Below, in pieces: positions 1 through 64,000 of a DNA stretch of 64,000 bases. Position 1 is the stretch's first letter. The number at the start of each line of letters is the position of its first letter. The notes under the pieces are model-generated. The model was not told the origin of the DNA, did no database searches, and was given only the letters and a program-made list of their open reading frames with translations. The position numbers were made by a program, and so were the translations under genes. This DNA is from Prasinococcaceae sp. CCMP 1430 (lineage: Eukaryota; Plantae; Prasinodermophyta). The stretch spans positions 94,313-158,312 of the forward strand of contig RQSC01000006.1 in the NCBI GenBank assembly GCA_013416795.1. The letters run 5' to 3'.

Positions 1-2374
1 GGGCGGCAAGGCCGGGGGCGGGCGCGCGCCTCGCTCGGGGCACGCGGGCGCCGTGGGGAGGAAGGGGAGCGCCGGGGCGAGGGCGGGCGCCTCGCCTGAC
101 AGTCCGCAGGAGAAGAGCAAGAAGCGCAAGAAGGGAGCGGCCGCCGGCACTAGCAGGGGACGGCGCGGCGAGGGCGACACAGGCAAGCGCGCGCGCAGGT
201 TTGGCCCCAAGTCGCAGCAGCACAACCGCATCGTCAAGGAGAGCTACAAGGTGCGATCAGCGCGAGCGAACGCCCCGCCATCGCGTTGACAGGGCGCGAG
301 CGCAGTGGCCACCAGCTGGCCGCTTGTCACACGCGCGCGCGTGCGCCAACTGTGCACTCCCAGTCGCTGTGGGGGCGCGCCGACACGCGCCGACCAACGC
401 CTGCGCGCGCCGCCGCGCGGGCCCTGCCGCTGCGGCCGCCACTGACGTCTCGCACGCGCCGAACAGATGGACGCCAGCGGCCATCCCATCATGCCCGACG
501 ACGGGTACTCGTGGCGGAAGTACGGCCAAAAGTACGTGAAGGAGTCGCCTCACCCGCGCACGTACTACAAGTGCACCCACAAAGGCTGCAACGTCCGAAA
601 GCAGGTGGAGGTCGATGCGATTGAGGGCACGGTGACGACGCAGTACGAGGGGACGCACACCCACGACCCGCCCACGGACCGCATCATCAAGCGGACGCCG
701 CTGCCGCTGGCGGAAGGCATTATTGCTGCGCCGCCGGCCATGAGAGACTCAGCAGCGCAGGCGGTCCCGACCGTGCGCGACGCCTCTGCGACGGCCGCTG
801 CAGGCGAGAGGCGGCAGCGGCGGGCGGCGGGCGGCGGGGCACGCAACCCGCGGGGCGCGGGCCTCCAGCACGCCGCCCAGCCCGAGACGCGCAACGGATG
901 GACGCAGACCATGGAAAGCCTCGACGGCGGCAGCAGGGTGGTGGTACGGAGGGCGTCCAGCATCTTGCCTTCCACACTCGCGGGCGCGGTGCGCGGGGGC
1001 GCGACGGGCGTGCCCATCGCGCCGCCAGATGCCAACACCGCGGCCGGGGCCACAAGAGCGGGGGCTGCCCGGTATCCAAGCGGCGGCGATTTGCGCAACG
1101 CGTCTCCATCGGTGAGCCCCCATTTCGTCTCATCGGTCGGCAGTCTGCAATACCACCTCCAGCAGCAGCAGACTCCGCAGCAGCAGCAGGAGCACATGCT
1201 GCAGCTGCAGCCCTCGCCGCTCTCAGCACTCGACACCTCGTGGGCGCGCACGACGGGCGGCGTGGTCTCCCCGTCGCCCGGTGCGAGGAGGCCCATCCCC
1301 CGCCGGATCAGCAGCGAGGGCGCGTCCAAGCAGGACGGGGAGCGCCCGCCCGCGCCCGCGAGCGCGCCTCCGACGCAGCCTCCCACGACGACGACAATGG
1401 TGGCCCGCCGCAAACCGTCGGTGCCGACCTCGCGGTCCCAGGGCCAGAGCTTCGCCGAGCGCGCGCGTGCGCGCCTGCCCGGTCTGCCTGTGCAGGTCGA
1501 CGTGAACTCGATGCCATCGGCGCACACCCACCCGTCGGCGATGGCCCAGATCATGAGCCCGGCCACCGAGGCGCTCATGATGGCGCAAATCTCGCCCGTT
1601 GGGGGGCTGGACAGGCTCGTGTTCTCTCCGCACTGGGGCAGCCAGCAGCAGCCCGCGTCCTACGGCGGTCAGCCGCCGCCGCTACCAGTGCCGCCGCGAG
1701 TGTCGCAGCTGCCGGTGTCGCAGCAGCATCCGCAGCATCCGCAGCAGCCACTACAGCCGCAGCAGCCACTGCTGCCGCAGCAGCCACTGGAGCCGCAGCA
1801 GCCACTGGAGCCGCAGCAGCCGCAGCAGCCGCAGCAGCCGCAGCCGCAGCAGCAGGCAAACCACCAGCAGCACCACCACCACCGCCAGTCTCAGTACCAA
1901 CAGCAGTACCACCACCATCCGACGACCCAGGAGGGCCACCATTTGGCCGGGACTCCGAGCATGGTCGCTGGCTTACACACGCCGTCCCTCTTCTACCAGC
2001 AGCAGGTCGCGGGCGCCCCAAGCATCGTTGACTCGCTCGGCCCGGGCGCGCTCGAGCTGCCGCCTCAGCAGTGGCACCCGAGCAAGGTGGCGGCAGTGAT
2101 GGCCCACGCGACGGGCGCGGGAGGCGGGGACGTCACAGAGGTGACCGTCGACCGCGTCCCCTCGTTCATGGCGACCATGGGCGTCTTCTCCGCTGCGCAC
2201 CAGCCCTCGCAGCAGCCGCCCGCAGGAGCGGACGCCACGCCGCCTACCTCAGGCAAGGACCTCACGGTGGGCCAGTGGGCGAAGGTTGTGAGCAACAGGA
2301 TGGGCCTCCAGCAGCTGCCTATGCAGGCACCGCCGCCGAGCGACACCGAGGGGCCTGCGGCGGCGCTGCTCTAG
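1..2374 (+). CDS. WRKY: WRKY transcription factor (5'-partial; intron 251-466), long Q/P-rich C-terminus
   Basis: [11 protein letters not shown] plus C-x4-C...HTH zinc finger; phase-0 GT..AG intron with ACTGAC branch site joins the upstream basic exon to the 467-2374 ORF. Confidence 0.93.
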
Positions 2375-2537
2375 CTCGCGCGCGCACACGCATCCTCAAT
2401 GCGCAAGTAAATGCACCGCGTTGCTCAGGCGCGCGCTCCCGCACCCCTACGCGCCGGACGCGTGGATGTGTGTGCGGATGTGTGCAGATATGTACGCGGG
2501 GCCGAAGCTTATGTCTCGCCCAGGCTCTGTTCAGCTG

Positions 2538-3388
2538 TCAGAGCTCTTCGCGCTCGTCCCCCGATCCGTCGCCCTCCGTCTCGTCGACCTCTGCCTGGCC
2601 TGCTTCGGGCTCGCGTTCGATGCTGAGTTCCACACCCTCCGGCCCGTCTGGCCCGAAATTGGGCAGCAGCGAGTCGTAGAGCTGTTTCGAGGCGGCGTTG
2701 GACAGCGTGAGCGCCACGCGCCGGAAGGCGAGCGCCTCGGGGCCGAGGACGAAGGCCTCAGCCGCCTCGTCGTGCTGGCGCGCGCGCGCGTCAGCCACGC
2801 CGGGCGGCGACGACGCACATACGCGCTCTCGCGCGCGCGGTCGCGCGCGCGCACACACACCTCATCGAGCCACGCGTCGAGTGCGGGGGACAAGCCCCCG
2901 AAGCCTGCCGCGGCCGCATCTGCGGCGAGCCCCGCCTCGTCCAGCATGCCGTGCCAGCGCTCCGCCTCGCCCGCGCGCTCCTCCTTGCCAGCCGCAGCGA
3001 TGTGCGCCTCCACAGAGGCCATGACGACGGCGAACATCTCTTCGGGCACCAGGGTGTCCACACGCTTCTCGCCGAGCTGCTCGCGCACCACCTTGAGGAT
3101 CGACGGCACGGCGTGCGGCATGAAGCCAGACTCGTACGGCTCACCCGCCTTGAGCGACGCGAGCATCGGCTGCAGGCTACCCTTGTCCTCCATATCGGCG
3201 AGAATGGGCCCGCCGGTCTGGCGCAGGAAAAGGGCGCCGTTGTCGGACGCGCCGGCTTGCGTGTCTTCGCCGAGGACGGCATCTGTGTGTGTGCGCGCGG
3301 TGTGCGCCGCGCGCTCCGGCGCAAGCGACGCGAGCGCGAGCGCGGCGGCCACAGCGACCAGCGCTGCGGCAGTGCTGCCCGATCCCAT
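2538..3388 (-). CDS. Uncharacterised secretory-pathway protein, N-terminal signal peptide, C-terminal REEL (intron 2775-2860)
   Basis: MGSGSTAAALVAVAAALALASLA hydrophobic start; splicing GAG|GTGTG...CCAG|CAC joins the frames; ends in an acidic tail with REEL*. Confidence 0.6.
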
Positions 3389-4140
3389 CGCCGCCGCCGT
3401 CGCCCCGCACGCGCGCGCGCGTATACGCGCTCGGTCGCGCGCGCGCGCGCGACCGACAGAGAGAGCGAGGGCTGAAGAGGTCCAGAGCGACTGCGAGAGC
3501 TCGAGCGCGAGAGAGAGCAGGCGAGCGCACCCCACACCCACGCCCAACCCCCCTCGCTCGCGCTCTGCCGCGGCCCTCCCGCGCACACACGCCGCGCCGC
3601 CGCCGATCACACCCGCCGGCCCGCTCTCATTCAAACCCTGATCACCAAACCTCAAACCACACGACTCTCTTTGGATTTTCTAGTACGTACTGTACTAGTC
3701 TACTGTAGTGCTTACTGTACAGTACGTACAATAGTCTAAATGCATTATCTATGAGCTCACATTTCCCCACGGGAAAGTTGGTCTCGGACGTGCGTTTTGA
3801 TGTGTGTGCGTGTGGATTTTGTGAGGTAGGTTCGTTTCGGAGAGATGAACGTTTTTCGGCGCTCGGGCGCGAGACCGGGCGTTGCTGTAACCTTAACCTC
3901 CGGCGGCGGCGGCGGGAAGGCGTGCGAAGGTGATGAAACGCGTGCGTGCCGGCACACGCCACACGGCGCGGGCTCGAGGGTTGCGGGAACGAGGGAGGGA
4001 GGGAGGAAGGGAGGTTCGGCGCCTGCGCGCTGGCTCGATCGTTCGCCGCGCGCACGGCCGCCGCTGCCGCGCCCGTGAGCCCGCCGCGCGCCGCTGGATC
4101 GACGTCGCCGGCGGCGGCCGAGGCGGACGCGGACAGCACG

Positions 4141-6030
4141 ATGGACACGCGCATCCTCCGCCACCTGGTGCAATACCTGTGGCCCGAGGGCGATCCTGAG
4201 GCGCGCAAGCGCGTCGTGACGGCGTTCTCGCTCATGACGCTCTCCAAGGCGCTCAACATCACGGTGCCGTTTACCTTCAAGTACGCCATCGACGCGCTGA
4301 CGGCCGCGGAGGTCTCGAGCGCGGGGATGGCCGAGGCTGTTGCGACCGTGGCGGCGTCGGACCCCGCGACGCTCCTCGCCGCCCCGGCGTCGCTGCTGAT
4401 GGCCTACGGCGTGACGCGTGGCGCGGCGAGCGCGTGCAACGAGGCGCGCAACGCCATCTTCAACTCGGTGAGCCAGCGCGCCGTGCGGCGAGTTGCGGGC
4501 TCCGTGTTCGGCCACCTGCACTCGCTCGACCTGGACTATCACCTGGGGAAGCAAACGGGGGCGCTCTCGCGCAAGGTGGACCGCGGCCAGCGCGGCATCA
4601 GCTTCATCCTCAACGCCATGCTCTTCAACGTGCTCCCTACGACCATCGAGGTGAGCTTCGTGGCCGCGCTGCTGGGCTACAGGTGCGGCGCCGAGTTCGG
4701 GATGCTCACCGCGGGCACGCTGGCGGCGTACACGGCGTACACCATCGGCGTCACGCGCTGGCGCACCAAGTTTCGCAAGGACATGAACGCCGTGGAGCAG
4801 GCGGGCGGCGGCGTGATGGTCGATTCGCTGATCAATTACGAGACCGTCAAATACTTCGGCAACGAGCGCCACGAGGTGCAGCGACTCGACCACTACCTCA
4901 AGCGCTACGAGGACGCCCACCTCAAGACGCAGTGGTCGCTCTCGCTGCTCAACTTCGGGCAGCAGTTCATCTTCACGGGCGCGCTCACGGCCGCGATGCT
5001 CATGACGCTCAACGGCATCCAGGCGGGCACCATGACCATCGGCGACCTGGTGATGGTCAACGGCCTGCTCTTCCAGGTGTCGCTGCCGCTGAACTTCCTG
5101 GGCACGGTGTACCGCGAGCTGCGCCAGTCGCTCATCGACATGAGCTCGCTCTTCCGCCTGCTGGACGAGCGGGCGGCCATCGTCGACCGCGAGGACGCCG
5201 CGCTGCTCGCCAACCCCAGCTCGGTCGGCATCCGACTGCGGGACGTGCACTTCAGCTACAAGGGCACCGGGGAGGATACCAGCGCGGACGCCTCGAGCGC
5301 CAACGTGCTCATGTCGCGCAATGTGCTGAACGGCCTCAGCCTCGACGTGCCGGCGGGCACGTCGCTCGCGCTGGTGGGCCCCTCGGGATGCGGCAAGTCC
5401 ACCGTGCTACGGCTGCTGTACCGCTTCTACGACCCGAGCGCGGGGGTCGTGGAATTCAACGGACAGGACCTGCGCGACGTGCAAATTGAAAGCGCGCGCG
5501 CGGCCGTTGGCGTGGTGCCGCAGGACCTGGTGCTCTTCAACGACACGCTGGACTACAACGTGCGCTACGGCCGCCTTGACGCCAGCGACGCGGAGGTGGA
5601 CGCGGCGGTGGAGCGCGCGCAGCTCGTGCGCGTGGCGGACGCGCTGCCCACTGGCATGCAGACCAAGGTGGGCGAGCGCGGCCTCAAGCTGAGCGGCGGC
5701 GAGAAGCAGCGCGTATCGCTGGCGCGCGCGCTGCTCAAGGATCCCGCGGTCCTGCTGGCGGACGAGGCGACCTCCGCCCTGGATCCCGCCACCGAGGCTG
5801 CGGTGATGGAGGGCTTGCTGGCGCCTGGGCGCACCGCACTACTCGTCGCGCACAGGCTCACCACCGCCGCGCGGTGCGACAGGATCGCCGTGATGCGCGA
5901 GGGGCGCGTCGTGGAGCAGGGCTCGCACAACGAGCTCCTCGAGAAGGGCGGGTGGTACGCGCAGATGTGGCACCAGCAGCAGACCCAATCCATCATCGAC
6001 GACATTCCCGTCGCCCCGGCGGCCGCGTGA
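4141..6030 (+). CDS. ATM1: Mitochondrial ABCB half-transporter ATM1/ABCB7 (Fe-S precursor export); true start may lie upstream
   Basis: TMD with DSLINYETVKYF and PLNFLGTVYRE; Walker A GPSGCGKS; signature LSGGEKQR; DEATSALD; 4141 is the first in-frame ATG. Confidence 0.93.
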   Translation: MDTRILRHLVQYLWPEGDPEARKRVVTAFSLMTLSKALNITVPFTFKYAIDALTAAEVSSAGMAEAVATVAASDPATLLAAPASLLMAYGVTRGAASACNEARNAIFNSVSQRAVRRVAGSVFGHLHSLDLDYHLGKQTGALSRKVDRGQRGISFILNAMLFNVLPTTIEVSFVAALLGYRCGAEFGMLTAGTLAAYTAYTIGVTRWRTKFRKDMNAVEQAGGGVMVDSLINYETVKYFGNERHEVQRLDHYLKRYEDAHLKTQWSLSLLNFGQQFIFTGALTAAMLMTLNGIQAGTMTIGDLVMVNGLLFQVSLPLNFLGTVYRELRQSLIDMSSLFRLLDERAAIVDREDAALLANPSSVGIRLRDVHFSYKGTGEDTSADASSANVLMSRNVLNGLSLDVPAGTSLALVGPSGCGKSTVLRLLYRFYDPSAGVVEFNGQDLRDVQIESARAAVGVVPQDLVLFNDTLDYNVRYGRLDASDAEVDAAVERAQLVRVADALPTGMQTKVGERGLKLSGGEKQRVSLARALLKDPAVLLADEATSALDPATEAAVMEGLLAPGRTALLVAHRLTTAARCDRIAVMREGRVVEQGSHNELLEKGGWYAQMWHQQQTQSIIDDIPVAPAAA

Positions 6031-6169
6031 GCGCGCGCGTGCGCGCGGGCCCAATAATACCTCAATATTATACCGCCTGCGCCCGCGCGCGGTCCACGGC
6101 AGCGCCTCCGTGCGGGCGCGCACATGTGTTTATGTGTGTGTGTGTGTGTGGTGCTCGCGCGCCCCACGC

Positions 6170-7141
6170 TCACGTGAGCGACTTCACCTCCATGGGCGCC
6201 ACGCAGAAGCCCGCCTTTGCACACTCCGCCTTGAGCGCCTCCTCCTGGCCCGGCGCGCGGCAGAGCGCCACGGCCGCGCCGCCTGAGCCCGTGAACTTGG
6301 CGGCCGCACCCGCGCGTCTGCACGCGGCGATCATCTCGAGGTTGCGCGCGCCGAGCGCAGCGTCGCCGAAGAGGTCCCGCCGCAGGTCGAAGTTGCGGTC
6401 CATGGCGTCGGCGAGCGCTCCCACGTCGCCGGCCGCCAGCGCCGCCGCGCCCGCGACCGGCAGCGCGGCGATCTCACCCATCAGGCGCACGACCTCTGCC
6501 TCGCCAGCGTCGTACCGCTGCCGCACGCGCGCGTGCACGCGCCCGCTGTCGCTGGGATTGTCCGCCCATACCAGCCACAGCGGCGGCAGCAGCGCCGGGT
6601 CGAGCTCCCTGTAGTCGCCGTGGCCGCGGCGCGCCATCGCCTCGGGCTCGAAGTCCATGAGCACCAGGCCGCCATACGTCTGGATGACTCGATCCTGCAG
6701 GCCTGCGGTGATGCCCAGCTCACGCTCCACCGAGAGGATGAGCTCCGGCCGCTGCTCGCGCGGCAGGTCGGCGTCGGCCACGCCGAAGTACTCGAGCAGG
6801 CAGAGCAGCGCGGCGCCGACGATCGCCGACGAGCCGCTCAGCCCAGTCTGGCGCGGCACGTCGGTGTCGTACGAGAGCTCGAAGGCCGCGGACTGCACGT
6901 CGCGCGTCGTGGGCAGCCCGCGGGCGCGCACGACGTCCACAAAGCGCTTGACGGTCGCAAGGAGCAAGCGCACGCCGCCGTCATACCCGTTGCACGCGAC
7001 GGCGTCCGCCAGCGCCGCCGCCGAGGTGCGGCGCGTCGTCGGCGACGCCGACGTCTCCACGCACGTCGTGCGGGACGTCGCCCCGGGGAAGACGGTCGTC
7101 GCGGCGTCGTTCCAGCTGCCGCGCGCGTACGCGCTGTGCGA
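6170..7141 (-). CDS. GlcAK: Glucuronokinase-like GHMP kinase (first exon unresolved, N-terminal part anomalous)
   Basis: AYAR, GYDGGVRLL, PRQTGLSGSSA ATP-binding motif, GITAGLQDRVIQ, KFTGSGGA. Confidence 0.85.
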   Translation of the reverse strand, partial: SHSAYARGSWNDAATTVFPGATSRTTCVETSASPTTRRTSAAALADAVACNGYDGGVRLLLATVKRFVDVVRARGLPTTRDVQSAAFELSYDTDVPRQTGLSGSSAIVGAALLCLLEYFGVADADLPREQRPELILSVERELGITAGLQDRVIQTYGGLVLMDFEPEAMARRGHGDYRELDPALLPPLWLVWADNPSDSGRVHARVRQRYDAGEAEVVRLMGEIAALPVAGAAALAAGDVGALADAMDRNFDLRRDLFGDAALGARNLEMIAACRRAGAAAKFTGSGGAAVALCRAPGQEEALKAECAKAGFCVAPMEVKSLT

Positions 7142-8140
7142 CTGACGATCAAGGCCGATCGATCGCGGAGGGTGGGTGGGTGGGGGCGATGGGGGTGGGG
7201 CGCTCGCAGCGCGCACGGAGGCGGCGCGCAGGTGGCGCGGCGAGCTTGCGAGCTGCCGCCCTTCCTACCCGCACCCCACCATTGGTGTGACATACTCATT
7301 GGTTTGGTACAGTACCGGTCGTCCTCCTTCGACGGCCCAATGTAACGGCAGAGGCATCGTGTACACGCAGCAGGGGCACGCGCTCGCTCGCTCGCTCGCT
7401 CGCCCTCGCGCACGCGAGGGCGCGGCGGCAGCGGCCGCGCGCTTCACGTGACCGTGCGCGTGAAGCGGCGCAACCGGCCGCCACACATCCCGCTCGATGT
7501 CACACGAGGCGCCACACGTCCCCTCTCCCCCCCTCCCCCCCCCAGGTGCGACGCGGCATGTGCTGCAGCTACCGCACAAAGAACCGATATAAGGGTTAAT
7601 ATGGTAGGGTCTGAAATGTTCGCAGCGAACTGTGATAGTGCCAAAAGGCGGCCAGAGTGAGGGATGGCGAGGCACCGACAGCTTCAGGCAGCTCGAGGCG
7701 GGCCTGCTCGGCGGTGAGCAGCGTGTGCTCTCGCCGCCTCCGCATTTCTAGCTAGGTAGGTAGGTAGGACGAACACGTAGACGTAGACCACTCTGCCGCA
7801 CGCGCCGCGTGCCTGCAACGTTTTGAAGGGGGACGATACGCCACATATCTTAACGGTGGAGGTCCAACCGTCCAACTGTCTCCGCTACGGAGTGTGCAGT
7901 CCGAGAGTCAGGTCACGACGAGATCACACACGTGTGAACAATAAATCAGCTGCACCAACTCCTAACATTCGACACCGTGCGACTTTTATGAAGGTGTGCG
8001 GGCGGGGCCCGGGGCCGCGCGGTGCCGCCCGCTGCTGCCGGCCGCTGCCACAGCGCGCGACGCCGACGCGGACCGCGCGGCGGCGAGCTCACCTACGCTC
8101 CCGCGCGCTGGCCGTGTCCTCCGCGGCTCGACACGGAGGC

Positions 8141-9793
8141 ATGATGCTGCTTCTCATACTTGGCGCGCTGGCCCTGGGCGCGCCGGTTTCAGTATCAGGC
8201 GTGTGCTCCGCGCCAGGGGTGCTCTTCACGACCGTCGCGGGCGCCAACGGCGCCGTCACCAAGGGCACCGACCAGGACTTCACCTGCGCGGCGGCGACCA
8301 ACAATGGCAGCGACAGCTGCGTGACGGCCCTGCCCATCGAGACTCAGACGGGCCTTTTTTCCACGCAGTCGTCCTTCGTGGTTGACCAGTGCGGAATGGC
8401 AGCGCCGCACGTACATCCCGTTTCTCAAGAGATCCTCGCCGTCATCAAGGGCAGCGCGCTGCTTTGCACCCTCTCTAATCAGCTGCCCCCCCAGGTGACC
8501 TGCGCCGACCTCGGTCCAGGCGACTGGTCCTTCATTCCGCGGGCAACGATGCACTTCTTCATCAACACTGGCAATGAGACGCTTGTGACAGTTGGCTGGG
8601 CCGGCAGCGCCTACAGCCTAGGTGCGCGCGAGGGCGCCGTGCTCGGCACCATCGTCACGCAGGCCGGCGGCGAAATCAGCGCTGGCTCCAGTGGCCCCGC
8701 CGAGCCGCTCATTGCGCCCACGCTCGGCACATTCGGCGCGCCGGTCGGCGCGGACCCCAACGCCGTCCAAGGCTCGGTCGTCTTTGAGAAGTTCAGCCCC
8801 AGTGCTTGCGAGAAGCTCCTCGCCGAAGCCGCGGAAGTGCCGCGCGTCAACGGATCGTCGTCATCACTGCGCGCGCCCACCGTGACCCCGGGCGACGAGC
8901 TTCTCTCTGGAATAGTCGATCTTGGCATACTTCAATGTCCTGCCAAGTGCGGCGGCGGCGCAACCGTGCTGCGTTACAACCCGCTCGACCCTGCGTTCGC
9001 CAACCCCGGAGACATTACAGGCACCGTGAACACCACGCCGCCCTACAACGGCGGCTTCAGGCCCGATACGCCTACGGAGTCTCTCAGTATCGGCTCCAGC
9101 AAGGTCTTGGTACGTGCACTCGCGACTCGCAGCTAAGCCGCGCCGCTCGCCAATGTTTCGCGTGTCACAAGCCTCTGACACGTTTCACGGGCGGTCCTGC
9201 CCACCGCAACCCCTCTCACCGTCTCGCGACGACCATAGGACTGGGGTGCGTTTTACGGCGCGAGAGCAACAGTTGCTCGATACACCTACTCCTACTGCGG
9301 GGTTATGACGCCCCACATCCACGCACATAGCAACGAGTTCGGCGTCGTGCTCAGCGGCTCAGGCTATTTCATGATAAAGGATCCGGTGCTCGGCAACATA
9401 ACGGCCCACTACCTGACGCCAGGCGAAACGTTCCATGCTCAACGCGGCCTAATGCACTGGTTCGTGAACCCGAGTCCCGACACGCAGTGGGTGACGTATC
9501 AAATGTGGGACACGCAGGCTGTGACACTCCAGACCTTCACGCATTTCATCAAAGCGTTCAGTAGCATAGTACCGACTGCGAACGAGCTCGTCATCGGGAG
9601 CAACTACACCGAGCCGCCCGATGTGCCTGTCCAGCTCTTCGACATCTTCTCAATGCTGCCGACGCATTCACCGGACGGGTGTGGGGGCAACGAACCCTGC
9701 GCCACGTGCGGCACGGCGGAGGAGCTCGCGTTCCTGGACGCGATGGTCGAAGCCAGCGCCAGCGCCGCGAAAGCGAGCGACTCAGACTGCTAG
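8141..9793 (+). CDS. Secreted bicupin (oxalate decarboxylase/germin-like, two metal-binding cupin domains); intron 9110-9238
   Basis: Signal peptide MMLLLILGALALG; cupin motifs PHVHPVSQE...HFFIN and PHIHAHSNE...HWFVN; phase-0 GTACGT..CATAG intron joins the two ORFs. Confidence 0.8.
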
Positions 9794-10346
9794 CCACCTG
9801 CCTGGCATTGAGGGCGGCACTCAGCTGAGCATGCGGTATCGTGCCCACCTCGCAGAGAGCAAGATCGAGCAAGACCAACACTACGTTGTGTCAGCACGCG
9901 GTCTCTCGCTACGACGAGCACGCTCAACACGTCGCTGACCATCGTCGACAGGGAGCCGCGTCCAGTCACCACACCGTAGTCTCCACCGATGCACATTTAA
10001 CCTCCCAATGGCGCCCTTTGGGCACCTCATGAACGCCCTCGCACCGCGGCGTGCCTCTCAGAGACGCAAACCAGACGAGTGCGCGTGACGCCCTTCTTAC
10101 AAATACAATAGGTAGCTGGCGTACGGCACGGGCGTCGCGGGCCCTGCTGGTGATGCGGCCCCCGTCGCCGTTCTACTGCGCGCGCGTGTGTATGTGTGTG
10201 TGTGTGTGTGTGTCTGTGTGTGCGCGCGCGCGAGCGCGCGCGTCGCCTCACACGCGTGCTCTGGCAGCGCGAGCTGCTCGCACGCACGCCGGCCGGGAGC
10301 GCTCCTTCGTCAGGCCGGCCGCGATCATGAGCATCGCTGGCCGCTT

Positions 10347-10838
10347 CTACTTCTTGCCCCTCTTCTTCTTCTTCTTGCTGTCCTTCTTGTCGACCTTGTC
10401 CGCCTCCTCGGCGGGTGCGGCATCCGGCTCAGTGCCGGTGTCGCCGCCGTCCTTGGTCATCTCCTGCGCGGCGGGCGCCTCCTCGGACGCGTTGTCGGTC
10501 TTGTCGGTGCCGTCAACACCCGCCGCGGCGAGCGCGTGGTTTTGGAAGGCGGCGGTGAGGGGGCGCGCCTCCTCCTCGCCGCAGTAGCACGCGCAGTGGC
10601 ACCTGTCGTCCTTGGAGGACGCGAGTGGCCCCCCGCGCGCGTACGGCGAGTCCGCCGGCATGGTCCCGCAGCCCCACACCCACACGAAGAGCGGGTAGCG
10701 CACCAGGCGCGAGCGGCAGAAGTTGCCCTCGGAGCACGCGCAGCCGTTGCACACGATCTCGTCGACGGCCTCGCAGCCCGGCGTGGCGGGCATCGCGCGG
10801 TTCGCGACGGCTGCCGCGGTCGCGCCGGCGAGCACCAT
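10347..10838 (-). CDS. Small Cys-rich protein with acidic region and Lys-rich C-terminus
   Basis: ORF with clustered Cys (CNGCAC, CHCACYC) and terminal KKKKKRGKK; TGTAA poly(A) signal downstream at 10097-10101. Confidence 0.55.
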   Translation of the reverse strand: MVLAGATAAAVANRAMPATPGCEAVDEIVCNGCACSEGNFCRSRLVRYPLFVWVWGCGTMPADSPYARGGPLASSKDDRCHCACYCGEEEARPLTAAFQNHALAAAGVDGTDKTDNASEEAPAAQEMTKDGGDTGTEPDAAPAEEADKVDKKDSKKKKKRGKK

Positions 10839-11276
10839 GACGCGCGCACGCGTGCGCGCGCGCGCGCGGTGTGTGCGTTGTGTGTGTGTGTGTGCGCGCG
10901 CGCTCGTGCGCGCGTGCGTGACCGCGAGAGGGACTGCCGGCCGCTTCGCGGGATTGCGTGCGGGCTCGCGGCGCGCGCGCACGCTCTGCCTCTCCCCCCC
11001 CCACTCTCTCACTCTCTCACTCTCTCACTCTCTCGCGCGCTGCGGCGCCCGCAAACAGAGCCAGACGGAGCGTGCGCCCCTCACTCTTCCCTCCACAGCA
11101 CACACACGCGCACAGACACGCACACACGCACGCGTCCCGCCCTCGGCCGCCCCGCCCGCGGGATCCCGCCGACGCGACGCCTGCGCGCAGCGCGCGCGCG
11201 CGCGCGCAGATAAGGACACGCGCGTCGAAACCGACACGCGGATGTGATGAGGATGTGGATGTGGTTATGTCCGCTG

Positions 11277-11298
11277 ACACACGCACACGCACGCACAC

Positions 11299-11330
<32 letters not shown>

Positions 11331-11418
11331 GCGCACGCACACACACACGCACACACACACGCACACACACACAGACACACACACACACTCACGCATGCAC
11401 ACACACACACGTGTACAC

Positions 11419-11464
<46 letters not shown>

Positions 11465-11506
11465 GCACACACACACACACACGTGTACACACACACACAC
11501 ACGTGT

Positions 11507-11537
<31 letters not shown>

Positions 11538-11552
11538 CACACACACGCACAC
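11277..11552. repeat. Long imperfect (CA)n microsatellite
   Basis: About 270 bp of CA repeats interrupted by CG/TG. Confidence 0.97.
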
Positions 11553-12012
11553 CTGCGCTTTGGCGCGCGCGCTTTCAGCGCCGCTGCTGCGAATCTGGCG
11601 CCGCTTGCGATATTTCGGGACCCACACAAAATCAAAATAAATAAAAAAACGGGCCGGGTTGCGGTTGCGGCGTCGTCGGTGCCGGCGGGGTGGGTGGGNG
11701 CGCGAAATGAGGTCGAATGGGCTTCGAAAAAATCCGCGGAGGGAATTTGGGCACGCGCGCGCGAGCGCGAGCGCTCCGTCAAATCGCATCCACCGGGGAA
11801 AAAAAGAAAAAAAGAAAAAAAAAGAAAAAGCTGTTGCGGTGCGGGGGGTACCAGGGTCTGCAAATTACGGTAGGCCTAGTTTGGAGATCCACCTTCCCGT
11901 ATTGTATGGTCAATATGGATTCATAACGATCGGCAGAGAAAATTTCGAAGCGCGTGTGTGATTGCGACCGGCGTTCCCCCGCCGCGCGCGGCCCGCCGCG
12001 CTGCTCGGCGCG

Positions 12013-12673
12013 ATGACGACGGGCATGCGAGCGGCGCTCTCGCTCGCGGGGCTCAGCGTCGCGAAGGCCTTCATGGACTACGAGGGTGCGCGCGGGCGCA
12101 CGCGCGCCCCACGCACCGCGCACCGCCTGCTCCGCGCTGGTGCCTGGCGCCGCGCCGCCCGCACGCGACATGGTCGCTGACGCGCGCACGCGCGCGACGC
12201 GGCGCGCTCGCGTCGATCGCACGCGCGCAGTGGAGCGCACTGCAGCGGAGAACGCCATCAAGACGAACGGGCCCAAGGGAGTGGTCGACAAGGAAGTCGA
12301 GCTGGTCGAGAGCGACGGCAGCAGCCTGCGGGTGAAGACCGACCTGGCGCTCCTGGGGCTCAAGAAGTGGCACTTGCCCGAGACGGCCTGCGCAATCGAG
12401 AGGCGCGCGCGACTACCCAAATTCACGCCGGCGCAGCTCGCCGACATTGGCGCTCTGGAGACGACTGCGAGCGGCTGCCCCGTGCGCCGCCAGTCGCAGT
12501 CGCAGTGGACGATGTGCTGTGGCAGCCTCAAGGCGCGGTACAACGAGCAGCACATGACGCTGCACGTCGAGGTTTCCAACCCAGCGGGCGAAACGACGCC
12601 GCTGAGCGAGCATGAGCTGCAGCTCGCCGCCAAGATCGAGTCCTTCATCGAGGGAGTGGACCGGGCTGCCTAG
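12013..12673 (+). CDS. Pterin-4a-carbinolamine dehydratase (PCD)-fold-like protein; intron 12086-12230
   Basis: Phase-1 GTGCG..GCAG intron joins the exons; W..AIERR start and C-terminal LSEHELQLAAKIE resemble the PCD end GLSxxDxxLAAKI. Confidence 0.5.
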
Positions 12674-12850
12674 CAAGCGGCGCGGCTGCACAGGCGCGCG
12701 GCGCACGCTCGGCGATGCAGTAAGCGCGCACGTTGAGTTCGCGGCGATGCCGTGCACTGCAGTTTGAAAGCAGCCTCGGACCCCCGCGCTCAGTGGAATT
12801 GGAGGCGTCGTCGGAAAACAAAACCCAGCTCGCGGTTGCGCGTGCGTCCC

Positions 12851-13917
12851 TTACTCGCCCTCGTACGAGAGACACACGCTGCGCCCCCCGGGCGCGGGCA
12901 GAGCGTCGGGAGCGAACGCGCCAGAGGAAGTGCGCGGGAGAGGCGAGGACCACGAAGCGCTCGCGTCAGCTTTCCGGAGCGAGCGCCTGATAGGGACAGA
13001 CGCATTGCGCTCCGCTCACTCGGCAGGCTCGCCGCTCTTGCGCTGCTGGCAAGCAGCACGCGCGCCCACGCTCGTCCGCACCTGTTGACGCAGTGGCGCT
13101 CGTTCGTCGGCGTCGGGAAGCCCTCGCCCTTGAAGACGTGCCCCAGATGACCGCCGCAGTTTGAGCACACGATCTCGATGCGCATGCCATCGGCGTCAGG
13201 GAGCTCGGTGATGGCGCCCGGCACGCCTTCGTAGAAGGCCGGCCAGCCGCAACCAGAGTCAAACTTGCTCTTCGCGGTGTAGAGCGGCGCCTGCGTTTCG
13301 TCCACCGCGAGGTGCGTGCGCCGTGGTTTAGTGTGTTGGCAGTCGGGGCAGCCACTCCTCGAGTCAGCGCTAGGCGGCGGTCACGCGAGGCAATCCGAGG
13401 TGAGTGCGCCGCGGGGCGGCGTAGGCGAGCGCGCAGGCGCGTCGCGGGGGTGGCTGGCGATCACGCACATTGCAACCCACGCAATTGTAAGTGCCCTCCT
13501 CCGGGTAGTGCTTGTTGTACTCCCCAGTGCCCGGGAACTCAGTGCCCTTCTGGCGCAGCACGCGGAACTGCTCCGGGCTGAGCTTGAGCTGCCACTCTCC
13601 TGGCGTGAGGTCCTTGGGTGACTGCGCGGCAGAGCGGCAGCGCCGGGAGTCAGCACAGCGCCATCCACCACATCCGGGCACGCGCGCGCCGCAGCGAGCA
13701 GGCGCGCGGCCCTCGCCGTCGCCGCGGGCGGTGCCAGTACATCGCGGAAGAGAAGCGCGCGCGCAGGGCTCGCGAGCGGGGCCAGTGGGCGAGGGCGGTG
13801 CCCGGGGCGGGAGACGAGGGCAGGCCGCGCCAGGGCGCTCGCTCGCTCGCTCGTGCGCGGCGCGGCGCGGGGAGCGAGGCGACCGGCTGCTGCTGCCGAG
13901 CGTGCGGTGGCGATCAT
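12851..13917 (-). CDS. msrB: Peptide-methionine (R)-sulfoxide reductase MsrB, Zn-binding Cys form, with N-terminal transit-like peptide; multi-exon
   Basis: [39 protein letters not shown]; last exon 12851-12878 gives SVCLSYEGE*; start and first intron approximate. Confidence 0.9.
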
Positions 13918-14389
13918 CCCGATGGGCAGCGCGGGCGCCGCTGCTGCTGCTCCTCCTCCTGCTGCTGCGGCGGCGCGCGGTGTGCCGGCGGCGCGCCACG
14001 CGGCCGCGGATAAAGTAAATTGGGGTTCGGGGCGCAGCGCACCCGCTCAAAGACAACGGAATTCGAAATTATCGTCACCTAAGATTGATTTTACCCGCCC
14101 TTCCTCGCGTCCCTTAAAAACACCTCAACAAAGATGCAATGTGATATTAAAAGAAGTCGCCCGTGAGTAAATAATTTTCAGTGATGTGATATTTCATATC
14201 CGTAGGATGTGGCGGGCCCGGTTGCAGTGCGCGCTCGCGCGCCGCGGCGCCACAGTGCGAGCTCCTGCTGGGCGTGCGTGGGCGTGCGTGGGAGTGCGTG
14301 GGCGCGGCGGGCGGCGGAGGGAGGGGTGTCCCGATCGGGCGCGTGCCGGGTTCAGGTGGGGGCTTCGAGCGAGGCCTCGCGCGCGCGCG

Positions 14390-15401
14390 ATGGCCGAGCC
14401 GCCCGCCGCAGAGGCGCGCGTCGACTCGGCCGACTTCTCGGCGACGCCGGGGCGCTTCCGCTGGCTCAAGCTAGGGGAGATACAGTGGACCGACGAGCGC
14501 GGGCGGGCGCGCCGCTGGGAGACGGCCGAACGCTCGACGCGCGCGGCCGGCGCGGGGGTCGATGGCGTGTGCGTCGTCGCGCGGCTGGCGCCGTGGTCGT
14601 CGCGCGCGGCCGCGATGCGCTCGGACCTGCGCAGCTCGCCCCCCGAGGAGCACACCGTGCTGGTGTCGCAGTTCCGGCCCCCGGTGGGCGGCTACGTGCT
14701 CGAGCTCCCCGCGGGGCTCGTGGACAAGGGCGAGACGAGCCTCACCGCGGCGGTGCGCGAGCTCAAGGAGGAAACGGGGTACACAGCCAATGCGTCGGCG
14801 CTGGCGTTTGCGCGCACGTCGCCCATTGTGCCGTGCGACCCGGGCCTCTCCGGCTCGAACATGCAGGCGATATGCATGAAGGTTGACGTCGAAGCGGACG
14901 GCAACGCGGACCCGCAGGACGCGCAGGAGGACGCCGAGTGCATCGAGAAGCACGTCGTTCCGTCCGGGGGCGGGTGCGTGCGTGCGATGCGCGCGGGCGC
15001 GGGAAGCGAGGCTGGGCACGGCGCCCGCGCGCGTGCGTTCGTGCGCGCGCGCGCGCGTGCGAGGGACGGATGATCCGAGCACAGCGCCTGGGGCGCCCGC
15101 AGCGCCCTTGAATCGCCTCTCCTCGCGCGCGTGCTGACGCGCATCGCTCGCCCTTTCGCATGCCGCTGCGCCATCTCGATCTCGCAGCGCGCTGCTCGAG
15201 GCCATCGAGCGCCTGCGGTCGGAGAAAGGCCTCGTCCCCGACGCGCGGCTGTGGATGTACGCCGCGGGCCGCCGCGACGAGGCGGAGGCGTGGGCGCCGC
15301 ACGTCGCGCTCGCGCATGCCGCCGGCTTCCACCGAGGCCTCATAGCGGGCGCCCTCGGTGCGGGCCTGCTGCTGGCCGTGTGGAGCGGCACCCGCCCGTG
15401 A
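14390..15401 (+). CDS. Nudix hydrolase, ADP-ribose pyrophosphatase (NUDT5/YSA1)-like; intron 14974-15187
   Basis: Nudix box GLVDKGETSLTAAVRELKEETGY, QFRPPVG, DPGLS; phase-2 intron leads to an exon ending GLIAGALGAGLLLAVWSGTRP*. Confidence 0.85.
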
Positions 15402-15521
15402 GCGCCATCTCAATTCACTTGACGTACCAGCGCGCGCAGCTTCTAGACCCTATCATGCGCCCGCGCTCTTACCCTAATTCGCTTTTCCGTAACCCTGGGC
15501 AGGCGCTGCGTTCTGCAGCGC

Positions 15522-15552
<31 letters not shown>

Positions 15553-15724
15553 CTGCCGCCGNNNNNNNNNNNNNNNNNNNNNNNNNNNNNNNNNNNNNNN
15601 NNNNNNNNNNNNNNNNNNNNNNNNNNNNNNCGCGGTGCCGCTGCGGGCCGCCGACGTCGAGCCGCTGCGGCCCGACCCGCGCGGGCTGCGCGGCGTGCCC
15701 GACGGCGAGCTCGACTCGCGCGAG

Positions 15725-16960
15725 ATGGCCGTGCGCGCGCAGGACACCGTCGGCCGACCGCTCTACCTCGACATGCAGGCGACCACGCCGATGGACCCGC
15801 GCGTGCTCGACGCCATGCTGCCGTACATGACCGGCCAGTTTGGCAACGCGCACTCGCGCACGCATGTGTACGGCTGGGAGTCGGACGCCGCGGTGGAGGC
15901 CGCGCGCGCGCAGGTCGCGAGCCTGGTCGGCGCGGATGCCAAGGAGATCATATTCACCTCGGGCGCCACCGAGTCCAACAACATGGCCATCAAGGGCGTC
16001 GCCGAGTTTTACGCGGGGCGCAAGAAGCATGTCATCACAACGCAGACGGACCACAAGTGCGTGCTCGACTCGTGCAGGCACCTCGAGCAGCAGGGCTGGG
16101 ACGTGACGTACCTGCCGGTGCAGACCAACGGCCTGGTGGACCTGCAGGTGCTCGAGGAGGCCATCCGCCCCGACACGGCGGTGTGCTCGGTGATGGCGGT
16201 GAACAACGAGATCGGGGTGGTGCAGCCCATCAAGCAGATCGGCGAGATATGCCGCAAGCACAAGGTGTTCTTCCACACCGACGCCGCGCAAGCCGTGGGC
16301 AAGGTGCCCATCGACGTCAACGACATGAACATCGACCTCATGTCCATCTCGGGCCACAAGCTCTACGGGCCCAAGGGCATCGGCGCCATCTACGTGCGCC
16401 GCCGGCCGCGCGTGCGGCTCTCGCCGATCATCAACGGCGGCGGGCAGGAGCGTGGTCTCCGCTCGGGGACCCTCCCGACGCCACTGGCGGTGGGGCTTGG
16501 CGCCGCGTGCGACGTGGCGGCGCGCGAAATGGCGCACGACACGGCGCACGTGAAGGCGCTCTCCGAGCGCCTGCTGTCAGGGCTGCGCGCGCGGCTGACG
16601 CACATCCACCTCAACGGCGACGAGGAAGCGCGCTACCCGGGCAACGTCAACGTGAGCTTTGAGCACGTCGAGGGCGAGTCACTCCTGATGGGTCTCAAGC
16701 AGGTGGCGGTGTCGAGTGGCTCGGCATGCACGAGCGCGTCGCTCGAGCCGTCGTACGTGCTGCGCGCGCTGGGTGCCGACGACGAGATGGCGCACAGCTC
16801 CATCCGCTTTGGCGTGGGCCGCTTCACCACCGAGCAGGAGGTCGACGCCGCCATCGAGACGACGGTCGAGCATGTCGACAAGCTCCGCGAGATGTCGCCA
16901 CTGTGGGAGATGGTGCAGGAGGGCATCGACCTGAAGACCGTCCAGTGGACACAGCACTGA
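15725..16960 (+). CDS. NFS1: Mitochondrial cysteine desulfurase NFS1/IscS (N-terminus obscured by gap 15562-15630)
   Basis: [29 protein letters not shown] (PLP Lys), SSGSACTS catalytic Cys, SPLWEM...WTQH C-terminus; TGTAA at 17019. Confidence 0.96.
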
Positions 16961-17018
16961 GTCCCGCCGCGGCGCGTCGCTGACCCCGCGGCAACCTCAG
17001 CGAAGGCCGCGCCGAGTG

Positions 17019-17023
17019 TGTAA
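17019..17023 (+). terminator. TGTAA (UGUAA) green-algal poly(A) signal, representative site
   Basis: Found on the coding strand shortly 3' of many stops: + at 17019, 28678, 33412, 40362, 42183; - at 10097, 23284, 49690, 52647, 58998, 61809. Confidence 0.75.
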
Positions 17024-17039
17024 TTTATTTTTGTTGTTC

Positions 17040-17935
17040 TCACGCGAGCACCGCCGCTCCAGACGCCGCCGGATCTCCCTGGATGTCGCGCAGGAGGGGC
17101 GCAGCTCACCCTTTCTTGTGTCAACGCGCGGTCGTGCAGGCGCTGATTGCGCACATGCCCGACGGCGAAGTGAGCGCGTGCACCCGCGTTCGCATGCGCA
17201 CGCGCACGCACGTGCGCCCGTGGACGTCAAGTATGGTACATTGCGAGTACAGTGGCGCTCGCGTCTGCATCCGCGTGCGCGTGGCGCAAAGCGCAGATAG
17301 GCACGCGCGTTCACCCCATGAGCGCCCACGCCAGCCAGTGGCTGGACCCCCACGCAGCAGCGATCGCCCACGTCGCTCCGGTAGCCACCCGCTTGGACAG
17401 CCGCATGTCGTTGGCGAATGAGTCGATGGCCTGCGTGGCACGTCGGGCGCGCGCGTTCGCATGTCAAGGCGCGTCAGCTCGCGGCGCCAAGCACGCACGC
17501 GCGCGTGCGCAGGCGCACGCATGGGAAGGCAGGTGTCCACGTACATACAGGAGCGCGTGTTCCATGTCACCCCGTGGTTGCGTGAAGCACAGGATGCAAA
17601 GTAGCACGGCGAGGACCGACTGCATTCTGAACACGCTCTGCGAGTGCGAGCGCGCGGGCGTCGTCCGCGAGAGAGCGGGAGCGATGATGTCAGCAGTCTG
17701 CACGCGGGCGCGGAGCGCGCGGGCCCACACGCAGTGTGGCACGCTCGCTCGCTCGCGCACGGTAGCACACGCACGGCGCACGCACCGTCGTGCCCCACGC
17801 GATCGCAAGCGCAGCCAACGTCAAGGCGGCGCCCGTCCCGGCCGCTTGGTAGCTGAACCCCTCGGCACGCGCGCGCCGCAGCGTGGCGGCGGCAACCATG
17901 GCGGCGGCGGCCACGGCGGCCAGGCGCGCGACCAC
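17040..17935 (-). CDS. Possible small multi-exon membrane protein
   Basis: Hydrophobic exon-like pieces (MVAAATL...LAALAIAWG; VLAVLLCILCF; AIDSFANDMRLSKRVATGATWAIAAAWG) separated by GT..AG purine-pyrimidine-repeat segments; model uncertain. Confidence 0.3.
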
Positions 17936-18176
17936 CGCGGCGGTGCCCGCTGGTACCTGGGATCAGGATGAATGGATTTCATTTTCCCAGCGCTTCCGGG
18001 CGGTGCGGCCCCGCTCAGCGCGCGTGCTGTGGCGCCCGCCGAGCTCGAGTGAAACCCTGTTCACATCTTCGAATTCGAGGCGTCAAATTAAACCCTAAAT
18101 GACTAAACCTAATATGGAAATCCTAACCTAGTGTGCATGCGTGTCCAGGCGAGGTACACGCCACCGCACACGGCGC

Positions 18177-21100
18177 TCAGAGCTCGATGCGAAACTGCTG
18201 CATCTCGATCTCCATGGAGCCGCCGCCGTCCTCGAGGTCGTAGGCGTCGTCGATGGCGCCGGCGGAGCCCAGGACGCTCTCGCTGAACAGCTGCGCCATG
18301 GTCGCCCCGAGGTCGTCGTAGGTGCTGTCCTCGCGTGCGTCCGCGGTGTCGGCGCCGCGCATGCGCGCGCTGAGGTATTCCGCGCCTGCGCCCATGAAGG
18401 CACCGCGCGCGCTGCAGTGCTTGAGAAGCGCGCGCCAGTTTGAGTCCTCCGCGAGCGCCTGCGGGTGCCCACACACTACGAGCAGCGCCTTGGCCCGCGT
18501 GATGGCCACGTTGAATCTGTTGGGGGAGCTGAATGCATGGATCGCCGCGGCGTTGCTGCCGCTCCCTCCGCCAGCGGCGCGCAGCGACGCTGGTCTCGTG
18601 AGCACCGTACTTATCAGCAGCACCCGAGCTTCTTGGCCCTGATAGTCATCAATCGTTCCGACGCGCACGGCGCCGAGCCCTCTCTGGCGAAGACAGTGGC
18701 GAATCGCATGTACTTGCGATCGGAAGAGCGCCACCACGCCCAGCTCGCTCGCGCTGGTGTCTACGTGCTCAGCGGTGACGAGGCTCTCGACGAGATCGGT
18801 GACGACGGTAGCCTCAAAGGGATTGAACCACGAGTGGTCGCCCTGACGCACCTGTCGGCCATGCACGCCATACATGACCAGTGGAGGGACCTCGCTGCTT
18901 GCCGACGGAGGTATCCACGCAGGGGGGCGGACGCTGTCTGGATCTGCTGCCGAAATGAGCGCATCTTCATAGAACAGGCGTGATGGCAGCGAAAGGAGTG
19001 CCTGCGATGAGCGGTACGAGCGCAGGAGCGCAGCGACTTTCAGGCCGCCGAGCCCTTTCGTGCGCATCAGGGCGCCGAGCAGTGACGATGTCATGGCCTT
19101 TCGCACGCTTCTCACGCTCGTGTGCACGAGTGGCCCCAACTGGAGAGGGTCCCCGACGAGAAGGACCCGCGGCTCTTCGACTTCAAGGCCGAGGCCGAAC
19201 GGTGGCGGTGGGCTCACGAGGATGGCCGTCACCAACGGACAGAGTGTCTCCGCCACCAGCGCCTGCCCCGCCTCGTCAACGATGACGTGCGACACGCGCC
19301 GGTCCGCCTGATTGCCACCGTATCCATCGCTGGTGGCGCTCCCCGCCCGAGCCCTCGCGAGGAGCGTCGCGCCACCACAGGTGGCGACAATAATCGAGCA
19401 CTCGGAGGACAGGGCGGCCTGAACGGCCGCGTGCTCATCGAAGGCTCGGCCAATGCCGCCATGGCCACCGTCAGACTGCGAAAAATAGCAGAACGGGATG
19501 ACGTCGGCCTTCACGCTCTCGGCAAGCCTGGTGGCAGCATTGATTCTCACGAGGTAGCCCTTGTCGAGAGTGACACCCGGCGCACACGACGGCGCCGTCG
19601 CAAGCTGCGACGCCAGCAGGTCTGCGGCGAAGTTGGTGGGGGCGCACACGAGCACCTTGGCATCTGGGGTGTGCAGCAAGACTTGCCGCACAACCTCGAC
19701 CACTGTTGAGGACTTGCCGGTCCCAGGGGGGCCAAAGATGCACATTGGTGGCGCTGCGTCGTTGCAGGCATATCCGCCGTGGTCCGTGCCCCCGACGCGT
19801 GCGCTGAGGTCTTCGGGCAGTCTCAACTCCCCACTGTCGGCTGGGTGGGCGTCGTCAAAGTCTTCCCAGAAGACGTACTTCTCCACAGCCGCGAGCTGCT
19901 CGCGGTTGAGCAGCTCATTGAAGGGTTCGCATCGCCGCACCGACGTTCCAGGATGCGATTCCATGGCGCCATTCGAACCCGGCACCTGATCGCCCGCTCT
20001 GCGGCGCGAGGACTCCGCGAGGCTGGCGGCCTCGGCAAGTGCACGGGCACATGCGCCGTCACCATCGTTCTGCCCGTCGGTTGAGCCCTCCTGGCACAGT
20101 GATTCAAGCAGCGGCGCGATCCATCGTGGCGGTTGGGGCAGCGCCTGCGCTTGCTCGAGCGTCCACCCGAGAGCGGCAAATAGGTGATTGTCGACGGCGA
20201 AGGACACATGCACTCGAAGCGGTGGCACCTTCTCTTGATGCTCGGCACCTCCTTTTCCCGCTGTGGGGCTGTACAGTGCCTCCAAGAAGCCTGCGAGTTG
20301 CCCGGCTCGTCTCGAATCAATGTGTTGAGTGCGGGTGACCAGCTCGGCGACCTCGTCAGGGAGCTTGAGCATCACTGTCCCCTTTTGCACTTGCACGACG
20401 GTCATGCCGAGTTCGAAGCTCTCGGGGGCATACGCTGGGCGCACGCGCACGACGTCCCCGGCAGATAGCGCTGGCCTGCCTTCCTCGACTCCAGGCGCTT
20501 CAAACTGCACGAGGCGTGCCCTCGAGCCCGCTGTTTGCCCCCCTCCGCTCGAGGCACAAAGCTGCACGTGGAACATGTCGCATTTGCGCAGGTTTTCGGC
20601 GATGGCATTGCGCTCGACCGCCGAGAGCGAAGCGAGCGCACGGAGCGCCACGCGCGCCTCCGACGCCTCGTCTGACTCATCTATTCGCGTTTTGCTCGCG
20701 AGCGCCCACTCGCGAATCGTCCTTGGGAGTGCCTCGCCGGTCAACAGTGTTTCCAAGTCGATACTGCTGCCGAGCGCGCGCTCAGCCCGCGCCTGGCGTC
20801 CCTCGTCTGCGAAGGCCACGCGCGCGGGGCGATCGAACAACGTGCGGAGGTTGCCGGGCACAAACTGCGGCGCGTCTTCCGACAGCCTGACAAACTCGGT
20901 GGTGTTCGACACGAGCGCGAGCGTCACGGGGCACGCCAGGGGTTCCAGCGGGCCGAAACCTCCGTACTGCTCCTGCAGTGCCGCTGGGGCAATGTGCGGG
21001 AGCCGCACGCCGACGCCCACCACGAAGCGGCTCGCGTGCAACCCGCACTTGGCCGACGGGCGCAACTCGATCGTGAAGTTGTACGAGGCCCCTGCTGGGA

Positions 21101-21830
21101 GTACCACCGCGGGGACGTCCTCGTCCGCCCTCGCGATCGCTTGGGCATCCGCCGCGAGGGCGATGCCCTCGTCGTCGAGCACCCTCACGCTGCCCGCGCC
21201 TTCGAGCTGGGGCACGAGTTTTGGAAGTGCGATGACGACTTCCACACTGCCTGAGTTGACGAGGCAGAGGCTGCGGTAGAGCGCGCGCGAGAGCATTGCC
21301 TCCTCGGGGCGCGGCGCGTGTCGCAGCCCGAAGTCGGCGCACGACGGCGGTTGCATGTGCACGCCGAGCTTTGGAGCGTCGAGCAATTGGGCGCCGGCGC
21401 GCGCAGCGTCGAGGTCGGAGGAGCCGCAGCGCGCGAGCGCCTCGCGCAGCGTCCTCTCGTACGCCGCCTGCATGGCGCGCGGCACGCGCATCGTGTACGG
21501 CCTCGACGGCAACTTGCTAGCACGCGCGCGGCCCGACGCGGGCGCGGCGGCATCCCCAGCCCCGTGGAGCGGGTAGACAGACAGCGGCACGGCTGGCGTG
21601 AACGGCGCGTGGGCCACGACATGGGGGGGTGGGGGCAGCATGCTCGCGTGTGCGGCGAACATCTCGCCCATGAACATCCCCGGACTGGCGAGGGCGGGCG
21701 CGCCGTTGGGCCACGGCGCGTGCATCGGCGTGGGCGCATGCGGCGGCGCGTGCGCATACGGCGCTGCGGCAGGCGGGGCGCTCAGAGCGCGCCGCTCGCG
21801 CTCCGTGCCCATTCGCGCCGAGCTGCTCAT
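18177..21830 (-). CDS. SDE3: UPF1-like SF1B RNA helicase, MOV10/SDE3/Armitage type
   Basis: GPPGTGKS, VCAPTNFAAD, DEAGQ, GDPLQLGP, YRS, GTIDDYQGQE, RFNVAITRAK; MOV10-like beta-barrel motif PGVEEGRPALSAGD. Confidence 0.8.
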   Translation of the reverse strand: MSSSARMGTERERRALSAPPAAAPYAHAPPHAPTPMHAPWPNGAPALASPGMFMGEMFAAHASMLPPPPHVVAHAPFTPAVPLSVYPLHGAGDAAAPASGRARASKLPSRPYTMRVPRAMQAAYERTLREALARCGSSDLDAARAGAQLLDAPKLGVHMQPPSCADFGLRHAPRPEEAMLSRALYRSLCLVNSGSVEVVIALPKLVPQLEGAGSVRVLDDEGIALAADAQAIARADEDVPAVVLPAGASYNFTIELRPSAKCGLHASRFVVGVGVRLPHIAPAALQEQYGGFGPLEPLACPVTLALVSNTTEFVRLSEDAPQFVPGNLRTLFDRPARVAFADEGRQARAERALGSSIDLETLLTGEALPRTIREWALASKTRIDESDEASEARVALRALASLSAVERNAIAENLRKCDMFHVQLCASSGGGQTAGSRARLVQFEAPGVEEGRPALSAGDVVRVRPAYAPESFELGMTVVQVQKGTVMLKLPDEVAELVTRTQHIDSRRAGQLAGFLEALYSPTAGKGGAEHQEKVPPLRVHVSFAVDNHLFAALGWTLEQAQALPQPPRWIAPLLESLCQEGSTDGQNDGDGACARALAEAASLAESSRRRAGDQVPGSNGAMESHPGTSVRRCEPFNELLNREQLAAVEKYVFWEDFDDAHPADSGELRLPEDLSARVGGTDHGGYACNDAAPPMCIFGPPGTGKSSTVVEVVRQVLLHTPDAKVLVCAPTNFAADLLASQLATAPSCAPGVTLDKGYLVRINAATRLAESVKADVIPFCYFSQSDGGHGGIGRAFDEHAAVQAALSSECSIIVATCGGATLLARARAGSATSDGYGGNQADRRVSHVIVDEAGQALVAETLCPLVTAILVSPPPPFGLGLEVEEPRVLLVGDPLQLGPLVHTSVRSVRKAMTSSLLGALMRTKGLGGLKVAALLRSYRSSQALLSLPSRLFYEDALISAADPDSVRPPAWIPPSASSEVPPLVMYGVHGRQVRQGDHSWFNPFEATVVTDLVESLVTAEHVDTSASELGVVALFRSQVHAIRHCLRQRGLGAVRVGTIDDYQGQEARVLLISTVLTRPASLRAAGGGSGSNAAAIHAFSSPNRFNVAITRAKALLVVCGHPQALAEDSNWRALLKHCSARGAFMGAGAEYLSARMRGADTADAREDSTYDDLGATMAQLFSESVLGSAGAIDDAYDLEDGGGSMEIEMQQFRIEL

Positions 21831-22139
21831 CGCTCAGCCACGCGGCGCCTCCCCGGCCCTCACGCTCCCTATCGCGCCGACATCGCCCACGCACGCGGCC
21901 CGGCCGCTGACACGCCTCCCGGCGTTGGCGCGCTGCGCGCGCACCGTGTGCCCCGCCACACACTGCAGGCGCTGTATGCAGGACCGCAGGACCGCTGGAC
22001 CGCAGGACCGCAGGAGAGCCCTCAGGCCGCGAACGCTGCCAGTCTGCGCGCGAGCGGCGCGGGACGTGCTCACACCCACCAGCGCGTGCGCGCGTGCGCA
22101 CGCGCACGCGCGCCGGCCGTCGCGTGGTCTCACGCGCGT

Positions 22140-23063
22140 ATGGCTGCAGCTGCTGCTGCTGCTGCTGCGGCGGCGGCGGCAGCCGTGCCAGTGCTGTACG
22201 AGAGCGACCAGCTGCTGGTGGTCCACAAGCCCGCGGGCGTGCCGTTCCAGTGCGTGGGCGCGCGCGCAGGCGCCGTCGAGCTCGCGCGGCGCGCACACGT
22301 GCCGGGCTACCGCGCGCGCAGCGGCGGCGACGACGACAGCGATGGTGGCGGCGGCGGCGATGGGCTCCTGCTGCCGGTGCACCGGCTGGACGCGGTCACG
22401 AGCGGCGCGCTCGTACTCGCCAGGACATGCGAGGCCGCCGCTGCCGCCGCGGAGGAGTTCCGCGCGCGGCGCGTGAGCAAGTATTACGTCGCGTTGTCGG
22501 CACGCAGGCCACGGAAGAAGCAGGGCGTCGTGGCCGGCGGGATGGAGCGGGCGCGTAGGTCGCAGTGGCGCCTGACGCGCGGCGCGGGGCCGGCCGGCGC
22601 CGGCGGCGGCAACTTCGCGCGCACGCGCTTCGACAGCTGGAGCGTCGACAGCGCGCGCCATCCGCGCCTGCGGGCGTTCTGCCTGAAACCCGAGACGGGA
22701 CGAACGCACCAGCTGCGCGTCGCCATGAAGTCGCTGGGCGCGCCCATCCTGGGCGATCCGCTGTACGCCCACGCCGCCGACGCAGCGCAGGAGCGGCGGT
22801 GCTACCTGCACGCGGCGGCCGTGCGGCTACGCGTGCGAGGGGAGGCTGTCTCGGTCGTCGCGCCGCCGGCGCTCAGCCTGTGCTACGACGACCTCGAGGG
22901 CGACGAGGAGGGCGACGAGGAGTCTCCCAGTCGTACCTCGGAGTTTGCCACGGCGGAGTTCGTGGAGTGGTGGGAACGCACCTTCGAGCTGGCCCTGGCG
23001 GACGGGGGCGACCGCGAGGACTGGTTCGACGGCAGCACGCAGCTCAGCGCGCCGCCGCCGTGA
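22140..23063 (+). CDS. RluA-family RNA pseudouridine synthase
   Basis: VVHKPAG, HRLDAVTSG (catalytic Asp), TGRTHQLRV, PILGDPLY, YLHA. Confidence 0.9.
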   Translation: MAAAAAAAAAAAAAAVPVLYESDQLLVVHKPAGVPFQCVGARAGAVELARRAHVPGYRARSGGDDDSDGGGGGDGLLLPVHRLDAVTSGALVLARTCEAAAAAAEEFRARRVSKYYVALSARRPRKKQGVVAGGMERARRSQWRLTRGAGPAGAGGGNFARTRFDSWSVDSARHPRLRAFCLKPETGRTHQLRVAMKSLGAPILGDPLYAHAADAAQERRCYLHAAAVRLRVRGEAVSVVAPPALSLCYDDLEGDEEGDEESPSRTSEFATAEFVEWWERTFELALADGGDREDWFDGSTQLSAPPP

Positions 23064-23303
23064 GCCCCAGCGGGGGAAGCTTTGCGCGCGAAGCCATGCG
23101 CTCGCCGCATACGCCCGCCGCTCGCGCAGGGCGCATCTGCGCGCACGTGCATAGCCACAAACACTCGCAAGACATCACACCCAGACCGATCAACACAAAC
23201 ACACACGGTCGCTCGCATACCTTGCGAGCGAGCCAACACTCTTTCGCCCGGAAGGCGGACTCCGACGTCCGCATGGTAGTGCGTTACACACTCGATCATG
23301 TCC

Positions 23304-24497
23304 TCACTCTGCTGCTCGTGCAACACGACGGATGCGTGCCACCTCATCGTGCACCGCCAGCGCCTCAGCGTCCCGCTCCAGGTGCTTGTACACGCCACCC
23401 ATTGAGTCCAATGCTTCGGCCACGTCCAAGTGGTCGTCACCCAGCGCGGCGCGACGGATGCTGAGGGCCTCCTCGTACGCCGCGAGCGCCTCGTCGTACC
23501 CCTCCAAACGGAGCGCGTACAGCCTACCCACATCCATCAATATCCCTGCCACGTCTAAGTGGTCGTCACCCAGCGCGGCACGCTCGATGCGCAGCTCCTC
23601 CTTTTTCGCCGCCAGCGCCTCGTCCCATCGACTCTCGCAGCAATGCACGTCATACATGTAGCGTATCGTCCTCGCCACGTCCCGGTGGTCGTCACCCAAG
23701 ACGGCGCGCTTAATGCGCAGCGCCTCTTCGTGCTCCGCCATCGCCTCCTCGTACCGGTGGAGGCCGACGCAAACGATACCTACGCTGTTCCTCCGCACTG
23801 CCACGCTCAGGTGGTCGTCACCAAGCGCGCCGCGAGAGATGTGCAGCGCCTTCTCGAACGCCAGCAGCGCGTCTTTCTTCCTCTCCCCTTGCATCTTCCA
23901 ATGCACGTGACCCATGTAGAAAATTGTCTGCGCCACGTCGTCGTGGTCGTCACCCTGCGCCGCGCGACGGATGCGCAGTGCCTCCTCGTACACCGCCAGA
24001 GCCTCGTCACACCGCCGCTGGAAGCGGTAGACCCGACCGATACATTCGAGCGTCCCTGCTACGCCCAGGTGGTCGTCACCCAGCGCGGCGCGACGGATGC
24101 GCAGCGATTCCTCGTACTCTGCGAGCGCCTTGTCGTACTGCTCCTGCTTGAGGTACACGTCGCCAATACTTATTAGCGTCCATGCCACGTCCAAGTGGTC
24201 GTTGCCCTGCGCGGCGCGACGGACGCGCAGGGACTCCTTGAGCGCCGCCAGCGCCTCGTCGTGCCGATTCACCTTGAGGTACGCGACACCCATGCAGTTG
24301 TCCGCCACTGCTAAGTCCAGGGGTTTGAAGTCGTCGCCCAGTACTTGCACCACACGTCGGATGCGCTGCGCCCCCTCGTACGCCGCCAGCGCGTCCTCGT
24401 ATCGCCTCTTGCAAAAGTGCGTCTTCCCTTGCTCCATGCAGTTGTCGACAGCCACTCGAAGTGCGGCCTCTGCGAGCGTCCCCGCGGCAGGCGCCAT
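23304..24497 (-). CDS. Tandem TPR protein (kinesin-light-chain/TPR_12-type approx. 42-aa repeats)
   Basis: Repeats of YDEALAAYEEALRIRRAALGDDHLDVA; TGTAA at 23284-23288 (minus strand). Confidence 0.85.
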   Translation of the reverse strand: MAPAAGTLAEAALRVAVDNCMEQGKTHFCKRRYEDALAAYEGAQRIRRVVQVLGDDFKPLDLAVADNCMGVAYLKVNRHDEALAALKESLRVRRAAQGNDHLDVAWTLISIGDVYLKQEQYDKALAEYEESLRIRRAALGDDHLGVAGTLECIGRVYRFQRRCDEALAVYEEALRIRRAAQGDDHDDVAQTIFYMGHVHWKMQGERKKDALLAFEKALHISRGALGDDHLSVAVRRNSVGIVCVGLHRYEEAMAEHEEALRIKRAVLGDDHRDVARTIRYMYDVHCCESRWDEALAAKKEELRIERAALGDDHLDVAGILMDVGRLYALRLEGYDEALAAYEEALSIRRAALGDDHLDVAEALDSMGGVYKHLERDAEALAVHDEVARIRRVARAAE

Positions 24498-24871
24498 CGA
24501 AGCCGCGCCCCGGCTGACGCCGTACCAGAAAATATCGCGCGCGCTCCCAGGCCGCACGCGCCCCAGGCGCCCCGGCGGCAGGCCCGCGCCTGTCAGCCCG
24601 GCCGCAGCTGCCTTCGCGCGGCCCGCGCCCAATGTCAAAGCCCGGGACGCGCCCTCACAGGCGCGGCAGCGGCGCGCGCGCGCGCCAGTGTGCCCCCGCG
24701 CGCCGCGTGGCGCTTCTCCGCCCCCCGGCGGTGATCCAGACGGGCAGGTGGCATCGCACGCAATGAGGCGATGCGATGCCAATGAAGGATGCATCGTGTC
24801 AAAGCCCGAGACGCGTGCTCACGGGCGCCGCAGCAGCGCAGCGTACAAGCGCGTGGCGTCGTACAGCCGAT

Positions 24872-24883
24872 CACACACACGCT

Positions 24884-24938
<55 letters not shown>

Positions 24939-24951
24939 ACACACACACACA
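24872..24951. repeat. (CA)n microsatellite
   Basis: Direct inspection. Confidence 0.95.
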
Positions 24952-25175
24952 GATGCAAGCGCGTACTTCCGTGGCGGCGTACGCGCCTGCGCCTGCGCTG
25001 GCGCTGGCGCTGGCGCTTGCGCTGGCACCCTTCCAGTCTACAGTAAGTTCCAGACGTCGCAGAGGGCCTGAGGTGAGGCGCCCTCGACGGCACCACCCGC
25101 ACCGGCGAGAGCCGGCGAGGGCCAGGCGGGCAGCTGCCAGATGGCAGGCAGCGCCACAGCAGCGCCGCGCTCTCA

Positions 25176-25178
<3 letters not shown>

Positions 25179-25232
<54 letters not shown>

Positions 25233-25239
25233 ACACACA
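25179..25239. repeat. (CA)n microsatellite
   Basis: Direct inspection. Confidence 0.95.
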
Positions 25240-25654
25240 GTTGTTCAACCTCCGGAAGAATTATTTTGCGTGCGTTTTGATGTGCACATTGGCCAGCAGT
25301 GACATTGCGGCAGCGCCGCGGTGCGCCAGCCGGGCCAGACTGGGAGGTTGACAGCGACGGCACCGCCCGGGGTTGTTCGGATGCGAAGAGACGTGTCGAT
25401 CATGCAAGTCAAAGTCAATGCCTCGTCGCGTGAGAAGTGCAAAGTGATGTGAACTCCGATGAAGGTCGCGAAGCGTGCGAAGGGCAGGGATGAGTGCGAA
25501 GTGATGGGAAAGAAGGCGGCGGTGGGAAATTGCGCGGCGCGCGCTGATCGCCGGCCGGCGCCGCTCGGCGGCGCCACACCGCGCGTGAGGGCGAGGGTAA
25601 GCCCGCTGTCCTAATTGGTGGCACCGGGCCGCGGCGGCGGCCGGCCTGGCTCGG

Positions 25655-28599
25655 ATGGGCGGGGGCGCCCGCCTGTGGTGGGTGCTGCTGCTGGGGCTGG
25701 CGCTCGTCGCGGGCGCGGGCGGGCGCATCGCAGGCGCCGCGGCGCAGGCGCCGGGCCCTCCAGTAATCACGTGCGGCGCGTGCAGCTTCACAGTGGCAGC
25801 GGACGACCCCGACGGTACGGGCGTGCTGTCCGATAGCGGGCAGGCGGGCGTGCTCCCTCGCTCCCTCTCTCGCTCCATGCCGGCGGTCGCCCCATGCTGC
25901 TGTTGCGCCGTTGCTCCCGGCGAGCGTGGCGTCTCATTTATGAGTCGCCGCTCGTGCAGCGTGACACCCGCCCCTTCTTCCCGCGCGACCCGGACCCGCT
26001 CGTTGTCGATCGGCTCCTTGCCTGCATGCGCTGCTGACTGACGTGCGCTGCGCGATTTTGCCATCCATTCGCACCGCAGGCAAGCTGCAGCGCACGGGCG
26101 GGCTGTGCGGACCTGGCTGCACGAGCCTTGATCTGCGGCCGCTCAAGCACCACCTCAAGGATGTAGGAGGTTCCCTCGCGGATCTGCCTTTCCTGGAATC
26201 GCTGTGGATCGCCATGTCCAAGAAGCTCAAGGTGCTGCCGCAGAACACGCTGCGCGCGATGAAGTCACTGACGTTCCTCGACCTGCACGCGAATGGGGTG
26301 GCGTCGCTCCACGGCGACCTTTTCAAGAACAACGGCACGGAGCTTTCCCAGCTCAAATGGCTCTCGCTGAGCGGCAACAAGCTCAAGTCGTTGCCCGAGG
26401 GTATCTTTGATGGCCTCACCAGCCTGGAGCACCTCGATCTGCCCAACAACCAGATCGAGTATTTCCACCCGCACGCCTTCGATGCTTTCGCGCCCTCCCT
26501 CAAGCACCTTCGCTTCCACAACAACAACATTGACGCGCCGCTCCCGCCCAGCCTGCTGAGCGGCCTCACGGCGCTCACCATGCTCGACATGCGCGGGAAC
26601 GGAGCAAACATGTGCTACGCCGCCGGCAGCATCCCCCCAGGGGTGCCTGTGATCGGAGGGCACGTGTGCGAGACCGTCCAAACTGTTCACGGGACGGGGA
26701 GCGGTGGGGGGAAAGGCGCCGGCCAGTCCGGTGGCGACGGCGACGACGGCGACAAGAAACCGACGTCTGGCAAGAACAAGACAGGCAAGTGGGGCAAGAA
26801 GAAGAGCAACGGCAAAGGCTGGGGCGCTGCGAAAAAGAAAGCCAGCAGCTGGTGGCAAAAGAAGATCCTGGGCAGGCGCAGGCTGCAGGGTGAGATGCAG
26901 ACTTCGGCGGACGCACCCGCGCCCGCGCCTAGGTTCGAGGACGTGGACAACCTGCCTTACGATGAGCTGGCGGACGATCCGGAGGACGCAGCCCTGCTGA
27001 AGCGCTGCATGGAAGCTTCGTCTCGAGGATGGAGTTTCATGCCGGCGGAGTGCCGCGGGGAAACCGCTGGGGCCGACGAGAGCAGCGCCGCCGCCGCCAA
27101 CCTCACGGTGACGCATAACGGCACCGAGATCTCGGTGGAGCAGGCGATCGTTGGCGGACGGGTGGTGGGCGGAAACGGCGCCGACATCTCGTGGTTTCCC
27201 TATCAGCTCAGCCTGCTGAAGGCCAACTTTCGCATATGTGGCGCGAGCCTCATCGCGCCCGACTGGGCGCTTACCGCGGCGCACTGCCTACCGGAGGCAA
27301 TGGCTGATCCCGCGGGGGCCTCGTCGCTCTACCGCGTCGTTTACGGGAGCACCGACGTCGCGTTGGGGTTGGGAGAGGGCAAGGTCGTGAGCGTGCAGGC
27401 GGTGGTGATCCATCCAGACTTCGTCGCCGACACTTTGGAGTCGGACGTCGCGCTCCTCAAGCTCCAATTCGAAGTGCCGATTGGTTCTGGCTCGGGCGCC
27501 ACGACCATTCCGCTGGCAGGTTCGGGCGAGGACGCACAGTTGGGCCAAGACGCGTATGTCAGCGGCTGGGGCACCACGCAAGAGGACTGCGACTCGTGCT
27601 CGCCCGTCAACCTTCACTACGCGGCCGTGGACATAAGGGCAGGCGCGGACGAGGCCACGTGCGTGGCGTACAGCACATCGAAGTTCAACCCGCGCACGAT
27701 GCTCTGTGCCGGGTGCGCGGACGGTTCCAAAGACGCTTGCCAAGGCGACTCCGGCGGGCCCCTGGCCGTCAACGGCGCCGGCGGGCACCCTTTGCTCGTC
27801 GGCATCGTCAGCTGGGGGATCGGGTGCGGAAGGCAGTTCTTTCCGGGCGTCTATACGCGCGTGTCGACCTTCTCACCCTGGATCCAGGAGGTCACGGCCA
27901 GCGCGGCGGTCGTGAGCAGCCGCTGCAACGAAAACCCCCAGCTAGACTTGGATTGCTTCGCGGCAGCGCCGGTGCCGTGGTCGCCGGTGAACGCCGACGA
28001 GAACCCCTGTGGCGCCGGGCTCGACCTCGGACCGCCGGGACCGCCCCCCCCTCCTGGTCCGTGCTCGACGAGCTGCGATGGCATCGGTGCCGGTCAGGAC
28101 GACATCGACACGCCGTGCTACTGTGACTCCACGTGCGTCGACTTCGACGACTGCTGCGACGACGGTGCGTCGAACACACAGCACCTGCGCTTGTCGCTCT
28201 CCGCCACCCGCACCGCATTGTTCGTGTTCCAGCGCGCGCGCTGACACACCGCCCGCATACACCGCCGCACGCGCCGTAGCGTGCCGAGAGTGCGGGAGCT
28301 GCCCGCCCCTCGAAATTCAGCTCGAGGGCTTTCCGCAGTGCGGGCTCCTCAACAACGGCGAGCTTTGCGGGCGCGAGGCCGTCTCGGGCTGCTGGTGCAC
28401 CGATGACTGCCACGAGTTCGGCACGTGCTGTTGGGACGTGTGCGATGCGTGTGGCTTCAGCTGCACGGACGCCCTCTCGTCATCGACGTCTGGGGCTGCT
28501 GACGACAGCTCCAAGGGAGGCGGCGCCGGCGGCGGGCGCTCCCTTGCCGCGGTGCTGGTCGGCCTCGCGAACGCGGCGCTGGTATTCTTTCACGTCTGA
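25655..28599 (+). CDS. Secreted or GPI-anchored multidomain protease: signal peptide, LRRs, S1 trypsin domain, two somatomedin-B-like domains (introns 25815-26079, 28165-28279)
   Basis: LWWVLLLGLALVAG signal; LxxLxLxxNxLxxLP repeats; RVVGG activation site; TAAHC, DVALL and DACQGDSGGP triad motifs; CYCDSTCVDFDDCCDD and CWCTDDCHEFGTCCWD; hydrophobic C-terminus; both introns phase 1; TGTAA at 28678. Confidence 0.88.
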
Positions 28600-29211
28600 G
28601 CCCGCCAGCCAGGGCGACGACGCGCAGGCGGCGGCCTTCGAAGTTTTGCCGGGCGCGGCTCGGTAGTAGTACACATATGTAACATGCACGCACACTCTAG
28701 CCACCGCGACGCAATACCACTGGGGCTCGAGCTGAGCTGAGCTACACTGAAGCACTTCAGAGCTGAACACGGAGCTGAGCGTCGATCGAGCAGAGCTGAG
28801 GGCAGACCCTTGACCCTAAATCAATGACGCCTCAACCCGTACCACCGCTTCGCGCCGCGCGCGTTCCCCCGTGCCGCGCGCGCGCGCCTCGTAGTTTCTC
28901 TTTCCGCGGATTTGCGGACTCCCATCGGCGTTGACGCCGAGGCCCACGTCATCTGGCCCATGCACGCCACGTGGGTCAGGTCGGTCGGTGGGTCGGGCCA
29001 ACCCCGGATCGCCCGGCCCGCCCGCCCGACATCCGAGGCAACGTATCGATCGATACGCGTCGTGCCGGCGACGCGTCGCGTGGGCCGGCCTGCCGGTCCA
29101 GCTCCGCTACTCTTGTCCAGTCGCGGATGGCGTCCTGCGCGCAGCGCTCGCGCTTTTCGCCGCGGGGCGCGCCGCGCTCGCCCCGCCCGCGATCCGCGAG
29201 CGTGACCGGCG

Positions 29212-30165
29212 NNNNNNNNNNNNNNNNNNNNNNNNNNNNNNNNNNNNNNNNNNNNNNNNNNNNNNNNNNNNNNNNNNNNNNNNNNNNNNNNNNNNNNNNN
29301 NNNNNNNNNNNNNNNNNNNNNNNNNNNNNNNNNNNNNNNNNNNNNNNNNNNNNNNNNNNNNNNNNNNNNNNNNNNNNNNNNNNNNNNNNNNNNNNNNNNN
29401 NNNNNNNNNNNNNNNNNNNNNNNNNNNNNNNNNNNNNNNNNNNNNNNNNNNNNNNNNNNNNNNNNNNNNNNNNNNNNNNNNNNNNNNNNNNNNNNNNNNN
29501 NNNNNNNNNNNNNNNNNNNNNNNNNNNNNNNNNNNNNNNNNNNNNNNNNNNNNNNNNNNNNNNNNNNNNNNNNNNNNNNNNNNNNNNNNNNNNNNNNNNN
29601 NNNNNNNNNNNNNNNNNNNNNNNNNNNNNNNNNNNNNNNNNNNNNNNNNNNNNNNNNNNNNNNNNNNNNNNNNNNNNNNNNNNNNNNNNNNNNNNNNNNN
29701 NNNNNNNNNNNNNNNNNNNNNNNNNNNNNNNNNNNNNNNNNNNNNNNNNNNNNNNNNNNNNNNNNNNNNNNNNNNNNNNNNNNNNNNNNNNNNNNNNNNN
29801 NNNNNNNNNNNNNNNNNNNNNNNNNNNNNNNNNNNNNNNNNNNNNNNNNNNNNNNNNNNNNNNNNNNNNNNNNNNNNNNNNNNNNNNNNNNNNNNNNNNN
29901 NNNNNNNNNNNNNNNNNNNNNNNNNNNNNNNNNNNNNNNNNNNNNNNNNNNNNNNNNNNNNNNNNNNNNNNNNNNNNNNNNNNNNNNNNNNNNNNNNNNN
30001 NNNNNNNNNNNNNNNNNNNNNNNNNNNNNNNNNNNNNNNNNNNNNNNNNNNNNNNNNNNNNNNNNNNNNNNNNNNNNNNNNNNNNNNNNNNNNNNNNNNN
30101 NNNNNNNNNNNNNNNNNNNNNNNNNNNNNNNNNNNNNNNNNNNNNNNNNNNNNNNNNNNNNNNNN
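29212..30165. other. Assembly gap (N run); other gaps at 15562-15630 and 50891-51322
   Basis: Runs of N. Confidence 0.99.
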
Positions 30166-31388
30166 GCCCGCGGTCGCGCCCACACACGCAACGCGCGCGC
30201 GCGCTTGCCGGCCTGCGCGCCCCTGCACCTGCGCCCCCGCGTCCACGCACCTTCGAGTGCACGGCGCGCGCCTGCGCTCGCTCGCGTGCGGCCCCGTGCC
30301 GCCCACCCCCCCCACCCACCCCATCGCCCTCCCGGCGGCGTCGACCGCCGCGCGCGGGGGAACGGGAACGGGAACGGGGGAACCGGGGTGCACAACCTGC
30401 AAATACCTTTGTTCTTCTCTTTAACCCACGGGCGCGCATCGTGTCTCATATCAAACCCAAAGGCCTCTGCATCGCCAGAACGGTTTTTTTTTTGGTTGGG
30501 GGCAATGCATCCCGACGCGAACGCAGTGCATTTTGATGGGAGCGCAAGGCGGTTTGATGGGGGTGCGAATGCAATGCGTTTTGATACTGACGCGGGCGGC
30601 GGGCAAAAGATCTTTTCAGCCGCGTCGACGCCTTTTTTGACACGTGTCAGTTTTGGTGGTGTTGGCGGGGTGGGGCGGCGGGCGCGCGAGAGCGTGATGC
30701 GTGGCGCGCGCGAGCGTGTGCGTTGGGAGGGTGCGCCCCGCGCCGCGCGCGCGCGCTCTGGGCGCACGCGCGCGCGCGCTGCCGCTCCCCACGACTCAAA
30801 AACGCATGCGTTCTGACCTATCACTCCGGCCTTTGATTTTGAACTCGACCCGAACCGCACCGCACGCGGCGCGCCCGCCTCCACGCCCAACGAACCCGGT
30901 GTGCCGACGAAAGCTCGCCGGAACCCTGTCTAGGAGGCACAAAGCACGCACGGTCAGACCCGGACCATGCGCGATAAGACCCGGTTCAAGGCGGGCTCTT
31001 CCGGGCCACTTTTTGTTTTTTTTGTTTTGGCTTTTTTTTTGAACGCGGCGCCAGCAGCAGTGCCGTTGTTGCGCACGCGCACTTCCCCCGAAATAACTCC
31101 GTTTTTACCCAAGGATTCGAGGCGATGTGTCTATAACTACCCACATCGCGCTTAAATACGGATACGAAAAATTCGCGTCCCAATCCAGAAACTCCGGCCG
31201 AGCCGCTGGTGGTGGGCGGAGCGCGGCGGCCGCCGCGGGGGAGCCTTTTTTTTTTTTTGCGCGCGCGGTGTCGGGTTCGGGAATGCGTTTCGGTGTGCGG
31301 GCGCCAACCTTTTTTTTTTTTTGCGGCGACGGGGGCGCGCGAGGTCAAAGCGCACCCTCCCCCACACAGACCGCCCCCGCCGCTCACC

Positions 31389-33362
31389 ATGGTGTGGTGC
31401 ACCACCTGCAATGCCGACATGGCGGCGGAGGTGGACGACACGCGCGGTTTCACGTGCTGCACCGGGTGCGGACGCGTGCTGGACGAGACCGCGTTCTCCA
31501 CCGACCCGACGTTCTCCAAGGCCGCCAACGGCGCGTCGACCGTCGACGGCAACTTCGTGCCGGACGGCGGCGGCGGCGGCGGCATGGGCAAGATGCGCGG
31601 CGCGCGCATCTTCGGCTACCAGGTCGACTCGCACGAGAAGACCATTGCGAAGGGCAAGTACGAGATTTCACAGGTCAGCGAGCGCCTGGGCATACGCCCC
31701 CGCGAGGAGATGGTGTCGGCCGCGCACAGGCTCTACAAGCTCGCGGTGCAGCGCAACTTCACCCGCGGCAGGCGCACCGCGCAGGTCGCCAGCGCGTGCC
31801 TCTACATCGTCTGCAGGCAGGAGGGGAGGCCCTACATGCTCATCGACTTCTCGGATGCGCTGCAGACCAACGTGTACGTGCTGGGCTCGGTCTTCCTGCA
31901 GCTGTGCCGGCTGCTCCGCCTCGAGCAGCACCCCATCATGCAGCGCCCCGTCGACCCGTCCCTCTTCATCCACCGCTTCGCCGACAAGCTCGACCTCGGG
32001 CGCAAGTCCAACGCCGTGGCCACCACCGCCCTGCGCCTGGTCGCCTCTATGAAGCGTGACTGGATGCAGACCGGCCGGCGGCCCAGCGGCATCTGCGGCG
32101 CAGCGCTCTTCATCGCGGCGCACATCCACGGCCTCTCGCGTGGCAAGAAGGAGGTGGTGCAGGTCGTGCACGTGTGCGAGGCGACGCTCCAGAAGCGCCT
32201 CACCGAGTTTCAGCTGACGGGGTCGAGCGACCTCACCGTCGAGGAGTTTGATCAGCGCGCGAACGACGTTGGGACGGCCATTTTCAGGCCGCCGACCGGC
32301 GCAAAGGACGGCGAGATTCGCGAGCTCACATGCGAGCACCGCAAGCAGCCCGGCATCGCCCACTTCGCGCACGGCATGTGCCTGGCCTGCTACCAGCAGT
32401 TCGACAAGGTGTCTGGCGGCCTGCACGGCGGCTTCGATCCCCCGGCGTTCCGTGCCGCGCAGCTCAAGGAGGCCGCCAAGCGGGAGGCGCGCATGAAGAT
32501 GGCGCTTGAGGCGCAGGACCTCCAGGCGACGAAGAGCATAGCGACCGAGCTCGAGTCTGCGCTCCAGGGCGATGCCACGCTGCGCAGGGTAGCGCAGCGC
32601 GCGCTGCCGGAGGGGCAGCGACCCCCCTTGCCCGATCGACAGAATGGCGCAGGGACTGCTGGCGAGGGCGCGGGCGCCTCAGCCGCCGAGCTCATGCCGC
32701 CCCCGGCGACGAAGGGCTCGGGCGTGGGTGACGTCCAAGTGGCTGCGGCCGGCGGCGGCGCGGGGCCGGCGACGCAACTCCCTCTCGATGACAGTGACCT
32801 AGAGTTCGATGATGACTACGAGGAGAAGGAGCACCCGAACGAGGAGACACTGTCTGACGTCGATGACGACGAAATCGACATGTATATTCACACGGAACAG
32901 GAGGTGAAGCTCAAAGAGAAAGTGTGGCGCAAGCTCAACGCTGAGTACTTGAAAGAGCAGGACCAGAAGGCGGCACAAGCAGCAGCGCTGGAGAAGGCCA
33001 ACGCAAAGAAGATTGCCGAAGGGGGCAGGGTTCCAAAAGTTGGGGCGGAGCGCAAGGGAAAGAACAGGATTGGGCAGGTGGGCGTCACCCCGATGGCGCC
33101 ATCGGCTCCCCCGAAGAGCGCTGGCGAGGCGGCCGCGCAGATGCTGGCCAAGAAGCGCATCAGCACGAAAATTAACTACGACGCGCTCGACAGACTCTTC
33201 AGTGACGTGGGCGCCGGCAAGAAGGGCAAGAGCGGCTCCAAGGGCGGTTCTGGCGGCGTCAAGAAGGGCCACGCCGGCAAGTCTAAGGGGAAGGGAAAGG
33301 CGAGCGGAAGGCTGGCGAGCGTCTCGGCCCCTTTCCGCCTCGGCAGCGTTCGTACGGGATGA
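31389..33362 (+). CDS. BRF1: TFIIIB subunit BRF1 (TFIIB-related factor)
   Basis: N-terminal Zn ribbon CTTC...CTGCG, cyclin folds, DWMQTGRRPSGICGAAL, C-terminal TBP-binding region KKRISTKINYD; TGTAA at 33412. Confidence 0.95.
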   Translation: MVWCTTCNADMAAEVDDTRGFTCCTGCGRVLDETAFSTDPTFSKAANGASTVDGNFVPDGGGGGGMGKMRGARIFGYQVDSHEKTIAKGKYEISQVSERLGIRPREEMVSAAHRLYKLAVQRNFTRGRRTAQVASACLYIVCRQEGRPYMLIDFSDALQTNVYVLGSVFLQLCRLLRLEQHPIMQRPVDPSLFIHRFADKLDLGRKSNAVATTALRLVASMKRDWMQTGRRPSGICGAALFIAAHIHGLSRGKKEVVQVVHVCEATLQKRLTEFQLTGSSDLTVEEFDQRANDVGTAIFRPPTGAKDGEIRELTCEHRKQPGIAHFAHGMCLACYQQFDKVSGGLHGGFDPPAFRAAQLKEAAKREARMKMALEAQDLQATKSIATELESALQGDATLRRVAQRALPEGQRPPLPDRQNGAGTAGEGAGASAAELMPPPATKGSGVGDVQVAAAGGGAGPATQLPLDDSDLEFDDDYEEKEHPNEETLSDVDDDEIDMYIHTEQEVKLKEKVWRKLNAEYLKEQDQKAAQAAALEKANAKKIAEGGRVPKVGAERKGKNRIGQVGVTPMAPSAPPKSAGEAAAQMLAKKRISTKINYDALDRLFSDVGAGKKGKSGSKGGSGGVKKGHAGKSKGKGKASGRLASVSAPFRLGSVRTG

Positions 33363-33446
33363 CGGGCCGGCGGACAGACGCCCCCAGGGCACTTTGGAGC
33401 GTACTTGTATTTGTAAGGTCAGTCAGTTCATTATCTGTGCGATGCG

Positions 33447-36400
33447 TCAGCGCGCGCGTTCCCTCCTCGCATGGGCATCGTGCCTGCGCATGATGTTGGC
33501 CTCGTGCTCGCGCAGCACGCGGCCCTGCTCACGCTCGATTTCCTCGGCGCGCAAGGCGGCTGCATATGCGTGGTACTTGCCGCCATCCGCCTCGTCGTAT
33601 TTGACATCGGTGTGGCCGTGGGCGAAGTCGTGCGCGTATGCATCGCTGTCGACAGAGCGCTGCAAGTGCGCCGGCCGGTCGCGCGCCCTTCCTGTCCCTC
33701 CTGCGTTCCTGCCACCCAAGTTGAGCGGTGGCAGTTCCGTTCGCCATGCAGACTCGCTCGCCCAGAGGCCTTCATCAAGCGCATGGTATTGCCCGTACTG
33801 ATTCGCGCCTAGCTGCTCGTACGGCGCTTCGTCGTCGAGCGCCGCGTGAGCGCCGCGCACGTCGTAGCCTCCACTGCGGGCACGGCTTTGCGGGGCGTAG
33901 CCGGTGCCATCAGCGGCGTAGGCCCCCCCTCCTTGGGATATCCCACGCCACTTGTGCTGCGCTGCATAGCTGCTCACGCCGAGGCCCGCGGAGGACCCGC
34001 CGCCTCGACGTGCCCAGCCGGCGGGCGCCTCGGGAGCGCTCGCATACGCATACCCGTACCCACTGCGATGTCTGGTGTGCCCGGCTCGCCGTTGCGGTCG
34101 GAACGCGGCGCTGGCTTGCACACTTGCCCGTGGCTGCGCGTACGCGTAGCTTGACGACGGGGCGCTGGCACGCGTGTCAAACCTGGGCATGGGCTTGGCT
34201 TTGAAGGGCTGTTTGGCACGCTCGCGCTGCTCGTGCTCCCTCCTCGTCCTCTGCTGTGCGCGCTCGATGCGTACGCGCATGACCTTGTTCTCATGCACAC
34301 CGCTTGACGACCTGGCCAGGGCGCGCATGTCAAAGCTGGGCATGGGCTTGGCTTTGAAGGGCTGCTTGGCACGCTCGCGCTGCTCGTGCTCCCTCCTCGT
34401 CCTGTGCTGTGCGCGCTCGATGCGTACGCGCGTGACCTTGTTCCCATGTACACCGACCACACTACCGCCACCGACAGCTCGATTTTCCTTGCCAGATGCG
34501 GGGGGATCGGCTGGGGGCCGGCGCCGGCGAGGCTCCTCGAAGGAGCGTCCATATTTGTCTTTGCCCTTTGGAGCAGGTCCCCAGGCGTCCCTTGCCGACT
34601 GAGCTGCGCCCTTCACGCCTCCCCTCCTTTCCTTCGCCTGCTTTCCTGGCACTCTCCTCGCTCCATTCACCCGCTCGGGTGGCACTTGCTTGGTGTTGCT
34701 GCCCCGCCGCGTGGGTTTGCCGCCCTGCTGGCGGAGCCTGGCCTTGCGATCCCGTTGCTTTCTCGGCGCGTCCTCATCAGTGCTGCCGTCGGCCCAAGCG
34801 CGGGCATACTCAGGGTTCACTTGGAGTATGTCGGCGTGACTGTCGCCATCAGTAAATCCCGAAGTTTCACTCCCGTCCTTCTCGGCATTTGAGTCGCTGT
34901 CGATGTCGTCGTCGCGGTACTTCATGCGCTGTGGAGACTTGCCGTGGCCGCGACGCCCCCTCGGACCCTGCTCCCTGCCGAGGGGCGACTGCGCGTAGAG
35001 AATGCCGGGGCTTGAGAAACGCCGGGCACTTGCGCGTGGCGCCCCCGCATAGGCCGCACCGGGCGAATCTGGCGGCAGAGGTGAGTGCTCTTCGGGCGTC
35101 TCGGAGAACGGCCCGCCCCTCGCTCTGTCCACGCCCCCCCTGGGCGTGCCAAGGCCGAGTCCACCCTGCCCGAGCGCAACACTCGAGCACGGCGAGCTGC
35201 CCATGCCAGATTCGGGCCTTGCGACCAACTCTGCTAGACGCTGTTGCATCTCGCGCTGACGGCGCTCGAACGCTGCCATCTGGGAACCACCATCGGTGCC
35301 GTTGTCGGGCGTGTGGGCGCCATCGTGGCCGCGACTGCTGCCTCCCTCGTCCACGCCATCTTCATGATCGATCACCTGATGTAGAACGGGGGAGCCTATC
35401 GGCCCCACTTCATCACTGCCACTATCGTGCTGGCCGGCAGACGCCGCGCGCGCTGCCTCCAATGCATCGACTGGGGTGCGCCAAGCTGCGTCACTGTCGC
35501 CGACGTCAACATCGATGGTGAGTCCTAGTGCCAGACCACGCGCGTGCGCACCCTGTCGCTCCCTCTCACCCGGTGCGGCGCCTGGCGGCGGTGAGCGCAG
35601 CCTGGATCGTGACGTCCGATGCACCCGCGGGCTGCCGACGCTGCCGACGCCATCCTGGACGCCAGCCTCATCGCTATCGTCAAGCTGCCGTGGTGGCGGT
35701 GGTGGCGAGCGCAGCTTCGACCTGGACCCATCACTTTTGCCCGCACTGGAGTACGCATCGAACGACACGCGCCTTGCTCCACCCTCGACCATTTCGAAAG
35801 ATTCCCTCCGCGACCCGGGCCGCGGGCTCGTCGCTCCCCGAGTGGTGTCACTCACCTCCGACCTTCCCAGCGTCTGGACCGCATTCGGCGGCGGCGACGA
35901 GTGCGACTGGGAGGTTTCATGCCCCAGCGGCCCGCCCTGGGCATGCGGGGCGGGGTTCTGTGGCTGCCGCGCGTCGCTCGATGGGGTCGGCGCCATGCCA
36001 AAGGCCGCTGCGAGCATCGTCGCAAAGTCCTCCATCTGGGCTGCCGCCTCATCGCCGTGGCCCAGGTAGTCCACAGGCTTCGAGGGGGAGGGCGGAGCCT
36101 CCTGGTTTAGCTGCAGCTCAGGATCCCGCTTGCTTTCGCTCGCGTAGCCGCTCCCAGCACGCGGTGGAGAGCGTAAACTCGCCGGGGCCGCCTCAGCTTG
36201 CGCGACCTCCTCGGCCACGCCACCTCGCTCGGTTTTGGCGCGTTCGGCGAGCCAGCCACGCGTTCGCCGCTGGATGTACCGAGCGGCGGCGTCCTCGCTG
36301 CGCATGCGCGCCTGGACGAGCGTGACGTTCCGCTCCTCATCCACGTGCGCGACCCTGGCGCGCTCCTGCGGCGAGCGCTCAGCCTTTTGGATCTCTCTCG

Positions 36401-37487
36401 CTGCCGGTGCGTGCATAATACGCTCGGCCTCGCTCCGCGACGCGCCCGCGCCCTCTCCCTCGGCCCCAGCTCCGGGCTCCTCCCCTTGCCCAGCCGCGCG
36501 CTCACGCCCTCGGCCCTGCCGCAACCCACGACGCACTGCAAACCCGCGCGCGGCCGCCTGGATACGCGTCGCCGCTTCGCGCTCGCGGGCGAGCCCGCAG
36601 CGCGCGTCATGGCCTTGCTGCGCGGCCTGGATGCGCGCCGCTGCCGCGACGAGTTCCGCGTCTGCCGAGGCGTCGCCCTCGCCTTCGGTCAGCGGGGGTG
36701 GAGCTTCGACCTCGACGTCCTGGCCGTGCGGATCCTCCCCTTCTTCCCCGTGCGCCTGCTCCTGCTCCCGCTCCTGCTCCCGCTCCTGCTCCTGCTCCTC
36801 CTCCTGCTCCTGCTCCTGCTCCTGCTCCTCCTCCTGCTCCTGCTCCTGCTCCTGTCCCGTTTCCTGCTCTTCTCGTCGGCCATCATCCCGGTCCTTCAGC
36901 CTCGCCGCCGATGGTCTGCCGAGCGCCTCTGCCCTGAGGCGCGCAGCATCCTCTGAGCGCCGCGCGGCTCGCACGCGCGCCGCGCGCGCACGCGCCAGGT
37001 GGCCGCGCACGTGCGCATTGATGACGGTGGCCGCGCGCTCGCGCTCGGCGCTGGCATCGTCTCCCCTGCCCGCGCCCTGAGCGCCCTCACCCTGTTGCCT
37101 GGTGACGTTCTCGCCCCCGGCGACGCTGTCCGCAACGTCCTCAGCACCTTGGGGAGCTTGCCCGGTGTCTGCCCTGACCTCGGCGACGCCGCCGTCAGCG
37201 TCTTCGCCGCCGCCAGCGTCTCCGCCGCCGCCAGCGTCTCCGCCGCCGCCAGCGTCTTCGCCGCCGTCAGCGTCTCCGCCGCCGCCAGTGTCTCCGCGAG
37301 TGTTCCTGCCATCATCGCCGTCGTCATCGGCGTCTGTGCCGGCCGGCACCCCAGCCTCAGCCTCAGGGGCCCCCGGCGCATCCTCGTCCTCTTGTGCGAC
37401 CCTCGCCACTGCCGGTGGCGGCCCCGCCTCGGAGTCCGCGGAAGCAGCCGCCACCTCGGCTCCGGCGCCGGCGTCCGCGTCTGCCAT
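33447..37487 (-). CDS. Large low-complexity protein with several IQ calmodulin-binding motifs and duplicated TPX2-like FKAKPMP motifs
   Basis: INAHVRGHLAR, IQAAQQGHDAR, IQAAARGFAVR, IQRRTRGWLA; two approx. 50-aa copies ending QPFKAKPMP. Confidence 0.7.
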   Translation of the reverse strand: MADADAGAGAEVAAASADSEAGPPPAVARVAQEDEDAPGAPEAEAGVPAGTDADDDGDDGRNTRGDTGGGGDADGGEDAGGGGDAGGGGDAGGGEDADGGVAEVRADTGQAPQGAEDVADSVAGGENVTRQQGEGAQGAGRGDDASAERERAATVINAHVRGHLARARAARVRAARRSEDAARLRAEALGRPSAARLKDRDDGRREEQETGQEQEQEQEEEQEQEQEQEEEQEQEREQEREQEQAHGEEGEDPHGQDVEVEAPPPLTEGEGDASADAELVAAAARIQAAQQGHDARCGLAREREAATRIQAAARGFAVRRGLRQGRGRERAAGQGEEPGAGAEGEGAGASRSEAERIMHAPAAREIQKAERSPQERARVAHVDEERNVTLVQARMRSEDAAARYIQRRTRGWLAERAKTERGGVAEEVAQAEAAPASLRSPPRAGSGYASESKRDPELQLNQEAPPSPSKPVDYLGHGDEAAAQMEDFATMLAAAFGMAPTPSSDARQPQNPAPHAQGGPLGHETSQSHSSPPPNAVQTLGRSEVSDTTRGATSPRPGSRRESFEMVEGGARRVSFDAYSSAGKSDGSRSKLRSPPPPPRQLDDSDEAGVQDGVGSVGSPRVHRTSRSRLRSPPPGAAPGERERQGAHARGLALGLTIDVDVGDSDAAWRTPVDALEAARAASAGQHDSGSDEVGPIGSPVLHQVIDHEDGVDEGGSSRGHDGAHTPDNGTDGGSQMAAFERRQREMQQRLAELVARPESGMGSSPCSSVALGQGGLGLGTPRGGVDRARGGPFSETPEEHSPLPPDSPGAAYAGAPRASARRFSSPGILYAQSPLGREQGPRGRRGHGKSPQRMKYRDDDIDSDSNAEKDGSETSGFTDGDSHADILQVNPEYARAWADGSTDEDAPRKQRDRKARLRQQGGKPTRRGSNTKQVPPERVNGARRVPGKQAKERRGGVKGAAQSARDAWGPAPKGKDKYGRSFEEPRRRRPPADPPASGKENRAVGGGSVVGVHGNKVTRVRIERAQHRTRREHEQRERAKQPFKAKPMPSFDMRALARSSSGVHENKVMRVRIERAQQRTRREHEQRERAKQPFKAKPMPRFDTRASAPSSSYAYAQPRASVQASAAFRPQRRAGHTRHRSGYGYAYASAPEAPAGWARRGGGSSAGLGVSSYAAQHKWRGISQGGGAYAADGTGYAPQSRARSGGYDVRGAHAALDDEAPYEQLGANQYGQYHALDEGLWASESAWRTELPPLNLGGRNAGGTGRARDRPAHLQRSVDSDAYAHDFAHGHTDVKYDEADGGKYHAYAAALRAEEIEREQGRVLREHEANIMRRHDAHARRERAR

Positions 37488-37992
37488 CGGGCGAGCGGAC
37501 GCGAGCGCTTCCGAGCGCGCGCGCGCGCGCTGCTCTGCGCGCGCGCTCTGCCGTGCCCTGCCCCCCCAGCGGCCGGCCTCGCCTTCCCACGCATCCGCAT
37601 GCGCGCGCACACGGTGCGCGCGCGGGGAACTGCGTAACCACCGCACCAAAATCCATAGCGCCGATTCTATACATACATCAACATAGCGTACAAATCCCAC
37701 AATAGTTACGGATTGCTCTTCTGAAATTGTTGGCATCGGAGCCGCGTGACGTTGGTTGGGTCCCCGCGGCCCTGGCGTCAGCGAAGCAGCGCCTCCCTCG
37801 CGTTCGGTGTGACGCGAGCCACATAAAAAAGCAGGCGATTGCGTTTTTTCTTTTTTCTTTTTCATTTCTTTTCTTCGGGGGAAATTCGAACGGGCGCCGC
37901 GCGAGACGAGTTCGAGGCGCACCGCGCGGCCAAGGAGGAGGAAATGGGCTCCGGCGGCCGGCAGCGACGCGCGGCGCGCTCCGCGGGACGCG

Positions 37993-40108
37993 ATGTCGGC
38001 GTCGCGCAACCTCGCCATCCGCGAGGCGTTCCGGCAGCACCGCGAGGAGATGCTGCAGGCGATGCGCGCGTGGCGGTGCGTGCGCGCGCTCGCGCACGGC
38101 CGGCGGTGCGACGCCCAGGGCGTGCCCGCGGAAATGGGTGAGGCGGCTGGCGCGTGCCCGCTGGCGATGCTCGATGCGCAGCTGATGTCCAAGGTGGTGG
38201 ACATGGCCTATCCGGGCCGCGGCAACCTCGTGGGCGCCTTCGACGCGCGCTCACGCGGCGCGCGCCTCGCGGCGGCGAGGCAGCGCGCAGCAGCGTTCCG
38301 CGTGTGCGTGCGCTGCCGCCCGCTGCTCGCCTTCGAGCTCGAGGCGGGCGAGTTCATGGCGGTGGACGTTGACCGCCGCCGCGCCGAGGTCGCGTGCCAT
38401 GACTGCAGGCTGAGCAGGAACGGGCGACGCCTCAACGTCTCCCACCGGCTGTACGCGATGGACAGGGCATGGGGCGCAGCGGCGACGCATGCCGACGTCT
38501 ACGAGTCCGTGCGGCCGCTGGTGCAGCGCTCGCTCACTGAGGCGCGCGACAGCGCGACGGTGCTGTGCTACGGCCAGACGGGCACAGGCAAGACATACAC
38601 TCTGAACGGCCTGCTCCAGCACGTCGCCGCCGACTTAACAGCCGAGACGCGCGTGGAGATGAGCTTCGTCGAAGTGCACGGCGCAAAGTGCTACGACCTG
38701 CTCGCAGATCACAAGCTGGTGCATCTACGACAGGGAAGCGACGGACGCGTGCACGCGCGGGGCGCCACCCTCGTCACGGCCGCGGGGGGCGCAGAGCTGC
38801 TCGAACTGGCGCGCGCGGCGCTCGATGCGCGCGCCTCCGAGTCGACCGAACGCAACGAGGCGTCGAGCAGGTCCCACGCTGTCTGCACGCTCACGATGGT
38901 CTGCGGTCAGGGACAGCACACTACTGAGCAGGCGAATTCGACCCCAGCCCAGGAAAGCGCGGAGATTGGAGCTGGCGAGGAGTCGGCGGGCGCAGAGTCG
39001 GCTGCGCCCACGCCCGCCGCGCCGCCCAGCAGGCCGTGTCTTCGCTTGGTGGACCTCGCCGGCTCGGAGCGCAACTACGAGACGACCAAAATGAGCGCCG
39101 CGCAGCATCGCGAGTCTAGCGACATCAACAAGGCGCTCATGGCGCTCAAGGATTGCTTTCGGGCCCACGCCGCCGGCGTGGCAGCAGCGGCGTGCGGAGG
39201 CGAGCCGCCCCGCGTGCCCTTCCGCGCGCACCGTCTCACGCAGATGCTCAAGGACTGTTTCGTCGATGGCACACACCGCACGCTCGTCATTGCCACGGCC
39301 TCGCCCTCGCCCACCGATCTGATGCACACGATGAACACGCTGGACCACGTTGCGCTGATGGCCGCGCCTCTGGAGCTCTTGGTGGACACGGTCACCTGCG
39401 AGCTGGTGCTGGGGGCGGCGCAAATGGCAGGCGACGCGGACCCCCTCGAGGAGTTCAACGCGGTGCCCGTGCAGAAGTGGGACAGCGAGACGACCGCGCG
39501 CTGGGTGGCCACCATTGAAGACGGCCGCTTCAAGGACTTCGTGCTCCCGCCCGGAACTAAGGTGCGTCCTCGCCGAAGCAGCTGGGCCTTGGCGTGCGCG
39601 TCTGTGTGCGCCTGCGGCTGACCGCTCGCACACCTCGCAGGGGGTTGACCTCCTCCGCCTGAGCGCTGAGAGGCTGTCGAACCTGTGGGTGAACCCGGAT
39701 GTGCGGCACGGTGGCGGGGTGGGCGAGGGTCCCGCGTGGACGCTCGGGGCCGATAGCGAGGACGATGAGCACGCCGCAGAAGCTGTCGATGGCGTGGGGG
39801 TGGCTGGCGGCGAGCATGACGGCGATGCCGTGCGCGTCCGCCGCAAGCGCGATGTGGGTCGGGCGCTCTTCGCCGCCCTGCGCAAGCAGATCCGGCGAGG
39901 TGCCGCTGCCGAGGCCAAGCGCCGCTGGGCGAAGCAGAGCCGCGACGTCGACGTCGAGCGCGCCGCGAGCCTCGCGCGTGAGGCGTGCGCCCCGTCCGTG
40001 CAGCGCACCGTCGGCGGCCGGCAGGTCGTCTTCTGGTCTGACGGCTTCTCCGCTGAGGACGCCGACGACGTCGCCGAGCGCGCCCAGTCCCTCCTCCTCG
40101 ACGGCTGA
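37993..40108 (+). CDS. Kinesin motor protein (kinesin-13-like, divergent) with SAM-like C-terminal segment; intron 39562-39640
   Basis: VCVRCRP, YGQTGTGKT P-loop, NEASSRSH switch I, DLAGSE switch II, INKALMALKDC, VPFRAHRLT; TGTAA at 40362. Confidence 0.88.
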
Positions 40109-40236
40109 GCGCCACGCTGAGCGCCACGAGCGCGACGCTCGCGCCGCGCCTCACCCACCACCACCACCACCACCACCACGACCGCCGCTACGCTCCGCTC
40201 CGCCCCTGCCCTCGAGGCCCACACCCCACCCAGAGT

Positions 40237-40267
<31 letters not shown>

Positions 40268-41292
40268 GGGGGGGGGGGACGCGGTCGGTTCCCCAGGTGG
40301 CACGTGCACCATTTTTCTATTTAAATACGTGGTGATCTCCCGTTGTTGATTATGATGTATTTGTAAATTATATATTGATGCGTGTGTGGGCTGACGCAGC
40401 ATGCGCGTGCGAATTGCGTTCACTTTGACGAGCGCGCGGCACGCACTTTTTAATTTTTATTCTAAATTTTCAAAAAAAAAATAGAACGAAGTCTCGCAGC
40501 GATGAAAAAGTTTTGCACCTGTGACCTCATATCAAAATGAACTACAGAGAAGAAAAGGCGAGTTTTATTTTTTTGTCCCCTTTTTTTCGCGCGCCGCGCT
40601 CGGAAGCGCGCGCGCGAAAGCGGCGATTCGAACGCAAAAACGGCGCCGCGCGCCCGAATCGCGTTCCGCGAAACTCCGATCCGTGGAGCCCCGCGGTGCG
40701 CGGCGGGCGTGCGGAATCGCGGAAGGCGTCCCGCGAAATGCGGATGCGATGCCCGCGCGTCGCCCCAGCGGGGCTCGCCGGGACTCGGCGGCGACGCCCG
40801 CGCGCATGGCGCGCCACGAGGACGGGATCCTCCGCGATCCTCCTCTCCCTCGCGCGCGCGGCGGGCGAGGAGCCGCTCCGCTCCGACGCTTGCTTGAAGC
40901 TCCTTGCCGCTCGCTAGCTCGAGCATGCCGCCGGTCCTGCTCCTGCCGGTCCTGCGCGCGCATGCGCAGACTCCTTGCCGCTCGCTGCAGCTCGTCGAGC
41001 ACGCCGCCGCTCCTGCTCCTGCCGGTCCTGCGCACGCGTGCGCAGACGCCCGCGCGCGCGCGCGCGCGCGCGCGCGGCGGTTGACGCCCGGGGAACCACA
41101 CCTTTTGTACCCGCGAACATTCGGAATCCATTCAGAACGCAATCCATGATGGAATGTATGTAATGTAATGGGATTTGTACGGATTTGGATACGTTTGGGT
41201 TCCGTTTATTTGAGCCGCAAGAACGCGCGCGCGCGCGCGCGGGCCTGCGCGCGCGACAGAGGGGGCTTGCGGGGGGTTGCGCGCGCGGCCAG

Positions 41293-41335
<43 letters not shown>

Positions 41336-41437
41336 GGGTGGGTCGCGCGGTGCGCACCACACGCAGTACATCACACACCGCCGGCCGTCCTTCCCTCCCC
41401 TTCCCCCCCCTGCACTTCTCTCCCACCACAGGCGACC

Positions 41438-42008
41438 ATGCCGGCCACCACTGTTATCGACTACGCCGCGGGCGGCGAGAAGCGCTTCGACAAGGCCGTC
41501 GTGAACAGCGTCAACGCCGCGGACGGCTTCACGACCATGCAGATTACGATGAAGCCCGGCTTCGACTGGCAGGCTGAGATCTCCCCGAAGCTGCCGGGCT
41601 GCCCCAAGTGGTGCCCGGCGACGCACTTTGGATTCCTCAAGGTTCGTCCCTCGCACGCGCACGCGCACGCACACACGCGCGCATGCGCATGCATGCGGTT
41701 CGAACGCGCACATCCATGCACACGCGCGTTCGCTCACGCACGCACGCACGCACCCGCGCGCGCGCACGCGCCCACACGCGCGCGCGCACAAACGCACGCA
41801 TGTGCGTACGTCTGCGCCTCTCGCGTCCATGCGTGCGCAGTCCGGCACGATGAAGGTCAAGTACGAGGATGGCAGCGAGGCCACAGTTCACGCCGGCGAG
41901 TCGTACATGATCCAGCCGGGCCACCTGCCCGTCGTCGAGGGCGAGGAGGACGCGGTCATGGTCGAGTTCTGTCAGGCAACCAAGAAGGTCCTCGACAAGA
42001 TGGAGTAG
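41438..42008 (+). CDS. Small bacterial-type cupin protein; intron 41642-41840
   Basis: PGFDW...C.ATHFGFLK|SGTMKV...AGESYMIQPGH cupin motifs joined by phase-0 intron; TGTAA at 42183. Confidence 0.8.
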
Positions 42009-42292
42009 GACGCCGCCACGGCCGAGCTCTCGCTGGCGAACGAGTCTGTCCTCGACGAGGCGGAGTGTGCACCTGAGCATACTGTACACGGACGCAAACC
42101 CGCGCGGTGAGCGCGCTACTGTACGCCGCACCACAGACCACGCTGCCCGGGACTGTGCGTTGCGCGCGCTCCCACCCACTACTGTAAGCACTTCTTTACC
42201 AGCGAGATGGGGCGTTCGCGCGCGTTGTGGCGCACCCACGCGCGCACGAGAGAGGTCGAGAGGGAGGGAGGGAGGGAGGAAGGTTTGGAGGG

Positions 42293-44036
42293 ATGGAGAG
42301 AGCGCCCGCACCGACGCGCGCGCCCGCGCGCCCCGCGCTTAGGCGCCCCGCGGGCGNTGGTGTGGTGGTTGCCAAGGAACGCCCAGACCTAGAGGCTTCG
42401 AAGAACGAGCTGGTAGTGCAGGGCGCGACCAACGCGCGCAAGCTGAAGGAGATTGAAGACAAGATTCTGCACGTGCTGTCTTCGTCGGAGGGCAATATTC
42501 TGGAGGACGAGACGGCCATCTCCATCATCACGGAAGCAAAGTCGCTTGGCAACGAGATTGCCGAGAAGCAGGTGCTGGCCGAGCAGACCGAGAAGGAGAT
42601 CGACGCCGCGCGACAGAACTACGCGCCATGCGGCAAGTACACGGCTGTGCTTTTCTTCGCAATTTCGGATTTGGCCAACATCGAGCCCATGTACCAGTAT
42701 TCGCTGCCATGGTTCGTCAACCTTTTCGTCGGCTCCATCGCGGCCGCCGAGATGTCCGACGACGTGGGCCAACGCCTTGATCACGTGAACGACCACTTCA
42801 CGTATGCCCTCTACGTCAACGTGTGCCGCTCGTTGTTTGAGAAGGACAAGCTCATGTTCGCGTTCCTGCTGTGCTCGCGCATCCTGGGCGCCGAGGGGGC
42901 GGCGCGCTACGACCTGTACGCCATCCTGGGCATCGATGCGTCGGCGAGCTCGAGGGAGATAAAGCTCGCGTTCCGCGCGCGCGCCTTCGAGCTGCACCCC
43001 GACATGAACGGCGCTTCTGGTGCCGCTGATGCGCACGGTGACGCCGAGGGGGGGACGGGACACGCGCACAGCAGCGCCTTTTCCGACGCGATGGCGGCGG
43101 CGAACGCGGCATACGCGGTGCTGAGCGACGTCGAGGCGCGCGCAGTGTACGACGCCGCGCACGCCTCCTTCGGCTCCGACTCGCTCTTCGGCGGGTACGA
43201 CGGGCGCCCGCTGTCCGCCACGCTGCGCCCCAACGCGGAGCGCGCGCTCTTCATCGACGAGAACGCCTGCATAGGATGCATGGCGTGCGTGCACGAGGCG
43301 CCGCACACCATCGCGATTGAGGACGAGCGCGGGCGCGCGCGCGTGGGCACGCAACACGCCGACTCGGAGGACGCACTGGAGTCCGCGAGGCTGGTCTGCC
43401 CCACCTCCGCGGTGCATTGGGTGGCATCCGACGCCCTGGCCCTGCTTGAGTGGGTCCACCGCTCGCAGCCGCGCTCGAACTTCGTTTTCCTCAGAGAGGG
43501 CAGCGGCACGGGGGGACTGCGAGGCTGCGAGGAGGACCCCTTCGTGGCGGCCAGGTGAGGGGCTCGGCCGCGCGCGCGCGCGCGCGCGCGCGCGCGCCCT
43601 CGCTCGAGCGCTGGCGGCAGGCCCTGACGGCGCCTCTTACACCTGCGACTCTCTGTTTCGCACACGGCGCTCCGTGGCGCGCGTTGCGATGCGCCTGCGC
43701 GACGCTGCCAGGCTGCTCGAGCGCCGCGCGATGGAGGCCGTCCAGGAGACGATGGCCGGCTATGGGGGGATGGTCGGTGCAAAGGGCATTGGCCGAGCAA
43801 ACGCAGAGGGCCCCGCGAATGGCGGCGGTCGTCACGACGGAGAGCTCGGCGGCACGGTGCGCCGCCGCCGCCGCGCTGGTGCCTGGTGGCGCGGCGGGGG
43901 CAGGCGGCTCTCACACAGTGAGCTGGAATGGGCGCTCGTCGGGCAGGCGTGTCCGTGGCGCTCGCCGGGCGCGGTCATGCTGCTCCCCCCGCCACAACAT
44001 CGCGCGCCGCCGCGAGCGGATGCCGCCGCCGTGTAG
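42293..44036 (+). CDS. Plastid J-domain plus ferredoxin protein (CDJ3/CDJ4/DJC76-like); intron 43555-43711; N-terminus interrupted by the dynein patch
   Basis: DLYAILG...HPD J-domain; FIDENACIGCMAC...CPTSAVHW Fe-S domain; DPF motif; transit-like MERAPAPTRAPARPALRR at 42293. Confidence 0.8.
42358..42893 (+). other. Isolated axonemal dynein heavy chain fragment (approx. 180 aa) inside the J-domain-ferredoxin gene; probable assembly chimera
   Basis: KERPDLE, LKEIEDKIL, GNILEDE, EPMYQYSLPWF, CRSLFEKDKL; begins right after a single N at 42357. Confidence 0.8.
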
Positions 44037-44208
44037 TCTCCACCGCGAGTGCTGAGAGTAACGACATCGCTGCGTGTACCGGCATTACCACGGGCAGCTC
44101 GCCAGCTAGTACTGATGCTCTTGCGCGAGGGCGAGGGGTTCGAGGCGTTGCACGTGCGCGGCCACCAGCTCCTCTCGATGCTGCCCGTTGTCTCCATGAG
44201 GCTCCACC

Positions 44209-44832
44209 TCATGCACAGTCGCCACCTATGTGCGCCGACGGAGCCGACGGGTCAGCTCGCGCAGCGCCCGGGTACGTCTGGAGGACGGCCGCCGCGGAGG
44301 CCGAGTAGCGGAGCCACGCGCCGCCCGCGCCGTCGGCGTCGCGGCTCGCGAGCTCGAAGCCCCGCCGCGCGAGCAGCGCGCGCATCGGCGCATTGGCCTC
44401 GCGCGTGCGCGCCGCGAGGCGAAAGACGCCACGCGCAGCGTGCGCGCCTGTCGCGACGACCTCCGCGCACACGCGCAGCGCGTCGTCCGCCAGCCCCCGT
44501 CTGCGGTGCGCGGCCGCTATTATACACCCCCACTCGGCCTCGCCGGCGGCGGGCGCGAACGCGTGGAAGCCCGACAGACCCACGAGCTCGCCCGTTCGCG
44601 GGTCGACCACGTCGAGGAACGCGCTCTCGCCCGAGGCCAGCTCGGCACGCTGCCGCGCCCGCCGCGCGTCGTGCTCCGCTCGTGGCAGCGCGTGCAGCTC
44701 GGCGGCGTGCGGCAGCGCCGTCGCGGGGTCCTCGTAGAGCGCGTAGGCCGCGGCGTCGCGCGAGACCGTAGGGTACAGGTACAGGGCGAGCTCCGTGCGA
44801 CGCACGACGACGTCGTCGCTGGCCGGCGGCAT
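44209..44832 (-). CDS. GNAT acetyltransferase (RimJ/RimL-like)
   Basis: GELVGLSG, AEWGCII, HRRRGLA acetyl-CoA motif, NAPMRALLARRGF. Confidence 0.8.
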   Translation of the reverse strand: MPPASDDVVVRRTELALYLYPTVSRDAAAYALYEDPATALPHAAELHALPRAEHDARRARQRAELASGESAFLDVVDPRTGELVGLSGFHAFAPAAGEAEWGCIIAAAHRRRGLADDALRVCAEVVATGAHAARGVFRLAARTREANAPMRALLARRGFELASRDADGAGGAWLRYSASAAAVLQTYPGAARADPSAPSAHIGGDCA

Positions 44833-45158
44833 CGCCCGCGCCGGGCGCGGGCACTGTGGCGCGGGGGCAAGGCGCTCGGCTGCGGGGGGCGTCCCGGATC
44901 TGCCGCGGGCCGACCAGCGCTCTGCAGCGGAGAACTGCCTACGCGCAGGCGCGCGCGCACTCGCGCGTGCTCGAGCTTGCGCCTGAGTGTATCTGGTCGG
45001 CGCTACACAGGGGCACAACCTGCCCTCGAGCGCGCACGCGATGCCGCTGCTACCTCGTGCGGTGAGACACATGTACTGTACATACACTGATTCGCGAATG
45101 CGGACCCTGGGCACTGGCGCAGCGCAGCGGTGCGGCGCGCGCCGCCGCCGCGGGTCCA

Positions 45159-45937
45159 TCACAGCAGCAGCTGCAGCAGGATGCGCTCGTGCGGGTCGTA
45201 GTTGGCGGCGTCCGCTGCGTCCGAGCGGCCCGCCCACCCGCGCTCGGCGTCGACGGGCTCGAAGCCCGCCCTGCGATACAGCTCGGCAGCGCCCGAATTG
45301 CTGCGGGCGACGTGCGCGACTATGCGCTGGGCCCCGTCCCACTTCGCAACCGCCTCGACCGCGGCGTCGACGAGCGCGGTGGCAACTCCCCGCCTACGCG
45401 CGCTCTCCGCGACACACACGTTCTCCATGTAGCACACGCCGCCCGCGCTCAGCAGCCCTTTTGCTTGCGGGTCGCCGCTGAGGTCGGCCGCGGACTGGCC
45501 GTCCAAGATGTCGAGCGTGCCGACAACAGCGTTCGTGTCAGGGTCGAGGGCGATGAGGCACTCCGCCTGGAAGGCCGGCGGCGTCGGCGATGTGGACGCA
45601 TTGTTCATGATGAGCGACAGCCAGCCCCTCTTTTCTCCGCCACTGCCGGCGTCCTCGCCCTCGCCCTCGCCTGCACCGCTGCCCGCGCCCTCCGCCCGCC
45701 TCGCCAGCAGCGTCTCGTTCGCCTTGGCTCTTGCGACCATCTGTGCGAGCTCTGCCTCCGCGTGCTGTCTCTTGTACGTCTCTGCGTAGCGCCCACCCCC
45801 ACCGTTCTCGTAGTATGCCTCGGCGCGCAGGGCCGCCGCGGCCTCCAGCAGGGGCAGGTCGTCGCCGCCGGCCGCCGCGCGGCGCACGGCCCACGCGCTC
45901 CCGCGCGCCGCAACGGGGCCGGGGCGAGCGAGCGCAT
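45159..45937 (-). CDS. GNAT acetyltransferase (plastid GNAT-like); start unresolved
   Basis: LRAEAYYE, VVGTLD, YMENVCVAESARRRGVA, HVARSNSGAAELYRRAGF. Confidence 0.8.
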
Positions 45938-45975
45938 GCGCGCGCGGGCGGGCGTGGCGACACACCCTACAGTAG

Positions 45976-46216
45976 AATGAAACCCCCAAACACAAACCTT
46001 CACGCTTGGGCGGGCGACCGGCGCGACACCCCCGAAACCGACCCGGAAACGGGGGGGACGGACGGCGAGCCGAGCGCAACCGCGCGGCTCGCCCCCCTCC
46101 AATGAATACCCCAAACACAAACCTTCACGCATGGGCGGGCGACCGGCGCGACACCCCCGAAACCGACCCGGAAACGGGGGGGACGGACGGCGAGCCGAGC
46201 GCGGCCGCGCGGCGCG
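45976..46216. repeat. Near-identical direct repeat, period 125 bp, in a divergent promoter
   Basis: 45976-46077 and 46101-46202 differ at only a few positions. Confidence 0.93.
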
Positions 46217-46392
46217 GGCGATCCCGGGTGGAATCCTGCGCCGCGTCAGCCCTGACGACTCGGAGGGCCCAACCCGAATGGCATCCATCGCGCGTTCGAT
46301 CTGATACCAATGATCGCCCGTGGGTATTACAAACGTATAATTACATGTTGTGATTCGGGCGGCCCGCTGCGGGCGCCGGCGCGCCGCGCGGC

Positions 46393-47340
46393 GTGGTGCA
46401 CTTCGTAGGGGGCGCCGCAGTCGGAGCTTCGCCACAGCTCGTGTACGCGCTGCTACTCGAGGAGCTCTCAGCGGCGGGGTTCGCGGTGGTCGCCACGCCG
46501 TACGACCTCACCTTCCGCCACGCCGAGTGCGCCGGGCGTGTCGCCGCGGCGCTGCCGCCCGCGATCGGCGCGCTCAGCGAGCTCTCCGCAGGCGGAATCG
46601 CGGCAGACACGCCCGTATTCGGCGTCGGCCATAGCAACGGCGCGCTTCTGCAGCTGCTGATGGGCGCGACCGCCGAGGCCGGCGGGCGCGAGCCGTACGA
46701 CGCCGTGGTGCTCATGTCCTTCAACAACCGCCAGGTGGCGGATGCCATCCCGGTGCTCCCCGAGGGCGTGCTGCCGCCGGAGGTCGCCTCAACGCTCGCG
46801 GCCGCTCGCGGCACGCCCCTCGAGGGCGTGTTTGCCGCGTTCGCGGAATCCGCGCGCGGCTCGCTGCCGCCTCCGCTCGCGCCGCTCGGCGAGGCTGCGG
46901 CGCCAGCGCTCGCGCAGTTCGATTCGCTCGCGGGCGAGCTCGCCGATGGGGCGGACGATTTCGTGCCTGTGCCGCAGGAGTCGCGGCGCATCATCGAGGA
47001 GGGATACGCCGTTGAGGACACGCTGGTGGTGTCCTTCAAGGACGACAACCTCGACGACTCGGAGAGCATCATGGGCGCGCTTCGCGCGCGGGGCGGGCGC
47101 GTGCGTGCGCTCACGCTCCCAGGATGGCATGGCGCGCCATGCGCGCCGGGAGGCGCGGGCGCAGGCACGAGCGCGCCGGACGCTTCTCTCGCCGCTGCGC
47201 ACACCACCGCCTTCCTCGCGGACGCAGCGCTGCGGATCGCCAGGAAACGCGACTCCGCTGCCTCCACAGAAGACGACGACGCTGTCGCTGCTGACGATGC
47301 GACCACCGACGAAGATGTTCCCGACGCCCCTGAGCAGTAG
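46393..47340 (+). CDS. DUF1350-family alpha/beta hydrolase (5' end unresolved)
   Basis: VVHFVGGA, VVATPY, FGVGHSNG nucleophile elbow, SFNN, FKDDNLD, LPGWH. Confidence 0.8.
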   Translation: MVHFVGGAAVGASPQLVYALLLEELSAAGFAVVATPYDLTFRHAECAGRVAAALPPAIGALSELSAGGIAADTPVFGVGHSNGALLQLLMGATAEAGGREPYDAVVLMSFNNRQVADAIPVLPEGVLPPEVASTLAAARGTPLEGVFAAFAESARGSLPPPLAPLGEAAAPALAQFDSLAGELADGADDFVPVPQESRRIIEEGYAVEDTLVVSFKDDNLDDSESIMGALRARGGRVRALTLPGWHGAPCAPGGAGAGTSAPDASLAAAHTTAFLADAALRIARKRDSAASTEDDDAVAADDATTDEDVPDAPEQ

Positions 47341-47387
47341 GCAGCGCCTGGCACCCTTGAGTCGTGTTATGTGTGTATTTTATTTAT

Positions 47388-49090
47388 TCAGTCACCGCCC
47401 TTCTGTTGCCCGGCGGCCGCGCCCAGCGTGATCATGCGCCGCACCTCCGCAGCGCTGCAGCTGGCCTCTTGGCTGTCGTCGGCGACGCGCCGCAGGACGG
47501 CGAGCGCGCCCTCAAACGCCACGAAAGACACCGCGGCCATGGGAACGATCTTGGTCGAGGCCACGCGCAAGCCGCGGTAGAAGACGGGAAGCCCACCCTC
47601 GCGGTACATAGCGCGCGCGACGGCGGCAGTGCTCATCTCCGCAGCGCTCAGCGAGCACCCGCCAAGGCACTCAAGCTGCACGCGGCGCCGAAGCACCTCT
47701 ATTGGATAAGAAACGAACATCGCCGCCCACCCCGCGACGACGCCGCACGCCAGGGAGCCCGTCGCGCCGATGGGCGCCGAGGGGTCCCCTACCACGCGAT
47801 TGAGCCACGCGCCTTTCAGCGCGTCGTACATGCCGTAATTCACACCCGCATACGGGAGGATCCCCACCAGCGAGATGCCCAGGCCGCGCCCGAGCGCCAC
47901 CGCGCCCCCCTCGGCCGCGACCGTGCACCGCAGCCTCGCAAGCAGCGACATGCCGTCATAAAACATCGCACCCTTCGGCACCATGGCTCGATTGCTGAGT
48001 AGATCAAGCGGATAGGTGAGCGCCTTCGAGATGCAGCCTGCCGCGGCGCCTGCGACGAAGCGCTCCCCGCTGCTCAGCTCCACTACGGCGGCCGCCTCGT
48101 CTGCGCCGCCCTCGGCCGCGGCACTCCCCCTCAGCGCCTTGCGCTTGCTCGCAAGCATCGCGTCCTTGAATTTGGTGTAAGCGAACCAATCGAGCGCGCG
48201 GTTGGGGGCCACCGCGAGGCACTTGAGTCCGTTTCCGGCGAACAAATTGCGCCAGCCTCCGGGCTCGCCCATCACCGACGCAAGGGCCTTGGCCATGCCG
48301 CCGCCCGCCGCGCGAGACGCGATGCGCCGCGCCTTGAGCACCTCTAGCGGGGCGGTCGCGGTCATGGACGCCACTCCAGCGAAGGCACCGGCAGCGAGGT
48401 CTAGCAGCGCCGAGTGGCCTTGCAGCGCCGCCAGGCCCCCACGCCCCTCGCAGCGGGTGATCGTGCCGTCGTCGTGCAACGCGAGCGTGAGCTCCCAATG
48501 TTCCGTGAGCGACTGGACCTCCCGCTCTTCCATGAGCGCTAGGAAGACGCCGAACTCATCCAGCGTGAGCGTGCGCGTATTGTCCACGTCCAGCGCGCGT
48601 AACAGATTGGTCGCCACGTTGCGCGCGCGTAGCTCGCTCTGACTGCGCGCGCGCGGCCCTTCGGCGGCCGTGCCTATCGCCACCATTTCGGCCTCGGCGA
48701 GGGCGCGGTGCAGTTCCGTGGCGGTGATCCTCCCATCGCCGTCGCGGTCGATGACGGCGAATGCCGCCTGAATCTCTTCGGCGCGCAGGCGCACCTCTTC
48801 CGCGACACACGCGGCGAACGCGTGCGTGCTCATCTCCCCGCGCGCCGCCAGCTGCGTGCCAACAGAGGCGAAGGGTGCGCCCAGCACGTCCACGAACGCC
48901 CGTATCTCATCGGGAGTGACCACGCCGTCGCCATCGGCATCCACCCCCGCAACTAGTGCAACCAGGGCTGCCGACGCCTCGTCCTCGGCACCTTCGTTCT
49001 CTGCTCCCAGCACTAGCGCCGTCAGCGCCTCGGGGCCCTGACCCCGCTGCGCTGCTGCCGCCGCCGCCGCGGCCGCGGCCGCAGCTGCCG
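47388..49090 (-). CDS. Ca2+-binding (EF-hand) mitochondrial carrier, SCaMC/APC-like; N-terminus interrupted
   Basis: EF-hands DADGDGVVTPDE, DRDGDGRITATE, DVDNTRTLTLDE; carrier motifs APLEVLK, YPLDLL, YPIEVLR. Confidence 0.88.
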
Positions 49091-49093
49091 CTA

Positions 49094-49273
49094 GGCCTGG
49101 TAGATGGCGTCTTGCGGCGACATGCCCTGCTCGCGCTCGGCCTTGAGCGCGAAGTCGATCATCATGATGCCGTTCTTCTTCACGATGCCGATCAGCAGGA
49201 TGATGCCGATGATGCCGATCACCCCCAGGTCGTTGCCGGTGATCATGAGCGCCAGCAGCGCCCCCACGCCAGC
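49094..49273 (-). other. Bacterial RND efflux permease (MdtB/MdtC/AcrB family) fragment
   Basis: AGVGALLAL...[37 protein letters not shown]; only about 60 codons. Confidence 0.85.
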
Positions 49274-49364
49274 GCGGGCAGCGTTGCAGGCAGCGCAGCG
49301 ACACGTCAGCACTCGCGTCGCCCTCCGATGTGGACGTGTTCGACTGAATTGCGCGGGCTTCCCC

Positions 49365-49532
49365 CACGTCAAAACGCATTGCATGGGTCAATACCCGGTC
49401 AAAACGCACGTCAATACGCATTGCATCGGTCCCACCCCGGTCGAAACGCGCGTCTAAACGCAGTGCATCGGTCCATACCCGGTCAAAACGCACGTCGAAA
49501 CGCAGTGCATCGGTCCCACCCCGGTCGAAACG
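49365..49532. repeat. Tandem array of four 42-bp units (higher-order 84-bp dimer)
   Basis: Units start at 49365, 49407, 49449, 49491; consensus CACGTCNAAACGCAKTGCATCGGTCCMWMCCCGGTCRAAACG. Confidence 0.92.
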
Positions 49533-49849
49533 CATTGCCACCACCCTTCGATCTGCAGAGGGCCCATCCGCCGCCGCGCCTCGCCCCCCTGCAAAAAAAA
49601 AAAAAAAACGGCGGCGGTTGGAGATTCAGTTCAACTGGGCGGTTATTGCGGGCGACGACGCCCGCCACGTGGCAGGGAAAATATTTAGATTACATTCGAA
49701 GTGACGTGCCGCGCGAATATGCTGCGAATAATTCGGTGGGAGAATTGGAGGGGGGCGGCGCGCGCCGCCGGCGAGCCTGCAGCAGCAGTGTCCGCGGTGG
49801 GCGAGGCGATGGGCGTGGCGCTGGAGGGAGAGGCGGGCTCGGGCCCTGC

Positions 49850-50845
49850 TCAGGCCCAGGCGGAGGCGGAGGCGGCTGTGGCGGCTTGGGCGTCGTCGTC
49901 GGCGTCATGCGCGGCCTCAGGGGCGGGCTCGGCCGGTGCTGCCCCTGCGTCGTCAGCGCCCGCTGCCACGGCTGCTCCTCCTGCCGCAACCACCGCCGCC
50001 GCCGCCGCAGCCGCTGCGTCCGGGCCGCCGTCAGGGCGGACGCGTGCGAGCAGCTCAGCCTTCTTCGCGTCGAACTCGGCGTCCGTGAGCACGCCGGCGG
50101 CGTGGAGGTCGGCGAGCTTGCACAGCAGGTCGATGGGGTCGGCGCTACCCGCAGGGCGCGTCGCCAATTGCTGCAGCGGCACCCCCTGGTCTTCCTCGTC
50201 GCCGTGAACAGCGTCGCCGCTCACGCCGCGTGCCGGCGAGCCCGGCGGTGGGTGCGCGAGCGGAATGGCCATCATTGCGGCCACCCTCGAGGACGCGAGC
50301 GTAAAAGAGTTGCCACTCGCCTCCGACTCCTTGACAGCCTGCGTAATGCGGAGGATGGCGTCGGTGGGGTCGCGCACCGCGAAGTGCTTCACGCCCGGTC
50401 CCTGGCCGAGTGCGACAAGGTGCGGCTGGATGAGCCACCCGTTGCACAACCGTCGCGCTGGAGAGAACCGCGCGAGCGGCGGTAGCGAGCGCAGCGGGTA
50501 GTCCCAGCCGCCCTGGGTGCCATTCGTCGCGAAGAGCCGCGTTCGCGTGAGGACGACCGACCACTCCGGATGCTTGGTGTGCAGGTCGCCGTTGATGCCG
50601 CTGTTGCACAATGCGGCGCACAGGGGCGCGCACCACACGAACGGCACCAGCAGGCAGTTGAGAAGGCAGAGCTCCGCGCACGGAGTCTCCGTCCAGCGGC
50701 GGTCGAAGCCCGTCCACGCGTAGAGGAAGTCGGTGGCGCGCTCCCCTCGCGCTGCGAGCTCGCGCTCGATGTCCGGCGTGAGCACCGGCCCCTCCCTGTA
50801 CGACACCGGCGACCGCGCCGCGGGCGCGACGCGCACCGACGCCAT
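49850..50845 (-). CDS. Membrane-associated protein with Cys-rich hydrophobic segment and C-terminal SHOCT domain
   Basis: LCKLADLHAAGVLTDAEFDAKKAELL SHOCT motif; CLLNCLLVPFVWCAPLC; TGTAA at 49690-49694 (minus strand). Confidence 0.7.
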   Translation of the reverse strand: MASVRVAPAARSPVSYREGPVLTPDIERELAARGERATDFLYAWTGFDRRWTETPCAELCLLNCLLVPFVWCAPLCAALCNSGINGDLHTKHPEWSVVLTRTRLFATNGTQGGWDYPLRSLPPLARFSPARRLCNGWLIQPHLVALGQGPGVKHFAVRDPTDAILRITQAVKESEASGNSFTLASSRVAAMMAIPLAHPPPGSPARGVSGDAVHGDEEDQGVPLQQLATRPAGSADPIDLLCKLADLHAAGVLTDAEFDAKKAELLARVRPDGGPDAAAAAAAAVVAAGGAAVAAGADDAGAAPAEPAPEAAHDADDDAQAATAASASAWA

Positions 50846-51391
50846 CACCTGCCCTGCGCGCCCGCGCGCGAGCGCGCGCGCGCGCCCGCGNNNNNNNNNN
50901 NNNNNNNNNNNNNNNNNNNNNNNNNNNNNNNNNNNNNNNNNNNNNNNNNNNNNNNNNNNNNNNNNNNNNNNNNNNNNNNNNNNNNNNNNNNNNNNNNNNN
51001 NNNNNNNNNNNNNNNNNNNNNNNNNNNNNNNNNNNNNNNNNNNNNNNNNNNNNNNNNNNNNNNNNNNNNNNNNNNNNNNNNNNNNNNNNNNNNNNNNNNN
51101 NNNNNNNNNNNNNNNNNNNNNNNNNNNNNNNNNNNNNNNNNNNNNNNNNNNNNNNNNNNNNNNNNNNNNNNNNNNNNNNNNNNNNNNNNNNNNNNNNNNN
51201 NNNNNNNNNNNNNNNNNNNNNNNNNNNNNNNNNNNNNNNNNNNNNNNNNNNNNNNNNNNNNNNNNNNNNNNNNNNNNNNNNNNNNNNNNNNNNNNNNNNN
51301 NNNNNNNNNNNNNNNNNNNNNNGCGCGTGCGCGAGCGCGCGTCCGCGCAGGCCCTCGCGCGCGCGCGGGGGGCGTGGGCGCGCGACACGCG

Positions 51392-52597
51392 ATGGCGCCG
51401 ACGCTCGTGTCGTTCGACGTGGACGGCACGCTCATCCGCGCGCGCGGCGCGAGCGCCAACGCCTTCCACAAGGCGGCCTTCGCCGCGGCCTTCGCCGACG
51501 TGTACGGCCTCGATGCGAGCATCGACGAGATCGACCACCACGGCTCCACCGACCAGCTCGTGCTGCTCGCCGTGCTCGCACACAGGAAGGTGCCCGCAGA
51601 GGAGGCGGAGGCGAAGGTGCGTGCGCGCTTGCGCGCGTACGCACGTGCGTGGCGCGCCGCTGGCGCTGACGTGAGCTGGCACACCCTCACGCGTTGCGCC
51701 ACATCATTCAATTCCCACCTCACCTCACCACAACCACACGGACGCGCGCACACGCACACGCACACGCACACGCACGCACGCGTGCGCGCACACGCACGCA
51801 CGCGTGCGCGCACGCACGTACACACACGCACGCGCACACGCACGCACGCACGCACACGCATATGCGCGTGCGCGCGCGCGGCGCCCGCGCAGATCCCCGC
51901 GGCCTGCGCGCGGATGGTAGAGTACGCGCGCGCGGCAGCCGCGCACGAGGTGTCCGCCGGCCTCGAGGTCCTCCCCGGCGTGGAGGCGCTGCTCGCGGCA
52001 ATCGAGGGCGCGGGCGTCGAGCGCGCCGTGTCGTGCCTCGTCACGGGCAACCTCGAGGACATCGCGTGGGCCAAGATGCGTGCGCTGGGCGTCGAGGGGC
52101 GCTTCAGCGCGCCCAGGTTCGGCGGGTTCGGATCGGTGCGCGCGCGCATGCGTGCGCGGACGACGCGCGTGCGTGTGCACGTGCGTGCACGCGCACGTGC
52201 GTATGTGCTTGGGTGTGTGGCTGCGCGCGTGCACGTACGCCGAAGCCCGCTGCGCCTGAGCGCGCACACTCACACAGAATCGCGCATACACGCACACGCA
52301 CGCACACGCACACGCCCGCGCACGCAGGACGCCCGGGACCGCGCCGAGCTGGTCGCCGCCGCCGCTTCGCGCTGCGCCTCGGCGCACGCCGCCCCCGGAG
52401 CGCGCTTCCACCTGGGCGACACCCCCAACGACGTGCGCGCCGCTGAGGCGTGCGGAGCGACACCCATCGCGCTGCTCACCGGCGTCTTCGGCGAGGCAGA
52501 GCTGCGAGCCAGCAGCAAGGCGCCCGACGACCTCGTCGTGCTCGAGGACCTCGCAGATACCGACGCCGTCATGCGTGTGCTGGGGCTCAACGCATGA
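51392..52597 (+). CDS. HAD-superfamily phosphatase (phosphoglycolate phosphatase-like); introns 51617-51892 and 52136-52327
   Basis: FDVDGT motif I, VTGN motif II, GGFGSD, GDTPNDV motif IV. Confidence 0.9.
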   Translation: MAPTLVSFDVDGTLIRARGASANAFHKAAFAAAFADVYGLDASIDEIDHHGSTDQLVLLAVLAHRKVPAEEAEAKVRARLRAYARAWRAAGADVSWHTLTRCATSFNSHLTSPQPHGRAHTHTHTHTHARVRAHARTRARTHVHTRTRTRTHARTRICACARAAPAQIPAACARMVEYARAAAAHEVSAGLEVLPGVEALLAAIEGAGVERAVSCLVTGNLEDIAWAKMRALGVEGRFSAPRFGGFGSVRARMRARTTRVRVHVRARARAYVLGCVAARVHVRRSPLRLSAHTHTESRIHAHARTRTRPRTQDARDRAELVAAAASRCASAHAAPGARFHLGDTPNDVRAAEACGATPIALLTGVFGEAELRASSKAPDDLVVLEDLADTDAVMRVLGLNA

Positions 52598-52690
52598 CGT
52601 ATGTGTGTGTATGGCGGATGACAGCGCATTGGTATGACACTTTCATTTACAACATGCTGCGGGCACCGCCCCAATCCCGGCGGCGCTCAC

Positions 52691-53950
52691 TCACGAGCGC
52701 GCGCCGAGCGTGGACGTCGCCGCGAGCCTGCCGCGGCGCACCGCCTCGCCGAGCGCGCCGCCGAGCGCCTCGGCGGCCAGCGAGGCGCGCCTGCGCACCT
52801 CGGGGCCCGAGAGGGTCGCGCGCCAGCGCGCGGAGGCGGAGGGGGAGGCGGAGCCCCCACCCCGCAGCGCGTGCGCGTGCGCGAGGGAGGCGTCGGGCGA
52901 CGGCGCGTTGAGCGCTTCGTAGACGTCGATCTCGCTCGCCGAGCTAGACGGCGGCGGCGGCATCTCTGGCCTGTCCACCGACTCCCACCCCTCCGCGCTC
53001 GGCGACAATCCGAAGTCAAAGTCGCGCCGCCTGGTTGGGCTGCGCGTGGCGTTCTCGGCTATCCACGACGATATGGCGCTACTCTCGGGGCTGTCCGCAC
53101 CGAAGCCGGCGTTGTCGGCGATCGCGAGGCCCTCGTCGGCGTACCCACACGGGGCGGCGTCGGCGGCCGATACGTGCGCGCCTTCGCCGGTGGCGCTCGC
53201 GTTGCCCAGCCGGCGCGACACGCGCCTGGAGGCGGCGACACGCGCGGCGGAGGCGGCGTTGGTCGCGGCGGTGCGCGGCTCCTCTCCGGCCGCCCACGCG
53301 GAACACAGCGCGGCCGCGGCGACGAAGGGGAACCAGCCCGGCGGCTGCGGCGGCGGCACTCCCGCCGAGCACAGCGCCAGCGAGCACGTGCTGCCGACCG
53401 TGCGCGCGAGGAGGTGCGCTCCGGCATTCAGCAGCTTGAGGGAGGCCTCGTCGCGCACGCTCGGGTGTGGGTCCGACGCGGCCTGCGCCTTCGCGGCGTC
53501 CGCGTCCGCATCCGCTGCGGGCCTCCACAGCACACACTCGCCTCTGTCCTCAGGAGGCCCCGTGTGCCAGTGGGCGTCTCTCTGCCACACCGCGCTGCGG
53601 GAGCCCCTGAACGTCCCATCGTGGAGCAGCGGCGAGCCGGTGTACGCCGCGAGCAGCTGGGCGTGGCGGACGGCCTCGCCAAGCGCTGTGCCGAGCTCCT
53701 CGGGGGGGAGGGCGCTGAGGGCGGCCGGGCCGTCCGGCAGGCGCGCGCCGCAGAGCCTGACCACGACCGGCGCCACCAGGGAGCCCGCGGCACGGCCCAC
53801 CGCCCTCCCGCGCCCGTAGTCCTCCTTGGCCGCGGTCAGCGGCAGGACGCGCTGCAGCTGCTCCAGCAGCTGCCGCCGGCGCGTCGCCAGCGCCGCGGTG
53901 GCCTCCGCCAGGGATTCCCGCTCCGCTGCTGCGCGCTCCGCGCGCGCAGC
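52691..53950 (-). CDS. ATG14: ATG14/UVRAG-like (PI3K complex subunit), C-terminal part; 5' end cut at N 53951
   Basis: Coiled coil, then LCGARLP...PPEELGTALG...GSRSAVWQRDAHW resembling plant ATG14; TGTAA at 52647-52651 (minus strand). Confidence 0.7.
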   Translation of the reverse strand, partial: AARAERAAAERESLAEATAALATRRRQLLEQLQRVLPLTAAKEDYGRGRAVGRAAGSLVAPVVVRLCGARLPDGPAALSALPPEELGTALGEAVRHAQLLAAYTGSPLLHDGTFRGSRSAVWQRDAHWHTGPPEDRGECVLWRPAADADADAAKAQAASDPHPSVRDEASLKLLNAGAHLLARTVGSTCSLALCSAGVPPPQPPGWFPFVAAAALCSAWAAGEEPRTAATNAASAARVAASRRVSRRLGNASATGEGAHVSAADAAPCGYADEGLAIADNAGFGADSPESSAISSWIAENATRSPTRRRDFDFGLSPSAEGWESVDRPEMPPPPSSSASEIDVYEALNAPSPDASLAHAHALRGGGSASPSASARWRATLSGPEVRRRASLAAEALGGALGEAVRRGRLAATSTLGARS

Positions 53951-55124
53951 NCGCGGCGCCGCGCGCGGCGGCGCCCGCGCCGCCGCCGTCGGTCTCGACA
54001 GGCCCGGGCGTTCAGACGATGGGTCCGCAGACGAACCTGATTAGAACCCTGATTAGTCCAAACCGCAAATGCGCCCCATCCGATCCGATTCCGATCCGAT
54101 CCGATCCGACGCCGGCCCGACGCCGGCCACTTTCGAAGGTGCCCGCGCGCACGACGTGTCCCTCCGCAGCACGCCAAGAGCAAAGCACGCGCGAGCGCGG
54201 GGCGCGCGCCGGGGGGCAACGGGACTCGCAGCAGCGCCACAGGGCGGCGCGGAGCGGTGGGGGCGCGGAGGAGAAGAGAAGTGGGGAGAGGGGTGGGGGG
54301 CCAGGAGCGCTTCGCCCCCCCCCTTGCGCGCCTGCGCAGTGTGTGGCGCCAGCGCGTGCGCGCGCGCTCTTTTGCGGGCGCGCGCTCCGCGAAAAACTCT
54401 GCGGAAAATCGCCCGTCGCTCACACGCTTTTCGATATGGCTTCCGTTTCGGCGGTGACGTTTTCGCCGCGGTTGGTTCGAATTTTCTGGCGATGGGACTT
54501 TCGGAGGCATGTCCGCGGAAACGGGCGCGAAGAGAACCTCCATTGAGTATATCAAATGCGCACACCAAATATTCGATTCCGCTATGTTTTTTTGTTTTTG
54601 TTTTGTTTTGTTTTTGTGGCAGGGTGCGCGTGCCCTAACACACGCAGCTGCTGGGGTGGGGGGAGGGGGGTTGCTCGTGGCAGGGGAGGGCGTGCCACAC
54701 GGCGCGCGGCGGCGTGCGTGCTCCTGAGTCGGGTGCGCCGCCGCCGCCGCCGGCAGTGGACCGGCGCGCGCACGTGTGTGCGCGTGCGCGCCGCGCGGAG
54801 GGGCACCCGCGCTGCGAACGCACCACCCGCGGGCGCGCGCGCGCGCCCGGGGAACGGAACCCGCCACGGGGAGGATACGAGCGGATTCGCCGCCGGGGAT
54901 GCCGCGCGCGACCCCGGGGCGGCCGTCTCTCGTTCCCGGGTCACCACGCTCTGACCGGGATGCACCATCCTAAATACTAGGATGTGTTGTTCGCTTCGAG
55001 GGGATGGCGACCGCGGTACTGGACGATTGTCACACAAAATAAACCCTAAAAGAGAGTACCCAAAAAGCGGCGTCCAACGCGCGCGGCCCAGCGGCACGCC
55101 CGTGTGCGCGTCTGCGTGGGCGGT

Positions 55125-55125
<1 letters not shown>

Positions 55126-55173
<48 letters not shown>

Positions 55174-55186
55174 ATGCGTGTGTGCA

Positions 55187-55225
<39 letters not shown>

Positions 55226-55300
55226 GTGTGCGTGTGTGTGCGTGTGTGTGTACGGAGGCGTGTGAGTACGCGTGCGCGTGTGTGTGCGTGCGCACGTGCG
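55126..55300. repeat. (TG)n microsatellite
   Basis: Direct inspection. Confidence 0.95.
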
Positions 55301-55395
55301 CGCGCGGGCGAGCTGCGGCGGCCACCGACGCTCACCTGCTGCCGCCGCCTCGGCGGCGGGCGCGCCGGNCCGACCGGGAGGAGGGTCGGCGCGTG

Positions 55396-56178
55396 ATGGG
55401 CGTGTGCGTCGGCGAGGCCGACACTGTCGACCGAGAGCCCGAGGAGTTCGACCTCAGGCACTGCGACCGATGTTGCGTGTCGCTGCTGGCGGATTTTTAC
55501 ACGTGCCAGGTGTGCGAGCGCACGGACGACGGCCCCTGCCACGACCTGTGCCCGGCGTGCTTCAACCTGCTGCAGGCCAACTCGAAGGGCTCGCGTCGCA
55601 AGCGCAAGACGTGGCACGCGCACGGGCCCGAGCACTTCAAGCGGACCATCGGTGATAGGTGTGACATCTGCTTCGAGTACTTCTTCGTGCGCGCGCCACA
55701 CGACGGCAGCGGCATGGTGCCGCCGTACGTCCCCAACGAGAGGTGCAAGTGCGGTGCGGGGGAAGGCGTGACGACAGTGGCGCAGCCCGCGCAGCAGCCC
55801 GTGCAGGCCATCGGGACGGGCTCGGCATTTGCGCCCGTGTCGGCGACCGGCAGCGCCAGCGGCGCTGGGGTCGGAGCCGGCACGGGTGGGGGCGCCGGCG
55901 TGCTCGGAAACCCGGACTGGGAGGCGAGGTTCCCCGCTGCTGCCGCAGCAGCGACTCTGGCCTCGGCCGCCGCCCCGCAGCCGCAGCCGCAGCCGCAGCA
56001 GAGGCAAAACCAGCTCCGTCAGCAGCAGCTGACAATACCCAGCGAGCTGCCGCCGCTGCCGTCGCCCGCCGACCTGGGCGTGCTCGGCGACGCGGGCGCC
56101 TTGACTGCGGATACCTCCATCCCTGCCGTGGGCGAGCCCCAGTATGAGGAAGGCGAGCCGCAATGCCCGCAGCAGTAG
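55396..56178 (+). CDS. ZZ-like zinc-finger protein (may be 5'-partial; N at 55369)
   Basis: CDRC...YTCQVC...HDLCPACF...HGPEH; additional CDIC and CKC. Confidence 0.6.
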   Translation: MGVCVGEADTVDREPEEFDLRHCDRCCVSLLADFYTCQVCERTDDGPCHDLCPACFNLLQANSKGSRRKRKTWHAHGPEHFKRTIGDRCDICFEYFFVRAPHDGSGMVPPYVPNERCKCGAGEGVTTVAQPAQQPVQAIGTGSAFAPVSATGSASGAGVGAGTGGGAGVLGNPDWEARFPAAAAAATLASAAAPQPQPQPQQRQNQLRQQQLTIPSELPPLPSPADLGVLGDAGALTADTSIPAVGEPQYEEGEPQCPQQ

Positions 56179-56375
56179 CGCCTGGGCTTCGCCTCGGATG
56201 ATTAAAGCGTTGCGCGACTTTTTTGTCCTACATGCAGGAGCGGTGCGCGCGCGCGCGCGTGCGTGCGACAGCGATGCTCGTTCCGAGTCGGACGCGTCCC
56301 CGACTAGGCATTGACCTCACCGAGCCGGAGTGGCGAGTACAATATCCATTTGTTACACGGGTGGTTGTCAAGCGT

Positions 56376-57640
56376 CCGCCGAGCGCCTCGGCGGCCAGCG
56401 AGGCGCGCCTGCGCACCTCGGGGCCCGAGAGGGTCGCGCGCCAGCGCGCGGAGGCGGAGGGGGAGGCGGAGCCCCCACCCCGCAGCGCGTGCGCGTGCGC
56501 GAGGGAGGCGTCGGGCGACGGCGCGTTGAGCGCTTCGTAGACGTCGATCTCGCTCGCCGAGCTAGACGGCGGCGGCGGCATCTCTGGCCTGTCCACCGAC
56601 TCCCACCCCTCCGCGCTCGGCGACAATCCGAAGTCAAAGTCGCGCCGCCTGGTTGGGCTGCGCGTGGCGTTCTCGGCTATCCACGACGATATGGCGCTAC
56701 TCTCGGGGCTGTCCGCACCGAAGCCGGCGTTGTCGGCGATCGCGAGGCCCTCGTCGGCGTACCCACACGGGGCGGCGTCGGCGGCCGATACGTGCGCGCC
56801 TTCGCCGGTGGCGCTCGCGTTGCCCAGCCGGCGCGACACGCGCCTGGAGGCGGCGACACGCGCGGCGGAGGCGGCGTTGGTCGCGGCGGTGCGCGGCTCC
56901 TCTCCGGCCGCCCACGCGGAACACAGCGCGGCCGCGGCGACGAAGGGGAACCAGCCCGGCGGCTGCGGCGGCGGCACTCCCGCCGAGCACAGCGCCAGCG
57001 AGCACGTGCTGCCGACCGTGCGCGCGAGGAGGTGCGCTCCGGCATTCAGCAGCTTGAGGGAGGCCTCGTCGCGCACGCTCGGGTGTGGGTCCGACGCGGC
57101 CTGCGCCTTCGCGGCGTCCGCGTCCGCATCCGCTGCGGGCCTCCACAGCACACACTCGCCTCTGTCCTCAGGAGGCCCCGTGTGCCAGTGGGCGTCTCTC
57201 TGCCACACCGCGCTGCGGGAGCCCCTGAACGTCCCATCGTGGAGCAGCGGCGAGCCGGTGTACGCCGCGAGCAGCTGGGCGTGGCGGACGGCCTCGCCAA
57301 GCGCTGTGCCGAGCTCCTCGGGGGGGAGGGCGCTGAGGGCGGCCGGGCCGTCCGGCAGGCGCGCGCCGCAGAGCCTGACCACGACCGGCGCCACCAGGGA
57401 GCCCGCGGCACGGCCCACCGCCCTCCCGCGCCCGTAGTCCTCCTTGGCCGCGGTCAGCGGCAGGACGCGCTGCAGCTGCTCCAGCAGCTGCCGCCGGCGC
57501 GTCGCCAGCGCCGCGGTGGCCTCCGCCAGGGATTCCCGCTCCGCTGCTGCGCGCTCCGCGCGCGCAGCCTTGGCTCCCGGCGCGCGCGCGGCGGCGAGGT
57601 GCTCGAGCGCCTCGGTGAGCTCGCGCTCGCGCTCGGCCGT
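56376..57640 (-). repeat. Second partial ATG14-like copy; 56376-57568 duplicates 52758-53950
   Basis: Constant offset of 3618 bp and identical ORF translations; lacks the natural C-terminus and runs into the Pta fragment. Confidence 0.9.
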
Positions 57641-57644
57641 CGGG

Positions 57645-58400
57645 CCCTGGACGCCACGGTGCTCCACCGCGCGGACCTGCTGCCGCGGCACGAGGTGCAC
57701 AACGTGGTGGTCGCCGACTCGACCCTGGACGACGAGCTCGCCCAGCTGTCGGAGCACCCCAAGTCGCTGCTGGTGGTGCACGCCTCTCGGCTTGAGATCA
57801 TCCTGGGGCTCATTCTGGCGATGCGGTCGGGCGCCTTCCCGCCCCTGGCTGGCATCGTGCTCGGTGGGGGCGGGGAGGTGCCGCAGGTGCTGCGGAAGGT
57901 GCTCGCCACGCTGCAGGAAATGCCGTTGCCAATCCTGCACACCGCGCACAACGTCCGCGACACCCTCGCGCTCGTCTCCGAGAGGCAGAGGAAGCTGCGC
58001 TCGGAGAGCGTGGAGCAGGTGGAGGCGGCGGAGCGGCTGTTCGAGCGAAACGTGGACGCTGAGGCGCTGTGCAGGATCATCGGCGAGCCGGCATCGCCCG
58101 AGCTCACGCCGAAGCTCTTCCAGCACCGCATCTTCAAGTCGGCGCGCAATGACCGCAAGCGCATCGTGCTCCCTGAGGGCAACGACCCGCGCGTCGTGCG
58201 AGCCGCCGCCGAGCTCTCGCGCCGGGGCCTGTGCGACGTGCTTCTGCTCGGCAAGCCCGAGGAGGTGGCAGCGCTGGCCAAGAGGCACCACCTCGATATG
58301 ACGGGCGTGGAAGTCGTGTACCCGCCCGCGTCGCCCGACTACGAGCCGCTGATCGACGCATACACCGAGCTGCGGAAGGCCAAGGGGATGACGCGCGAGA
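57645..58400 (+). other. pta: Phosphate acetyltransferase fragment (DRTGG region plus start of the PTA domain); no start or stop of its own
   Basis: LTPKLFQ, KRIVLPEGNDPRVVRAA, LLGKPEEV, ELRKAKGMT; ends at single N 58401. Confidence 0.8.
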
Positions 58401-58401
58401 N

Positions 58402-58726
58402 CCTCGCGCCGGCGCTCGCCAGGTGGGCGGGCTCGTCCTTCGCGCCCGCGTCCGCGGCGGCGGACGCGGCTGCGGCGCTCACAGAGTCCATGTGGCTGGG
58501 GCGCGGCGACCGCAAGACGCGGCGGGGGAAGATTTTCGCCGGCTCGAGCGGCCTCGCGCGCCCGTCAGCGCGCAACGAGCGCCGCGCCACCGAGCGCAAG
58601 TTGCTCGGGCCGTTCCAGTCGCCGCGCGCGTTCTCCGACTTCGACCCGGACGCACGCAAGGAAACACGTGCGGCGCGGCGGCTGAGGGAAAACGGCGGCA
58701 TCGAGACAGACCCCACGCAGGTCTGA
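58402..58726 (+). CDS. Organellar small-subunit ribosomal protein bTHX/PSRP4 (5'-partial)
   Basis: GRGDRKTRRGKIFAGSSGLARP motif after transit-like residues. Confidence 0.75.
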
Positions 58727-59196
58727 GGCGCTCGAGGCGAGGCATGGCGCGCGCATCGCTGGTGCCGCCGATGTTGCAGGTGCGCCCGCACACGCACGAC
58801 ACGATTTTTTCCCACCCCGCCGCAGTCACGGTCTGGCCGTGCGCCTCGAGGTGGCGCCACATAATAATAACAACAGCATCGAACCAACGCCGGCCCGCGA
58901 GTGCACCCACGCGCGCATGCGCAAGCGCGCGTGCGGCCAGGCGCCCAGCCGGCGCGCCTGGAGGCCGTCAAGTACGAAATGTGGTGCTGCAGAATCATTA
59001 CATGAAAGGTGCATCCTACGCTTGGACGGTGCATCCCTGCGCTGCTGAGCGAGGGCGCGCGCGCGCCCGCCGGCTTGCCACGCGCGACGACGTCGCATCG
59101 CGCGGGCGGCGGGGCGGTGCCGCGGCGCTATCCGCTCGTGGTTGTCGTATATCACATTGAAGTCGAGGAGCGCCGAGCTCACGGGACGGGCCCCAT

Positions 59197-60684
59197 TCAG
59201 TTCTTGGCGATGCTCGTAGCATTGTACAGGTCGCCGAGGCCGACCGCGGCCTTGGACTTGCGAGCTGCCAGCGTGACGAGGCCGGCGGTATGGTACATGT
59301 AGCGCACAGCGGCGTCCTTCGCGTCCTGGGTGCCCATGCTCGAGAGGGACACGAGGCGCTGGTGTGCGATGGCGAGCGCCCATGGTGCGGAGCCGACCGT
59401 CGCTGCGGCATCGGCCGACGCGGGCTTGGGCGGCAAAGGCGCGCGCGAATCGGAGGAGACCGGCGACGAATCCACCTCGGCATCCCGCTCGCCGTTCCTA
59501 GCGACGCCGTCGACGTCGGCAGTGAGCGCAGACAGTGACGGCACCGGGGAGAGGCTGCGCTGCTTGCCGAGGCCGCGCCAGGCAACCCTCGGCAGCAGCC
59601 GCCTGTTCTCCGCGAACAGCGAGGCGCCGCGCACGAGCACCGTCGCCGACATCGCGACGCCCAGAGCGGCCCCAAATGCCGTCGCTGCGCCCAGCTGCGT
59701 CACGCCTGACGTGAGCCACGCGACGTCCTCCTCGAGCTTTCCTCCCCAGCGCGCCGGAGTCACGTGGCTCAGCAACCCGCCCAGCCCCTCCCCGTCGCCC
59801 GGCGCCAGCGCGCCCCGATGCGACGAGCCGCTGGCCACTGCGTCGTCCCGGAAGGGCGCGTGCGGCTGGCGCTCATGCGCGGCGGACGGCACGCAGTACG
59901 TCGACGGGCGGACGCACCATTCCCTCGAATCGTCGGCGTGGACCGCGTCCCGCCCATCGCCGCCGCCGCCGCCGCTCTCGCGGGCCCCGTTCCCGGCGCC
60001 GGCGCCGCTGACGGACGTGTCCTCACGAATGACGTCGAGAGGGGAGAACGACAGGCGCCGCTGGCGGAAGGCGGCAGGCGCGACCGGCGCGCGCGACACC
60101 AGCGCGGCCACCTCTCGCCCATCACCGAAGCTGCCGAGCAGGCTGAATTCGGCGCACTGCCGTGTGCGCGTGCCGCCGCCCGCCGCCGTGCTCGCCGCCG
60201 TGTCCGCCGCCGCGCCTGCCTTCGGGCTGTCTGGCGGCGAGTCCTCCGGCGAGGAGGCCGCGTCGCCGTCGTCGTGCATGAGTTGCAGGCCCTCGGGTCC
60301 GGCGGTGCCCTTGAGCACGAGCGCGCCCGACCCTGCCGTCACCACGAAGCGCACGCGCGCGCCCTCGAAGATGACCTGCGAGCTCGCGAGGAACGTCACG
60401 GCGTCGTCCCACTGCCGGCGCAGCACCGTCGTCGCCGCCTCGCCGGGGCGCAGCGCGCGGCCGTCGACCGAGATGCTGCCACGGCCGCCCTTTAGCGCCG
60501 CCTGCGACCCGTCCCCGTCGCTGCCCTCGCCGTCGTCGAGCTCGAGCGTCAGCGCGAGCGTCGCGGGCACCGTCTTCGCGGGCACGCCCCGCAGTACGAG
60601 CTGCACGCAGCGGATCTCGCAGCGCGGCGGCGGCAAAGCCGCCGCCGCCGTGCGCGCCACGGCCATGCTCCCCTGCTCGCACAT
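59197..60684 (-). CDS. At1g01500-like plant uncharacterised membrane protein
   Basis: EIR.V.L...P.TL.L, V.G...LRR...TF..S..V...G.V.F.V N-terminal domain; EEDVAWLTSGV plus Gly/Ala-rich TM segment; TGTAA at 58998-59002 (minus strand). Confidence 0.6.
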   Translation of the reverse strand: MCEQGSMAVARTAAAALPPPRCEIRCVQLVLRGVPAKTVPATLALTLELDDGEGSDGDGSQAALKGGRGSISVDGRALRPGEAATTVLRRQWDDAVTFLASSQVIFEGARVRFVVTAGSGALVLKGTAGPEGLQLMHDDGDAASSPEDSPPDSPKAGAAADTAASTAAGGGTRTRQCAEFSLLGSFGDGREVAALVSRAPVAPAAFRQRRLSFSPLDVIREDTSVSGAGAGNGARESGGGGGDGRDAVHADDSREWCVRPSTYCVPSAAHERQPHAPFRDDAVASGSSHRGALAPGDGEGLGGLLSHVTPARWGGKLEEDVAWLTSGVTQLGAATAFGAALGVAMSATVLVRGASLFAENRRLLPRVAWRGLGKQRSLSPVPSLSALTADVDGVARNGERDAEVDSSPVSSDSRAPLPPKPASADAAATVGSAPWALAIAHQRLVSLSSMGTQDAKDAAVRYMYHTAGLVTLAARKSKAAVGLGDLYNATSIAKN

Positions 60685-61195
60685 CGCCGCGCGCTGCCCG
60701 AGGGCCGCCCCCGCGCCGCAAAAATCCCCCCGCCGCGCGCGAAAAAGCGCGGCGGGGGGCGCGCCGCGCCCCCTTCCCCCTCCCGCGTGCGCGCGCGAGG
60801 GGTGGGGGTTGGGGTGGGAGAAGGCCGTGCGGCGCGTCTCCCGCGCCCTCGCGACGCGCCTCACTCCCCACCCCGCGGCGCGCGTCGCCGCGCGTGTGGC
60901 CCGGGGTGGGGGTGGGTAGGTGTGTGTGTGGGCGGTGGGGGGCGGCGCTGTGGCGCCGCCGATTTGCGCGCGTAAATCGCATCGGATTCCACATTTTACA
61001 GATCAAATGTAATGCATTTACATATAAACATGGATTCAAAATATCCCGATTCCCGATGGAATGCCCGTATGGATTCCACAGCGCGGTGCAGGCGCGCGCG
61101 CGCGCGGGACGCCCCCCGCCCGGCCGTCCCTACCAACCCAAACCTCTCCAAACTCCAAAACCCTCATCACAATGAATGTGAAAAGGTATGAAGAT

Positions 61196-61204
61196 AAACC
61201 CTAA
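61196..61204 (+). promoter_or_regulatory. Telo-box AAACCCTAA (also 18090-18098, 55041-55049; near-matches 61673-61697)
   Basis: Interstitial plant-type telomere motif in AT-rich intergenic islands. Confidence 0.55.
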
Positions 61205-61911
61205 AAGGGTGTTTACCCCAAACACGCCTCGGACGCCGCCGCCGGCCGCAGCAGGGTGCGGCGAGCGCACCCAAATCCGCGCGCGCGCGCGCGCGCGCCT
61301 CTCCCGCAAAGAGTGAAAAAAAACGCGACGTTTCGGATCAAATCTTCGGTCAGTGCGCCGCGAAGGCGGCGCCATGCCGCCCATACCCCCGCCGTATCTC
61401 CAAGAATCCCCCGTCAGGCGCCCACCGCGCTTTTCATCCGCTTTTTTAGTTTTTCCCCAAGATCGGGCTTTTGCGGATCGAAGCGTGGGCGAGCGCATCG
61501 CGCGCGGGCGCGTCCCCGCGCGCGCGTCCGCGTCTTTTCCCTGTCGTGTGCCCGGCCCGAGCGACGCTTCTGCTCCGCCGCACGCGACACGTGGACGGAG
61601 GCGCGTGCACACGTGTGCACCGCGACCCGTGTCAAAACAAAGCATGCGCACCCAACCTAAAAATCTACCCATTTAGGGTTCATTTGTAGGGTTTAGGACA
61701 CACGCAGCTAGGAGGATGAGGAGTGGGCGGCGCCTGTCGCCGCCGCGGCGCGCCAGGCCTCCCCTCTCGCCGCGGGGCTGGCGCGCCAGCGCACGCACAA
61801 AGGTGGATTTACATGCGCGTATCCCCGGCAGGTGCCGCCGGCCGCCGGCGGCCGGTCCCCTGCGTAGCTCCCGCCGCCGCACATTCACCAGCTCCCGCGG
61901 CGCCGCGGCGC

Positions 61912-62456
61912 TCACGAGGGCCAGGCGCCGAGGCCGACGTCGTCCAGAAACGACTGCGCCACCCACGGCCTCTTCGCGCTCGCCGAGGCCTTATAAGACG
62001 GCGACGCCGGCGACGCCGGTCCGTGCTGCTGCCCGCGGGCGTCAGCTGCCGCGCCGTCGGCGGCAGCGGCGGCACCCCCCCCGCCATCGGGGGGCGTCCC
62101 CGGCTGCGCGTGGCTGGGCTTGTGGAAATGCTCGAGCAATGCCTTGCGGCCCTGCACGCGAGCGAAGGTCACCTCGCACACCTTCTTGCTGTTGAAGTCG
62201 TCCCACGTGCGGCCCTGGAAGGCCTTGTGGAACGGCACCGTGTCGGCGGCCTCGATGAAGTTGATGAAGGCGTAGCCCAAATTGCACTTATTCTTGGAAT
62301 CCGTGGGCAGATAGAAGAAGTCGAACGTGTCCTTGAGCTCCTTCTCGAGCAGCGCGAGCAGCATCGGCTGCGTGTACTTGTTTGGTATGTTTCTGATCAT
62401 GAGGGTCGTCCGCGCGCCGGCCTTGCCGCTCTGCGCCTCCTCGGCGCTGAAGGCAA

Positions 62457-62492
<36 letters not shown>

Positions 62493-64000
62493 GGTGGTCA
62501 GCGCCGCCTCCACTCGGTGGCGCGCCACCGTCGCCCGATGGGCCCGCCGACGCGGCGGCGGCGCCCGCCGACGCGCCCGCGGATGGTGGCGGCGGAGGCG
62601 GCGGCGGCGGCGAAGGCGGCGCAGTCTCGCAATGAGCTTCGTGAAGTCGGCGGGTGAATTCCCGCTCGGCAGCGCGCCCTGCGCGAGCATCTTCTCCTTG
62701 ATGGCCGGCGTGCCCAGCGACTTGGCCACTTCCTGCTGAATGCGGTTCACGACCTCGGGCGGGGTGCCGGCCGGCGCCAATGGCAGCCTGATGACGATCC
62801 AGACCTCGGTCGCGACCCAGGTGAACCTGATCTACGGCACACCGGCGGCGACCACGATCCAGTTCTGGGATGGCACCGACAATTCGGGCGACGGCATCGC
62901 ACAGGGCGGCAGCGGCAGCTGGACCAACAGCTTCCCCAACTGGACCGACGCGGCGGCGACCAACAACAGCGCCTGGTCCGGTGCATTCGGCGTGTTCGGC
63001 GGCGCCGCCGGCACGGTGACGGTGGACGACGCAATCCTGTTCACCGGCGCGCAGTTCATGACCGACGGCTATGAGATCGCCGCCGGCACGGGCTCGCTGA
63101 GCGCCGACAGCCCGCTGACCAATATCCGCGTCGATCCCGGCGTGGCCGCGACGATCAGCGCCGGCATCGGCGGCAGCGGCGGGGCGAAGCCTACGGCCGT
63201 GGACACCTGTGGCGCGTGGGCGGCGTGGCCGGCGAGCGCATGCTGCTGCGCGCGCCACTCCGCCACCTGGGTCGGCGAGACCATGCCCATGTGCCCGCCG
63301 AGGCCGGGCGAATGCGCCAGCTGCTGCTGATGCCACGCGAGAAGACTGGCGCCCCCCCCGGCGTGCGGCGCGCTCGACACCCCGCCCGCCGCCATCGCCG
63401 CGGCGTGCGCCAGCGCCTGCGCCTGCGCGTGCAGGCGCTCGACCTCGCTGTTGGCGCGCGCCTTCGCCTTCGCCGGCCCGCCCTTTGGCCTGCCGAACTC
63501 CACGCTGATGGTCCTGCCGTCGATCTCCGCCTTGTCGAGCGCCGCCCTCGCGCTCGCCGCGTGCCGCACGTCAAAAAATTCCACGAAGCGGTGCGCCTTG
63601 TTGCGCTGCGCCTCCCGCACCCCGCGCACCTCGCCGTGCGACGTGAATGCCGACATGATGGTCTGCGTGATGGACTCCCCGGCGCCCTCGGTGACGTTGA
63701 AGACCACCAGGGTGCCCTGGTTGGCCACGAAGGGGTCCGGCGGGGTGAAGAACACGTTGGCGTCCAGGCTGGTGTCGCCGCCGAGCCAGGCTCGCGCGAC
63801 CTGGGTGGCGAGCCCGTCCACGGCGGCCATCGCGTGCCGGATGTCGAAGTACGACCCCACCGCGTAGGGCAGCGCGCCCGTCGCCGGCGAGCCCGGGTAC
63901 TGCGTCCACGAGCGCAGCGGGCCGAAGATCTCTGCGAGCAGCTGGAGCGCGGGCTGGTGCTCGAGCGACGCGCAGAGGCCCTCGACGCAGATGCTGCGCG
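61912..64000 (-). CDS. Mei2-like (AML/TEL) RRM RNA-binding protein, 5'-partial, interrupted by bacterial patches at approx. 62628-63183
   Basis: RRM2 NQGTLVVFN...FVEFFDVRHA; RRM3 RTTLMIRNIPNKYT...DFFYLP.D..NKCNLGYAFINF...FARVQG; TGTAA at 61809-61813 (minus strand). Confidence 0.9.
62628..62778 (-). other. Bacterial Bug/TctC tripartite tricarboxylate transporter substrate-binding protein fragment
   Basis: APAGTPPEVVNRIQQEVAKSLGTPAIKEKMLAQG...SPADF, the C-terminal motif of Bug proteins. Confidence 0.75.
62775..63183 (+). other. Bacterial autotransporter passenger-domain fragment
   Basis: QVNL...QFWDG...DGIAQGGSGSW...NWT...N.AW...F.G.AGTVTVD...GAQFMTDGY...IRVD.GV.ATI...IGGSGG. Confidence 0.75.

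Follow-up and report, generated by a model that had tools for sequence, protein, structure and literature searches.

What does a leucine-rich repeat (LRR) module contribute to a trypsin-like protease in the green marine picoalga Prasinoderma coloniale, in which one gene joins the two to somatomedin B (SMB)-like modules and a C-terminal anchor signal? This combination of domains is unusual. In animals, extracellular cascades rely heavily on chymotrypsin-fold S1A proteases that carry accessory modules; to our knowledge, modular S1A proteases are nearly absent from land plants, in which the S1 members are of the Deg type. The LRR ectodomains of Viridiplantae signal through kinases, and we know of no case in this group in which LRR-gated proteolysis serves as receptor logic.

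The gene occupies positions 25655–28599 (+) of the window (the whole 64,000-nt stretch of DNA that was analysed) and comprises three exons, with GT..AG introns and consistent phases; both junctions interrupt a codon after its first base. Signal-peptide and GPI calls were made by simple hydropathy and motif inspection, and catalytic and pocket residues were read from an alignment to crayfish trypsin and TMPRSS6 and then located on the DNA. The features are as follows.

25655–25814 (+), exon 1: carries the start codon and the signal peptide and, from 25772, the first two N-cap Cys of the LRR
about 25655–25741 (+), predicted signal peptide
25815–26079 (+), intron 1: 265 nt, GT..AG, within the LRR N-cap
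26080–28164 (+), exon 2: a single unbroken exon of 2085 nt that encodes the LRRs, linker, pro-segment, protease, stalk and the greater part of SMB-like module 1
26121–26669 (+), LRR domain: 6–7 repeats of the 24-residue 'typical' type, with the C-cap Cys pair at 26613–26615 and 26667–26669
26691–26885 (+), basic linker: Gly/Lys/Trp-rich, ending in RRRL at 26874–26885
26886–27161 (+), acidic pro-segment: net charge −12, a conserved Cys pair (LKRC...AEC) and two N-glycosylation sequons
27162–27905 (+), S1A trypsin-fold protease (Pfam Trypsin), with the new N-terminus VVGG
27282–27284 (+), codon of His57
27444–27446 (+), codon of Asp102
27732–27734 (+), codon of Asp189
27750–27752 (+), codon of Ser195
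27906–28055 (+), conserved post-protease extension: Cys pair RC...LDC, APVPWSP and NPC
28029–28061 (+), Pro stalk GPPGPPPPPGP
28056–28164 and 28280–28314 (+), SMB-like module 1, split by intron 2
28165–28279 (+), intron 2: 115 nt, GT..AG, within SMB-like module 1
28280–28599 (+), exon 3: the rest of SMB-like module 1, module 2, Ser/Gly spacer, hydrophobic tail and stop codon
28330–28473 (+), SMB-like module 2
28474–28539 (+), Ser/Gly spacer
28540–28596 (+), hydrophobic tail of 19 residues, followed by the stop codon

A preliminary description had presented a clean three-exon gene free of Ns. The region indeed contains no N (the closest runs are at 15562–15630 and 29212–30165), and the published annotation holds the same gene as PRCOL_00005111-RA (P0316; 879 amino acids (aa)), with both splice junctions identical. 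The gene itself is thus already annotated and previously undescribed, and the novelty here is in its description. The published model and a Tara scaffold begin 25 codons upstream, at an ATG that is missing from the window's assembly; the window-based model is 854 aa long and has 40 Cys, and 8 Cys of the predicted protein are non-canonical. Exon 1 shows no difference from Tara scaffold L001 over 160 nt and its donor is identical in P0316. Two things support intron 1: its presence in the published model and the requirement for a signal peptide. The product of exon 2 is 100% identical to residues 79–773 of P0316. The second proposed junction, 28164/28280, is confirmed because an LRR-less homologue (below) reads CCED-A-CRECNSC continuously, with an unbroken frame across the join. 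The 14 environmental members listed for the gene's cluster are all unspliced genomic open reading frames (ORFs) and hence carry no junction evidence. The P. coloniale genome paper reports transcriptome support for 6,996 of 7,139 annotated genes; trypsin, protease, leucine-rich, somatomedin and GPI all go unmentioned in it.

Exons were searched individually, and whole-protein tests used the published model P0316. Only two segments of the 854-aa model are hydrophobic, residues 1–30 and residues 833–854. The LRR module contains at least six LxxLxLxxN repeats (seven repeat units are readable) and scores above threshold: the LRR part alone matched Pfam LRR_8 (E = 1.1e-21, 76.8 bits) and LRR_4 (E = 3.3e-19, 68.9 bits), each against a cut-off of 27, and exon 2 alone matched LRR_8 at E = 1.8e-19. 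The linker that follows has 18 Gly, 15 Lys, 3 Arg and 4 Trp among its 65 residues, with a net charge of +14, and reads as a disordered, basic segment.

The protease domain is complete. Exon 2 alone matched Pfam Trypsin (PF00089) at E = 2.7e-48 and 165 bits (cut-off of 20.6), over positions 2–220 of the 220 in the profile, and the best match in the PDB was crayfish trypsin (2f91; 6e-41). The activation site GGR|VVGG has the zymogen pattern of a basic P1 residue followed by (I/V)(I/V)GG: the P1 Arg is encoded at 27159–27161, the cut falls between 27161 and 27162, and the IVGG N-terminus of trypsin aligns to VVGG. TAAHC, SDVAL and GDSGGP align to the catalytic motifs, giving the full triad with Gly193 and Asp194, and KDACQGDSGGP, SWGIGC and PGVYT align to crayfish trypsin, giving the trypsin-type S1 pocket (Asp189, Gly216 and Gly226). 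A pseudo-protease reading was rejected, as the triad and the oxyanion residues are intact. Disulfides 42–58, 168–182 and 191–220 are present. The Cys122 that would tether the pro-region is absent from the protease (the CLP of TMPRSS6 aligns to PLA), as are Cys136 and Cys201.

Beyond the protease and the Pro stalk, each of the two SMB-like modules has 10 Cys with the SMB core spacing C-x-C-x3-C-x5-CC. Their Pfam scores fall short of the Somatomedin_B (PF01033) cut-off of 23.1, at 12.1–17.1 bits (E = 0.007–0.25), with module 1 scoring highest (17.1 bits, E = 0.0068); PF01033 is nevertheless the sole Pfam family matched by all three SMB-like modules tested. A profile of the modules placed the SMB domain of vitronectin first in the PDB (E = 0.03), with ENPP1, ENPP3 and ENDOU also listed, and an AlphaFold2 single-sequence model of the region had a pLDDT of 41, too low to be informative. 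The identification is sub-threshold and consistent across tests, and points to divergent somatomedin-B-like knots. The known Somatomedin B domains of vitronectin, ENPP1/3 and ENDOU have the spacing C-x3-C...C-x-C-x3-C-x5-CC in common with the algal modules, which differ in having 10 rather than 8 Cys, through an added C-x2-C-x2/3-C end. At the C-terminus, a Ser/Gly/Ala-rich stretch, with small residues preceding the hydrophobic segment, leads into the 19 hydrophobic residues and the stop codon; together with the N-terminal signal peptide, this heuristically matches a GPI-type signal, and a lipid anchor is probable.

Most elements of the preliminary description were thus recovered. Pfam, hydropathy and composition agree with its signal peptide, its roughly six LRRs (6–7 here), its K/W-rich linker and its RRRL site, and the acidic pro-segment, RVVGG, complete His/Asp/Ser triad and S1 Asp were found by Pfam and alignment. 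On the activation site and the Asp189 pocket, its secreted S1A zymogen with trypsin specificity holds as a sequence-based reading. The Pro-rich spacer, Ser/Gly spacer and hydrophobic tail are as it stated, with surface anchoring probable from hydropathy. Its two SMB-like Cys clusters stand as two 10-Cys modules with the core spacing, and their assignment to the family stays below the Pfam threshold.

Ocean metagenomes contain this locus at 98.6% identity, with uneven variation along it. Across 15 wild variants, 1.5% of sites are variable in the LRR and 1.2% in the protease, compared with 14% in the linker. Linker differences comprise 7 nonsynonymous and 2 synonymous changes, whereas the protease differs from L001 by 4 synonymous and 0 nonsynonymous changes. 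Purifying selection in the wild therefore acts on the LRR and the protease and not on the linker.

An uncultured marine relative has a homologue (P0175 cluster, P0336; loci L002–L012) that aligns from the pro-segment to the tail at 60–66% identity, and lacks both the LRR and the basic linker: homology begins at the acidic pro-segment (26886). Both proteins have the pro-segment Cys pair, the activation P1 Arg, the triad, Asp189 and 3 extra protease Cys, as well as NPQLDLDC, PPGPPPPPGP, two 10-Cys SMB-like modules and the hydrophobic end. Identity is 68% from the last 22 residues of the protease to SMB-like module 1, versus 60% in the pro-segment and protease, and the activation site of the homologue is SAR|IIAG. 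Where the LRR would be, the homologue has about 70 Pro/Ala-rich and acidic residues after its signal peptide, and one partly spliced, cDNA-like contig shows the shorter form beginning with its own signal peptide. All intron positions differ between the homologue and the P. coloniale gene, and neither of the homologue's neighbours (an RBR ligase and an MFS transporter) is found within the window. Further relatives were sought in JGI metagenome contigs with two alignments, of the pro-segment and protease and of the stalk and SMB-like modules, and none was found. Because the homologue keeps the protease, stalk, SMB-like modules and tail without an LRR, the protease reads as LRR-independent at the level of sequence. 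The two forms are a natural pair, with and without the LRR, in which to compare what the LRR adds to the protease.

We propose, with somewhat better than even confidence, that the locus is a native nuclear gene of P. coloniale, of the expressed type, and that it encodes the zymogen of a mosaic serine protease of the cell surface. As part of this explanation, and with the same leaning, we take the LRR to be a lineage-specific addition to an older unit of pro-segment, protease, stalk, two SMB-like modules and tail. The protein would enter the secretory pathway through its N-terminal signal peptide, and the C-terminal stalk, SMB-like modules and anchor would hold it on the outside of the plasma membrane or on the wall. 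The zymogen would be inactive until cut behind the activation Arg, by the protease itself or by a like enzyme, which is feasible because the protease's own pocket is predicted to prefer Arg/Lys. Once active, it would cut after Arg/Lys in extracellular proteins, such as secreted precursors or proteins of the wall or matrix. The LRR most likely serves the pro-region in targeting or in binding a partner; it would be dispensable for catalysis and retained until activation or linker cleavage. On this proposal, an early-branching green alga would build an animal-like mosaic surface zymogen from its own kit of parts, and the enzyme becomes a candidate remodeller of the wall or matrix, or a candidate processor of precursors at basic sites; the cell-surface biology of this alga is largely unexplored.

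The precursor could instead be split, at RRRL by a subtilase- or kexin-type convertase or in the Lys-rich linker by trypsin-like enzymes, yielding a soluble LRR protein and a surface-anchored zymogen laid out like the LRR-less homologue. RRRL lies exactly at the boundary between the added LRR module and the part common to the homologue, and plant subtilases process pro-proteins at RKLL, RRLL and RRKL motifs; RRRL is of this type. The LRR may be shed, because a Lys-rich, fast-evolving linker (15 Lys and 3 Arg in 65 residues) that ends in RRRL separates it from the zymogen core, and the lack of a Cys122 tether also fits a split. However, a four-residue motif could arise by chance in so basic a linker, and the persistence of two unrelated products fused in one exon would need a reason; purifying selection on an LRR in cis with the protease is compatible with a split as well as with an intact protein. 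We consider a split precursor unlikely, although not far-fetched.

The preliminary description had put forward another model, in which the LRR senses a pathogen, a mate or a wall component and gates proteolysis; in the form weighed here, binding of a microbial, mating or wall-derived ligand would trigger autoactivation of the zymogen, by analogy with factor C and ModSP. Pattern-sensing initiators (horseshoe-crab factor C, Drosophila ModSP and the MASPs) pair an autoactivating S1A zymogen in cis with modules for recognition, which are of the Sushi, LDLa, CUB, EGF and lectin kinds; they have known ligands and downstream cascades. The recognition module of the algal protein is a different one, and the likeness extends to the idea of in-cis recognition only. 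The algal gene does place a recognition-type module in cis and N-terminal to a site that could be autoactivated, its P1 Arg fitting its own Asp189 pocket; the LRR is well conserved in the wild, and a cluster of arthropod proteins likewise joins LRR_8 to Trypsin. Against this, the LRR is set apart from the cleavage site by a long, flexible linker plus the acidic pro-segment, and in the closest relative the same protease unit occurs without an LRR. The algal protein also lacks Cys122, through which the pro-domains of animal mosaic proteases are bound to the catalytic chain, and the Lys-rich linker and RRRL could detach the LRR. The LRR-less homologue and the missing tether together argue that coupling of LRR and protease is not obligatory, and we regard ligand gating as rather unlikely. 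The broader claim, that a member of the earliest-diverging green-plant phylum has an animal-style pattern-sensing protease with an LRR receptor module in cis with an autoactivating surface trypsin zymogen, seems to us quite improbable; if true, ligand binding would be converted directly into extracellular proteolysis.

A merger of separate LRR and protease genes during annotation is very unlikely. Long frames arise by chance in a GC-rich genome, ORFs of more than 300 aa are common on both strands of the window, and the linker is of low complexity and poorly conserved. The LRR and protease nonetheless occupy a single exon and a single frame with no indel or stop in the 15 wild variants, translation of the protease from an internal Met would leave a protein with many disulfide Cys lacking a signal peptide, and the published model joins the two parts.

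Foreign DNA, whether a contaminant or a recent animal or bacterial transfer, is extremely unlikely: the best-named S1 matches are animal proteases at 33–38% identity, with a bacterial protein at 42%, but the gene has spliceosomal introns, matches its neighbours in GC (69% in the window), lies among green-lineage genes and recurs at the same locus in ocean metagenomes. Contamination was rejected on this native context. The window also contains a WRKY gene, and its BRF1 gene, which flanks the protease locus, has 100% identity to a P. coloniale model, bearing out the algal host proposed earlier. In a quick tree of 53 S1 domains, the algal pair stands as a separate clade on a long stem, without a resolved sister, and groups only weakly (SH-aLRT 90) with two environmental sequences.

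Among known systems, the top PDB matches include the type II transmembrane serine proteases matriptase, TMPRSS2 and TMPRSS6, which, like the algal protein, are surface mosaic S1A zymogens with N-terminal non-catalytic modules and an Arg|(I/V)VGG site. They are held by an N-terminal signal anchor, whereas the algal protein has a C-terminal anchor signal; their stems consist of SEA, LDLa, CUB or SRCR domains rather than an LRR; and their Cys122 tether is replaced in the alga by a non-Cys residue. The GPI-anchored mammalian enzymes prostasin (PRSS8; E = 3.9e-34 among the PDB matches) and testisin (PRSS21; testisin-like proteins are among the database matches) are closer in their ends, as trypsin-fold zymogens with Arg activation, Asp189 and a C-terminal hydrophobic GPI-type signal. 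These two lack the LRR, the SMB modules and the Pro stalk, share only about 35% identity and keep a disulfide to the pro-peptide that the algal protein does not have.

In line with the earlier remark that the architecture was unrecognized from green plants, our literature search on LRR–trypsin architectures and on S1A proteases in green algae found nothing specific and no characterized algal case. Among the 195 proteins of the architecture search (the best 150 of 72,994 matches plus word-search matches), only the gene's own cluster has both LRR and trypsin. The best 150 of the 72,994 representative matches were mostly giant LRR or poly-trypsin proteins. By language-model features, the nearest neighbour (0.95 and 0.93) is the arthropod cluster mentioned above, an ESM Atlas 'Peptidase S1 domain-containing protein' cluster of 50 members of about 637 aa, of which 100% have Trypsin and 96% LRR_8. 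Like the algal protein, it has LRR_8/LRR_4 and Trypsin in one chain; no SMB family is among the up to three Pfam families shown for it, and the likeness is one of family listing and a lead only.

The LRR-protease would belong to the mosaic S1A surface zymogens, a known class to which it adds a new combination of domains. Its gene, as read from the DNA, has three exons:

25655-25814, + strand, exon 1
26080-28164, + strand, exon 2
28280-28599, + strand, exon 3

Both introns have GT..AG borders, each junction splits a codon after its first base and the span 25655-28599 contains no N, all of which agree with the three-exon gene of the preliminary description. The junctions proposed there, 25814/26080 and 28164/28280, are both used exactly by the published model PRCOL_00005111-RA (P0316, 879 aa), which belongs to the gene's 90% cluster and is 100% identical to exon 2. 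P0316 starts 25 codons upstream of the start in the window, at an ATG that is present in L001, a Tara ocean metagenome scaffold carrying the locus. The window lacks this upstream in-frame ATG, and just before the start codon it has 39 nt (25586-25624) compared with about 205 GC-rich nt in L001 (366-570) and in the published model. Either the assembly has collapsed locally or the strains differ here, and the difference alters the annotated N terminus by 25 residues.

Other genes in the window are as follows:

467-2374, WRKY factor
18177-21830, - strand, helicase ORF (AAA_11/AAA_12)
21318-23063, RNA pseudouridine synthase (Pfam PseudoU_synth_2)
23304-24794, - strand, TPR_12 protein
31209-33362, BRF1 subunit of TFIIIB

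A 1585-aa ORF (33447-38204, - strand) matched no Pfam family at E 1e-5. Because the BRF1 ORF adjoining the gene is 100% identical to EukProt PRCOL_00005646-RA and its remaining matches are all from green plants and algae, a WRKY gene is present and the GC content of the window (69.1%) is similar to that of Prasinoderma coloniale (69.8%; PMC7455551), we assign the source genome to P. coloniale. The genome paper of that species makes no mention of trypsin, protease, leucine-rich, somatomedin or GPI (PMC7455551); with a published model and a paper silent on its domains, the gene is thus annotated but undescribed.

The model in this window has 854 residues, with 40 Cys and four N-glycosylation sequons; residues 1-30 and 833-854 are its sole hydrophobic segments. 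In profile searches, for which exons were queried individually and unjoined, exon 2 alone matched Pfam Trypsin (E 2.7e-48) and LRR_8 (E 1.8e-19; 1.1e-21 with the LRR part alone). The best PDB match of the protease domain is crayfish trypsin (6e-41), followed by TMPRSS6, kallikrein, TMPRSS2, matriptase and prostasin. Alignments to these structures place His57, Asp102 and Ser195 with Gly193 and Asp194, a trypsin pocket (Asp189, Gly216 and Gly226), disulfides 42-58, 168-182 and 191-220, and the zymogen activation site GGR|VVGG, bearing out the proposed trypsin-type S1A zymogen with a complete triad. Neither Cys122 nor the 136-201 pair was found in the same alignments, and eight non-canonical Cys have no pairing in this analysis. 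Cys122 links pro-region and catalytic chain in animal mosaic proteases, a tether that the algal protein lacks.

The basic Gly/Lys/Trp linker (net charge +14), ending in RRRL, and the acidic pro-segment (-12) are both present as described. The two proposed somatomedin B (SMB)-like clusters are also there, each with ten Cys in SMB core spacing, but Pfam Somatomedin_B, the sole match for all three modules searched (two from the gene and one from a homologue), scored below the gathering score (E 0.02-0.04). A profile of these modules retrieved vitronectin SMB first among PDB entries (E 0.03), with ENPP1, ENPP3 and ENDOU also listed; a single-sequence fold model of the region (pLDDT 41) was too low to use. 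We class the modules as divergent and SMB-like, putative rather than established members of Somatomedin_B.

Marine contigs (Tara and others; P0175, L002-L012) encode a homologue whose pro-segment and protease share about 60-66% identity with those of the gene product. Past the protease, homology continues across the stretch with NPQLDLDC and PPGPPPPPGP, then both Cys modules, and reaches a hydrophobic end. Identity is 68% from the last 22 protease residues through SMB-like module 1 (P0316 669-790, L006 1458-1829), above that of the pro-segment and protease (60%), and invariant runs there include NPQLDLDC, APVPWSP, PPGPPPPPGPC and LEIQLE; such conservation suggests that the stalk may have a conserved binding partner. 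The partly spliced, cDNA-like member P0336 begins with its own signal peptide, which about 70 Pro/Ala-rich and acidic residues separate from the shared pro-segment; it has no LRR or basic linker, and the 3.5 kb upstream of the homologue contain an unrelated RBR ligase gene. RRRL lies exactly at the border between the LRR and linker and the part common to both proteins. Given this LRR-less homologue, and since the matches listed in the last word search include no P. coloniale paralogue (280-892 aa) that is closer, the LRR and linker represent a lineage-specific gain or loss before an older unit.

The homologue reads CCED-A-CRECNSC unbroken where the gene joins CCDD, a split Ala codon and CRECGSC, and this continuity confirms the second junction (28164/28280). 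Its own introns follow the signal/acidic exon and RQFFPGV and interrupt both the protease and SMB-like module 2. None is shared in position with the gene, which suggests that introns have turned over completely between these two related picoalgae, and the homologue loci and the window have no neighbours in common.

In ocean metagenomes the gene's locus occurs at 98.6% identity, introns included.

Substitutions relative to L001, and variable sites among 15 variants
LRR: 5 synonymous, 2 nonsynonymous; 1.5% variable
linker: 2 synonymous, 7 nonsynonymous; 14.1% variable
pro-segment: 7.6% variable
protease: 4 synonymous, 0 nonsynonymous; 1.2% variable

None of the 15 variants has a stop or frameshift between LRR and protease. 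Together, the metagenome loci, variants and homologue offer good, indirect support for the predicted gene model.

Among 195 proteins listed in the first word search and an exhaustive representative search, LRR and trypsin are joined only in the gene's own cluster, and no LRR family stood beside Trypsin among the matches listed in a later word search. The ESM Atlas lists Trypsin together with LRR_8 for one 50-protein arthropod cluster, and LRR with Trypsin_2, a family unrelated to Trypsin, for a large cluster. With few cases among the matches listed, yet an arthropod cluster, LRR+S1A is rare but not unique in life; its pairing with SMB-like modules plus a GPI-type end was found only here among those matches. 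The best-named protease matches are animal enzymes (33-38% identity), and the most similar non-algal match among those listed is a bacterial protein (42%) on a clearly bacterial contig. That contig carries three tandem trypsin-family genes, one encoding the 42% match, adjoining NRPS-type genes (L013 4105-8268). A quick tree pairs the two algal sequences with full support; the pair sits on a long stem, and its sister is not resolved. Nothing supports contamination.

The preliminary description is confirmed in its observations and partly supported in its interpretation. Beyond the parts list, intact catalytic machinery, conserved activation Arg, two terminal hydrophobic signals and selection pattern, which are observed, we propose that the protein would enter the secretory pathway and be displayed at the surface by stalk, SMB-like modules and anchor. 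Activation would require cleavage after the activation Arg, a cut compatible with the enzyme's own specificity, and extracellular substrates would be cleaved after Arg/Lys. Within the pro-region, the LRR most likely serves for binding or targeting, and the ligand-gated sensor proposed earlier is a less likely reading. Plant subtilases cleave pro-proteins at RKLL, RRLL and RRKL motifs (bioRxiv 10.1101/2022.07.28.501549). The LRR, which has no Cys122 tether to the protease, could thus be released at the Lys-rich linker or RRRL.

The gene ids on either side of an N run at 29212-30165 (954 N) are PRCOL_00005111 and PRCOL_00005646; either ids are non-positional or the scaffold brings together regions that lie far apart in the published assembly. 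Between the TPR and protease genes, at about 24880-25250, are long (CA)n/(GT)n microsatellites.
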